Of a stretch of DNA of 64,000 nt, positions 1 through 64,000 are shown in pieces (the stretch's first letter is position 1; each line of letters begins with the position of its first letter). The DNA lies in the NCBI GenBank assembly GCA_964187785.1, contig OZ076409.1, positions 34,350,001 through 34,414,000 of the forward strand, in the 5' to 3' direction. The DNA is from Amphiscolops sp. MND2022 (taxonomy: Eukaryota). A program made the position numbers and the translations under genes. A model generated the notes under the pieces. The model was given only the letters and a program-made list of their open reading frames with translations, searched no databases and was not told the DNA's origin.

Positions 1-447
1 TCAGTTTCAATTTTTTTGAAAAAGAGCCAAATTTGGTCTTTTTTCGACCCATTTCAACCTGAAAAAGATGATTGCACGTAAATTGTTTTAAACAATGTTT
101 TTTATGGGTGTTTTAAAACATGTTTTATTGGTATGTGTTTTAAAACATGTTTTAAAACATGACAACCTTGCCCAGACTATTGTCAGCTTTGTTGGAAATC
201 ACCAAACAGCTACGAATTAACAAGCTAAATTTGAAGTAAAGTGAAAAGGTCGCAACGCATGCAAGATTTCTTGGCTTTTCTCTCGAAAAGGAGTTTATGT
301 GAAAAAAAAACAAATGAAAACCAGCAAACTGTGCTGAAAACTAAAGGAAATGGAACTCCGTAGAAAGATAGTGGGTCTCACGGCTAAACATGAGAATGAA
401 AAAATGTAGTGGCATTTTGAGTTTCTCTGATGACGTCATGTACTCAC

Positions 448-3400
448 TTTGTACAGTTCGAAAGAAGAACTGGAGTGAATTAGGTTGTTGCCATAGTTAT
501 GCAACTGTTGGTTCAACTGATGTTGATGGAGGTTGTTGTTATGCAACACCAAAAGCGGTGACGCAATCTATCAAGCAACAGTTATCACATAACCAAAATA
601 TCGCGAGCTTGGTCCAATTTCTGGATGTAAGATTCAGTCAAATTTGCTTAACAGATATAATTTTTCGAGTGAAATTGTTGTTAGCGACAATGCGTGGAAA
701 CGAGTTTGAATGGATGGGACTTGATAATAAGTTGTTAGTACGCGATGTTTTTATTATTTGAGCTCCATTGTACTTCGGAGCAAAAGTTTTCCAAATGTTA
801 TTGAAAGTTACTGTTTCAATTTCATCTCAATTGAAACCGTGTCAATGTCATTTTGGTATAGAAGTCAACTCTCAGAATGCACAATTATCATAATTTTTAT
901 AAAATGGTGGATAATTTTTTGCAGATAACCAAGGTTTCAAAAGTCATTAAACGTTTTTTAAAATCAAGTTGAAGCTAGTAGGTCTTGTCATCAATTATGC
1001 TATGTGAGTTGTTATATTAGCCCAAAAATTGAGATTTTTGTTTTCAAATGAATTTTATAGATACTTCTTCGCGGTCGTGTTATCAAACAAACTTTTGTTA
1101 CCTTGTCACATGATTTGTGAGATCTGGATGACTTGTTGTGTGCAGAAGATGTGTGATGAGATTCAGGGTAGAGCTGCTTCAGTTTCAGCGAGTCCAACTG
1201 CCCCCTGAGTTCACTGACGGCCTACATGTCAACAAAGCAACCAACTCACTACTTAAAATGTGGAACAAACAAACAACAGATATTTCCGCTCTGAATTATT
1301 TTAGCAACAGTTAGCAACATTTAGGGGTGTTAAACCGAGTGCTAAACCCAACAAAAAATCAAAAAGTTGAAAATGTTCATATTTTGGCTCATTTTGAACA
1401 CACATTTCTTTGAAAATTAGATATCTATATTGGAAAATTATACTCATGAGCTAATTAGTTTTGGTCGTTGAATTTGTTTGAATATTCATTCCGACCAACG
1501 TTTTCAAAAACAAAACTTGCTTGAAAAGCTTAAAAAAGTGGAAAAAATCATCAAATCAATTATGTTTTTCAAGAAAAATTCAGATATCTCTACTATTGCA
1601 AATGCTACAAACTTAATTTTTTCGTCTTTTATCGTTGTGGAAAGAGCTATATTTCTTGAAAATAGTATTATACTATGGCATAATTAGTAAAAACCGACGG
1701 TTGAGAGGTTAGTTTGTTTCCGTATATGACATTTGGGTGGGAAAACGATGAGAATGAAGATGAATCTAACATTATGTTTGGTTTCTAGCTGGTATTGAAG
1801 CATGTTTTTGTCCGACATTTCTTTGTCAAGGGCCGATTTGAGCTTCAAGTTTTCCTTGTTCATGTTGTTCAGCTGGAACAGACAACACATGAGATAGATC
1901 GTAGGTTCAAGAAACATAACAGTGATCACGTGATGAGATTGGAACCAACCTGTTGATTGAGTTGCTGGATGGTAGTGACGTTGCTCTTCAGCCTGGCATG
2001 CAAGTCTTCGATGATGCTTGACTTCTCATTCAACTCTTCGGCCTGTTCAGTCTCGTGGTCTTCCAACCTGCAATCGAGGGTGGAATCAGTTAGAAAAGCT
2101 CAAAACTTTCAACATGGAAACTAGATCTCAATAAGCTACTTTTGCAGGCAAAAGTATTCAATCTTGATCACTCCGTTTTCAGGATTAAAATGTGCCAAAA
2201 ATTGAAGGTCTTTTCTTTGCAAATTCATCTTCAATATTAAACAAATTCATCAGCAGTTGAAACTAAATTCGTTGCAATTTTTTTCCTATTTATGTTCCAA
2301 AACATAAATATCTTTTTATTTATGGGTGTCCTTTTTATTTGTATCCCCAGAGCAGAGTTGTAATTCAATATCACAATGTTTCCACCATTACAACTCGTTG
2401 AAATATTAAGGATATGCATATGAGCGGGAAGTATATTATTGGGTCAGATGAGGTCATCAAGCCATGTCAAGTCAGGTCAGGTCATTTGTACTAACCGAGC
2501 CTTCATCTGCTCGAGCATGACCTGTTGTTGGGTGGAGTGTGACTGGAGCTCCTTGTACTTGTTGACCTCGAGCTTCTTGTCCTCCAGCTCAGCAGAGGCT
2601 GCTTCGTAGTTACGCTGGTACCTTTCCAACTGTTCTCCCAAGTGATCCTTCTCGGCCGTGAGCGCCACGATCGCACGACTCTGCTCTCGGATTTTGCTAG
2701 CCAGCTTCTCGTTCGCTTGTCTGCAAACAAACACAACAAACCAAACTCATGGGCAAGGTTTAATTCACAACACCGTTTTCAATAAATTTAGGCAAAAATT
2801 TTGATGGGTTCGGCTTAAAATGTCTGAAGATGGCGTTACAAAATAAAATTAGGACCGGATACAATCAGGTAAAACAGTTATGTGGCGATTAGCTAAACTT
2901 TAAACAAGACTCCTGTTGAGTACCCAAATAATTCCTGCCCTGAAATACTTTAGCGACAACATAATTTTGAAGCTAGAGCGTATCTAATAAACTTAAACGA
3001 ACGAAAACGTTTAAAAATTGCATAAAAAGTTCAAACGCTGAAAAATGGGACACTTTTTGTTCCTTTTCAATAAGAGCACTTTTTCTAAAAAAAGTTATTT
3101 TTCGTAGTGAACTCTACCGAAGGAACTCGGAAAGAACAAGGCAAAGCCTGTAAAAATGCAACAGAGATATAAATTTTCTGCTACCCAATGTATGAAACAT
3201 AGGTCGGAAGGGGGTTTATCTGAACTACAGAATGGCATGTTAGATTAAGACTATATTTCTATTCCTGGATAACGAATTCAACTCTTGGTTAGATAAGATT
3301 CCATTCCTGAAACCACTTTACAAGCAAGAAACACTCACTTCTGTTCCTGTACCCATTTGTTGACATTGGTGACTACCAGCTCACTCTCTCTGTGCAGACG

Positions 3401-5523
3401 GTCTGAGTTTGACCTGGCCTCGTCCAGGGACATCCTCATGGCACTGATCTCGTCCCTGGAGTTCTCCAGTTTGCCCTCCAATGCCTGCATCTCAGACGAC
3501 AGTCGATTGGCCTAAAATACACTACCCTCATTACTAACTCGAAATCGAAAATCTTTAGTGTTTGGTTTTTGTGAACAAAAACAACTCGTGTTAAACAACA
3601 TTGTAGGAAAATCAACCTTAGCATTCATTTTGTCTGAATGCAGCCGAAGCTTAGTCTATGAGAATTACTTAAAATTTTTTGCAACTCTTGTACTTTTTAA
3701 AAGAAAAACTGAACATACTCATTGCTTAGACAATGTTTTTCATATGAGATAGCTAATTTTGGAATGAAACCGATGAAGGTGAAAAAGTGAAACATTTTTA
3801 AAAGCAGGTCCTACTTCTTCGTGTTTGTATCTCAATTTTTCGTCAGTTGTAGTCAACTCTGATCTCAATCCATTGATTTCATCATCCCTCGAGCCCAGTT
3901 CCAGCAGCATTTGACGATGTTTCTCATTGGCTGCCGACAACTTGTTGTTCGTCTCTTCCAGTTTATGTTCGTAGAGTGTCAGCTCGTCTTGCGTCGCTCG
4001 GAAGTTTTCTTGGGTCTGTTTCAGCTCATTTTTCACAAGTCGTAGTTTTTCTTCACTCGCTCGGACTTCGTTGTTCAAGTTCTCATTGTTCTGGGTGAGC
4101 CTTGTCACTTCAGATCTCAAGCCACTGTTTTGAGAAGACCTTTCGTTGAGTTGAGACATCGTCTCCTTGTTATTTCCTTTTAGGGTGTTGACCTCCATTT
4201 GCAGCTCGTGAATGAACTGTTTGTCTTCTGCCACCTGATTGGTCAATTGTCGGGACTCCTCTTGGCTACCGGCCAGTTTGGTTTTGAGATCAGTTATCGA
4301 ATCTTCATATCTGTTCACCTGTGAATATTACGAATTCGCAAAAAAACAGGAAAAAATGAACCCATCTAAAGTATTTTTCCCTTCCACTAGACTCAATGAA
4401 TAAGTACTCGAAATCCTCAGTTATTGAACTTTACATTTTTAAAAAAAACAACGAGAAAGATAGAAGAAAATATCGAAGTTTTATTATTTCAAATGAAGTT
4501 CACGAAAGCTTTCTTTGGGAGAGTACTCAAGTTTTAAACTTAGAGAAAAACATCCATTAGCAGGGAGCACTTTTCAAGTTTATGGAAAAATACACACTTT
4601 GAAACTCCAAAAAATCTTAAGGACTAAGTGTTTGAGTGAAGGTAACCTCTTCGATGTGTCTCCTCTTGTCCCTGTCGGCGGCATCTAGTCCAGCGTGGGC
4701 AGTCTTGATCTGGCCCTGGGCTTCAGTGAGGTTCTCCTTGAGGACACTGGACTTGTTGTGGCTGTCAATCAATTCCTCTTTCAGGTGCGCTATAGTGTTC
4801 TCCGCTTTCGTAAGCTAAAAATAAATTGACGTCATCACATTTTCCTATTTTTGAATGGAGATTCCAACAGGGATAGGGAAATATCTTCAAATTGGGACAA
4901 AACGTGGGATCCCTGCGAAGAAGGAAATTAATATGAACTACAGTGGGTGGTGTTACCTGGTTCTGAGTTTCCTTGAGGTTTTTGTCGCATTGCATGTAGT
5001 CTCTCTCCAGGTTGGCACACGAGTGCCTCACTTCATGCAGGTCGTTGTTGCACTGTTGGAACTTGTTCCTCTCTCGGGTCAGTTCTTCTTGCAGCGCCTT
5101 CAGGCCATGCTCTAAGGTCGCAATCTTCTCACCCAAGTTGGCGTTCTATAAAACCACAATGGAAAACTTTAGAGAGTTCTGAGCTCTCGCTTTCCACAAT
5201 TCGGTAGTTTAGCTGATTTTTACCTCAATCACTTCAGTTTTTGAGATGGTGTGGAATGAATGATCCTTCATTTTTTGTAAACAAGGTCGTTTTGAAATGG
5301 CTTCAATTTTCGAAAAACGCGTTTCGACCGCCAAAAACTTATAACAAAACGGATGGTCAAGAAAGTTAGCGTAAATAGTTTCGAACAGTAAGAAGCGTGA
5401 TGAACCTGGGTCGCTCTGACTGCGAGTTCGGACTCGAGTTTGTTACCCAGTTGTCTCTGTCGGTAGATCTCCGCAGCTGCCTCCTGGTTCTTCTGCTTGT
5501 CAACAGCCACTTCTTCTCGCAGG
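448..5523 (-). CDS. Host gene exons 5406-5523, 4957-5145, 4647-4814, 3815-4318, 3339-3511, 2496-2720, 1950-2067, 1771-1872, 1102-1221, 448-567
   Basis: Phase-matched exons. The last two encode a low-complexity H/N/S-rich tail. A possible tiny terminal exon at 210-224 (LVNS-stop) is uncertain. Confidence 0.78.
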
Positions 5524-8500
5524 CTACAAAATATAACCCAACTCAAAAAAATGGAAACATATTCCCACACTTGCAATCCAAAAGCTTAAAGGCTAATTGT
5601 CCCATTCTAAAATGGTAAAATACCCTCAATAATAAAATAAAGATGAGTCTACAGTAGTACTATGGTACTTTACTATGGTACTACTATGGTAGTACTCTGT
5701 AGTACTATGGTATGTGAAAGATGAAAATGAAACTAAAGTAAAATGATGCAATTTCGAGAACTTCTCTAAAGATATCAAAATAACAAAGTCGTTTCTCGCT
5801 CAGAGACAAACTTTCTCAATGCTCACTGCCACGTTAATTCCCTCCAATCCTGATGCTAATGCTGAACGACATGAGCTGAGGAGTAATAGTTTTTGGCACT
5901 TTTTGGGTGAAGACATTTTTGGCAAAACTGTTTTTGCATTTAAGAAACAGGAAGTACAAAACATTTTTACATGCCCTATTTAAATATTGCGAAACTGGGG
6001 CGATTTCATACTACCAAAAAGTCGAATGTAGGAAAAATGTCTTTTTTAGTGTTTTAATAGGGTTCCAGCCGAAATAAATTTTAATGATGAAATGATATAA
6101 ATGTTTTCTCCGGGTTTTCTTGCCGTCTATGAGAAAAAAGCCAAAGCAGTAAAAGAGTCGTTACTTTTTAGATATTTTTGCAAAAAATTTTGTCACGACC
6201 ATTTTTTTTCGGCAAAATTCGGTATTTCGGTTGACCAAAAATTGGGATTCCTACATGAGGTGAAAATTAAGTCTAGTAACTAAATTAAAATGAATATGAG
6301 ACTGATAATGAGTTTTTATTATTTATCCTCACGGTTGATTTTCATCAACTGCCGTTTCAGTTTCATCGGCGACTGTTTCTTTCTGAGTCAAAGTTTCCAG
6401 CGCAGAGGCAAGGCTGCGGATGACAGAAAAAAATCATTGGAAATTATGAGATGTGACATCAGAAACTACCGAGATACTATCCAAGTTTCCTAAAACTACA
6501 TTTGCCAAACCAAATTCGATGCTAAAGAAGATCCAACTGTAATCGAAAATATGACGGCTTGTAAGCAAACCTGACTGGTACTTCAGTCCTTTGAAATGAA
6601 ATGGACAAAACGAAGTTTGTCCTTCATCTAGCTAACAGCTAACCTTGAAACTAAATGGTCGTTATCAATGATTCTAAAATTGAATAAAAGCTCTGCCATA
6701 TAGAAAATAAAATACAGATGGATGAAGCAAAAGGTTAATACACATTTTTACATCTTCGTATATTGGTGAAACATTGGTTAAGAAATTTGTCACCCTCTCT
6801 TAAGACATGAAAGCGGCTTTTCTATGTCACTCAAAGTTTTATTCGAGAACATTGAGAGCTGATGAATAAATCGATGATTATTGGTTAGTGAGTTGGAGGT
6901 TTTTCAAATGTTTCTGGGCGCAATTGTTGGATCCAAATTACTTTCGTTTTTCAGACAATTTGCTTCCTTAAGCGGAGTTGCTGTAAGTGAACATCTGTGA
7001 TCAAACGAAAAGTTTCTGATGCTGAAACTTACATGGCCAATTGTCTAAAATAACGGCAAAGAATTCATGGCACATGAAAAACATCCATGGGTTCAGACCA
7101 CATATAAAATGATTGATTTCCTGGATCAGACTTTATTAGATTTCCATACAATTTCGTTCATAGAACCATACGGACAGCACAATTTCAAACAATTCCATTA
7201 TTGCGAACCATGATTCCAGCGCATCATAAAAACCCATACAGTTCCATACTTGAAAACTTTTAGAATTCTATCATACGATCCGGATACCTGGGATATTTGA
7301 GATCTCGGTAACCTTGATATCTGAAGCCTCTATTTTGCAACCTTCGAGTTAAAAATAAATGGATGATCTACACCAAAAAATGAATGCGAAAAAGTTAGCC
7401 CATATTAAAAAGACAGCGTGTTGAAATTTGGGGTTTTGAATTGAGCAACTTTTCTTCAAGGCTCTTACCGGCCAATAGCGTTTCTGGCATCAGACAACTC
7501 TTGTTCGTAAGTAGCCACTTGCTCGCGGGCGTTTTTCAATTCGACACTAAGCTTCTGGTTGTTACTCCTCTCTCTGTTCAGGTCGTTGCTCTTCGAGCTT
7601 AATTCATCCTGAGTCGAGTTCAAAGTTCTTTCAATCAGTTCCAATTTCTCCTCGCAATGTGCCAACTCTTGTCCGGTTTCATTGAATCTACAGCAAGAAG
7701 CCAAAGTTTTGTTCATCAAATTCACAAGTTGCCAAAAAAATGAATTATTAGAAAATCCAGCATTGAAAAAGTTATCACATATATTCACAAAGCTGTTTAT
7801 GTGAAAAGATTTAGAGTCGATCATGTGAAATATGTTCCTTAATTTTCTTGGAATCTTGACTCAATAAGAAAGTATCTCTGGATGTGAGATGCTGACTGAG
7901 AAATATATGACTAACCTCATCTTGGTTGATCTGAGATCGGATCTAGTTCGCTCCAAATCTTCTGTTAGTTGGGTGATGCGGTTGTCTTGTTGTCCGTTGG
8001 TCGCAGTCAGGGTGGCTATCTGTTTCTCAAGGTCACAGATCTGTCGTTCTTGGGAACTCACCTACAAAAACTTAGTTTTTTAAGCTTTTGAAAACCACAA
8101 ATGAAGACTTTTATTTTTAAAAATGCGTTTTCTTTGAGACGATACACATAAACATTGTTTTTCCGGATTCAATTTGAAGCAAAAGTTATCAGGTAGGAGA
8201 CTCATTAGAAGTAAAAATCTTAGCTAAGTATTTAGCCAAAAATTATTTCTGATTAGTACATGAACGGTATGAAGTTGCACCATTTTTGTACGGAATTACG
8301 AAAGAACTAGGTTCACTTTAAACTGATTTATGCTTTTTACACGATACACGCTACCGATTGTGTCCGGACATTACGCCCAAGGACATTACGCCCAAAGCGG
8401 ACATTACGCCCAAACGTAAATTACGCACAAGGAAATTACGATAATGTTATGCACACATACCCCTAGTGCCTTAAATGCAGGAGCGAAGCGAAGCGAAGCG

Positions 8501-11500
8501 ACGTGCCATATGGCCATGCCTCAATGTTGCTACTTGGCGAAGGGAGCGAAGCGACCGAGCCATACAACAAATATTTAAACCTCTTCAAATAATAACCTGA
8601 AAAAAATCGCTGCTATTCGCTTTGAATAGCTTAATTTCCTTGGGCGTAAATTCCGTTTGGGCGTAATTTCCTTGGGCGTATTGTCCTAGAACCCTACCGA
8701 TAAAGAATCCAAAAATAAACGAAAAACAGGATACATGGTTTATGCTACACAAATCAAGTCACTGATTGTGATATTGCATTAATGCTCCCAATTTTCAGCG
8801 GTAACGAAGTAACAGTCCCAGTTGTCTCCATATAAGTACGGTATCGACTGAACTCGATGAAAAGATCGTCTTGCCTGATAAAATGAAAAATGGAAATCAA
8901 ATGTATCATACACTGAAGAAGAGACTAAAGAAATATTTTACAGAGAAGTTTATAAGTCAAGTCGATAGACGGCAATTGTCAAAAATGTTGGAGTGAATAT
9001 CGGGTTAAATAATAATCAATTTACAATAATTATCATTAATACTTTACTTTAAATTTTTACACTGCCCTCATATATGTAAAATCCTTTGTATTTTATCATA
9101 ATGGGAGGAAATTCAGTGCTTTTTTAAGAGGAAGTTTGGGACTAACTTCTTCGGCTTTTCGCTGGCACTCGTCTCTGGTGGAGCTGATCTCGACCTGGGC
9201 ACGTTCTAGGGCCTCGTTCTGCATCTTGATGTCATCTCTGTACTGTTTGATGGACTGCTGTGCCGAGCTCAGGTCTTTCTCCAGACTCAGAATCTTGGCA
9301 TCATACGCAGCACTGCTCTGTCTAGAATGCACGCAACCAGGTGATTAACACAGCATTACTAAGAGATTAACAAAATTCTTGCGTAAAGCAGAACGTTTTT
9401 TTTCTTGCTTTTCTATAGCAGCAAAGCAAGTCTGGGAATGTGTATCATCAGAGCTACTTGAATCTATGTGCACAAAAAATGAAAGGTTGCAAAGGAAAAA
9501 TTATTGCGAGTCAGTTAGAGTGATATATGACTACTGAACGGAACGTTAACTCATAATAAGGTTTGGAATACTTTCTGAATTTTAAAGTTTATTCAAGCTG
9601 CACCAAGGCAAAATATTCAGCTGCAAAGAGAATTATTTTTGCACCAGCACAACAATATAGGTACAACAAGGATTAATGGCTGAAGAAATTCCAGAAAAAA
9701 ACAGTGGTCATGGTTTAAAAGCTGTGCATGTAACTTGATACAATTCATACCATTTTTCGTACAGTAACAAACTAGTAGTTTTTGAACTCTATCTTGGGAA
9801 AGAATAGACATTCATGATTTTTAAAAGTCTCCTCACATAGAACACTTGAAGTGAATTAGGGACTGTAGGACAAATTACAACAAAAGGAAACCCCTTATTG
9901 AAAACAATTATCAAGTGTTCACAAATACGCTACAACTTATTCAAAAATAAAAACAACTCTCGCGAAAAACTTTGAAATGCCAAATTTCCAACACTGATAA
10001 AATTTTGATGAGAAAGAAGTGGCTGATTGAAACTCTCATTTCGACGTTTCGTCACCCTTCTGATAATGTCAAGAGAAGTTGACGAAACCTCAAAATGAGT
10101 TTTAATCAGCCACTTCTTTCTCATCAAATTGTGATCCGGCTCCCGTATTTTCAATCTGATGAAATTTGTTGCGTCATCTGTTTGAAATTTCCCTTCGTTT
10201 GGGAAGTTGAAAACTCACTTGTGAGCATCCTGTTCTTCGTGCAGCTGTTTCTGAAGGGTGCGATGAGCCTTCTCCAACTTCTGCAGATCGCGATTGCCCT
10301 GATTCCTCTGCTCCTTAATGGCGGCCAGTTCCACACTGAGTATCTTGATGTTCTCCTCTTTGGAAGAAATGTCCGCGTCCTTGGACTGGCACTCGCTCTG
10401 GAGATGCAGCGACCTGTCGGTCAACTCGGCTATTCGGTTGTCTCTGTCGGACACCTCGGACACTGAGTGTTGGTGCAGCTGCTGGTATTGCATGTACTCC
10501 GAGTGGATCTGTTTCGCTCGTTCTTCGTGACGACGACTCTGCAAAACAAAACAGAAATATGATTCTGAATCTGTTCATAAGAAATACACTGAACTCCCTT
10601 TAAAATTTCATATTACTACCTTAAAGGCGAGGCGATACACAAAAGGTAGTGTAAACGCAGTTGTATAAATTTGAACATAGACTAACACAAAATTACTAAA
10701 GTACTAAAAATTAACAGAGTTTATTGATGTTACTCTCAAGTATCTCAAAAAATTTATGGATATAACAGTTGCTTCCAAGATCTCTACGAGCCAGTGCTAT
10801 TCTTCAAAAATTATTGAGGGTTGCAGCTATCTTTCGAATTTTTCCACGGGATTATTTGCTCAAAACTTGGGTACAGAAAGTTTTCGTTGAAAGGGGTTCT
10901 CGAAAAAAAGCGTTTTCAAAAAATAATGCAGAATGCTGCGAATTCTTTTAAAAATCTATGACTTCTCCCAGACATCGGTTAAAAGCCATTTTGCCATCGG
11001 TTAAATTTCCGCCATTTTGTTCCTTAAGTTGGTTTATGAACCGACTTTGGTCTACAGAAATCAAATTGGTTTTTAGGTATGAGGCAGAAATGAATTTTTG
11101 ATTCGTAACTTTGTTTATTTGAGACGACCAGAAAAAAAACAGACATTAAAAACCCTCAACATTTTCTACTGTTAATTCTAGTCAATGAAACCATGCAAGC
11201 TCATGGAAAACTCCATTAGAGTGGTTTTTATTCGAAAGAACTAAGACACCCTTATTATCATCTCTATTATTATTAAAAACAGAACATCAAAACATGCATC
11301 AAGTTTTGTTTGAAACTTCATAGCTCAACAACTTGTGAATCAAAATGATCATCACGAAAACTTCTCTACAGAAACGCCGCGGCGTGAAACTAACTATGCA
11401 CGTTTTTTGTATTTAGCATTGAACGAGTATTCAAGAAAAATGAAAAGTATGAACATTTTCATGAATTAATTACATCTACATTATAAAAATGAATATATAA

Positions 11501-14500
11501 ACGAGTAATACCAAACATATATCGGGATTTTGTTTTTTTTTCGCGGATGACAATCTTCGACAGATTTCATTTTCAGAAGCAATTTGAATGACATCTCGAT
11601 AAAAAATTTGAGTAGATCGTAAAACAACAACGAAAGATCAAATAGTATACTGAAACAGATAGTATACTGGAACTGACGAATTCGATGAAATTTAGGCCAC
11701 TTCAACTACAAGAGTCCAGTCTAAGCTAGTTTGATATCGTAAATGCATATGAAATCCCATAAGGTCTACAATGAAATGGGATTCTACAATTAGAAATATC
11801 ACCTCTTCTTCCTGAAATAATCAAAGAAAATAAACCTTTTCATACGATTTTTTTAAAATAGCAAAACAAACAGAAGTTAAAATCAGCCTTGATTAAGATA
11901 AGGCAAAATCACAGCGCGCGTATCAACACTTGCCACAAACTTCCATATAAAAGTATCAAAAACTGCATGAATGTAGAGTAAGTCCGAGCACAGAAACGTC
12001 TATATATTTCTGCATTTTTGATTGCTTGCGCTCATTTTATCAACAATATTGCAAGCAGAGGCTCCTGAATTCGATTTTGAGAAAAACTCAGTTATTATTA
12101 AACACGGCGTCAAGATAAAATCTCGATTGAAATCTTCGCCAAAATCTTCCAGGTTAAAATTTAAACTACAGTGACTTAGTACAGATTAGTTTCGACGAAG
12201 GGCGACCTGGATGAGCGCGAGGTGTCCCTAGAAGAGAAAAACATACAACTAGCATTTTGAATTTTATTCATTAAATCTGGTGTAGTATGGGGTTTTTTGA
12301 AAAAGTAACCATTGAACGCATTCAGGCACAGAATGCACAAAAAACTTACAGAATGTGTGGTTTCTGTCAATTTTTCCTTGAGTTCTTCGATGTGAGAGGA
12401 CAACTCGGCACACTTGATTCTAGAGGAGCTCAAATCTGATTGGCTGTGTCTCAGGTCGCCATTCAGAGTGGATAGCAAGTCTTCGTTCTCTTTGATGTGA
12501 GAGTTCTTCAGTTCTACAGTGTGTTCTAGTCCCTGTATCTTGCTTTTCAGATCCACTATTTGATTGTCTCGATCGCCCATCTAAAACGGATGTCAATGAT
12601 GCATCCGATAACTATGTAGAGCAATACAAGTTTCATCAGTACACCTTTTCCCAAAGTTTTTAGAATATAAATTTCTAAGTTACATCAACACGTTCAAAAG
12701 ATTTTCGATTTCGAAATGTTCTCAAACACAATAGTGAAAGCAGTCCTCTGTGAACTAACAAGATGCTATTAAGATCTTCTCAAAAACTTTTTTGATGTTA
12801 TCGTTCAACGTTTAAACACTAGAAATTCCAAACACCAAACTCCTAGATATAAATGCGGAAAATAATCGTGGCCTTCAAGTTGCAAGATTTTCAACATGAT
12901 GTGTATTGAACTGACTATGTTGAAATTTAGAAAGTCAACGCGTAATTGCAGCGGCCCTTCTCCGGATTCCGTTTGATTTAGACCGCTCTTCTATAGAGCT
13001 CAAAAATGACCAAATTCCGGTAGTTAGATACCAACAACCCCCAGTAATTATGTGGTACAAGTAACTGTAATGATTTGAATGCACATGTACGGAGTGTCTG
13101 TGGACTAACTGTTTCCTTGAGTCGTTCTATTTTGCTCTCTAGGCCGATGCACTTGTTCTCCATCTCGTTGATGACGTTGAGTGCCTCCAGATGTTTGCCC
13201 TGGACGGCGTTGAGGTCTTCCTGCAGGTTGTCGTTCGACTTGCGACAGCTCTCCAACTGCTGCTCCAGGGTCAGCACCTGATGACGTAATGACTCGATGT
13301 CGCTCTCGTGGCTCTTGATCTTCTCATTCGCGATCAGGTTCTGGAATGAGCACCACACTCTTGCCAATTATCAACATTTTAGAGTGGATAATCATTTCAG
13401 AAAGTCTCGCAAGCCTTTCTCGATCTGAACTCGGAAGCTTTGGTGGAATTGGAATCAGATCAATGTTGCACCCGCGTTATTATCTTGTACATTTCCAACT
13501 CATCATTTCTCAGAAAATTGACAAATTTTTCATGAACACTACCAAGAAGGTTTTAAAATCAGAATCCTGAAAAAGACGGAGCAAAAAATTTCGAACAAAA
13601 CCTTGACAAAAATATTCTAGCATTATTGATGTAGAATGGGAAAGTATTAGTACTTACAGCATCGTTCTGCTCGGTATATGCCTTCTTCAAGGAGTTCAAC
13701 TCTTTGCCCAGATTCTCAATCTCTACTTTCTGCTTATACGACTCTTGCTCTTCATTCGACAACTTCTTAGCTAAAAAACAATAAAATATTAAAATCAAGC
13801 TTTTCGGTTCCATCTTTCCAGTTACATAGTCAATTCTAGGAGATATACATACATAGCTGGAAAGACTTACTCATGGCTTCAAGCTCCAGCTGAGTGTTTT
13901 GCAGCATGCGGCTCAGTCTGTCTTCCTCTTCGAGATGATGTTGCTTAGAGGCTCGAAGTTGGCGAGTGAGGTCGTCAATGGAAGCGTTATTCTCGTCAAT
14001 CGTTTTCTGGTTCTCATCCTGTATCGATCAAGAAATGATAAATTATGGCACTCGCCCTAGTCCCAATAAAAGAGAGCTTCGTGAAGCCATTGGTTGACTT
14101 GAAATGTCATACCGAATAAAACCAACTTACAGTTAAACCTCGGTTTTCCGCCACTCTTTGGGAAGACGAAACTACGGTGGATAATTGAAATGGCGGATAA
14201 AAAATCCTTAATATTAGACCTGAACAAAAAGGATGAAATTCTTTCATTTGTGGTTACACAAAATGGCAGTGAGACGATGGGCGGATAATCGAGGTTTCAG
14301 TGTACAGCTTTATAAATTCAATTTCTCAACTGACTGTGCTCAATGAAAAGAAAAGCACCGTAACCTTGATGATATCAAAACAAGTAAGTGCCTATTTTAC
14401 AGAGTGGGCATGTCGGAACTCTCAATGAACAAAATGATAATACAAAAACAGAAACATCATTCCAACGTATTAGGAATAAATTTTATGATAGTAACAGTTA

Positions 14501-17500
14501 GAAATGTACATCAACAGTTAAGTCTACTGACTCGTTCGTATTGGAGGTTAGCGATCTCTGTCTCCTGATTGGCCAGTTTGCGCTGGTTGCCCTCGTCCTT
14601 GTCCATCATGTCTTGCAACTCAGTCTGCAGACTCTTCACTTTGGCCTGCATCTTCACTCCCTCTTCGCCCTTCACCCGCGTCTGAAATTAACAAACATGG
14701 TCAGAGAGTGAAGTAATCGTTCAGAAGAAACAATATCGGAAGCCGAGCCTTCCGAACTCGATTTTGCGCAAAACCCATTCAGTATTAAACACCGTGTCAG
14801 GTCAAAATCTCTTAACTTACATTTTTTAACGGGAAAATTTTCTTGGATGAAGGTTAAATTATAGAAACTTGATGATCCACGTTCACATTGAGGAAGGCCG
14901 AACTGGATGAACTCTAGGCCCCCTAGAGGAGAAAGACTTACACCAGATTAGTTATTAGTGAAATATAACCAAACAAGTGATATTCATGATTTTTGTACAA
15001 AATAGAAAAATCCGTAGAATGAGAAAACTGAACTGTAATAGATTACAAGTTCAGAAACATGCATGTTTTAAAATGTCTCTCTGGTCAATACGAAAAATTG
15101 GCCCCTTCGAAACAAATCCAAGAAATTGTCAAGAAGTGCCTCTGTTGTTTCTACAAAAGTAGAAATTAAAATCTTATTTAAAAAACTTCCAGAAGTAAAT
15201 CTTATAAATTCAGACAAAAAACTCAGAAAGTTTCAATAAAAGCATCGAACTTCCGAAGGATTCACTTTGTTACTGAAGCTTTGGCAGAAATATTGATAAG
15301 ATGAGAAAATTCAAGACTGATGGAAATTTTCAGCTCTTTGCGACACAAACAAAGTGAAAAGGTGAGATGGCCAGCCAATCAAGCAAATATTGTGAACACT
15401 TACTTCTTCCTCGAGAGTGCTTCCCTTCTCCTCGGCAGCATCCAGATCACTCTTGAGTCTCAGGATGGCCTGGTCCCTCTGAGCAAGTTCGTTCTGACTG
15501 TTCCTGTACCTCTCCAACGCCATTGACAGATCCAACTCCAGCTTATGAACCTGAAAGGACTCTTCAATCTGCATTTATATGCAGCCCGAAAACACGAGCC
15601 ATTGCTCAAGAAGGAGTCAATGGAAGAAACTATGAGAGAACATCATTGAAGAGCTTTGAATTACTTGAACTTAGGGTTTTAAAACTTTTAACCGGAAGAA
15701 TACTCATTAATAGTTTGACCGGAACGATTTCTCATTTAGGTACTATTATATTTATAAACGTGTTTCGTCAGATGTTTTGGTCACGGGGCCAAATTTTAGC
15801 GCCTAGAATTGGTATCTTTACGCTCAAAGGGGGAAATTTCCAAGGAAAAACAAAGTTAACAGAACTTTCTTTGTGACTGCTTAGACAATTTTTCTTTTTA
15901 CCCTACTATGCTTTCTGGTGACTTGTAACGTTTTCCTGAGAATATGAGTTTATTAGACTGCGTTCGGTTAACCGTTTAACCGGTTGATTTTGTTTCGGTT
16001 AACCAGTTTCGAACATTTCAACCCCGCGTCAAGCTCGACTTGAACTATTGTGAAGCCTCCAAGTTAATAAATGCAAAGAAAGCACTAAAGTTCTACACTG
16101 TTCCAGCATTGAAACATTAGTGTTTATGGACTTTGAATTACACTTGGCATTGATTTAAACATCTTGCACGTCTTAAACAATTTTCCGAAGTTCTGATAAA
16201 TAGGTTGTATCATGATCTTACCTGTTCAGCCATGTTGAGCATTCGTTCAGCATCGTTCGTGGTCTGTTCGTGCAGTTGGTTGTTGTTCTTCCTCAGTTGG
16301 TTGATCATGTCTTCTTGTCTGATCACCTGAAGAAGAAAATCGTGAATTCCAGATATTAGATTGAACTTCGAAGGGATCAAAAATTTTTATTAGATGAAGC
16401 TACGCGTGTAAAAAAAACAAGCATGAACAAATGGTGAGAAAACAAAATGCTACCATGAACATTCGCCCCAGAACAAGAACTCCTCCGAAAAAAAGTCCAC
16501 CAGTTTCTTGAAATTTCAAAACATTGATAGAGATAAAATTGCTCGAGCAATTTTCAATAACATTCGATTTGTTCTTACGAAACAGAAAAGTAAACATTCT
16601 TTCACACAGGATTATACGAAAACAAAAACAAATATGCGATTGTTGGGTCCAATATTAAGAGAAAATTGCCGTGAAACGACATGGGAATGGCAGTGAATGA
16701 GTTTCTGAAATGGGAAAATCCAAAGATACTTTCAAAGTTTCAAGCACTATATATTGAAAGAAGTGAAAACATTTATCTACAAAAGGAAATCGATGAGTCT
16801 GAAACGCTCTAAAATCGACGCCTTTACCTCCAAGTGCAGATTGTGGTACTGAAATATAAAAGAAATTATGATCCGTTAGTTCATTTTCACTACAGTTTTT
16901 AATCGGCGTTTTCGAAGAAAATCCCGACTCTTACAGTGGCTAGTTTTTTTTCGTCAGTTCAACGCGATCTGTCCACTTTTTTGTTCATTTGTTCAACATC
17001 ATCAACTTGAACTACGGACGTCCAAAGCATACTCGAAACGCCAGAACTTCGTCCACAACAAAAACATCGATGTCCAGAACATCGATAACATAGGATCCCC
17101 CCCTCGTTTTTTCACTCGTATTTTTTCGGCACTATGCGACTTTTTTTGAAGCTTTTTGGATTCCACAAAAGGGTCTCCCCTTCAACTTTTTTATATTTTG
17201 CAACACAATGGATGTCAAAAAATCCCAAAGGGTCCCCCCTTTTACATTTTTCGGCACTGTGACATTGTTCAAAAATCTCATTTTTAAAATTCTTTTTCGG
17301 AAATTTTTTTAAAAATCTCCCAATGGTCCCCCTTTAATTTATTTCCTATTTTGCAACTAACTGGAGTTTCACAAAGCCCAAAGGGTCCCCCCTTTTACAA
17401 TTTTGAGCCTTAGATATAGCGCCGACTTTGGCCGTTCCCGGCTTGTTATCCAATGACCATCCACCTACTGCTTCTGATGAGCAATTGACTCATCATAGAC

Positions 17501-20500
17501 GTCAACTTGAAAAATTTATTTACATTCATCAAAACCAGACTTCAATGTGTTTCAAGAAAATTCAGCTATGCTTATGATGGAGAGTATAGGACCTATCAAG
17601 GCAAAATTGATATCAATAAATGGTAGAAATGAGTCAATCATATAACAAGCCGGGACCGGCCCAAGTCGGCGCCATATCTAAGGCTCAACAAGACGGGAAC
17701 GTCTAAAGTCGGCGCTATATCTAAGGCTCAAAAAGCTCAGTTTTCTAAATATGCCCAGGATGTATTCATGAAAAGCTTTGAAAACACTTTCGAGACACCC
17801 AAAGTGTGCCTTTCATGCTCGATATGACTGGAAAATCACTTTTCTCGACTGGAAACAAAAAAATTTTTGAATTTTTTTTTGAAAAAAACTTCGAAAACGT
17901 CGCATAGTGCCGAAAAATGAAAAGGGGGGACCCTTTGGGATTCAATAACATACTTTCTGTTGCAAAATATCAAAAAATCCGAAGGGGGGACTCTTTTGAA
18001 AAATTAAAAATTTCCGAAAAAAAAAATTCGCACAGTGCCGAAAAAAAATTGAAAGGGGGGACCCTTTGGAGTCTTCCGGTTTTGTAGGTTACGTAAAAAA
18101 GGTAAAAAACGAAAGGGGGGACCCTTTGCAGTAAGTTTGCATTGGTGGAACTTGGCCTGAGTGAACTTATCAGTTTCTGTAAAAAGTGGTACATACGCGA
18201 TGAGCTCTGTGGTCTGACGAAAAAAAAAAAAAACTAGCCACTGTAATAGCCGGGCTTTTTTCCTTAAAGGAAAATGCGCCGACTAAAAATAGCAAAAGTA
18301 TTTCAAAATGTCAAAGTATTGGTGAATCCTTTTATGAAAAAATTCTCACAATGCCGAAAAAAACTGAAAGGGGGCCCTTTGGTCTTGTCCGGTATTGTAT
18401 GTTACACTGGAAACTTTTTTGGTTCAGTTCCTTGGGCCAACGGGTACAATTTGGCGTCTTCTTAAAATTTTGTAAAAAATTTTGGGGTAGAACTATTTTG
18501 GTCACGTCAGGTGTATCGAAATTTTTTTTAAAACACTGACGAAAGCCATAACAATAGTCGACTCTTTTCTCTAGGAAAGCGCTGACTAAAAAGCATATTT
18601 CAGTTTCGAAATTTTGGACAACTAGCTTTCCGATTCTGTCATTTTTGGACTCTAAGTATGCAAGACAATATTAGATTTTTACTCAAGGAAATAATGTAAA
18701 TTCAAAACATTTTTGCAAATAAATCTAAAGATGTTCAAAAAGAATCGCTGGAGATTGATGAAAATTAGACGCAGCATTTTTGATTATTAATTTGTCATAA
18801 ATTCGCTTCTTAACGTATAAGCTGTTTTTATTGTGAAATGGAAAGGACTCTGACCTCGTTGTAACACTGGCTGTACTGTTGCTGGGCCTCAAACAGATCA
18901 TCTCTTAGTTTGTGGATCTGTGCGTCCTTCTTCTTGGTACTTTCTTCATTCTGTTTCTTGCTGTGAGCCGAGTTGCTTCTGTTCGACTCCAGTTCTTTCT
19001 CCAAAACCGTGATTTGATTGTTCTTCTGTTCGACCTTCAGTATCAAAAATGAACTTTATAATCAACTAACCGAATTTGGAAAAGATACATAGAAACGATG
19101 CAGTGGAAGTACAAAAATCATAAAAGTCTTTTTAGATGGTTTTAGATGATTAACAACTCTTGAATATTTACCATTGAGGTAGAGTCGTGAAGTTTGTTTT
19201 TGAGTTTGTTGATTTCCAGAGTGCAATGACCGATACTCTCGTCCCTATGACTCAGTTTGTCCATGGCCTCTCTGTACTGCTCCCTCAGGGTGTCGATGTC
19301 ACACTTCAACTGGCTGATCAACTCGTCTCGCATGCAAACCTGTCCCAACATTGAAAACATTGGAGAAACATCGATATCTCATACCTAACTTCACTTAACA
19401 CTTAATGACATCATGTCCGCTCACGTTTTCCCATTGCAATGCGTAACATTTTCCACAAATTTTCAACTTTGTCAGGCCATTTCGTGGATAGTAAAATTGC
19501 AGAAACACTTAAATTTCTGCTGCCTTTTCAACACTTTTTTCAACACTTCTGTGGTTCGATGGGAAACTGAATAATCTGATTTAATATAATTACATTTGTA
19601 TATCCAAAAAAAACTTTAAAATGTGGTCGATGTATATGTGAAGTATATAAGTCAGTAAAGTGAAATGAGAAGTTGTAAACTCAATACTACATGAAGTTTG
19701 AGAAGTTTCACGTAATTTATGCGAACCGTGTTTTCAGCAGTCGAGCATTTTGACTTCAGCTCTCTCAGCTCTCCCGACAGTTGACTCGCGGTGTCCTCGC
19801 ATCTTCTCAACTAAAAAAACAGTAAAACACATTTTAAGGCATTTTAGCTCCTCAATTGTTATTCCGTTTATGGTGACAACATGAAACTAACCTCTTCCTC
19901 AGTCTTGTGCAGATTCATGCGGGTATCCTCAAGTTGTCGCTCAACTGAATGCACGCTATCTTCCTTGTTACGTAACTCTGACTTGCGCATTCCGATCTCG
20001 TAATTCAGCTGGTCAATGTTCTGCTCCAGATGATTGATTTTCTCTTCCATTCTCTTGGCCCTGTCAAAATCACACATTAAGCTTTCTCATCATCAGGCTT
20101 ATAATTTTTGAGCCAAATTATTGGAACGGCTTCTCAAATTTCTTTATTGTTTAAAAAGCTCAACTTGTCAACGGTTTCCATACGAATAAAGACAGTATTT
20201 CGAAGTTATTTGCTCTGGCACCAAAAAGCTATTGGAATAACGACCCAATAACGGTATGCAACTGCATTTTACAGGCTGTTCCCGATGATCCACCAAAGTA
20301 TCCACAGCTGCTTCAGTGTCAATCGGTAGTTCGCCATTAGAAACAGTCAATGTTTAATGCAAAATAATGTAAAACTGAAACTAGAACTTGCAGTCTGCTG
20401 CTTTACAGCCCAGAATTTACCAGTCGAATCGAGTCGCGTCTGAATAGTTCGCAAAAACACTAAATCCATTTTGTTTTACGTTGGATAAGAAGTGCTTATG

Positions 20501-23500
20501 AAATGATCAAAATAACCCTAGTTTACAGATAAAGTATAAGAATTCTTATACTTTAAAGATTGTTTTTTGTTTAATCACCATTTGACAAACGAAAACCATT
20601 TATCATGATTGGAACCCATCATAAATTGATAGGTAACATTACGGCACCATACCGGTATGGGGTACTGGTTTTATACTGATATTAGGTCAACGGTGGGCCG
20701 TTGAAATGATGACGTAACAAGAGAGCAATGGTACCTGGTTCTCCACTCGTCGACTTCGATGTTGAGTTTCTCCACAGTCTCGTCTTTCTTGGCGATCTGT
20801 TCTTGCAACACAGAAGTGTCACTGCTCTGGGTGATCTTCATGGCCTGCATCTTGGCCTCCAGTCGCCCGTTCTCCTCCACCGCCAGCTTGTACTGCTTGC
20901 GCGCAGCCTCCAAATCAGTCTCCTGCTGCCTCAGCTCGCTTTGCTTACGTAATAACTGAACACACAAAACAACAGTTGCAGTCAAGCCACAAAGTTCATG
21001 GACTTCTTGATTCCTTGAAGGTGCACCATGGATAAGAAAAATTCACTGATTTGCGAATGGTGAATATTTCAAATGCAGGCAAAAATTCAAACTTTTGCAG
21101 GATAAGAAATAATGGCTTTGATAAACAATATTCCGTTCTGCTCGATTGTGAAGCAGTTAGAAAAATAATTTCCGACTCAAAACATCCATCAATTCTTTCT
21201 CATCTGAACATTGCGTTCTCAATAGAAACAGATTGCAAACAGATGCATGAGTATGTTTATGCTATTTATGAACTTCAAGATAACAAAATGTCAACTGCGC
21301 TAAATAAAGTTATACAAAGAAAGATTTTTCAAAGTTTAAGCTTGTGCTGAGATTATTCAGTATTCATATCCCCAAAGAGGTACGAACGGCTATCGGATAG
21401 ATTTTCCTTCAGTCAAAAAGTTATTATTTAGAAGTTGCTTTTTGACAATATCCTCTGGTACATACTCAAACTTTTCTACGTACCTTCTATGGATAAAAAC
21501 TTGACTCTAGGGTGACGTAATTCGGAGAAAAAAGTAACAACGAATCTGAATAAACTTCACATCAATTGAGCAAAAAAACTTCAATGTATCCGCAAAATCA
21601 AATTCCCTTGCTGAAGAACAGCTCAGCAGTGAGTTTATATGACTGCAGATGACACTGCTGGTGCGACAGTGCAGCAGAGAAAGAATATGTTTTGGGATAA
21701 ATTAAAAATTAATAAGTTGATTGAGTCACCGAGCAGAGCGGCTACGGTGCAGTGCAAGTATATTACACTGTCTCCTATCTATCATACTTTTTAAATGAAG
21801 AGGGAAGCAAAAAACGAGTAGAGTGCAGGTAAGCCATTTTGGCTGCTTCCTCCTATGAATAAAAATACAGGTGCTCAGTTTTCCCTTTTCGTGTTAATAG
21901 ACAATGAGTTTGTGAAAAGATTAAAAACTAATTCCTTTGTAGAAAACAGAATGAACAACAATAAACTTAGTGAACGAACGAATAGCTGAATCGAAAAAAT
22001 TTTGAAGTTCAAACAGCTACGTATCAGCATTTTAAAGTACACTTTAGGAAGTATATATATTATTTTTATATAATATATACTTGTTTAGAACGCGCTCATT
22101 AAAATGATAGGGATAGAAAATCAATCAAAAATATCGTTGGCCAGTTTTTCATTCAATAACAGAGAAGTTTCACCAACAACTAGTTTTTTGAGTGTTTTTT
22201 AAAAATATTTTAAAAACTGTATCGGCGCTGTAACAATACAAGCAATAAAACTTCAGAAATACGTGTTAGCAGTACAAACCAATTTATCAAACTTTGTAAT
22301 GACCCAAACTCCCTAATATATGGGAGTAATGTTGCGGCGAGCAATAAATAGACTTCTGCGAAGGTCAGAAAAACCATAAAGCCAACAAATAATGAAGTTC
22401 TGCCAACTAACGTCATCCTGAATTCTTCTGGACTCCTCTTGGGCAGACAGAAGTTGCAGTTCCAGGTTCTGGATGCTCCTTTCTCTTCTAGTGATTTCTT
22501 CCATGTACTCCTTATGGCTGGAGTCCAGAGCAGCCAGGGATTCTTCCCTATTGGCCAGCTGAAACATGACGTCACGATGACGCTATTTGATTCAAAGTTG
22601 AATCGCAATATGTAGAAATGAGGCCCCATGTCGCGACAAGAAACTAAATGATTGATGTCTGATATGATAAAAAGTCATGAAATATTATTGCCAATGAACA
22701 ATAAGTAATTTGCCGCAGAAGATGTAACAGTTAAGCCTTTACTTTAAGTGAGGCGGCAATGCCCAGCAATTCGCAAATTGAAAAATGTCTCAAAATGAAA
22801 AACGTCTGCGAACAAAAAACTGAAAAAAAAATCAGAACAAAAAAACGAGTATCAAGTTTTTCATCCTCAAGCGGCCATGTGAGGGCGTGAACTACAAACA
22901 GGTCAAATACCATGATTTCGACATCATATTTCTGAGCTTTCAATTTTTGGTCCAATTAATTTTGGGATGCAATCTTTTATCAAAAATTTCAGACGTAATT
23001 ACTTCTTGTTCAAGTGTTGAAAATTTTGGTCCCTCTCGAGAAACAAAGTTTATAATCTCAGATTTGGATAAATTCAGTGAATCCCATTCGGTTCGTATTT
23101 TTGCAAACTCCAAAAATGTCGTATAGTTTTGAGAAAACTTCGTTACTTGAATAAAGGATAATAATCTTCAACTCTCGAACGAGAAGTAATGCTTCACTAA
23201 AAGTAAGGTAAAAAATGAATTTTGCATTCACTTTTTCGAGAGGTCGCTAATTGTTAAATAATTCCATCTCGTCTAGATATTAAGAGAGCCAGAGAAGTAA
23301 AAGTGTCTCCACTAGCTGCTAAAAGTATAAGAAAAGCTAATACTGTCTGCGGTACAATATTCAAGCTAACAAAGGAATATTCAAAAAAGTTACTCAATTT
23401 TTGCAGAAAAACAATTGGTATCTCCTTCCTTATACATAAACTCATCTCTTATATTTCCCAGCTGTTACAGATCATCAGAGTTTTGCGTTCAACATTTCCA

Positions 23501-26500
23501 AAGTACAGCATCATTTTCAAAATATTTAAACTGTACTAATATGGAATTCGATTGTTGTGGGAAAAAATCTCAATTTTACAGTGCCAAAAAAACACGACGG
23601 GTAACTTTTAGGGTTTAAAAGCGCTTCTTTCTCATTAAAAACATTTTAAAAATGAAGCGTGGACTTTTCTGTGGGATTCAAAATTCACCGCAAAAGTCGC
23701 ATAGTGCCGAAAAAAACAGCGAGACATTCTATCGTGAAAAATTTTCTTAATACCTAAAATTATTGAAAAGCCAAAAGGGAAATGCCCTTTTGGGAAATGT
23801 AAAATTTTTTCGAAAAAAAAGATGCACAGTGCCGAAGCAAAAAAATAAAGAGGGAACGTTTGACATAGTTTAGCTTCGCAAATTTAAAAACTTACGGGAT
23901 TCGAACCCAGGATCTCCTGCTCGTGAGGCATGCATTGTAAGCATTTGGTTAAGTGGCGGGACAACAAAGAAAAATTTACAGAATCAGTTTAAAAATCTGT
24001 CAGTTCGAGCGGTCTCCAAAAAGCTACTACTTTATTAGGGGGTTTGTATCGAACGTTGACTAAAATTATCAAAGTCACAGTTGGCGCTCAGCTGAAACTC
24101 ATATTAGAAGAAGACAGACACAAAACAACAAACAACGGAATCATTAAAGTTTTAGACCTAAAACTTCATACCTTTTTGATTAAGCTGGTAACTCTGTTTT
24201 TCAGTCAGTTACATTTTGACTTTCAAGATCGACTATTTTACTTCAGGAAAAAACCACTAGTAATTGAATGAACCACGGCACACAAAATCCCGTATAATGG
24301 AGTTAGTAGTACAACAAGAAATGTACGGAAAGATCTAAATACTATGACAGGAAACAGCTGCAAAAGGTTGCCAACTTCAGCATCCAATATCTCAAAATCT
24401 ATTTCAAATGGGCAATTCCGTTACAAATGAAGTTTTTATAAAAGTGGACAAAATTATTACGGACGCTATAGATGAGTCTTTCTAGACTGGTTATCTTCGA
24501 AATTGACCTTATTCGGACTGTCTCATAGACTTTTCCGTTGAATTGTATGCTTAGGTAAAACTATGGCAACAGGGGCAAGATTCCATTTGCAAAATGTTTT
24601 TTCCTATTACCAAATTTAATTTGCAATTGGTTTGAGATTTTTCTTTTCGCAAAATTATAACTTATATGCAAGTTTTGTCATCAGTGAAATCATAAGGTAT
24701 CATTAGTCTTTGAACATTCTGATGAACTTTTGATGAAAAAGTTTTCTCTGGAAAACAGGAAAACAGCCGAAACCTGAAAAACCTAATTGAATGTGATTTC
24801 CGGTCTGGCATGAGCCAAAAGCACATCAACGCGAGAATTTGAAAAAATCAATCAGTGGCTGAGAAGCGGCTCTTGAGAATCCCAACACTCCTAAACTCCG
24901 TTTTCTCAAAACACTTGTATACTGCCTGTTTATACTGTAGCGATTTTATCAAATTACGGAAGAGAAAATCAACTTTGAATCACAATCTTGAAAACTTACT
25001 GCATATCACCTCATTTTATTTGTTTACATATAGCTATTAGCTAAATTTAAAATTCAAAACAACTTCTTAAAACATGCCATACCAAAAAAGTTTGTTTTCA
25101 AAACGCAACCTTCATAAAATGTCAGATCCGTTTCGAAATTAAATCAGTCACTACAGTAGATTCATCTCGATTGCAGGATAAAAGTTAGATTAAAATGACA
25201 TTATGACAACTTGTACAGTTTTTTGCATAAATTTGAGAAAAAATATTCTTTTAAACATAGTATTAATTCAAATAGACGGCATTTTTGTAGACCATTGCAA
25301 AAAGCGAAAATACGGCGTCTACCTGATGGTGGCTTATTTTCGAATGAATACGGTAGGTAAAAATTCCCTTTTTACGACTTTGTAAACATTTTGTGATTTC
25401 GGTACTTGAATTTAAGATTTGCTTTATAAAGCTTGTTTAACACAGAGGCGAAGCCGTGCTTCGCAAACACTTGCAAACTTTTGAAGAAAACCAAATAAGC
25501 CAAATAAGCAATATCATAAGGAGAACCAAGGGTAAACGGACATTGAAATTTTTACAATATACAGCGCCAAAAAATACCCGAAAGGATACGTATAAGTCTC
25601 GAAAACCATTCTTCTCCAACTGAAAACAGCAAAAAAACATCTTTCTCAACGAAAAACCTTTAAAAAACAGAAAATTGAGAAAAAAAGTTTGAAATTTTTC
25701 GAAAATATTTCTGATGGTCTCCGGTAAGTCGCATAGTGCCGAAAACCTTGAGGAGTCCTTAACTCTCGCAAAACGTTTCGTTTCTGGCAAAAATTGAGGA
25801 GGGGCTTCGGTGAAACAAATTTTTAAAAAAGTCGCATAGAAAAAACACCGGTCTTTTAAAACAACAAAAATCGGATATAGCGTGCCGGACCTGAGAAAAC
25901 CTAATTTTAACACGAAAATTATTCCTTTTGAAAAATGTCACAATGTCGGAAACTGTGAAAGAGGGGACCCTTTGAGATTTTTGAACATCCATTCTGTTGC
26001 AAAATTTCAAAAAATTGTAGGGGGGCTCTTTGGAGTCTTTAATAAAAAATTTTCGAAAGAAAAAAACAAAAAATGAGAAGTCTCATAGTGCCGAAAAATC
26101 TGAAAAAAGGGACCCTTTGGAATTTTTTAACATTCGTTCTGTTGCAAGATATCAAACAAAGAGAAGGATGGACCCTTTGTAGACATTTAAAATTTTTGAA
26201 AAAAAATACCAAAAAGGAGAAAGGGAGTCTTTAAAAAATTTTCGAAAAAAAAACAAAAAATGAGAATTTTGAACAGTCTCATAGTGCCGAAAATTCTGAA
26301 AAGGGACCCTTTGGGATTTTTACCATTCGTTCTGTTGCAAAGTATCAAACAATTGAAAGGAGGACTCTTTGGGGACATTAAAAAAATTTCGAAAAAAAGT
26401 CTCACAAAGCCGAAAAGTCTCATAGTGCCGAAAAAAGTGAGAACCTACTGCTTCAGAATACTTGTCAAAAAATAAGCGCATACCCACGGGTTCGAACACG

Positions 26501-29500
26501 AAACCTCTGGGTTGAAAAGCAAGCATCTTACCACCAGACCACGAACGCGTGAAATCTGTGACTTGCCGCGTGAAATGAGAGAGTTGTCGGAAAGAAAGCA
26601 CCCGCACTTTCCCATAAAACTTGCTTATCGCAAGTGTAATAATCATGTTTGTATTTGTGGTCAAGTGTAGAAACATTAGATTTGTTAGTCTTTGAACATT
26701 TTAGAACATTACGATCACAGGAAAACAATAGGTGGTTGTTCAGAGTATTAGATCCTAAAGTCTCTCCAGGAGCAACTATTATAGTGGTTTTTCGTCGTGT
26801 TTGTTTTTCAATCGGGTCGAAGTGGCCATAAAAATTCTACACAACGTCAAATTGACTGAAAATCTACCCATTCATATTTTGGCATACATACTCGGATTGA
26901 AAAAGAATTCGAGTGTTAATTTCCGGAACTGTGTCACTTTTTCGGGAAAATATTCATTTCACAAAAAAGTTTTTTGATTTTTTGGATAGAAAAAAGCAGA
27001 GAAAAGCTTTTTAAGCCCAAAGGGTCCCCTCTTGAAGTTTTTCGGCAATATGAGAATATCAGATGAATTTTTCACAAACGATTCATTGACGATGCTTTGA
27101 AGACCTTCTGCTCTTTTTGAGCCTCAAGCGGGACGCAGATTCATGCATTATATTTTATAGCAAAGTAAAAACTGAAGAAAACAAAAAGCAATGAAAACGC
27201 GAATGCCCGATTTTCTGTCTATGTGAGACAAAATACGTGAGATTTACGGAAAAATTGCCAAGTTTGATCAAATCCCATTTTTAGTCGGCGCCTTTTACCT
27301 TAAGGAAAAAAAACCAGATTACAGTGGGTAGTTTTTAGTCGGCGCTTTTCTAGCGAAAAGAGCCCGACTATTACAGTGTCTAGTTTTTTTTGTCAGACTA
27401 CAATCTCACTCTGATTGGTCCACTCTTCTTACAATAGAAACTACTAAAACTACTAAGGCCATAAGGCCAAGTCCGGTCAGCGGAAATTAGTGCAAAAGGG
27501 TCCCCCTTTCATTTGTTACTTTTTTAACGTAACCTACAAAACCGGACGAGACTAAAGGGTCCCCTTTCGGTTTTTTCGGCATTGTGCGACTTTTTTCGAA
27601 AATTTTTTAATGTCTCAAAAGAGTCTCCTTTCGAGTTTTTTGATATTTTGCAACAGAATATATGTTAATAAAGCCCAAAGGGTCCCCCCTTTTACATTTT
27701 TCGGCACTATGCGACATTTTCCGAAAGAAAAAAATTTCAAAAATTTCAAAATTTTTTCAAAAAAAAATGTTTTGCGCTTTTTGAGCCTTAGATATAGCGC
27801 CGACTTTAGACGTTCCCGTCTTGTTTTTCTTTTTCAGCCTACAATCTCACTCTGAATGGTCCACTTTTTTACAATCTTTTGTTCAGTTGTTCAACTAAAT
27901 TTCTGAGAAGCAGGAGATCGTGGGTCCGATTCTCGCACTAAACCACAAATTTTTTTATGCTTCCAAAAGTAGAGGCGAGACGAAAGGGTCCCCCTTTGGG
28001 TTTTTTCTGCACTGTGCGACTTTTTTTTCGAAAAATTTCGAATTCTATCAAAGGGTATCTCCTTGCATTTTTTTGAAATTTTCGGTTTGTAAAAACGTTT
28101 AATGAGACTAAATGGCCTCTTTTTGAGTTTTTCGGCATTGTGAGACTTTTTTTTTAAAAAAACTTTTTTGAAAAAAAAATTTCTTCCAAATGTTTCCAAT
28201 AGTTGTTCCTTGAATATTTTTGAGCCTTAGATATGGTGCCGACTTGGGACGTTCCCATCTTGTTTGAGGTTTTTGTAATGAAAAATTCTTCACTATTACA
28301 GTGAGTAGTTTTTCTCCAGCCCACAGAGTTCCACTAATTGGTCCAGTTTTAAAGGACTACTATCAAGTTTTAGCAACAAAATAATTTCAGAGCTCGCGGG
28401 TAGCCAATAAACTTGGGTCACCTATAAACCAGGAAAACGCTCACAACTTGTATAAAACTTCAAAAATGATGAAAACATCATTTTTGCTCATTTTGGCATT
28501 TTTCATTTTAGGCTTTTTCAAAACAAAATCCAATTTTTTCAGAGCACATGTCAAGGAGCACTTCTTTTTACTAGGATACTCATTCTTATGACAACGCCAT
28601 TTAGTCGCTTTTCATTTTTTGACGCTTATTCCAGAAAAGTTCCCAGATCTTCATAAAAAAAATATTCGAAGTAATTAATTTCTTTACAAACCTCGAAAAG
28701 ATTGCACCCTTTCGGAAGTTTGTCGCCGTATGAGATTTATCATGTTATCACCTAATACGATCTTTTTAGTTGCTCTTAAACCGGATTTTCTTCATCCAAA
28801 TATTTTGTTGAATGCTGGCAAAAAATACTGGTCACTGAGTTTGATATTTTAACCATACTTTTGATAGAGCTGTAACAGAGGATTTTACCAGGGAAGTTCA
28901 TCGCAGTTCTGAGATTGAGGTGTAATTTTATTCTGATGCATTTCCTATTGCATTCAATGCAAATTCGACCGCAAAAAATGTTTTTCCACGCAGAAGTCCT
29001 CACAATTAGGCTCAATGTATGATGCTATCTATCTATCCTTAAGTAATAAACTTCAGTGACGGGACTGTGGCCAAAAATGAATTTCAGCATAATAATTACA
29101 TAAAGAAACCTTCCTAGCAAAGATAACGATGCCATAAAATTTTTTGAAACGTTTTGCGGTTACTACATTGTGCAAGATTTGATCATTATTAAATCATGAA
29201 AGATCAAGTTTCACACCTCGAAGTAGAAATATGAAATAACACCAAGTAGATCTTTTTCTTGGACGACATCGACACATGTGGCGCGAAGATTTTCAAGAAA
29301 AATTTATGTCCACTTTTGTTTCCTACCACTCCAGGTCATCAGTTAATAAAGGTTAGAATTTTGCTGGTATCTTTTCTGATTTGACGTCTGATCAGGTGTA
29401 TAAGAAATATCAGTTTTGATGCAAGTTAAGTTTACCTTTGCTTTGTAGGGAACATCGAAAGACACCTGGCTTTTGACCCTAGTTGGACTAATAGCAGTGC

Positions 29501-32500
29501 TCCGTGCAGGCGAAGGTGAACCGGTGCCACGTAATGGACTGATATCACTTCGACTACGATAAGCTTCGTAACCCTGTAAACCCTTTCGGGCGGGGCTGCT
29601 TTTCCGATCCATAGACGACGTAACCAATTAAAAGTTTAACCAGGTAATTTAAGCTCCGAAACTGATGAGATGTCTTGCACTGGTAAATGCAAGTTTTCAG
29701 CCCAAATCAGCCAATGGTGAAGACAAAACCTCTTTTTATGACTGCTCTTTTTATAATATAAGTTATTGAAAGAGAAACGCAGTACCACACTGTGCAGTAT
29801 GATACAATAGAAGAGGCTCTATATTATTATAAGTCAAATAATATAAAAACTAGTAGAAGCAGTAACTAAGCACTCGTGAAGCCGTATTTTAAACTGCGTT
29901 CAAAATTCAGCTCTAAGCGTTGAATTGCTAGAGCTCGTTAAGAATGAAGCACAGAAACATTTCATTAAACGTTCAAGGGCCAAACTTCAATTTGGACTCA
30001 GTTCGGTGCCAAAAGTTACAATTGTACCATCCACCATTGCTGGTAGATTTTGTTGTTCTTCAGATCGCGCACAAAACTCGTGTTCATTAAACCAACAGCA
30101 GAAAAATCACAAACGATTTTCAACGATGAAATAATTTTTAACTTATATTGTATCAAAACAAAGTACACGTGATACTATACACTATTATTATACCTGAAGT
30201 TAGATTTATAAACTGGATGAATGCACATACTAAAGATGAAAGAATGGTTTTTAAAATGCACTGGTTTTTGAGTGAGCTCAATGTGAGCTTTTTATGCGCT
30301 CAGAGAGTTTGATTCAATGCTGCGATGAATGAACATGATTATTTTAAATGTTGAACTTACTAGATTTTTACACACCAGACGCAAAGTGTCACCCTAGTGA
30401 GACATATAGAGTGAAAAACCATGAAAACAGATTCATTTGGGTTAGAATTTTCGAAAGCCTGAATAAATAAGGCTTTCATATACAGGTAACTGAATTCCTG
30501 TACTAAATACAGTTTTCGATACATTAAAACACTGTACACATGGAGTAAATCTGAATCCTGTCAGAAAACCATTTGGTAGACATGCATATATGTACTTATG
30601 CGATTATACTGACATAAAGGAAAAACCCACAATAATGGCTAAATCCTTACTTCATAAACACAGGAAAAAGAGACTAACGTGATATTTTGCACTTTCGTAT
30701 TTGTCACGTAACTCTTCTAACTCTGTCTTGAGTTTCTCGAAGTGTACCTGAGTTGCAGAGATCTACAAAAGAAAAGAATTTTAGACACACATCTAATTCC
30801 TCTAAGTGTAGAGAGTAGTCAGTGGTGAATTTTCTATTCTAAATAGGATTTTATATAGTACATAGTAAGAAGAAGGGTAAATTTTTCTATTGGAAGACTT
30901 TTCTCATCTTATGAGCTCATCATTTCACATAATCCTCATATAAAACTTCCTATAAAAAATTCCATTCGAGAAAAATAATTTGTTGCATCCTGAATGAGAT
31001 TCTTCACAAGGATCTTTTTCACTGGTCGCCACTGATTATAACCCATTAAAACATACCTGGTGATCTTGCATGAGAATATGCTCCGTAGACCGACCTTCCA
31101 TTTCGTTCAAAGTTCTCAATAGATTGTTTTTCTAAAACAAAAGCTTCTACACAAAAACTGTCCACTATTTTACTGTTAATTTCAAAGTATCATATTATCA
31201 ATTCTTCTGAAAAAACTATACTATCTAGGAAGCCAAAGTGTTTGAAAAGTCATATTTCGGTTTTAGGCTACAATAATCTTTAAATTCAAACTTCAATAGA
31301 AAGACATATCTGAAACAAGTACATACACCTGATAATTCATTATCTAGCCGCACAATTGAGCAATGTACCAATTTGAACTGCATTTGATTCTTCTCGGAAA
31401 TAAGAAAATAGGCCCAGTATTTTTTCTGCGAGGCACAGTATTATTTCTGCTTTCAGGCTCTCACCTTCAATAATATCTTAATCATTTATATAGCGCACAA
31501 TTAATCACTACAAGTTAACACCGCTTTTACTTCTCCTCGGACTAAAGACAATAAAACTACTAAGCGTAGACGAAGTTTCGCATTAGCATTTGAATGCAGG
31601 CGAAGCTCTCGGCGAACGAATAATTAACACTCGTTCGCTTCATTTCAATAACTCGGCGTACGAGAGCATAATTACGAACATTCGCTCACTTCATCTCAAT
31701 GAATCCGGCGTACGAAAGCATAATTACCACTCGCTCGTTCCATCGCACGAGAAAGGAATTGTTGTCGGCAGCTTGAGAATTTAAATCTCACGCTTATATT
31801 CACTGTCCAACAAACAAAATATCTCAATTCTTCAGTAGGCACTCGTAATCACGACACAAAGTGAACTGGAAAAAAAGCTCAATAATTCAGATTTCAATAA
31901 TATTCCTGCTATCGCAGAAATAACAAACCCACAACTACAAAGCTTGCATTCGTATGACGTTTCGTACAGTACCGTGATTAAAAAACCGTCACATGTATGT
32001 GCTGAGGATAACAAGACGGGAACGTCTCATGTCGGCGCTATATCTAAGGCTCAAATAAAATCGAAGAAAGACTCTTTGGAGACAAAAAATTAGACAAAAA
32101 AGTAGCACAGTGCCGAAAAAATCCAAAGGGGGACCCTTTAGGCACGTCAGGTTTTGTATGCTACGTTTAAAAAGTAAAAAACCAAAGGGGGACCCTTTGG
32201 AATAACTTAGATGCGTTTCCCGGGTATTCGTTTAGTTTCCTATAGTTGAACAAACTGAACAAAACGTTAACGTTCGTCGCTTCGAGTCTGTCTTAAAAAA
32301 GAAACAAAACGGGTGACTGTATTAGTCGGGCTCTTTTATTTTAATGGAAGCGTCGACTAAAAATTGGAAAAGAGCAAACAAAGATGAATTTAGCTCAAAA
32401 TCAGCTATTTGTAACTTTCAAAATCTTTTGTCTCTGAAATTTAAAAATATATAAACTAGTTGAAATTCTAAAAAGCTTTTATTTCTTATGTTTTCAAATT

Positions 32501-35500
32501 TTTCGAACGATTACGACCTAAAATCGCCCGGGGGATTATTTGAGAAGCACTGCCTCGCTTCTATGAGTATTTACAAGCCGGGATCGGCCCAAGTCGGCGC
32601 CATGTCTAAGGCTCAAAAATAGCAAAAGGACTTCAAAGGGTCAAAGTATTCTCTTCTACAGTTCCTGAAAAACCCGAAAAGTCGGACCGAATTGGACCGA
32701 AAAGGGGACCTTTTCGCATTTTCAACATCCATTGTTGCAAAACATCAAAACATTGAAGGGGACCCTTTGGGGAAAATCTTTTTCATAAAAAAAGTCTCAC
32801 AAAGCCGAAAAACTGAAAGGGGGGCTTTAGTTTCTCCCGGTATCGTATGTTACGCGGAAATAGAGGAAAACCTTTTTGGTTCAGTTCGCTGGGCCAAATG
32901 ATTCAATTTGGGACCATAAAGTTTGGTAAAACTTTTAAAGAACTATCTTGGCCAGTTCGTGTGGATTGAAAAAAAGAGTCACTATAATAATCGCGTTTCA
33001 CTTCATGAAGCGCTAACTTAAAAAACTAGCTAAAGACTTGGAGTAGCGCTTCCTCACTGCCAATTACAATTGCTGCTTCACTGTATTGATTGGTGACCAG
33101 GTTGGTAAAAGCTCTAGAAAACAAGCCGGGACCGGCCCAGCTCGGCGCCATATCTAAGGCTCAAAAGGACTTCAATATGTCAAAGTATAGGTGAGTTGGG
33201 GACCCTTTTATGAAAAAAAATTTTGGAAAAAAGTCTCACAATGCCGAAAAAAACTGAAAGGGGGGACCCTTTGGTCTCGCCCGGTATGGTATGTTACGCG
33301 GGAAAACAGGAAAAACCTTTTTGGTTCAGTTCGCCAGGCCAAATGGTGCAATTTGGTGCAATAATTTTTTGTAGAACTTTTGTAGAACTATTTTGGTCAG
33401 TTCAGGTGGTCTTAAAAAACACTGACGAAAAGCCATGACTATAGTCGACTCTTGTCTAAAGAAAAGCGCCGACTAAAAATCACATTTACGGCTTCTATAA
33501 CATTTCAGCTCACGCAGAAATATTAATAACACTGAAAGACGAACAATTGTACTTAATTACCTGCATATTAGCAAGCAACATTTTCAACGTAAAATACCTA
33601 TCACTGATATCGAACTCAGAAACTGAAAATAACTCCCTCTTTGCTTGGATATTTGATCACATGCTGGTTAGGAGAGAGAATAACGCCTGAAAGAGAATAA
33701 CGCCCGGGAATAACTTCTAAGTTCAATGTATAATGGCATTGAGGCATGGAATCAACATGACATGGCTTTAGACGTTATTCCCGAGAACGATTTAGACGTT
33801 ATTTTCCTTGTTGGTCCGAGAACCTTCAACAGAAACTAAAAACTATAGATCAATTCCGAAGTAGCATGATGCTAAGTTTTCACAAAAACATAAGTAGAAG
33901 GATCTGGGAACACTAATTGAAGAAACTAAAAACAAATGTTAACTATAACAAATACTTCACCGAAAATAGGAAACCAGACGCAGATAGTGTGCTTCGCTGC
34001 TTAAATCATGAAAGTGAATCAATAAAGCATAAAGTAAAAATCAAAAAAGTTGATAGTATTTGAATTTGGTTCTGTTACCTCAGTTTTCAAATTTTCAATT
34101 TGGGTGTTCAAAAGTTGATTCTTCCTCTCCATCTCCTCTATAGTCTTGTTGGACTCCTTTTCCTGGAAAAAAACTGTTTTGTACTTTTCGTCATTAGGAT
34201 AAAAATAATTTTCACGACATAATGTCCTGAGTTGAATTTCAGTTCTATCACATAGAGCTTACCCGCTTCGAGGCTTCCTGGAGATCGTTTCTCATTCCGC
34301 TCACGACTTTCTCCATGTCTGTGATTTGGTTTTTACTCTCCCTCGTGTCTTGCAGAAGATTTGAATATTCGGTCTGCAACTTTTTGAATGCCTCCTAAAG
34401 CAGGCAGCAGTCAAGAAATTAAGAAGTTGATTGAGCTAGAGTGATTTTTTGAATAAAGATGATCGAAACTGGAACCACGAATTATTAGCAGAATTAAAAA
34501 AGTTTCAACAATAATTTGGACTGGCTAGAAACAGCCACATGGCAAGCATTCAAGAATTGCATGGTTTGATCGGTCATCTTCAAATCTGCAGATTTAATGC
34601 CTTAGGGCCGCCAAAGAAGGTACATTCCTATTGTGATGACAGTGCCCGAGCGGTGAGGCAGCTAACATTATTTTAGTGATTTCTGTATTAGTTTCTTGAA
34701 GAGATTTTGTATCTTGGAATTGAGAGTTCTACTCCTTTCGCTCTTGATAGATTCTAATAAGAGAAGAAGATTGATTAAGAAACGTGAATTTAGTTATAAA
34801 ATCAGATGACATTCTAAGAGCATGAGATAACGTAGTTATGCTTAAGAAGCGTTTCAATCAAGTGACTTCTGTTCTGTCTCATATCTTGAGTGTCTATCGT
34901 TTCTTCTTGTGGCACTTCGATCCCATCGGTCCGCGTCTGTGATTGGCTGTTGCGGCTTGACTTCGAATTTTTGTAGTGTATATTTTCAGGACTATGATAT
35001 CTCATGACCATAGTCATGACACTACCCGCAAAGAAAAGAACATGAGGGCCAGATCACAATGAAGCGGGACCAGCAGAAAAAGGTGAAGAGCCATCATCAG
35101 GAGCGTGAAACAAGAAGAAAAATGAACCAACAGGTGAAAAACTTTGGTGGAGCACACACACAAAACCCAAAAAAAATGTAAAAAGAAAAAGATGAAGGGG
35201 GAACCTCGACTTTGGAAAAAAGGGGATGAAAAGAGCATGAAATTGAGAAAGTGTGAAGAAAAGAAGTTTAAAAGTTCGTGCGGCTATAGAGGCACTAGTG
35301 TATTTGCGAAAGAGAAGTGATTAGTAAAAATACGAATCACTGTAATTGTTGACAGAGCGCAAAAGGCAAAGAACAAATTAACAGCGGATGCTGAAGTGTG
35401 CCAGCGAGGCACAATATTTACTAATGCTCACCAAAAGGCAATTATGCGGTTAGAAAGCCTATTTGGAGTATGACTCAAATGTTCTGTGGGGACGTTTATC

Positions 35501-38500
35501 TCATTAGAATGTATGCTGATACAAGATGAAAACAGGATCAGCAGAAAGAGTATATTGACTGGTTAAATAGATTGGATCATCATTTAAGAGTTGTATATTA
35601 ACAAGAGAAAGAAAAGGGACCTATATGGTCGAAACGGTTCAAGATTATGAATCAAAAGCGATGATGACCAAAGAATGATCAACGAAGTGACAAAGTCACT
35701 CCAGAAGCTTGAAGTGCGGTCTGTGTATGTGTAAAGACACGATACTAAAGAAATGAATAAATATCATGACACGCGCTATCAAGATCCCAAAAGGGAGGAG
35801 AGAACACTTTTATCCGAGAAAGTCATTACATAAAGGAGGGGGAAGCATACATGGAAGAGTTCATGTGCATGTTGGTAACAGTTTCTTCAGGCAAATATAT
35901 ACATTTATCTCGCCAATGATTATCTTTATGAGTGCGGAAATAATCAATTTTCTCAAGCGGGGCGGAAAGCACCGGTTTGAGGGAAACTTTTTCTTTATTT
36001 TCTGTATCAAAGAAAGAAAATGGTTTGAAACGATGTAAACTTTTGCAACGGTGTAGTAGTAACGTCAAAAGAGCATGAAGTATCATTGAGATTAGAAAAC
36101 TGCAAACTCCTATGAGGAGGGTGGTAGTGAATGTTGATGCTTTATTTATTTCACCTAAAAATGGACTTTTCATTTGAACCATTTTTGCAGCAATAGGTTG
36201 AGCGAGAGCAAAAAGTGAGTCATTTGCTCGGGAGGGATTATTGATGTATTTTATATCATGTTTGATGGATTTCAGTAAGTCAATGGCAGCGGAAGTTTTT
36301 GTGTTGTAAAAAGGGAGTTCTGCTACAGATGGCAATGTACTCAATACTGCAGCAGGAGGGTCCGGAAGAAGGACATTCACTGTGACAGCTGGAAGCAGAG
36401 AACAACTGTCCAAATCTGATCGCAAGTGTAGATTGGGGCCAGAGAGTTGTTCACCACAACCCAAAGTGACAATACAAATTTTGCATCCATCCACTGTGGA
36501 AGAGTGAGCGGGTTGCATAGAGGTCATCTGGCTGCGACGTAGTTGAAAGTTGGGAGAGGCAGACACAATGAGCCAGATCCCATAGCGTAGATTGATAGCT
36601 CGTTCGGTAGTGGGCAGTTGGTATGGTTTCACGTTGCATACTTGCATCGCTTGTACAAGATTTCCAAAGATTAATAGTGACAGACATGACGAATATAGGC
36701 CTTCAGTGACAATCCCTTGGCGGCAGATGCTGTAACGGGCAGAGCCTATGCAGTGACCAATGTCACGATGGCTTAACAGGGCCGTTTCACGAGCATCGGC
36801 GGAGACTGCAAGGTATTCGGATTCATTATCCCAAAGGAGAGCTATGTCTTCATCTGGTTGGGGCATTGGGATAGGGATGGCCTGATATATCGTCATAACA
36901 GTTTGTTTGGAAGCTAGTGGAATCGACATGGTCAAAAAGAGGCCCTTTTCCAGGGTGACGACATCTTGGAGGAGTTGGGCATCATAGTATGACATGATGT
37001 CGTTGAATGGAATTGCCAAAGTGAGTCGATCGTCAGAGTTGAATTGAATGTCCCCGACCTTCAGGAGAACTCGTTCCAGAGAATCCCGAGTCAGGAGTGA
37101 CATCGGAACATACTTATTCAGCAACGCAGGGACACTGTTTAACAAGTTCAATCGATAGGCAAAGAGGGCAGCACTGTACGCCTTTATATTCGAATAGAAG
37201 AGTGCGAGCAAGGAGGCAACTGTGTCAAAATTGAAATTGATTTGTTGTCGTGTGAACAACAACTGGTCACAGTTACGCATTTCGTGGATGTCCTGGCGGA
37301 AAGTTTCCAATTGCTCTGAGATGAGGTGCCAATTGGTATTCTGTATCTCGGCCATCTGATTTTGGACATCGTAAATTGATTGGAGCTCGCGACTCACAAT
37401 ATAAAACTTGTCATTCGTGACTGTGCGCAAATGTTCAAAATTTTCGAAGAGCTGAGATTGAGCCGTGAACATGCGGTTGATTGCTTCTTTGTTCTCCCGA
37501 GCCTGGCAATTTCCAAGAATTCCCATGAGGCCACAATCGCCAGATCCCATGGCAACACCTGAGCCAAAGAGGCCTATGGCTCCTAGGGCGATGGGTGCCA
37601 GAGGGAGAGCGCGTTTGGAGCGATTGGAAGAGGGAGATTGGATGGGTGGCGAAAGAAGCGAGGCAACTTCCTTACGAAGATTGATGATCGCTGTTTCTGC
37701 CAAGGAAACTTCCTTTTGAACTTCATTAACGAGCCAATGAACTTGGAAATCCTCCATTGAGACATTCGTGAATTGAAGGTTGCAGAAAAATGTCGGCATC
37801 TTCCACATTGAGTGAAGAGTATTCGTGATGTTACGGAGTTCGTCCTTGATGAATATGTCAAACTGTGGAAAAGGCAAGAGAAATTGGATGTTGATAAACT
37901 TTTCTGCCAAGAGAATCTTTCTATCTTCATGGAAGATTATGCCTTTCTTCAGATCTCCATCAGTACCGTCAAACGGGACGGGTGCAGAGAAAAGGCAATG
38001 CATGGAATGCAGAAGGAGAAAGATAAGAAAGACAATCATTCCGACAGTTTGAATATTTTGTTACAGTGTTGTGAATGTAGATTTGTACTTGATGTATATT
38101 AAATTTTCAAGAGAGCGAGTTTTTTGGCGAATTTCAGCAAAGTGAGAATGAAAAAATGCTTGTGGTGTAAGCAACCGTTGTTGAATTGATCAGCGGGAGT
38201 TATGATTCGAAAGTGAACATTATTCGAGAAGAGTTAATATTTACACCGCACCTTTTCCGGTGGGTATTTGATTCTGCTAGCAAGGGGTGTGCCTGAGTTG
38301 TTTATTTGTGAATTCGAGAAAATACTTCGTGAGGAGTACCTTATATGGGTGTTTTAATCATTTATGGTAGGAATCAATAAAAATGGTATGCGTGAACAAA
38401 ATTTGATACAATTTGAACAAAATTTTCGTGAGAGGTGCTTTTTGAAGGTGTTTATTACTACTTTGCTATTGTTTCAAATTCAGTCAGTCGTTTTGAAAGT

Positions 38501-41500
38501 CAGTGTTTCAAAGTTGAGATCAAGTCCCTTTTGATTATCTACTATCGAGAGTCATCAGTTTTATTCTGCAAGCAGTTCATCAGAGTAATTGAAAAAAGTA
38601 AGTTCCTAGTTAACATGTGTGATCGAGTTTTTCAGACAAACTTTGAAAAAAATGTCTTGCCTTACGGCAAAATTCAAAGAGTTTGTACTCTTGTGTTGCC
38701 CTGAGGGCACATACGTGAGAAGGGGAGGCCGGCTTCTCTCCTTCATCGCCGAATGGCACCCGGACTGCCCCACCAGAAGGAGGAGCCCCGTCAGCGCAGG
38801 GCAGACAGAGGCCCTCACAACTGGATGGGTCCTTGTGGGGTTGTGTGTGGCGGCAATGGCCGCAGTCGGATGGCTTCTGGTGAAGCGCTGGCGAGCCAGG
38901 CGGGCGTGAGCCAGCAGTTTTAGAAGTAGTTTTTAGACAGTAGTAGACTAACTTAGACTTTTGAATTTAGAATTTGTAGCTTTTAGAATTGTAGATATTT
39001 GTATAATTGAAGAGAAAAAAATCAAATGTAGTATGTTCTAGAGCATTTGCAATGCGCAAAAGTATGATTTTCAGTGAGTGAAAGCAGACAGCGTCATGAT
39101 TGAATTGTTTCAGAGCGTGTTTGAGAATGGATCGCTTTTTGAGAGAGGCTGTCATGGCATATTTGAAGGAGGGAAAAATGGATACTGTGGTGTTGACCAC
39201 AGCTGAGAAAAGAGGCAACTTCAAGAAATTTTGTCTGAATATGAAGGTGGGCGTGGACGGGAAGTTGCTGTACAAGGGGCGAAGGCATGACTTTCGACCT
39301 GTGCCTACCCCCGAACAGGTGGACAACGTTTTATACAAGGTCCACGTGAAGGGATACAAAGAGGGAGAGAGCGACTTCAACAAGGAGCATTACCGAGGGG
39401 CACAGAGGCACATCGACGCCTTGTCAAACGCTGGATTTGGCTATCCCTCAGCATTGGGCGGATTGGCTGCACTCGTAAACGAGTGAGTAGTTTTTGATTT
39501 GATACGCAAAAGGAAGAATACTAATTTTGTTCTTAAAAAAATGGGGTCATAGAGATGTGAACATGTAGTGCAATCTATTTCAAATTAGCGGAAAACGATG
39601 TGTTGTAGGTTCCTGAGGAACTGTCAGACCTGCTACTTCAAGAGCAGTGAAGGGATGAAGAAGCAGATGTATCTCTCAGTGCCGTTAGGAAAGCGAGTGG
39701 AGTTATGTCAGCGATTCGGGTACACTTGCATGTGGGAGAGGCAAACAAGAACCACAGGAAGTGTTCCGATAGAGCTCGGAGAACCGAGTCGGAAGGAGCC
39801 AATGGGAGAACTAGCAGAAGTCGGCGGAGAGTGCTTTTTCTCCAGCGTCTACTATCTCCTATGCGGAAGAAAATCAGGTCAGTATCAACAAATACGGAAA
39901 AAAAACCTGTGTAGGGCTCTTGACATAACTAGAGATGAAATAGAAAAAAAACGAAAATTCATAAATTTTGCGTCAGAGCGGAAGCACACTAATGCCAGCA
40001 GAAATTGCAAGGCTATCCGGGTTGCAGCGACACAGGCAATGCAAACGGATACTTTCAAGGAGTTTTGTCGAGCCAGTCTGGGGACAGCTCCGAATGACTT
40101 CTTAGCAAAAGAATGTGCTAAGGTCACAGCAAGCATTTCCGAAGCGGCAGTTAGTGGTTCGACCGTATTCTTCATGGATATGGTAGGTCTTCAAAAGGGG
40201 CTGATTTGAGGTGTTTTTGCAGATTCTAGCCACTGCTTGGGTGCTCGGATTGGATCTCATGGTCTACTGGCAATATTGGGACAAAGGAGGGTGGATCCGA
40301 TATCGACATGGGCCCAACAGTAGCGCACGGGGCAGAAGCCTATTATGTCAGGCAATACAGGGCGGGGAACGATTTCGAATCCGGTTCCATTGCGAACCAT
40401 TGCCAGATTTCCCTGAGCCAGAGTAAGTACGATATACAAGATATATCAGAGAATCCAAAGCGAGAAATGAAAGAAATATGAGCAATAATGGAATAATTTC
40501 GTGTTTTGTACAGACTAATAACTTCAGTGCGTGTCCGGGGGCTTCCTGAGCAAGCCTTCCAAGAGGAGGAAGAACATGGAGCCTGTGGGACAAGCGCCAG
40601 TCCATAAAATGGGTGAGAAAATAACTTTATTTTTCGTAAAACACTCGAAAATATAAGATTTCGGCCATATTTGGGCTTATTTTGCGAGCATAAGAAGCCA
40701 AAAGGCGTTCAAAATAAAGCAAAATGAAGGTCTATGGATGTACAGACCCGTACGCGTGGAAGCAGAAGCAAAAAATACAGTAAGAACTAAAAAAAATGAA
40801 GAAAAAATTGAAATTTTCCAATATCCAGGAGGTGAGCCTCCGGGGTATGTCAGAAAAACTTTTTTAAATATTTTTTTGCTTCGATTTTCAATTTTTTGTG
40901 CTAAATCGATAGGAAACCGAAAAATAATCGGCTGCTTGGAGTTTTCCGGGGTGAAAAAGTCATAGTTTCAATTTTTGGGCATGTTAGAGGGTCCATTAGG
41001 GAGGGTCAAAATTTCGATCCAAATTTAGGGCAAAATTTCACAAAGAAAGAAATGGTTGCGGTAAGATCTGAGGCCTGGAGTGGAAGCTCCAAAGTCTACA
41101 GATTGTAACGGTACTAGGTCCGTAGCGGTACGATCGGTAGTCATAGAGAAAATGACATTTTAAGGCAAATTTTCACCATTTGCAGGGTCTGTTTGGTACA
41201 TGGGCCGAGAAATTTCGGTGTAAAGCGGGGATTTTGAGTACTCTAAAGTGCAGTGGAAGGTAAGGTGAGGTGAACTCAAGGATGTAAAAGCGAAATACAT
41301 CGTTCGTGGCAAAAAAATATAATAAAAATGAAAAAAAAGTGTAAAAATCTGTCAAATCGATAGTTTATATCCATGAAAGGCAAAGTCTATTTCTAACGAT
41401 TTGGGTTGAAAAAAGACCTTTTGGTAGGGTTTTGGCGTAAGCGCTGGGGTCTACCAGTGCTAGATTGAACGGAAGTGACGGTCGTAGTCACAGAGGCAGA

Positions 41501-44500
41501 GGGGTTTGATGTAGTAGGATAATTTAAGTGACGTACGGCTGCTAACGATTGACGTAGCGTATTGTAGTCAATAACGTCAGGATGACGCATAGGGCTTAAA
41601 GGCGATACAGGGCGGGGCAAGCGACTAGGCTGTGCACGAGGGGTCGTTATAGGGGTACTCGAACGAGGAGGTTGAAATGGGGTATTTATCTGAGATGGGC
41701 GAGGTATCAAAGATGGGGAACACAAAAGGTGTTGTCCCAGAGAAGATGAAAAGTGTAAAGGGTTTTGCGCAGAGGGCATGGAAAGGGGTTGAGAACCCGT
41801 AGAGGAGCCAGAATGGCTCATGCGTAGACGAGCATTATTGATTTCAGTTTCAGAAAAGCCTGAAAAGGTAGAGGAGTCAGAAAAAGATGGGTACAATGAG
41901 GTCGGTGCAGCAGCTAAAGATGGCTGCGCTTGTTGGGTAAAAGTAAGAGTGGTGGTCGACGGTACAAAAGGGACGTCCAAAACTTGCTCATAGTGATCAG
42001 AGTCACTAGAATGGTCAGAAGAAATATCCGTATAATATTGCAGGGGAGGTGGAAAAGCGAAGTGTTAGGACGCTCCATTTGCAAAGGGGGTCTCGGCTGT
42101 AAACGGGGCAGAGGGGGTAATTCTCTATGCTGAGGTCTAAGGGGGGCCGGAGCCACGGGCGGCGGTGCTTGTGGCGGTGCTGGTACTGGAGCTAGTGCTC
42201 GACGAGGAACGTAATAAAAAAGCACATTTGGAGTTTCACTAGGGTCACTTTCGTAATGGAAAGTTTTGTCAGAAAGAAGATCTGGGAGAGCTTCATCAAA
42301 AAGTGCCGGCTCTGAGACTGTTCTAGTAAAATCAGAATGTTCCGGAGTAAAATCAGCTGGATTTATGTGTGGCAAGTCATCCACAGTGTACTGAGGCTGG
42401 ATTGGACGAAGGCGAATCCGGTGAAAACATTGTGTGTTATGTGTTCCAACTTTACGGATAATGTAATTTGAATTTGTAAGAACAATTTCAACTCGATAAA
42501 GGGGGAGCCATTTCGTCAGTGATTTGCCCATATGGTCATTCACATTCGTTAGTTTAGGATTGAGCAAAAGACAATAACTGTGTTTTTTCAGCGGCGCTGC
42601 GGATGCTTTTCGGTCATAGAAATGACGGTATTTGTTATAAGCAGTTATCGTCGCATCGCGAGCAGCGGAAAAAAACTTCATTCATTTTATCTTGCACAGT
42701 GCTGGTAAAGTCATATTGAGTTTCTAACGTCTGTAAGAGCATATTGTTAAAACGTAAGTCCAACGGAGTGATTGGTTGGCGACCATGAAATAGGAAAGTA
42801 GGTGTACATCCTATCGTAGCATGGTAAGACGTGTTGTGGACAAACACTGCTAGATCTACATACGCATGCCAATCACGTTTAATGTGATTTTCATAAATTC
42901 CCAAGTACTGTTTAAGAGACGCATGGGTGCGCTCAATAGAACCCACTGTTTGAGGGTGTTTAACAGTAGCATAGTTTAAGTTAATCTCCAAAAGTTTGCA
43001 TAATTCTTGCATGATTTTTGCCGTAAACGCAGTTCCCATATCCGAGAGGATAATTTTAGGGAGATACGTCGTTCGCATGAAAATTTGAAACAATTGTTTC
43101 GCGATGTTGGGTGCACTAGCGTTTCGAAGAGGAATGGCAAAGAGATATTTGGTAAAAGTGTCTTTGGCTGTTAAAATGTGCGTAAAACCACCTGAGTCCG
43201 GTAGGCGACCGACTAAGTCAATTTGCAACATATCTCCAGGGAGAGATTTATCCGTAGCTAAGGACAACAAAGGAGGTTTTTGAGTGGCGTGCTTTACAGG
43301 TTTTACTTGTAGGCAAGACGAACAATTTTTGACATAGGCAGTTAGGGCTTCGACAAAGTTCGGAAAGTAAAAATATTGTCGAAAAAGTGTGGCTGTTTTA
43401 GTTATGCCTGAGTGGCCTGCGAATTTGCTATTATGAACCCGGTATAGAACTTCTTTACGTAAATGTTTGGGTACGACATATTGTCGGGTGATATTTCGGC
43501 CTGTGTGGTCAAAAAATTTCCGATAAAGGAGACCTTGGTGTAGCTCTAAACGATCAAAATGTTTCAAGTATTTAGCTAATTCTTGATTCATATATGGTGA
43601 AGGCGAAGGCGTTCCCTTTTCAAACCACGTCAAAACAGTTTGAATGTTAGGGTCTTGCAATTGTTCTTTTTGTAAATCCAGGGGATTCTTTTTGTCAGCT
43701 AGGTCAAAGGTATCTAAGGGGTTTGGTGCATGCAGAGCATTAAGAGTTGGAAGTGTGCCAGAAATGTCTTTATTAGTACACAAAATCGAGTACTCGAAAC
43801 GAAGAGAATTAAGCGTGTTATCAGGGACTTGCATTCCCATATTTAGGTGCACGTCAGCTACTGGAAGTTTCGAGTTGAACCGTAGTTCCAATTTCGTGTG
43901 CGGTTGTAAGTGAATTCGAGACAAATAATCTGCGGCGGCGTTCGCTTTTCCCGGTATGTGTCCTAAAACAAAGTTAAAGTTTAGGACATGATCAACGCAT
44001 GTCCAGAGACTGGAGGGAATAGTTTTCGCTTGGAAGAATCTCGTAAGACTCTTATTGTCAGTTAAAACTAAGACTGGTTTGGAGGAGCCCCAAAGAATGT
44101 GGGCAAAAGTGTCGAACGCAAAATGAACCGCTAGAAATTCTTTGGCATAAATAGAGAGTTTGAGATAAGTGGGCGTAAAAATTTTTGATCCAAAGGAAAC
44201 GGGTACATAGGTTTTAAATGTACTACCACTTTGGTCAGTAATGTAGTCCTCAATCATCAATACGTAACCTGCTGCGTAAAAGCTTGCGTCAGTGAGGATA
44301 ACGTATTGTGCGTCTGGTTTCGGTAGACGGAGTGACATCGTGCATGCTTGTTCTAAGTCTTTTCGTAACACTTCGATACTTTGGTGGTGTTCATCCGTTA
44401 ATATCATATCGTTCTCTTGACGAAGTAAGCGATAGAACGGAAGGAGTTCTTCCCCTAGTTTTGGAATAAAAGAGCGAAAATATTGGAAAAATCCAATAAA

Positions 44501-46689
44501 TCGTCTAATTTGTTTTGCTGTTTTAGGAACTTTCAGGGTAGACAGGAATTCCGATACTTTGGCTCTATTCGGAGACATTCCTTCACTTGTAATAGTGCTA
44601 CCTAGGAAAGTCATTTCTTTCAATCCAAATTCGCATTTTGATGGTGTAAATTTGAGACCTGTTTTTTCGACACAAAGGAAGATAGCTTCGAGGTGGCTTA
44701 GAAATTCATCAAACGTTCGTGCAGCTGTTCCTAAATCGTCCACGTATTGAAAGCACTGATCTGCTACAATACACGGGTACAGGTACTTTCTCATAAAGGA
44801 ACTGAAAGCGCTCACAGAACGGCTAAGTCCTTGTGCGAGACGAAGGTAGGCGAACGTGCGAGAAAGAAAATTAAACGACAGCAATTGTACCGAAAGTGGA
44901 TATGCCATTTGTAAGACATGATACGCCTGACTGCAATCTAACTTGGCAAAATATTTATTCCCAGCGAGATGTGCATTAACATCTGCTAATGTAGCAATGG
45001 GGAAGTTGTGATTGTCATAATCATGTCTGATTAAATGGTTGATCCGTCTCAAATCTACCAAAATTCGTAACTTACCAGAGGGCTTGCGGACAGCGAAAAT
45101 AGGCCTGGAGTATTTTGAATACGTTAGTGTGGTGATGATACCCCAGTATTGAAGCAAAGCGAGTTCGACTAAGACTTCGTCACGGTAGTGAATCGGTGTT
45201 GGAGGCCCTTGTGTGTACATCGGTTTATCATTTTCCGGAGTGAGTTTAACTTTAAACTCCTCATTTGCACCGATATCTAAGCGGTGGCGGGCAAAGATGT
45301 AGTGAAACCGAAGTAACAACTGTTCGACTTTTGTTTTTTGTTCAGTAGTGAAAATGGAATTCTGCCATGGAAATTGTTCTAAAAATTGCTTACGATGTTC
45401 GTCGTTTGTAATCGGATCAAGGTTCTCTTTTGCTCGTAGTGCAACGATTTCATCATTGATTCGTTTGTTGATTCCAGTTAATAGTTCAGGGTGCAAACAA
45501 ATTTCCGGAGTAGGGAACCAGAGTCCATCCGATGAGGGATAAACTTTGGTGCCTGTATCCGCAATCAAAGTATTGACGCTTTTGGAAAAATGTTCCGAAA
45601 GAAGAGCAGGACTTACGGGTTGCAAGTACTGCGCCTGTTTGGCTGTTAAAATGGTAACTTTGGCGATTGACGCGTTTTTTGAAACAGTAACTTTGTGTGG
45701 GAGAATATTTAAAATTCCTAAAGAGACTTGTTTCTTTTCGTTGAATTTCACTATTGCGCTTGTGACGCAAAGTCCGGTTTCTTTTTCAAACCTAGGATTA
45801 GGTTCAACTATCGCGACTGTTCCTTCAGGGAAGGCTTCCGTCGAAAGGGTGCAAGTTAAAATTTCCGAAGAGTTAGGGTTTACAGTCAATGACTGAGTTG
45901 AGTGGAGAAAAAGGTTCTTTTTCTGTGTTAGTGAACTAACTTTTCCGTCTTTGTGGATACGTTCGGTTAGTTGAATGGTTAAGTTAGGCAATTTCAACGT
46001 TCTGGTTTTAGGGTGTATTACTATATCGTGTTTTTCAAAGAACGGTAGACCTAAAATTGTCTGATTCATTGATTTCATCAAGATAAAGGTTTCAGTAAAA
46101 GGCTCATTAGCAATTTTAAAGTGGGCTTTAAAAGTTCCAAAAGTGGTTACTGAAGCTCCATTAGCGACTTTAACAGTGCTTGTTTCTGGATTATAATTAG
46201 TTATAGATGACGGGCAATTTTTTTGGAGTTTTTCAAAAATGTTTAGTGGCATAGCACTTGAAAATGCTCCTGTGTCAATAAGAGCTTTCACAGGGAAAGA
46301 AAAATGAATTGGAACTGAAAAAAGGGAGGTGCGAGGTTTAGTGGAGAGGACATTTATGGAGTTAGAAAAGGAAGAAGATATAGAAGAATTAGGAGATAAA
46401 GGGTTACGGGTTAAGTGTGGCTCACCTAGTTTTTTTGGTTCTGATTGTTTTGTGTGGCACCATATGGGTTCGACCACGGAGATACCATTGTATAGGGTTG
46501 CCAAACTTGTTGTTGGGGCTGTTGCATCATCGGCGGCTGCATATTTTGGTATTGGAATGCTTGAGTTGTCATTTGGTTATAAGGGAGAGCTGCAGGTCCT
46601 CCCGGTGGGTTGCGAAACCAACACTTGGACGGAGGGTGTCCAAAGCGATTACAAATGTTGCAATGTATACGGCCAGAGCGTGCGTATTG

Positions 46690-46720
<31 letters not shown>

Positions 46721-49700
46721 CTGGGCTGATTGTTTTGGTTTCTATTTTTCCAGTTCTGGTTCCGGTTTTGCCAGTTTTGATTTTTGTTCTGGTTATTTTT
46801 CTGGTTGTTAGGGCGCTGCTGGTTGTTATTATTATTATTACCGCGCTGATTGAAGTTGCGGTTGTTTTGCTGTTGATTTTGATTATTAAGTACAGGAGTA
46901 AGACTTTCTATCATTTGCTTCATTTCCGTAGAGAGCTTACTTGTTTCCTGTTTCAGCGTATCCTGGGCCTTGGACAACTCGTGGATGCCAGCAAGTAGGT
47001 CCTTAGTGGAGAAACTACTTCTCGTTGAAGGCACTATCGTCGTCTTCGGGATAAAGACGATCAACTATCATCCTACTCGCGGCTTTCGAGCAAAGATCCT
47101 CTACTGTGGTTTCATCGGGCTGTGTGAGAAGAAATCGCTTGATTTTCGTGGGCATTCCTTTTATGAAAGCCTCTTTGATTCTTCGATTTCTCTCCTGGGC
47201 GCGATCTTCAGCAACTACAGCGGGTCGTCCGCCAGCAGCAGCACGAGCTGCGACATCTGGGTATGCTTCAATTGCGAGTCGTTGCAGGTCCGTCAAGAAG
47301 TCCTGTGCACTTTCGTCTGATGTCTTCATCTTCCTAGCTTGGAAGAGCAGTTTTTGGAGTTGAACACGCTGATAATTAAGATAGCGTTCACGAAGAGCTG
47401 GAATGGCGACATCGTAGTCGTTCCGTGTTGCGTCTGGCTGTTGGTCAAAGAATGACAATGCTCCTCCTTTCAAATGGAGGTGTAGATATCTATGGCGATC
47501 TGCATTTGCTATTCCTGCGACATGCATACAACTCTCGAGTTGTCTAATAAATTCTTCCAAATTTTCTTTTTCGGTGCCTTTGAAAGGCTGTAAATTAACA
47601 AAGGGCTGAATAGCGCCATAGTGAGAAACTACAGCAGGCAATTGTGAGTGTTATAGGAGGTTATTGTTCAAATTATTTCAAGCAGCATTGAGTGTTTTCA
47701 AGTATGTGAAGAGTAGTGTGAAGAGTTTTTACAATATCAGCATTATCGCGAGTTTCAAGTGAAGTGGTCGTTGCGAGGATTAAATCGATTGAGTTTTTCT
47801 ATCGTGTTCTTTTTAATTGAAACGATTTACTGCGTTGAAGGTTGAACGAGGAAAGGAGATGACTCCTGTCACCATGTGATGACAGTGCCCGAGCGGTGAG
47901 GCAGCTAACATTATTTTAGTGATTTCTGTATTAGTTTCTTGAAGAGATTTTGTATCTTGGAATTGAGAGTTCTACTCCTTTCGCTCTTGATAGATTCTAA
48001 TAAGAGAAGAAGATTGATTATGAAACGTGAATTTAGTTATAAAATCAGATGACATTCTAAGAGCATGAGATAACGTAGTTATGCTTAAGAAGCGTTTCAA
48101 TCAAGTGACTTCTGTTCTGTCTCATATCTTGAGTGTCTATCGTTTCTTCTTGTGGCACTTCGATCCCATTGGTCCGCGTCTGTGATTGGCTGTTGCGGCT
48201 TGACTTCGAATTTTTGTAGTGTATATTTTCAGGACTATGATATCTCATGACCATAGTCATGACACCTATTTTCGAGTAAACCAGGTTCCTTTCATAACAA
48301 TCTTTGATTCAGACCAAATTCATTGTGTAATGGAATGCCATGGGGAGCTGAATCAAAAACATTTAGATTTTACAAATATCGATTCTCGGGTATAATTAAT
48401 TCTCGGGTACGAAGCTTAATAGCAATCTCAGGGCATCTCTTACATAGTATATCACGTTTGTCGGGGAAAAACAAACAGACCAAAATGCCGGAGAACTAAT
48501 CATGAAAAAGTATGAATACTGTGATAGGGAAACGTACTTGCTGGTACTCAGCTTCGGAGTTGAATGCGTATTTGGACCTGGCCTGCGAGGACTGACACTC
48601 GGAGAGGCTCTTTCTCAGCTGTTCGTTCTCCGTCCTGAGTTTGTTCATGTCTGGCAGCAGTCTGCCCAACTCCCTTTCTAACCTGCCACTCTTATCTTCG
48701 TACTTCGAAGCCTAATAAAGAGTTTTAGATTTTGAATTTTCATCATTTTACTGGTTCAAGTTTCCCACATTTTTGGAATGCCTAATTTTCCAAACTAAAG
48801 ACTTTCTTTGAAGCGGAAATTATTTCAAAGGAGTTTTAAAAATGTCAAATTTCATCAAAATGCCAATATATTTTTTTTGCGCAGGAAGTCGAAAAGAAGC
48901 TATTTTGTTCATAAAAATTGTTCCTCAATTCATCACCATGAATTTGATGAAATCAGCTGTATGAGACGAAAAACGAAAAAAACTGCCAAAATCTCTGAGC
49001 CAAATGAAAACTATTCTGAAAATTTAAAAGCCAACTATCTTCAATTTTTGTAATGGTGTTGTCTTCATTTTTGTAAAACGCGGTCTTCGTCAAGCCTTCA
49101 GACACTCTAAGTAGAAGTTCACATACCTTTTCCTGTGATTTATGTAATGAAGTTTTGCACGATTCCAAAGATTTCGTGAGCTCTTTGGTTTTGTCCCCGA
49201 TGTTGTCGAGCTGAAACGAACTCATTTCAAATTTCGAATTGAAATAGAATGGAGACTAGCAATAGTGATTTATAAGTATACTAACTTCCTGAGCTCTATC
49301 AGAGGCTGCTATTTTCAGTTTGTGAATCACTCGCTCTTGTTCATCCAGCTGAAAGGAGGGCAAGAAATAACCATAAATGAAACGCCGGTTGAATTTTTCA
49401 TTTTAACCAGTTTTCAGATGTATTATACGTTTTGCTGTACGCAAAAGTTCAGATACGAACAAATTAATAATTAGAAGATATTAACAATAACAAGAAATTG
49501 AAGATCTTACTTCGGCCATTGCCGCATCTCTATGTTCTTGCAAGGATAGAACCTCCCTCCTCAGCTTCTGAATTGTGTCGTCTCGCCGAGCAAGCTAGAA
49601 AAAGCAACAGAAAACATTCACGTCATATGATCAACCCAGGGCTAACCTTAATCTCTAAATCAAACTTTCTATTGAATAAAAAAAGGTTGAACCTCTAATT

Positions 49701-52700
49701 TCAAAATGCAGGGTTGAATTAATGGGTCTCACCTCGGATTTGAGCAGATCTTTATGGTTATGAGTCGCATTGGTAGCCTCCTTCAATCTATTCTGCAACA
49801 TGCCAATCTCCTCAACACCCTTCGCGGCCTCTTCTCTTGCGCAATTCAATTCCTCTTCCAACAATTTCACTCTCCTCTCGCAATGCTGTGAGTCATACAC
49901 TGCCTGGCGATGGAGAGCCTTGGCATCGGTGATCTCGGCTCTGAGGTCATTAATCATGGATTCCAGCTTCTGCGAGTGACTGTTTGCGGTAGCCTCATTG
50001 TGTTGGGCTCTTTGCACAGACTGGGTCGAAGCCAGACACTCTTCTTCTTTGGAGGCAAGAGAACGATGAAGATCTGTGATGTCACGGTTCAACTTCAGAA
50101 CTTCCGCTTCTTTTTCGGTTAGCTGTAAACACAAATTAGATTTTATAAACTTACCTGAACTACAAAACTTGTTTGGGTTACTACTCAATGAAAATTTCGT
50201 TAAGAAACAACATATTTTGTTGAGAAATCAGAAGATGAAATGTCATTAGCAAGCCTCCGACTAAGCACCAGACTATTATTCGCTTTGAAATGCATTGGTA
50301 CAGCTGCAGTACACGAAATTTTTGACGCTTTCCGAAACGCAACATCCACAGAGTACAAAATTAGATTGCTTGGCCATGGCAAATGAAACAAGCCGGGAAC
50401 GGCATAAGTCGGCGCCATATCTAAGGCTCAAAAATAGCAAAAGGACTTCAAAGTGTCAAGTATTCTCTTTTACAGTACCCGAAAAACCCAAAGTTGGACC
50501 GAATTAGCGCGCTAAAGGGGACCCTTTGGAAATTTTTTTAACATCCATTGTTGCAAAACATCAAAAAAATGAAGGGGGACCCTTTGGGGAAATTCTTTTT
50601 TTCATGAAAAAAGTCTCACAAAGCCGAAAAAACTGAAAGGGGGCCCTTTAGTCTCTCTCGGTATCGTATGTTACGCGGAAAAAGAGGAAAAACATTTTTG
50701 GTTCAGTTCGCTGGGCCAAATGATTCAATTTGGGACCATAAAATTCCGTAGAACTTTTAACTATTTTGGTCAGTTCGTGTGGATTGAAAAAAAACAAAGT
50801 CACTATAATAGTCGCGTTTCACTTCATGAAGCGTCGACTAAAAAACTGCTGAGAGGGATTTTTTCTATATACCTTCTTGTAAAACAAAAACAAGACGGGA
50901 ACGTCTAAAGTCGGCGCTATATCTAAGGCTCAAAAAGCGCAAAACATTTTTTTTGAAAAAAACTTGAACATTTTGAATTTTTTTCTTTCGGAAAATGTCG
51001 CACAGTGCCGAAAAATGTAGGAGGAGGACCCTTTGGGATTTATTAACATACATTCAGTTGCAAAATATCAAAAAGCTTGAAGGGGGGACCCTTTGGGGAC
51101 ATTAGAAATTTTCGAAAAAAAGTCGCACAGTGCCGAAAAAAATCCAGTCCCCCTTTAGTGCCGTCCGGTTTTGTAGGTCACGTGTAAAAAGTAAAAAACC
51201 GAAGGGGGGATCTTTTGGAATAACTTAGATGCGTTTCCCGGGTATTCGTTCAGTTTCTTTAGTTGAACGTTAACGTTCGTCGCTTCGAGTCTGTCTTGAA
51301 AAAAAGAAAAAAAAACGAGTGACTGTAATAGTCGGGCTCTTTTATTAATAAAAGCGCCTACTAAAAACTCATTTAACATAACGTATCCTAAAATACCTAC
51401 AAACTGATTTGATTATCAATTATAATCAATGAATATTATCATTTCAGAACAAACTAGACTAAGGTGATCTTGACTTAAACTGAATTTGGTTTAGTTTGAT
51501 GAATTGCCAAGTTCAACGCCCAAGAATGCGAACGCTGTCATAACAATAGCAGATCATGTTTTAATTACATTGTTTTCTATCGTACCTTAATGCTGGGTTA
51601 TTCGTTCAAGAAACAAAAAAGTTACCTCTTCCTTGGCCTTAGCACTTTGTTCTTCTGCGAGTCTGATATCCTGTCTGAGATTGAAGATCACTACCTCTTG
51701 TCCAGTCCTGTCCCCGTTGATTAACAGCCGACTGTCTCGCTCCTCCCTCTGACGAAGCTCTTCGTGGTTCTGCTTCAAAAGTGTCATCTGAAGAGCAAAA
51801 TTTCAGGATTTATTGATCAGCTTTTGAAGCACTATTGATAACAAATACCATGGTAATGATGCGTTAATCATTACTTCAACTTATTCAGTGGTAATTTACG
51901 ACCGAGAGCATCAATAAAAACCCTTTAAAATAGCGAGTTAAAATTCATTGTGAGAAATAAAATTGAACAAGACGGGAACGTCTAAAGTCGGCGCTATATA
52001 GAAGGCTCAAAAAGCGCAAAGTTTTTTTAAATATGCCCAGGACGTATTCATGAAAACCTTGAAAACAGCTTCGAGACACCCAAAGTGTGCCTTTCATGCT
52101 CGATATGACTGGAAATCACTTTTCCCCCGACTGGGAACAAAAATTTGAAATTTTTGAATTTTTTTCTTTCGGAAAATGTCGCATAGTGCCGAAAAATGAA
52201 AAGGGGGACCCTTTGGGATTCATTAACATACATTCTGTTGCAAAATATCAAAAACTCGAAGGGGGGACTCTTTTGAGACATTAAAAAATTTTCGAAAAAA
52301 AATTCACACAGTGCCGAAAAAAAATTGAAAAGGGGGACCCTTTGGTCTCGTCCGGTTTTGTAGGTTACGTAAAAAAGGTAGAAAATGAAAGGGGGACCCT
52401 TTGCACTAAGTTTGCATTGGCCGGATTTGGCCTGAGTAGTTTTAGTAGTTTCTGTAAAAAGTGGTACATACACGATGAGGTCTGTGGTCTGACGCAAAAA
52501 AAACAAGACGGGAACGTCTAAAGTCGGCGCTATATCTAAGGCTCAAAAAGCTCAGAGTTTTCTAAATATGCCCAGGATGTATTCATGAAAAGCTTTGAAA
52601 ACACTTTCGAGACACCCAAAGTGTGCCTTTCATGCTCGATATGACTGGAAAATCACTTTTCCCGACTGGAAACAAAAAAAATTTTGAAATTTTTTTTGAA

Positions 52701-55700
52701 AATTTTTTTTTGAAAATTTTTTTTTGAAAAAAACTTTGAAAACGTCGCATAGTGCCGAAAAGGGGGGACCCTTTGGGATTCATTAACATACTTTCTGTTG
52801 CAAAATATCAAAAAATCCGAAGGGGGGACTCTTTTGAAAAATTAAAAATTTTCGAAAAAAAAAATTCGCACAGTGCCGAAAAAAAATTGAAAGGGGGACC
52901 CTTTGGAGTCTTCCGGTTTTGTAGGTTACGTAAAAAAGGTAAAAACGAAAGGGGGGACCCTTTGCAGTAAGTTTGCATTGGTCGAACTTGGCCTGAGTGA
53001 ACTTATCAGTTTCTGTAAAAAGTGGTACATACGCGATGAGCTCTGTGGTCTAACGAAAAAAAAAAGAAAAAAAAACTAGCCACTGTAATAGTCGGGCTTT
53101 TTTCCTTAAAGGAAAATGCGCCGACTAAAAACTAGCCACTGTAATAGTCGGGCTCTTTTCACTAGAAAAGCGCCGACTAAAAACTGGGTTTACAGCATTT
53201 GGCAACTAGCTCGCTGTTGTGAAACAGGAAATTAGAATTGATTTTTTACAGTTGACAATCATGTGAGAAATTGTCCAAGTGGAAAAGTTCACCTCTCGAA
53301 GAATTTGTTCAGCATCCAGTTGGCCCTGTTCCAGTTTCTTCTCCAGGTTGTCAATCATCTCGTCTCTTTCTTGGACCTGTTGTTCCAGGTAGCGGATCTG
53401 AGAGTTTACTGAGTTCATGGCAGTCGCACTAAAACAAACAATTAGTTCCACCGGAGTTGGAATGCGACAAAGAAAAAATAAGTATAACAGCCAAAACAAT
53501 AGGCAGCTAACATTAGAATATTCAAAGAGTGCGTTAGAAAATCGCAGTTTTTGACAGATTTTCAACATTGCCAGGGAAATTGCACCGTAAGTATACTGCA
53601 AGCTCAATTTATTGATTTAAAATTGGTAAACTGAACTAAAAGATACGAAAACTATTGACAATATGCTAAATATAGCATCAAATGAAAGTCGTGTGCAAGT
53701 AAATACCAACATTCCAAGAAACTATAGTATATTCACATACTCACCGAATACGTCGATTTAGTAAGGCAAGGCTAAAGTAGGAAACGTTAGTTGGTGTTCA
53801 CATTTCGAAACTAAATTTTCAGTGATTTCTCTTGATCCGCAGAAAACAGCTAGCAGAAAATGGCACTAATCATCAGCAACTGGATTTTAGAGACCTAACC
53901 GAAGTCAGAGTAACAAAAGTGAAATTGGTTAAAATGTTCAGACATTTTACGCTTCAGTCAACAAACAAACCTTTCGTCGAAAATGCTGGACAGGTCTTCC
54001 TCGTTCACTGTTCTGAAGCTAACTCCGACTAACTGAAAAATAAAGAGAGAGCATTAAATGGCAGTTTTGGCTGATACACTCGAACTGCCACCAATTGGCA
54101 CCCCGCATACTTAATTTTAATCTTGATAGGTGATAGGCAAAATATGCAAATAGGCAATATTGAAATGAATTCTTCATCATTATACAACAAGCGGGGAATG
54201 GCCCAAGTCGGTGCCATATCTAAGGCTCAAAAACAGCAAAAGGAGTTCAAAGTGTCAAGTATTCTCTTTTACAGTACCCGAAAAACCCAAAAGTTGGGCC
54301 GAATCGGCGCGTTAAAACGGGGACCCTTTGAGATTTTTCATCCATTCTGTCGCAAATCATCAAAAAATTGAAGGGGGACCCTTTAAAAAAAGTTTTAACT
54401 CTATAGAAATAATAGGGACCGCGCGTACTGAAACCGTGATATGGTGTAAAGAGATATAGAATTTTTTTGCCCTTAGTACATGGAAGGCATGTCAGTGAAA
54501 AGAGTTTGGGTGTCAATACGCTGCAAGCTGCAGAGCCTCCTTACAGTGTCAATAGCGGTCCCATAAAATAAATTTGGAAAACATCGGTAAGTGGAGGGTA
54601 ATTTATAAATTAGGACAGTGTATCTCAAATTTTATTGATCGTCGGAAATTATTTGGTTTCATGATAAGCACCCGAGGGATTGTCAAATTTATGACAGCCC
54701 TCCCTCGTGAACTATAGCACTGATGGATGACTCTACGATAGCTTGTTGGCGGCGTGTCGCTCTGCAGCCTCTGAGACAGAGGACGGAACTACGTAGAAGG
54801 GCAAAACTTATCTTGGTTCTAATGTAGCTAATCGCGTTGGCGTAGCTTTCTGATCCTTTTTCGTTGATTTTCGCAGCTAGTCGGGTAATTACTTTTGTGG
54901 CTGATGGTCCAGCGCCACCTGTACATGCAAAAATTAGGGGGTTAAAGGTGCTTTTTTCCACATTTATGATTCTGGACTCGTATTTGAGTTTCTTTTGAGA
55001 TTCATGGAATTTATACGCTTCGTTGACATTTTTGGGACATGTTCTAGCGAGCGGGTTAAAGATCTTGACGTCGAAAAAAGTTCTACAGAAACGAGAATCC
55101 CAAAGTCCGTTTGCTTTAATGTCTAATCTCGCCTCATCTTCAGTTGTTGTTGTTTTATGAACGAAGGACTCACCTTCCAAAGGCTGAAGTTTTGGCTCAA
55201 TTTCAACATCATAGCAGACTTCTTTCATGACGGAGGCGAACGTGTCGCGAATTTCGTTGTGTCGCATCTGGGTGTACCCTCCTTTGTTGCATTGGAGGGA
55301 ATGCGAGAGACTGAAAAGCTCTCCACAGGGACACAATGCCGGTGTTTTCAGTGGTTCCCACCCATAGCGCAGGGCCAAACCGTCGCGGAATTCCGTTTTC
55401 GTTAAATCAAAGTGATATCGTTTGAGTGGCAGCGTGTTAAGCCAGCTTGATGCACCTTTTTCAATTGACAGATCTAGTGCATACCGTTGATTTTCATCGA
55501 GTTTTTCTTTCAAAACTGATATCTTTTCCTTAATTTTTGTGGACTTTTCTTTTCTAATCTGTTTCACGATTAAAGACTGTTGAGTTTCCGGGTCATCGTC
55601 GTTGTCTAAACAAGCTGCCATTTGTCTCGACCAGTTCAATTCTTCTACTCTGTCTTGAGGATGTACTATGTTAAGTCCACCGTCCCTTACAGGCAGGGAA

Positions 55701-58700
55701 AAAAGAGACCGTTCCTCGTCCGTGATGTCGTTTTTGCCAGTTATTGCTGGGATCAGGTTTTCCTTGATCTTTCTTTCCGTTTCTTCGAGGTTTCCTATGA
55801 AATTGGGAGTCGTCCGTGAGAGAAAAGTGACTTTGTTTTGGAGACCTTTGGTATAGCAATGAAATACATTTTGGGGAGAAACTTTTGCGTGTTTTGACAA
55901 CTTCTCTACGATCTGGTTGTATTCACTTTGTTTTTGGCTTCTGAACGTGTCACAAGCAGCTTCTGATCCTATTACCGACCCGAGGACACGATGTCCATCA
56001 ACAATTTCAACATCTTCTTTGTTAAATAGACTTTGAGCTTGTTTCATGCTTTCGGTTTTTGTAATGATGTTACATTTCGTCAGTGTGTAGCCGAAAGCCG
56101 GTCCATGCTTTTTCAATTGTTCGTGGACCGCTTTTAGGTCTTTGAGACTGCCTGTTACATTGCCGTCGTCGGCGTACCACTTCTGAGTTATGTTTGTTTT
56201 TTGAATCAGATCAATCAACGGTAAGATAGCAATTCCGTACATCGCCATGGCAAGAGGATCTCCTTGAGTCGTTCCCTCTTGTGATTGCAAGGTTTTGCCG
56301 TTGACGAAAAGACTTGTCGGTGTTTTGTACGAATTCCTGATGGCTGTTATAATTGAAGGACATAGTTTTTCGATGTTCCGAAGCGCGAGATCCCTGTTCA
56401 GGCTATTGAATGCGTTCTTTGCATCGATGAGCAAAATGCCTTGTGTTTCAGGGGTCTCGAACTGTTTCCTGAGGCTATGTATAGCGTGTTCGATTCCGCA
56501 TTTTTGACCGAGACAAAGTTGTTGGTTTTTGCCTAAGAGCTTCAGGTCGTTCTCTACACAGCGCAGTATGGTTCTTCCTATGATTCGTCTGAGAACTTCC
56601 CCAACCCCAATTGGCCGTACCCCTGGGTTCTTGTCCAGGGGTATCAGGCGGCAGGCATTGTATGGCATCAGTGCTTCATTATCAATTTCTTCAGTAGCGA
56701 TCCTCACGGCTAAGCGGGCGACCGTACGGCAGAGCGACGTCGATGACTGGCTAAAATTGGACATCCATCGCCGCCATTCGTTTGCATCCACACCGGAGGG
56801 TCCGTGGCTCCCGTGTGTTTTCATTCCGGCCCTACGAATGGCTCCTGCTTGTATTCTGTCGAAGATTACGGGATGGTACGGCAGATTGTTTCCGGAACTT
56901 GTAACTACGTAGGCGTCGTCGCAGCTTTTGGGTGGGGGGTGTTTATCCTTCAAAATATCGAAAACAGTCTTGTTGTCAATTTTCTCTGATAGAGACAGTA
57001 CTCCGCCTTTTTCACAGTCGTTAACACTCCGTAAGGCATTTGAGATTTTTCCAGCGGACATGTGTGCGTCAAAGTCTCGGAACATATCTCTTGTTCTATT
57101 GTTTGATTTTGATTTCGTTGTTCGTTTCTGTACTGCCTCTGCTTCCTTGAAAAGTTGTTCGATTTCGCCGTTTAGCCACATTTTCAGTCGCCTGGTTGTC
57201 GTCTTGTTCCTCGACGCATCTGGCTCGGACGTAGTCCTTGCTAAGACTAAATGAGGCATTAGCATTGCTGCATACAGAGCTATGTTTTCATTGCTCTGTT
57301 TCTCTGCAATTGCAGCAAGTATGCGGTCCATTGTTTCAACAAACTTATGCCCAGTTTTGTTTTTAGGTAGCGTAATGAATAGAGGTTTCCAATGAACTAC
57401 TTGATTATAAAAATCTTTAATTTGATTTGCTATTTTGACGTTGAAAAAGCCTTTAAAAAAAGTTGAAAAAAAGTTTCACAATGCCGAAAAAACTGAAAGG
57501 GGACCCTTTAGTTTCGCCCGGTATTATATGTTACGAGGGAAAAACGAACTTTTGATAGAACTATTTGGGTCGGGTGTATCAGGTGCATCAGAAAAACACG
57601 GGAACGTCTCAAGTCGGCGCTATATCTAAGGCTCAAATAAAATCGAAGGGTGGAGACAAAAATTTTTCAAAAAAAAGTCGCAGTGCCGAAAAAAAATCGA
57701 AAGAGGAGACCTTTTAGTCCCGTCCGGTTTTGTAGATTACCTTTTGGGGGACCCTTTGGAATAGCTTAGATGCGTTTCCCGGGTATTCGTTTAGTTTCCT
57801 TTAGTTGAACATACTGAACGTTAACGTTCGTCGCTTCGAGTCTGTCTTAAAAAAAACGAGTGACTGTAATAGTCGGCCTCTTTTATTAATAAAAGCGCCG
57901 CTAAAAACACTGACGAAAACCCATGACTATAGTCGGAAAGGGGTAGAGAGACAATAATTATTCTCCCGGATATGGTGATATTCTCATCGAGGATCAATTC
58001 ATTCGTTACTGTTCCAATTTATCGAGTTTCTTCATGTACTGAAAAGTTTATCGGTACTGAAAAGTTTAGAGTATATTCTTTTTAGTCAGCGAATACGTCT
58101 AAGGGTTTTATCCAACAACAAATCCACGGTTTAAAAATACTACTAACATCGTTTCTACTAAGGGCGGTTGATTTGCCCAAGAGGTGCAGCAGACAATTGA
58201 TGTCATATCCTTGATCTGTTATTTTCTGCTTCAAGCCGGCCTTTTCCGAATTCCAGCTGCTCATGTTATCTTGCAACTCCTGCAAACAAGAAGAAGCATG
58301 CCAGGGTTGTTTAAAAATCGGATTTTTATCGCTTGATTTAAATCAGATTTTTATTTTTCTGCTTGATTTAAATTTTTATTCTCATTGGGGGAAAATGAGG
58401 TTTTTTTCAAAGATCAATTATTTCATTGAACTAAAACATTGAATTTGTTGATTCAAAACACGAAAACAGAATAGAAGTTTTCCACATTTTTCAATTCCCA
58501 GTCGATTTCTGTTAAATAGGTATATTTTCAAGGCAAATCATCAAAATTACTATTTTTAACAACATACTGACCCAGCCAGTCAAGAATTTAAGCATATTTT
58601 CGAAGCAAATCATCAAAATTGACCATTTTTAACAATTAAAAAAATAGCAGTCAACAAATTAAGCATGTTTTCGAGGCAAATCATCAAAATTACCCATTTT

Positions 58701-61673
58701 TCACATCAAACAGACAGTTAAATAGGTATATTTTCGAGGCAAATCGACAAAATTAGCCTTTTTTTCACAATTAAAAAATTAATGAACAAATATTTTAAAC
58801 AAAATTTCGTCATGAAGCAAAAATTCACTAACATCTATGGTGTAATGTGAAATGCATCTAAATGTAATAAAAATTGAAATCGATGAAAAATAACTAAAAC
58901 AAGCAAAGCTTGGAAAAAAATTGACACAAAATTTTTTTCTTAAATGAAATATTTATCATTCAAAGAGTTTGTTAAAAAAGATGGATTAAGAAATGAAGCA
59001 ACAACTAATGTAACAAGCCGGGAACGGCCCAAGTCGGCGCTATATCTAAGGCTCAAAAATAGCAAAAGGAATTCAAAGTCTCAAGTATTCTCTTCTACAG
59101 TACCCGAAAAACCTAAAGTTGGACCGAATTGGCGCGCTAAAAGGGGAGGGACCCTTTGGAAATTTTTTACATCCATTGTTGCAAAACATCAAAAACTGAA
59201 GGGGGACCCTTTGGGGAAATTCTTTTTCCATGAAAAAAGTCTCACAAAGCCGAAAAAACTGAAAGGGGGCCCATTAGTCTCTCCCGGTATCGTATGTTAC
59301 GCGGAAAAAGGAGCATGAGGAAAAATTGAAAAAAATCCGACCTTTTTTTCTCGAACTTTTTCTCAATTTTTTTTTGGTCTCCAGTAGGTCGCATAGTGCC
59401 GCAAAATGTAGAAGGGGACCTCAAAAAGCCTAATTAACAGCCTAATTAAAGCCTATCTAAAGTGCCAGTACAAGTAGTGTGGCAGACAGTGTTAGTGCAA
59501 GCCAGCTTATAAAACTTATAAAATCTGTCACTTCGGTGGTCTTCAAAAAAAGAAAAGTCACTGCTATAGTCTGCGTTTTCTACGAAAAGCGCCGACTAAA
59601 AATCTTACAAATCCTAAACCTTTCGTGTGGAAAATACATGAGAGTTGATAAGTTTACCACAGCGGCAGGAATAGTTAACTTACATCCCTCAGTTGAAACA
59701 CAGGTTATGTTTATTAACGAGTATTAGTTCGATTATGGCTGTTCACCACCAGTAAACATAACAAAACAAATTAATTAATTTATTCAGAATATTTGTTTTG
59801 TTGAAATTTTTTTCTTTCTAAGCTTTGCTTCAAGAAAGAAATTTTGTTTCAATTTTTTTCTAAGCTTTGCTTGTATTAGTTATTTTTCATCGATTTCAAT
59901 TTTTTATTACATTTAGATGCATATCACAGTACACCATAGAGGCTAGTGAATTTTTGCTTCATGACGAAATTTTGTTAAAAACATTTGTTCATTGAGTTTT
60001 ATGTTGTGAAAAATGGGTAATTTTGATGATTTGCCTCGAAAATATACCTATTCAACTGTCCGTTTGATCAGTTTGTTGTGAAAAATGGGTAATTTTGATG
60101 ATTTGCCTCGAAAACATGCTTAATTTGTTGACTGCTATTTTTTTAATTGTTAAAAATGGTCAATTTTGATGATTTGCTTCGAAAATATGCTTAAATTCTT
60201 GACTGGCTGGGTCAGTATGTTGTTAAAAATAGTAATTTTGATGATTTGCCTTGAAAATATACCTATTTAACTGTCTACTTGGTCAGGATCGGGATTCCTC
60301 ATACTACTATCTCTGTATGCTAATAAGTTTCAGAAGCATGAAAAATGAGAAAACTAACAGAACAATGTTAACTAATAAAAAATTACTTATAATAATAGGT
60401 TAATTAACAAAGTTAATTGCACGCAGTAATCAGAATAAAACTTCAACTATATGGTTAAAAACACCATTGATTTAAATGACTTTTACTCTCTGATTTAAAT
60501 CCGATTTAAATCATTGATTTATATCAACTTGATTTAAATCAAGGCAACCCTGAAACATGCTGAAGGAACCATGATCAAATCACACTACATCGCTGTTAGA
60601 TTGAAACTACATTTTGACCTGTCTGATCAAGGAAGGACTGCAAGTGCAAACCAGTTGTCTATGTTCAAATTTTGAATATTTGAACTATTCTGGAGTGAAA
60701 ATACCGGTATAGGGTCTTTTTCGCAGTAAAATATGACTTGGATAATTGCTGATTTCAAAAACGCTGCTTAAATCTTTCAGGTTTTTGAATGTGGCTTCAA
60801 ATAAATTAATAAAAATTGGGAATTATTCCACATAAAAAATAATTGAATAAGGCATTATTCATATACATAAATATTGTCCTTTGTCAATGAAAATGATAGA
60901 AAAGACGCCTGTATTTCAAAAAGCGCAGACTAAAAAGGAACAGTGTAAGCTACAAAATTGATGTTGTGAGGTTTTCCTTGGAACCAGTTGACAATATTTT
61001 TGCACATTTTTGTGAAATAAATATCCGAAGAAATTATGTACTTTTGTCTGCAACGTTAGCTGTCTAGCTTTTTGGTACCATAGTGTATTTTCAATTTTCA
61101 TCATAGTCTCCCTCTCCAATTGATATCATACGAACCTTCATGTACTGTGCTTGCCGTTCGTTCTCGTTTTTCGAGCCCTGTTCTCGTTGCTCTGCCTCGT
61201 GAAGACGGTCCATAAAACTCTGCAAAATGTGTATTTTAACCAGAATTATTTCGTTGGTCTGCAATTACCGAAGACAGTCAACAAAATAAGGACAACTGTT
61301 TTTACAAGCTGACAAAAATGATTGTTCATACCTTCTTTTTTAAATTAGCGAAATTTATTAGTTTTCAATCAATGGAGCTCTTGAATAGGGGAAGGTCATT
61401 GCTGAGGAACACCCGACTAGAGAAACCTAACCGGTAAATTGAGATGGCATCATCTAATTTTGCTCCACAAGATGTAGCATTCTAAAGACTCGGATGATAC
61501 AATAAATACAGTAGAGTACAGACCTTGACGTCATTATTGGACTGGATGAGTTTTTGTTCTAGGAGGGACGCCTTCTCGTTGTGTTCTTTCTCCACGTCTT
61601 CCATCGTCTGGACCAGCACCTCATTCTGCTCTGTCAGGTCAGACACGTATTGCTGCAGTAATCTAACTTTGGC
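448..61673 (-). CDS. Multi-exon gene for a very long coiled-coil protein (PMFBP1/CCDC18-like), 43 traced exons, about 2,230 aa; 5' end not located
   Basis: Chain of E/K/Q/L-rich heptad ORF fragments, each bounded by AG/GT on the minus strand, with matching intron phases throughout. The C-terminal segment VNKWVQEQK-QANEKLASKIREQSRAIVALTAEKDHL resembles my recollection of the PMFBP1 C-terminal motif (ANEKL..LREQ...IAKL..EKDHL). Family assignment is from memory, not a search. Confidence 0.85.
5650..5712. repeat. Short tandem repeat of tactatggta
   Basis: The motif occurs four times in about 60 bp. Confidence 0.6.
7469..16326 (-). CDS. Host gene exons 16222-16326, 15404-15550, 14532-14681, 13871-14018, 13658-13770, 13110-13340, 12350-12580, 11803-11811 (microexon), 10219-10538, 9147-9321, 7916-8061, 7469-7687
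   Basis: Continuous coiled-coil reading frame across phase-matched GT-AG introns. Confidence 0.8.
8359..8693. mobile_element. MITE with imperfect TIRs built from ATTACGCCCAA repeats (Mutator/hAT-sized TSD)
   Basis: 8 bp direct repeat CTACCGAT at 8351-8358 and 8694-8701. Ends ggacattacgcccaagga / tccttgggcgtattgtcc. Confidence 0.75.
14130..14302. mobile_element. Tc1/mariner/pogo-type MITE
   Basis: TA flanks; TIRs CAGTTAAACCTCGGTTTTCCGCC / GGCGGATAATCGAGGTTTCAGTG. Confidence 0.75.
16897..17446 (+). mobile_element. HINE/DINE-1-like non-autonomous Helentron element
   Basis: T-run plus degenerate subTIR at one end; GCGCCGACT plus hairpin GCCG-TTCC-CGGC then TTGTT at the other; internal GGGTCCCCC repeats. 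Confidence 0.7.
17644..18592 (-). mobile_element. HINE-like element with a second HINE nested at about 17688-18288
   Basis: The outer acaagccgggaccggcccaagtcggcgccatatctaaggctcaa is interrupted by acaagacgggaacgtct...gcgccgactaaaa, then resumes at atagcaaaag. No TSD. Confidence 0.8.
18855..22558 (-). CDS. Host gene exons 22412-22558, 20735-20955, 19892-20060, 19727-19810, 19172-19339, 18855-19034
   Basis: Heptad ORFs with GT-AG boundaries. The phase-2 junction 20735/20060 reconstitutes an Arg codon. The 19034 acceptor (AAG) is less certain. Confidence 0.8.
23560..24030. repeat. Degenerate copy of the HINE-related repeat family
   Basis: aaagtcgcatagtgccgaaaa, gcacagtgccgaa and gggattcgaacccagg motifs. 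Termini not recognisable. Confidence 0.5.
25438..26833. mobile_element. Related repeat with tandem internal units (gtctcatagtgccgaaaa...gggaccctttg) and a tRNA-derived segment
   Basis: Shares the core motifs of the HINE family but has different termini (acacagaggcgaagccgtg). Boundaries are approximate. Confidence 0.55.
26476..26546 (-). pseudogene. tRNA-derived (SINE-head-like) sequence with A and B boxes
   Basis: Minus strand GTGGTCTGGTGGTAAGATGCTTGCTTTTCAACCCAGAGGTTTCGTGTTCGAACCCGTGG. A-box TGGTCTGGTGG, B-box GTTCGAACC. The acceptor stem is not intact. Confidence 0.55.
27278..28263 (+). mobile_element. HINE-like element with a nested HINE at about 27332-27824
   Basis: Two ttttagtcggcgc starts and two ends of the form gccgact + hairpin (agacgttcccgtct / ggacgttcccatct) + tgtt. 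Confidence 0.78.
29436..29612 (-). CDS. Putative alternative first coding exon (S/P/R-rich N-terminus) of a shorter host isoform
   Basis: ATG at 29612; MDRKSSPARKGLQGYEAYRSRSDISPLRGTGSPSPARSTAISPTRVKSQVSFDVPYKAK ends at a phase-0 donor AAG|GTAAAC. An in-frame stop lies just upstream, with no acceptor AG between it and the ATG. Confidence 0.55.
30679..34394 (-). CDS. Host gene exons 34263-34394, 34079-34162, 31057-31131, 30679-30762
   Basis: EAFKKLQTEYSNLLQDTRE; EKESNKTIEEMERKNQLL; KNNLLRTLNEMEG; ISATQVHFEKLKTELEELRDKYE. All phase 0 with AG/GT boundaries. Confidence 0.8.
31615..31745. repeat. Degenerate minisatellite, about 2.5 units of about 50 bp
   Basis: ataatta...tcg.tc.cttcat.tcaat...cggcgtacga.agc repeated. 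Confidence 0.6.
32010..32363 (-). mobile_element. HINE-like element
   Basis: acaagacgggaacgtct...gtcggcgctatatctaaggctc start; gcgtcgactaaaaa end. Confidence 0.75.
32573..33479 (-). mobile_element. Two adjacent HINE-like elements (about 32573-33025 and 33120-33479)
   Basis: Each starts acaagccggga..cggcc..gtcggcgcc-like; the second ends gcgccgactaaaaa. Confidence 0.75.
34632..35021 (-). repeat. 3' LTR (390 bp)
   Basis: Near-identical copy of 47875-48264, flanked by TSD CCTAT. Confidence 0.97.
35826..38039 (-). CDS. env: Envelope / class I fusion glycoprotein, 737 aa, uninterrupted
   Basis: Hydrophobic signal peptide; furin-type site RSKR followed by fusion peptide ALPLAPIALGAIGLFGSG; heptad region; Cys-rich ectodomain with N-x-S/T sites; TM LLIGVCSFLISMILHALLTLLL; cytoplasmic tail. 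Confidence 0.92.
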   Translation of the reverse strand: MIVFLIFLLLHSMHCLFSAPVPFDGTDGDLKKGIIFHEDRKILLAEKFINIQFLLPFPQFDIFIKDELRNITNTLHSMWKMPTFFCNLQFTNVSMEDFQVHWLVNEVQKEVSLAETAIINLRKEVASLLSPPIQSPSSNRSKRALPLAPIALGAIGLFGSGVAMGSGDCGLMGILGNCQARENKEAINRMFTAQSQLFENFEHLRTVTNDKFYIVSRELQSIYDVQNQMAEIQNTNWHLISEQLETFRQDIHEMRNCDQLLFTRQQINFNFDTVASLLALFYSNIKAYSAALFAYRLNLLNSVPALLNKYVPMSLLTRDSLERVLLKVGDIQFNSDDRLTLAIPFNDIMSYYDAQLLQDVVTLEKGLFLTMSIPLASKQTVMTIYQAIPIPMPQPDEDIALLWDNESEYLAVSADARETALLSHRDIGHCIGSARYSICRQGIVTEGLYSSCLSLLIFGNLVQAMQVCNVKPYQLPTTERAINLRYGIWLIVSASPNFQLRRSQMTSMQPAHSSTVDGCKICIVTLGCGEQLSGPNLHLRSDLDSCSLLPAVTVNVLLPDPPAAVLSTLPSVAELPFYNTKTSAAIDLLKSIKHDIKYINNPSRANDSLFALAQPIAAKMVQMKSPFLGEINKASTFTTTLLIGVCSFLISMILHALLTLLLHRCKSLHRFKPFSFFDTENKEKVSLKPVLSAPLEKIDYFRTHKDNHWRDKCIYLPEETVTNMHMNSSMYASPSFM
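38652..38909 (+). CDS. Small antisense single-pass membrane protein (85 aa) inside the LTR element
   Basis: GC-rich ORF in AT-rich surroundings; MSCLTAKF...GWVLVGLCVAAMAAVGWLLV followed by basic tail KRWRARRA. An acceptor-like tttttcag ends at 38635. Confidence 0.5.
   Translation: MSCLTAKFKEFVLLCCPEGTYVRRGGRLLSFIAEWHPDCPTRRRSPVSAGQTEALTTGWVLVGLCVAAMAAVGWLLVKRWRARRA
39127..40607 (+). CDS. Antisense five-exon gene inside the LTR element: integrase-type H2C2 zinc module + OTU-like cysteine protease, 363 aa (exons 39127-39482, 39609-39877, 39977-40149, 40223-40422, 40514-40607)
   Basis: Four GT-AG introns (donors GTGAGT, GTCAGT, GTTAGT, GTAAGT; 126, 99, 73, 91 nt) in phases 2, 1, 0, 2 give one open frame of 1092 nt. 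Motifs: VLYKVH...EH..G...LVNEFLRNCQTC; GGECFFSSVYYLLCG...KAIR; ILATAWVLGLDLMVY; FHCEPL. Confidence 0.8.
41393..46504 (-). CDS. pol: Pol polyprotein (protease, RT, RNase H, integrase, long P/S-rich tail), with two frameshifts near 42670 and 42065
   Basis: LIDTGA (protease); LRILVDLRRIN, KLDCSQAYH, AQGL, YVDD (RT); LTDAS, KEFLAV, TDNKSL (RNase H); HNSKFAGH...CSSC, IDL, SDMG, IERTH (integrase). The frame continues in ORFs 41914-42681 and 41393-41980. Confidence 0.95.
46426..47641 (-). CDS. gag: Gag (capsid-like region, N/Q-rich linker, CCHC knuckle), split by a frameshift near 47020
   Basis: ORF 47015-47641 (PFKGTEKENLEEFIRQLE...LHLKGGALSFF, retrotransposon gag-like) and ORF 46426-47064 with CNICNRFGHPPSKC (CX2CX4HX4C). 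The track's start is a TTG; I found no in-frame ATG upstream of it. Confidence 0.88.
46429..46435 (-). promoter_or_regulatory. -1 ribosomal frameshift slippery site A_AAA_AAC at the gag/pol junction
   Basis: Gag ends CAA AAA AAC TAG; pol reads CCA AAA AAA CTA GGT in the -1 frame. This is a canonical X XXY YYZ heptamer. Confidence 0.8.
47861..47874 (-). promoter_or_regulatory. Primer-binding site, probably tRNA-Leu-type
   Basis: TGGTGACAGGAGTC immediately follows the 5' LTR on the minus strand. It is complementary to a tRNA 3' end ...ACTCCTGTCACCA, one mismatch from the ...ACTCCTGACACCA end I recall for animal tRNA-Leu. Confidence 0.7.
47875..48264 (-). repeat. 5' LTR (390 bp)
   Basis: tgtgatgac...gtcatgaca, with an 8/9 terminal inverted repeat. 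Direct repeat of 34632-35021 with two substitutions seen. Confidence 0.97.
48538..54032 (-). CDS. Host gene exons 53971-54032, 53293-53428, 51626-51787, 49733-50122, 49511-49594, 49286-49348, 49127-49210, 48538-48711
   Basis: Open heptad-rich frames with canonical splice sites. The 62 nt exon ends in phase 2 and matches the phase-2 start of 53293-53428. Confidence 0.8.
50387..51366 (-). mobile_element. Two adjacent HINE-like elements (about 50387-50845 and 50889-51366)
   Basis: Same terminal hairpin, subTIR and GGGGACCCTTT core motifs as the other copies. Confidence 0.78.
51967..53183 (-). mobile_element. HINE-like element with a nested near-identical HINE (about 52503-53130)
   Basis: The inner copy sits in the A-run after gtggtctgacgc; the outer copy resumes at actagccactgtaatagtcggg. 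The inner copy closely matches 17688-18288. Confidence 0.8.
54395..57449 (-). mobile_element. 5'-truncated non-LTR retrotransposon of the RLE type, CRE-clade-like
   Basis: Flanked by a 15 bp direct repeat CCTTTAAAAAAAGTT (54380-54394, 57450-57464). Removing the element restores the host HINE sequence. Confidence 0.9.
54689..57449 (-). CDS. RT + CCHC zinc finger + restriction-like endonuclease ORF (open up to the truncation point; 880 aa from the first ATG at 57331)
   Basis: LIPLDKNPGVRPIGVGEVLRR, IDAKNAFN, QGDPL, YADD; CPCGELFSLSHSLQC; RHNEIRD, RLDI...FFDVK, KKLKY. The frame stays open upstream of the ATG (YNQVVHWKPLFITLPKNKTGHKFVE). Confidence 0.93.
58148..61673 (-). CDS. Host coiled-coil gene, most 5' traced exons: 61524-61673, 61136-61219, 58148-58279
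   Basis: AKVRLLQQYVSDLTEQNEVLVQTMEDVEKE; SFMDRLHEAEQREQ; ELQDNMSSWNSEKAGLKQK. All phase 0 with cag/gt boundaries. Confidence 0.8.
58944..59780 (+). pseudogene. Decayed Polinton/Maverick (adenain-type) cysteine protease fragment, split by the HINE at 59012-59601
   Basis: Removing the HINE joins MKYLSFKEFVKKDGLRNEATTNV to KILQILNLSCGKYMRVDKFTTAAGIVNLHPSVETQVMFINEY*FDYGCSPP. This resembles the (I/V)NL..s.GtHW....yFDSyG.pP motif; the HW is lost and a stop is present. Confidence 0.5.
59012..59601 (-). mobile_element. HINE-like element nested in the hAT/foldback element
   Basis: acaagccgggaacggcccaagtcggcgc start; gcgccgactaaaaa end. Confidence 0.8.
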
Positions 61674-62243
61674 CTGGAATACAATAAACAACTTGCAAAA
61701 CTTCTCCTCTCCTGGGAAACACTAGTATTGAAACAACAAAAAACTGCCGAATACAAAAAATGAAAAAAAAACGAAACTTGTGCTATAAATTTGTGCAAAT
61801 TTTGCATTTTAAACATTCAATTTCGAAGGTGTAACTCGAAAGACGATGTATCATCGTCTCTATTAATAGGCTAAAATGCAGATTACAAATATCTTTTCGG
61901 CACATAGCTTTTAAATGTCGTCATGAGCGAACTCTGTTAGCAACATTGGAAAGACAAACAAATTGAGGAGCTGTTGAATATTTCATACAAGATTTGCGAG
62001 AACTGTGACAAAATCTCATTTTTTAAAAACTCGCAGAAGTAAAACTGTCAATTGCACGAATGAGTCCTAATCGCAAAAAAGTACAGATGGAAACCAAGAA
62101 ATTCACTAGAAACTTTCGCTAATCTAGAAACATGTGCTTTCAGTACAAGTCACTGAAGATGAACAGACTGAAGAAGATGACCATTCAGTGTGACCACTGA
62201 CAAAAAAATCTTGGTTCTGTAAACTTCCCGTAGTCAGTCCGAA

Positions 62244-62311
62244 AATAAACCTTTGCAGTGAATTATTCTGGAGTTCGAATAAACCTTTGCAGTGAATTAT
62301 TCTGGAGTTCG
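62244..62311. repeat. Perfect tandem duplication of a 34 bp unit
   Basis: aataaacctttgcagtgaattattctggagttcg twice in succession. Confidence 0.75.
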
Positions 62312-63523
62312 AGAAGTTGATTTTAAAAATTTCAACTACTTGATAGATTTATTGACTTCAGGTACTCGATAGATTTATTAACACAGATTATTCAAACTTT
62401 CAATTAAAAATGAGCCTTTTGCTGTCGAGCATATGGGTGAGAAGCAAAATCAATTTTTTGATGTCCACTGGTAGAGATCTTCTGGGCCAACTTTTCCTGG
62501 ATTCTTGTATTATACTCAGATTTTTTGGATTATTGTACCATCGGATAATATTTTTGAAGCCTCCTCCTGATTTTCGAAAATTAGTGCGACGGCCGCGTCG
62601 TGGCAACAATATATAGTTAAAACAGCCAATGTAGGTTCTGAAGAGTTTGTTAAAGCAGATAGATCAAATAGACAACTCGAAACTAGAAGGAAACGTTTGT
62701 TTTTTTTTTTCATTTTCACTATGAAATGAGGTAATAAAATGATCACGATCAGTTTCGGTCAGTTGGTGACATACACAAACAAGTGCAGGCATACGCCTCC
62801 TAATCTTACAATGAAACACCGCACGATCAAACATGTTTCATTCAGACCATTTTCTTTTCCAACGATAGCTTCAGAGAACAAATCCACCGATATCCTTTCA
62901 CTTTCATTTCAATGCTCGAGCACCATAAAACCATAAATCCTTTCTCCAATGAAGACCAATAACAATTTCACAAGTCCAACAAAACTGCAATGACGATTGC
63001 TCACTTCACATGTTTTGACAAAAGCTCGATTTCCCGAAGCATAGAATATGGGATGAGACAAAATTCAAAGAACTCATTAGGCTATTTTGAGTATCCATAT
63101 TGCAATATACACATGATGTGAACGCTATAAATATCTAAAACAAGAACTAATTTCAGTTCTAAAAGGCCTTGGAGAATCAAACTTTACAAACAATTTTGAA
63201 AAAAAAACAGTCTTCTGTTACCATTTTTGCGTTCGTGTATCATAAAACTTAATTTTCACAAACAAAATGCTAAACTTCCAGGAGTACATAAAGCTCCTCC
63301 ACTTTTGGACTTTTCATTACTGAAAAACATGTTCCATCTTCGGTCATTTACTTTTTTCCTCGAAAAACATAGTTTCAGGAGTTTCCTGACTATGATTTCT
63401 GTTTGTCATTCTCTATTTCCAAATTAGGCAATGAAAGCTATTTGGCCAAGCCTGATAGTTTCATCTGTTGCCGGGTGGGAGATCGTGGATTCAAATTTTG
63501 ACATAAAGTACCTGTCTTTTAAA

Positions 63524-63961
63524 AACAAGCCGGGAACGGCATAAGCCGGCGCCATATCTAAGGCTCAAAAATAGCAAAAGGACTTCAAAGTGTCAAGTAT
63601 TCGTTTACAGTATCTGAAAGACCCAAAAGTTGAAGCGAATTGGCGCGCCGGGGCCCACCTTAACATCCATTGTTGCAAAACATCAAAAAATTGAAGGGGG
63701 ACCCTTTGAGGATTTTGTTTCAAAAAAAGTCTCACAATGCAGAAAAAAAACGAAAGAAGGGACCCGTTAGCCTGGCCCGGTTCTGTATGTTACGCGGAAA
63801 AACATGAAAAACCTTTTTGGTTCAGTTCGCTAGGTCAAATGGTTCAATTTGACACCATAAAATTTCGTAGAACTTTCAAGAACTATTATTTGGTCAGTTC
63901 GTGTGGATTGAAAAAAAGTCACTATAATAGTCGCGTTTCACTTCATGAAGCGCCGGCTAAT
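63524..63961 (-). mobile_element. HINE-like element
   Basis: acaagccgggaacggcataagccggcgcc start; gcgccggctaa end. Confidence 0.75.
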
Positions 63962-64000
63962 AAACTTTACAAGCTACATTTTCTTAAACGTAACATTTAC

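Follow-up and report, generated by a model that had tools for sequence, protein, structure and literature searches.

The window analysed here is a 64,000-nt stretch of the Amphiscolops sp. MND2022 genome (assembly GCA_964187785.1, contig OZ076409.1, 34,350,001-34,414,000), and all positions below are based on it. A full-length LTR retroelement with gag, pol and env genes occupies 34632-48265 on the minus strand, and inside it, on the plus strand, lies an intron-bearing gene for a protein with a predicted zinc finger and a predicted OTU domain.

The host is an env-bearing Ty3/Gypsy element

The features of the element are as follows:

5' LTR, 47875..48265, minus strand: 391-bp direct repeat, 99.5% identical to 34632-35022
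3' LTR, 34632..35022, minus strand: 391 bp
Target-site duplication, upstream copy, 48265..48269, no strand: ATAG(G), read from the flanks
Target-site duplication, downstream copy, 34627..34631, no strand: read from the flanks
Primer-binding-site-like sequence (TGGTGACAGG..., TGG...), 47857..47874, minus strand: adjoins the 5' LTR
gag, piece 1, 47015..47650, minus strand: weak DUF1759 match (E 1.2e-4), short of the Pfam cut-off
gag, piece 2, 46426..47064, minus strand: frame-shifted relative to piece 1
pol, 42635..46576, minus strand: aspartic protease, RT, RNase H, integrase H2C2 and rve core
pol C-terminal continuation, 41393..42681, minus strand: split into frames 41914-42681 and 41393-42064
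env, 35826..38039 (ORF 35826-38060), minus strand: F-type class I fusion glycoprotein, in head-to-head orientation to the OTU gene

This is a recently inserted, errantivirus-like Ty3/Gypsy element that carries env. The LTRs have TG..CA ends and differ from each other at 2 positions over 391 bp, and the target-site duplication is 4 or 5 bp long, according to whether the LTR is taken to start at G or at TG. The domains of pol follow the order PR-RT-RNaseH-H2C2-rve, with Pfam matches to RVT_1 (7.7e-18), Integrase_H2C2 (5.3e-16), RT_RNaseH (1.7e-14) and rve (5.3e-12). The env protein has a signal peptide, an RSKR motif (aa 147-150) ahead of a hydrophobic stretch, a C-terminal TM segment, 6 NxS/T sites and 16 Cys. 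In Foldseek comparisons, its AF2 model (pLDDT 73.9) matched paramyxovirus F proteins (best 6.5e-7, with 116 matches at E<=0.001) as well as baculovirus F and chuvirus glycoproteins (1.5e-20 to 1e-15). The pol domains and the env matches thus agree with the first-pass annotation, which had described an env-bearing Gypsy element with frameshifts in gag and pol. Indeed, neither gag nor the C-terminal part of pol stays in one frame in the window copy, while a sister element has gag as one 432-aa ORF and pol as one 1340-aa ORF, in which the stretch of pol that is broken in the window is in frame.

An intron-bearing antisense gene lies between pol and env

The plus-strand gene consists of the following features:

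(Y)n tract and AG, 39100..39113, plus strand: 13 nt before the ATG; probably the 3' splice site of an intron in the untranslated leader
Exon 1, 39127..39482, plus strand: aa 1-118 and 2 nt; N-terminal region with both His of the HHCC zinc finger
Intron 1, 39483..39608, plus strand: 126 nt, GTGAGT..TGTAG
Exon 2, 39609..39877, plus strand: zinc-finger CxxC, linker, OTU Cys loop and helix (GGECFFSSVYYLLCG)
Intron 2, 39878..39976, plus strand: 99 nt; in frame and stop-free in the window copy
Exon 3, 39977..40149, plus strand: helical middle of the OTU domain
Intron 3, 40150..40222, plus strand: 73 nt
Exon 4, 40223..40422, plus strand: OTU helix and beta-sheet; contains FHCEPL with the candidate catalytic His
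Intron 4, 40423..40513, plus strand: 91 nt
Exon 5, 40514..40607, plus strand: acidic C-terminal tail and stop codon
AATAAA, candidate polyadenylation signal, 40713..40718, plus strand: 106 nt past the stop; pattern match only

We rebuilt the spliced frame in silico and obtained exons and phases identical to those first proposed, in which four canonical introns were said to join the fragments into one 363-aa frame. The five exons sum to 1092 nt (363 codons and a stop), the introns are all GT..AG with compatible phases, and the motifs GGECFFSSVYYLLCG, KAIR, ILATAWVLGLDLMVY and FHCEPL are all found in the spliced frame. Because intron 2 is in frame and open in the window copy, the ORF track displays a read-through at 39589-40209. 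Upstream of the ATG, (Y)nAG is present at a distance of 5-16 nt in all 15 loci displayed, in flanking sequence that is unalignable across lineages, and this AG is probably the 3' splice site of a leader intron. We looked for a junction-spanning spliced product among 140 database matches and found none: the apparent spans are intron read-throughs, with the exception of P0077, which is a genomic ORF from another assembly that lacks intron 2 and hence gives no transcript support.

The antisense gene is a conserved and selected part of the element family

Elements of this kind form a large, diverse clade in this genome, and the gene has long been a part of them under selection. The order LTR-gag-pol-[antisense gene]-env-LTR was found in all three diverged full sister elements examined, and an antisense ORF between pol and the 3' LTR is conserved in most copies of the family. 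Similarly, among 32 additional 4.3-kb loci, 18 have the N-terminus of env head-to-head upstream of the OTU gene, at protein identities as low as approximately 25%. A search for TIRs bounding the cassette found none; the only inverted repeats were 14-25 nt long with 78-93% complementarity, and none of these was sensibly placed. The same placement in sister elements, together with the absence of bounding TIRs, rules out a one-off nested insertion and bears out the earlier proposal that the cassette is integral to the element family.

The antisense introns were likewise upheld by comparison among copies. At positions predicted from the window model, GT was present at 113 of 116 donors and AG at 149 of 156 acceptors over 52 loci. 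Between lineages, the exons retain 65-73% nucleotide identity, but the introns only 52-63%, on a par with the 48-60% of shuffled-intron controls; the introns are thus no more alike than shuffled sequence would be. Every exon match is stop-free in 41 of the 52 loci, as are 132 of 150 exon-4 matches counted from the match table. The first-pass annotation had suggested that dN/dS across copies be checked for a value below 1, and we found a value of about 0.1 (0.08-0.15 in the seven best unsaturated pairs), which is indicative of purifying selection. Between lineages, synonymous sites are saturated and pN is 0.18-0.36.

These results dispose of the idea that the frame is a chance assembly of open fragments and no gene at all, to which we give virtually no credence: it has in its favour the lack of any Pfam match, but it is refuted by the conserved splice sites, by dN/dS and by the divergence of introns relative to exons, and is also opposed by the homology and predicted fold described below.

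The C-terminal region is predicted to adopt an OTU fold

The relationship of the protein to OTU proteases is too distant for direct model searches. The Pfam OTU and H2C2 models gave no match, even at E<=10, to the exons, the intron-2 read-through or the read-throughs of sister copies, and none of the 24 matches of the Pfam OTU HMM across the whole genome falls at copies of the antisense gene. A profile of alignment A2 searched against PDB sequences gave a lone chance match (E 8.2), a search for longer-protein homologues with exons 2-3 found none, and a query of the ESM Atlas with the stop-free exon 3-4 read-through returned no usable match. A 138-row alignment (A4) rich in database fragments was discarded, as it ran to 965 columns and many of its rows had 0% identity.

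Profile-profile comparisons detected the relationship. The alignment of the spliced family matched 14 OTU ORFs of this genome, picked with the Pfam HMM, at 95.3% (hhalign P 2.2e-8, score 59.1), while one reversed and 20 column-shuffled controls all remained at or below 14.1. A search of 1.84 billion proteins with the family profile found 140, and 12 of the 23 that were tested pass the Pfam OTU cut-off; these 12 verified OTU proteins had been retrieved at E 1.2e-6 to 7e-4. Comparison of alignment A2 with the 12 proteins by hhalign gave 98.5% and E 2e-15. In the alignments to OTU proteins, the Cys pairs with the Cys of GDGNC and the His with the His of HF..V.

The C-terminal ~170 aa are predicted to adopt the OTU cysteine-protease fold. 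The AF2 model was built not on the spliced protein of the window but on sister copy L012, with introns read through and X at stops. It has a pTM of 0.74, and pLDDT falls below 50 mainly at 93-124 and 170-198, which are read-through intron segments, and also at 1-6 and 72-75. The input alignment held 7 bona fide OTU proteins, and hence fold and sequence do not count as independent lines of evidence. In a Foldseek search of the PDB nearly all the rows listed were OTU proteins, but at E >=0.03, with no match at E<=0.001. With VIA-align, in which we treat Z differences <1 as ties, OTUD3 reached Z 9.2 (rmsd 3.5, 123/141 aligned) and OTUD1 Z 9.1. Among the 48,161 PDB representatives, OTU or OTU-like proteases filled all of the first 31 rows (Z 9.0 to 4.0). 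Two further bacterial OTUs and a MINDY deubiquitinase came next at Z 3.0, and the first non-deubiquitinase appeared at Z 2.8. OTUD3 and the OTU of the nairovirus Taggert tied at Z 9.0 in this comparison, and other nairovirus OTUs scored Z 8.0-8.5, in alignments spanning model residues 1..272. Thus, of the checks by HMMER, HHpred, AlphaFold and Foldseek that had been proposed for the OTU assignment, the Pfam HMM failed and Foldseek stayed at E >=0.03, but homology (from hhalign and the profile search) and predicted fold (from AF2 and VIA-align) both back the OTU relationship.

The N-terminal region resembles the integrase zinc finger of Ginger1-type transposases

The N-terminal ~130 aa, overlooked in the first-pass annotation, form by profile alignment an integrase-type HHCC zinc-finger module. 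The H, H, C and C are kept in 23, 23, 22 and 21 of 23 distinct sequences, and hhalign matched this region to the N-termini of 13 proteins with Pfam H2C2, rve and OTU domains (96.8%, E 2.1e-10; residues 1-120 on 1-118), with all twenty shuffled controls at or below 18.2. Proteins of this H2C2+rve+OTU type, approximately 610-670 aa long and with a gastropod and a sponge among their sources, are the closest Pfam-recognisable relatives of the antisense gene product. This composition is that of the Ginger1 transposases, which combine a Gypsy-like integrase bearing an H2C2 zinc finger with a C-terminal OTU or Ulp1 domain in an intron-bearing gene, as described by Bao, Kapitonov and Jurka (2010, PMC2836005).

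As judged by alignment, the protein is collinear from residue 1 with both ends of these integrase-OTU transposases. The two segments matched by hhalign cover template positions 1-216 and 489-632; they pass over ~350 aa and leave no counterpart of the DDE core, and no Pfam rve match was found in the exons or read-throughs of the antisense gene. At equal alignment depth, the N- and C-terminal ends score 38.7-62.4 against Ginger1-type transposases, while the match of the N-terminus to the element's own integrase is weak (25%, P 7.5e-4 with P0104; score 23.3, P 0.0045 without P0104). The shared features are thus an H2C2-type N-terminal finger and a C-terminal OTU domain in one protein from an intron-bearing gene. 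However, the antisense gene lacks the DDE/rve core, the GPY/F region, TIRs and a target-site duplication of its own, and it sits antisense in an LTR retroelement rather than forming its own cut-and-paste element. Its OTU domain, too diverged for Pfam, also stands apart: in a tree of OTU domains the antisense-gene family forms one clade (100/98 support) on a branch of 2.15 changes per site. Because of the long branches the sister group is not resolved in this tree, and we therefore claim no direction of transfer.

Candidate catalytic residues are conserved

Over the 52 loci, the candidate catalytic Cys is kept in 51, the His in 50 and the Glu at His+2 in 51. The observation that the usual Asp at Cys-3 is replaced by Gly extends beyond the window copy: Gly occupies this position in 45 of the 52 loci and Asp in none, whereas Asp is invariant in the 12 Pfam-verified relatives. 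The residue preceding the Cys is Glu or Lys, not the OTU-typical Asn. Activity is therefore not assured, but the product may well be an active deubiquitinase or ubiquitin-like-protein protease.

Comparison with other systems

Ty3/gypsy elements with env, the errantiviruses, are reported to occur in many metazoan phyla, and the main text of that survey nowhere mentions OTU, antisense, deubiquitin or accessory (eLife 2026, PMC13524379). The element in the window shares with errantiviruses the LTRs, gag, pol (PR-RT-RH-IN) and an F-type envelope gene, but its antisense fourth gene falls outside their described architecture.

The viral OTUs of the nairovirus L-protein and tymovirus PRO have the fold that is predicted for the antisense gene product and are likewise encoded by a replicating parasite. 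In VIA-align comparisons, Taggert scored Z 9.0 (rmsd 3.4, 136 aligned), CCHFV Z 8.3-8.5 and the TYMV proteinase Z 5.4. These, however, are domains of RNA-virus polyproteins. The OTU described here would instead come from a gene of its own, spliced and antisense, in a reverse-transcribing element, and it differs in having a zinc-finger N-terminus and Gly in place of Asp at Cys-3. Antisense genes are known from retroviral proviruses, among them the spliced HBZ of HTLV-1, which encodes a bZIP regulator and not an enzyme. The conserved acceptor just before the ATG in the elements studied here would similarly suit a leader exon farther upstream, but the protein has a predicted OTU fold.

Among plant LTR retrotransposons, Grande, RIRE2 and Retand are described as having a conserved additional antisense ORF between pol and the 3' LTR, which is suspected to be regulatory and shows no clear likeness to known proteins (PMC7264820). 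Thus, these elements too have a conserved extra antisense gene at this place, but the gene in the window differs in its identifiable HHCC and OTU regions, its four coding introns and its animal, env-bearing host; we liken them by placement, not by sequence. OTU domains are also reported in animal Helitrons and Helentrons (PMC2836005), which are likewise transposable elements with an OTU protease, although they belong to another element class and their OTU is fused to the Rep/helicase protein.

A proposed role at the integration machinery

The antisense HHCC-OTU gene is a selected part of this clade of elements, and we consider it probable, with moderate confidence, that it encodes an enzyme that acts with the integrase machinery. 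Being antisense to the genomic RNA, the introns could not be removed from it by splicing and would thus survive retrotransposition. Transcription would start at a promoter upstream of the conserved leader acceptor, either internal or antisense in the 3' LTR. The integrase-like N-terminal domain of the product might dock it onto the integrase or the preintegration complex of the element, which would rebuild, in two polypeptides, the integrase and OTU arrangement that Ginger1 has in a single protein. Removal of ubiquitin at this site could shield element proteins from degradation, or could tune host repair or defence signalling at integration. In a bolder form of this proposal, which we hold tentatively and with some doubt, a whole clade of env-bearing Gypsy elements would have split a Ginger1-type integrase plus OTU into the normal integrase of pol and a spliced antisense gene whose HHCC/active-OTU product joins the intasome in trans, with HBZ-like expression through an antisense promoter and a leader intron.

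The protein might instead be a regulator and not an enzyme, an integrase-N-terminal decoy that joins multimers and damps or times integration, and thereby controls copy number, with its OTU region serving as a ubiquitin-binding or scaffold module. Such a role would fit the retention of an integrase-type HHCC module in the absence of the DDE core, the Gly that has replaced the canonical Asp at Cys-3, and the regulatory roles suggested for the plant antisense ORFs (PMC7264820). Nonetheless, the near-complete retention of Cys, His and Glu was observed across lineages that are only ~25% identical, and is therefore hard to explain without catalysis; we regard a purely regulatory role as unlikely.

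We give rather little weight to an immune-evasion enzyme, a counter-defence role of the kind put forward in the first-pass annotation. On this reading, a viral-type OTU would remove ubiquitin or an ISG15-like modifier from signalling proteins of the host, and the N-terminal domain would have nothing to do with docking to integrase. The high scores of the nairovirus OTUs (Z 8.0-9.0), in alignments over the whole of model residues 1..272, speak for this reading, as does the host element, which carries env and is therefore potentially infectious. However, the cellular proteins OTUD3 and OTUD1 match the viral OTU scores (Z 9.0-9.2), and the nearest relatives in sequence are OTUs borne by transposases, not by viruses. 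The collinearity with Ginger1-type transposases is no less suggestive of a function in the integration machinery than of immune evasion.

It is very improbable that the gene is a passenger that does nothing for the element and is left over from the insertion of a Ginger1-type transposon or host gene into an ancestral element. One would expect of such a remnant that both ends be homologous to Ginger1-type transposases and score better against these than against the element's own integrase, as they do. With neither a DDE core nor TIRs, though, the gene cannot move alone; furthermore, its low dN/dS and the intact introns, start and catalytic residues persist beyond synonymous saturation, and selection must therefore have acted through the propagation of the element itself.

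To our knowledge, OTU and Ulp1 proteases borne by transposons have been known since 2010 without a demonstrated function, and extra antisense ORFs of LTR retrotransposons have been known for longer still without a recognisable domain. The gene in the window unites these two puzzles in an antisense accessory gene that has identifiable domains, clear candidate catalytic residues and strong purifying selection, in a young env-bearing element, and we found no earlier description of an antisense HHCC-OTU accessory gene in such elements. Both the value of ubiquitin removal to mobile elements of the integration type and the purpose of antisense ORFs thus become testable at the bench, and the gene offers a concrete intermediate for the evolutionary connection that has been proposed between the integrases of Gypsy elements and Ginger1 transposons. 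If integrase and OTU have indeed been split between pol and the antisense gene, this would be the first case in a retrovirus-like element of an antisense accessory gene that codes for an enzyme, and a living link between Gypsy and Ginger1, whichever the direction of transfer. The antisense placement itself may allow a retroelement to keep an intron-rich gene indefinitely.

Gene model and host element

The four introns and single 363-aa frame that the first-pass annotation proposed for this locus are as it described them in coordinates, phases and GT..AG boundaries, and translation of the joined exons gives 363 uninterrupted residues followed by a stop codon. The annotation had also reported frameshifts in the surrounding gag and pol genes, and the window copy is indeed broken across frames in gag and C-terminal pol.

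Features of the antisense gene and its host element
39127-39482, 39609-39877, 39977-40149, 40223-40422 and 40514-40607, plus strand: exons of the antisense gene (total 1092 nt)
34632-35022 and 47875-48265, minus strand: LTRs of the host element (391 bp, 2 differences, TG..CA ends)
35826-38060, minus strand: env ORF (env 35826-38039), 744 codons
42635-46576, minus strand: pol, with protease, RT, RNase H, integrase H2C2 and rve in Gypsy order

The introns of the antisense gene (126, 99, 73 and 91 nt) all begin with GT and end with AG, with a pyrimidine-rich tract before the AG. Intron 2 is open and in frame in the window copy, which accounts for the 206-aa ORF at 39589-40209 in the ORF list; in P0077, a genomic ORF from another assembly, a relative of the gene, the equivalents of exons 2 and 3 follow each other without a break; that lineage lacks intron 2. 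An AATAAA lies 106 nt past the stop codon. At the other end of the gene, a pyrimidine tract and an AG are found 5-16 nt upstream of the ATG in 15 of the 15 loci displayed (window 39100-39126, L009, L012, L013, L028, L029, L033, L036, L037, L041, L042, L046, L053, L056 and L057), even though the flanks cannot be aligned from one lineage to the next. The gene may thus have a fifth intron, in the leader, with a promoter farther upstream, towards env or the 3' LTR. The promoter may even be antisense in the 3' LTR, as is that of HBZ in HTLV-1.

The host element is complete, with an ATAG(G) target-site duplication and a TGG... primer-binding site. Its env ORF encodes a protein with a signal peptide and, at the C-terminus, a membrane anchor; it contains 16 Cys and 6 NxS/T sites, and a hydrophobic segment comes after its RSKR site. 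A profile of env and 34 homologues gave only weak matches (E 0.045-1), which were to the fusion-peptide end of influenza HA2. The AlphaFold model of env (pLDDT 73.9) matched paramyxovirus and pneumovirus F proteins in the PDB (116 chains at E≤0.001, best 6.5e-7), and among predicted viral structures the closest were chuvirus-like glycoproteins, an abalone herpesvirus protein and baculovirus F (E 1.5e-20 to 1e-15). From these matches to the modelled env, together with the anatomy of pol and the LTRs, the host is a Ty3/Gypsy element that bears an env of the ‘glycoprotein F’ kind; a recent survey places such elements across metazoan phyla (PMC13524379).

Relative to a sister element, which has single ORFs for gag (432 aa) and pol (1340 aa) and LTRs that are identical over the 343 bp aligned, the window copy has extra frame breaks at 41393-42681 (C-terminal pol) and 46426-47650 (gag). 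The antisense gene is intact despite the broken gag and pol, and the LTRs differ at only 2 of 391 positions. Interspersed or tandem-like repeat families of 90-190 bp with GGGGGACCCTTT motifs lie on both sides of the element, at 32116-33381 and 50387-54291.

Conservation of the antisense gene among element copies

When the 1.07-Gb genome that contains the window was searched at the DNA level, 9 copies of 94-100% identity were recovered, together with dozens more at 64-84% that match the antisense gene exon by exon. A protein search with exon 4 yielded 269 candidates, 150 of which were scored, with identities from 100% down to 38%; by our count from the match table, 132 of the 150 are stop-free. 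The order LTR-gag-pol-[antisense gene]-env-LTR was present in all three diverged copies for which 20 kb was inspected. Among 32 further 4.3-kb slices, drawn from ever more distant lineages, 18 have the env N-terminus head-to-head with the gene, on its upstream side; the other 14 are perhaps too short or too diverged to show env. Terminal inverted repeats bounding the cassette were looked for and none were found. A one-off nested insertion with its own inverted repeats, which would have refuted the first-pass annotation, is thus rejected: the cassette is kept in sister elements.

Splice sites and coding sequence are both conserved. Across 52 loci, at the positions predicted from the window model, 113 of 116 donors have GT and 149 of 156 acceptors have AG. 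Nucleotide identity between lineages is 65-73% in exons and 52-63% in introns, the latter no better than shuffled introns (48-60%). In comparisons with the window copy, pN is 0.18-0.36 and synonymous differences are saturated (pS 0.82-0.89). For seven pairs of well-diverged copies that are not saturated (dS 0.11-1.8), dN/dS is 0.08-0.15; pairs with visibly decayed copies give 0.2-0.74. By these comparisons the antisense gene is real, under long-term purifying selection, and travels with the element.

Two near-identical gene copies, L002 and L003 (G000:C8:46825762-46832616), lie in tandem 2376 bp apart, start to start, either through local duplication of the cassette or in a rearranged element.

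The C-terminal half is a highly diverged OTU domain

Pfam recognized no domain in any exon or read-through of the antisense gene, and the family profile had no match among PDB sequences; the protein inputs were exon references, natural read-throughs (with X at intron stops) and spliced alignments. Comparison of profiles did identify the domain. With hhalign, the spliced family alignment matched 14 OTU ORFs, chosen from the same genome by the Pfam OTU model without reference to the family, at 95.3% probability (P 2.2e-8, score 59.1), while one reversed and 20 column-shuffled controls scored 9-14. The alignment places the family GG-E-C over the G-D-G-N-C of OTUs and FHCEP over the OTU His. An exhaustive HMMER search with the family profile against 1.84 billion representatives gave 140 matches, most of them genomic ORFs of exon size that belong to the family itself; a Pfam scan of 23 put 12 above the OTU cut-off and one just below it, and showed no domain in the other 10. 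The family matched these 12 proteins at 98.5% (E 2e-15), and the spliced alignment did so at 99.3% (E 3e-20), with both Cys and His among the 171 columns covered (10 shuffles ≤18.3). The 14-ORF comparison is the cleaner test, because the 12 were selected by their likeness to the family profile.

The predicted fold points the same way. An AlphaFold model was made for L012, a sister copy with exons 2-4 in one frame including intron read-throughs, from a 56-row alignment that included 7 OTU proteins. The model has a pTM of 0.74 and core pLDDT of 85-94; confidence is low mainly across the two intron read-throughs (93-124 and 170-198), and 1-6 and 72-75 are also below 50. In the fold check by AlphaFold and Foldseek that the annotation had suggested, nearly all structures listed by Foldseek were OTUs, but with E values of 0.03 or worse. 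VIA-align scored OTUD3 at Z 9.2 (rmsd 3.5, 123/141 aligned) and OTUD1 at Z 9.1, and, among viral OTUs, those of Taggert virus at Z 9.0 and CCHFV at Z 8.5. In a scan of 48,161 PDB representatives without Foldseek preselection, the top 31 rows (Z 9.0 to 4.0) were all OTU or OTU-like proteases, followed at Z 3.0 by two further bacterial OTUs and a MINDY deubiquitinase; the first non-deubiquitinase chain came at Z 2.8.

The candidate catalytic residues are retained at nearly all of the 52 loci (Cys in 51, His in 50, Glu at His+2 in 51). The residue at Cys-3 is Gly in 45 and Asp in none, as the annotation had noted for the window copy, while Asp is invariant in the 12 relatives. Considered together, homology, modelled fold and catalytic residues identify the putative OTU-like domain of the annotation as a highly diverged OTU in which nucleophile and base are kept and the Cys loop is altered.

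The N-terminal half and the relation to Ginger1

By eye, exon 1 and the start of exon 2 resemble the region of Gypsy integrases up to and including the HHCC zinc finger, a feature that is new beyond the first-pass annotation. The zinc-finger residues H, H, C and C are kept in 23, 23, 22 and 21 of 23 distinct N-termini. One database match, P0104 from the gastropod Nucella lapillus, has Pfam Integrase_H2C2 and OTU in one protein, and its relatives are H2C2 + rve + OTU proteins of ~610-670 aa from Nucella lapillus and the sponge Oopsacas minuta, among others. According to Bao et al. (PMC2836005), this is the architecture of Ginger1 transposases, whose genes bear introns and are also found in Hydra, Aplysia and an aphid.

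The family N-terminal alignment matched the first 135 columns of 13 H2C2 + rve + OTU proteins at 96.8% (E 2.1e-10), collinearly from 1-120 to 1-118 (20 shuffles ≤18.2). Two segments of the full-length spliced alignment matched these proteins, 1-242 against their 1-216 and 129-290 against their 489-632, and the integrase core between them is skipped. At equal depth (4 sequences), comparison of the N-terminus with Ginger1-like proteins gave scores of 38.7-62.4 and with the element's own integrase a score of 23.3, though the latter profile is weakened by the lesser diversity of its four pol sequences. Thus, the antisense-gene protein matches both ends of Ginger1, and both genes bear introns, but the protein has no DDE core and the cassette no terminal inverted repeats. 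In a tree of OTU domains the family forms a single clade (100/98) on a long branch without a supported sister group; a retroelement may have taken up a Ginger1-type gene, or transfer may have run in the opposite direction.

A possible role in integration

A gene with no mobility of its own (no DDE core, no inverted repeats) that is under selection must owe that selection to propagation of the element, and its protein should therefore help the element. Its introns would persist because the genomic RNA copied by reverse transcriptase carries them in antisense. The N-terminal domain of integrase mediates integrase multimerization in retroviruses, which suggests that the integrase-type domain here may dock the protein to the element's integrase or to DNA ends. 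We think it probable, with some reserve, that the gene encodes a putative deubiquitinase, or ubiquitin-like protease, that would be carried to the integration complex, the two genes together forming a counterpart of the single Ginger1 polypeptide.

The conserved Cys, His and Glu argue for catalysis; a non-catalytic integrase decoy or regulator, which would fit the zinc finger and the altered Cys loop, is rather unlikely. An antagonist of host immune signalling, the role that the annotation proposed, has viral OTUs among the structural matches on its side and, against it, closest sequence relatives that are transposase-borne and not viral, and we consider it quite doubtful. That the gene is a passenger, present in the element and yet under purifying selection, is highly improbable, and a chance ORF with conserved splice sites can be dismissed.

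Parts of this arrangement have precedents. OTU domains in transposons are described for Ginger1 and Helitrons (PMC2836005), and env-bearing Gypsy elements are known across metazoans (PMC13524379). Some plant elements have an additional ORF in antisense, located between pol and the 3' LTR; these ORFs too lie within an LTR element downstream of pol, but a review describes them as having no clear similarity to known proteins (PMC7264820), whereas the domains of the antisense gene (HHCC, OTU) are identifiable. In a search of the main texts of openly available papers, we found no paper joining a transposon OTU, an antisense ORF and an env-bearing Gypsy element; the terms OTU, antisense, deubiquitin and accessory do not occur in the main text of the metazoan errantivirus survey (PMC13524379), nor do OTU and ubiquitin in a rotifer paper on captured ORFs.

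Other OTU and integrase sequences

An OTU subtype with a shared leader motif ahead of the domain is fused to different transposases, with a DDE_1 (pogo-like) C-terminus in the database protein P0135 and with integrase in P0087, P0104 and P0143, which suggests a mobile OTU module. Canonical OTUs are found elsewhere in the genome inside open frames of 2244-2816 aa (C13:25891363, C2:103635724, C2:103743429, C1:3609704 and others) and in a multi-copy family of ~180-aa ORFs (L059-L062, L064); these are presumably transposon-borne and are positionally unrelated to the antisense gene. A whole-genome search with the integrase H2C2 HMM gave 27,378 first-look candidates, and many of the 150 scored belong to a single family whose 1610-aa ORF is intact, a sign that this genome has a very active load of Gypsy or Ginger elements.
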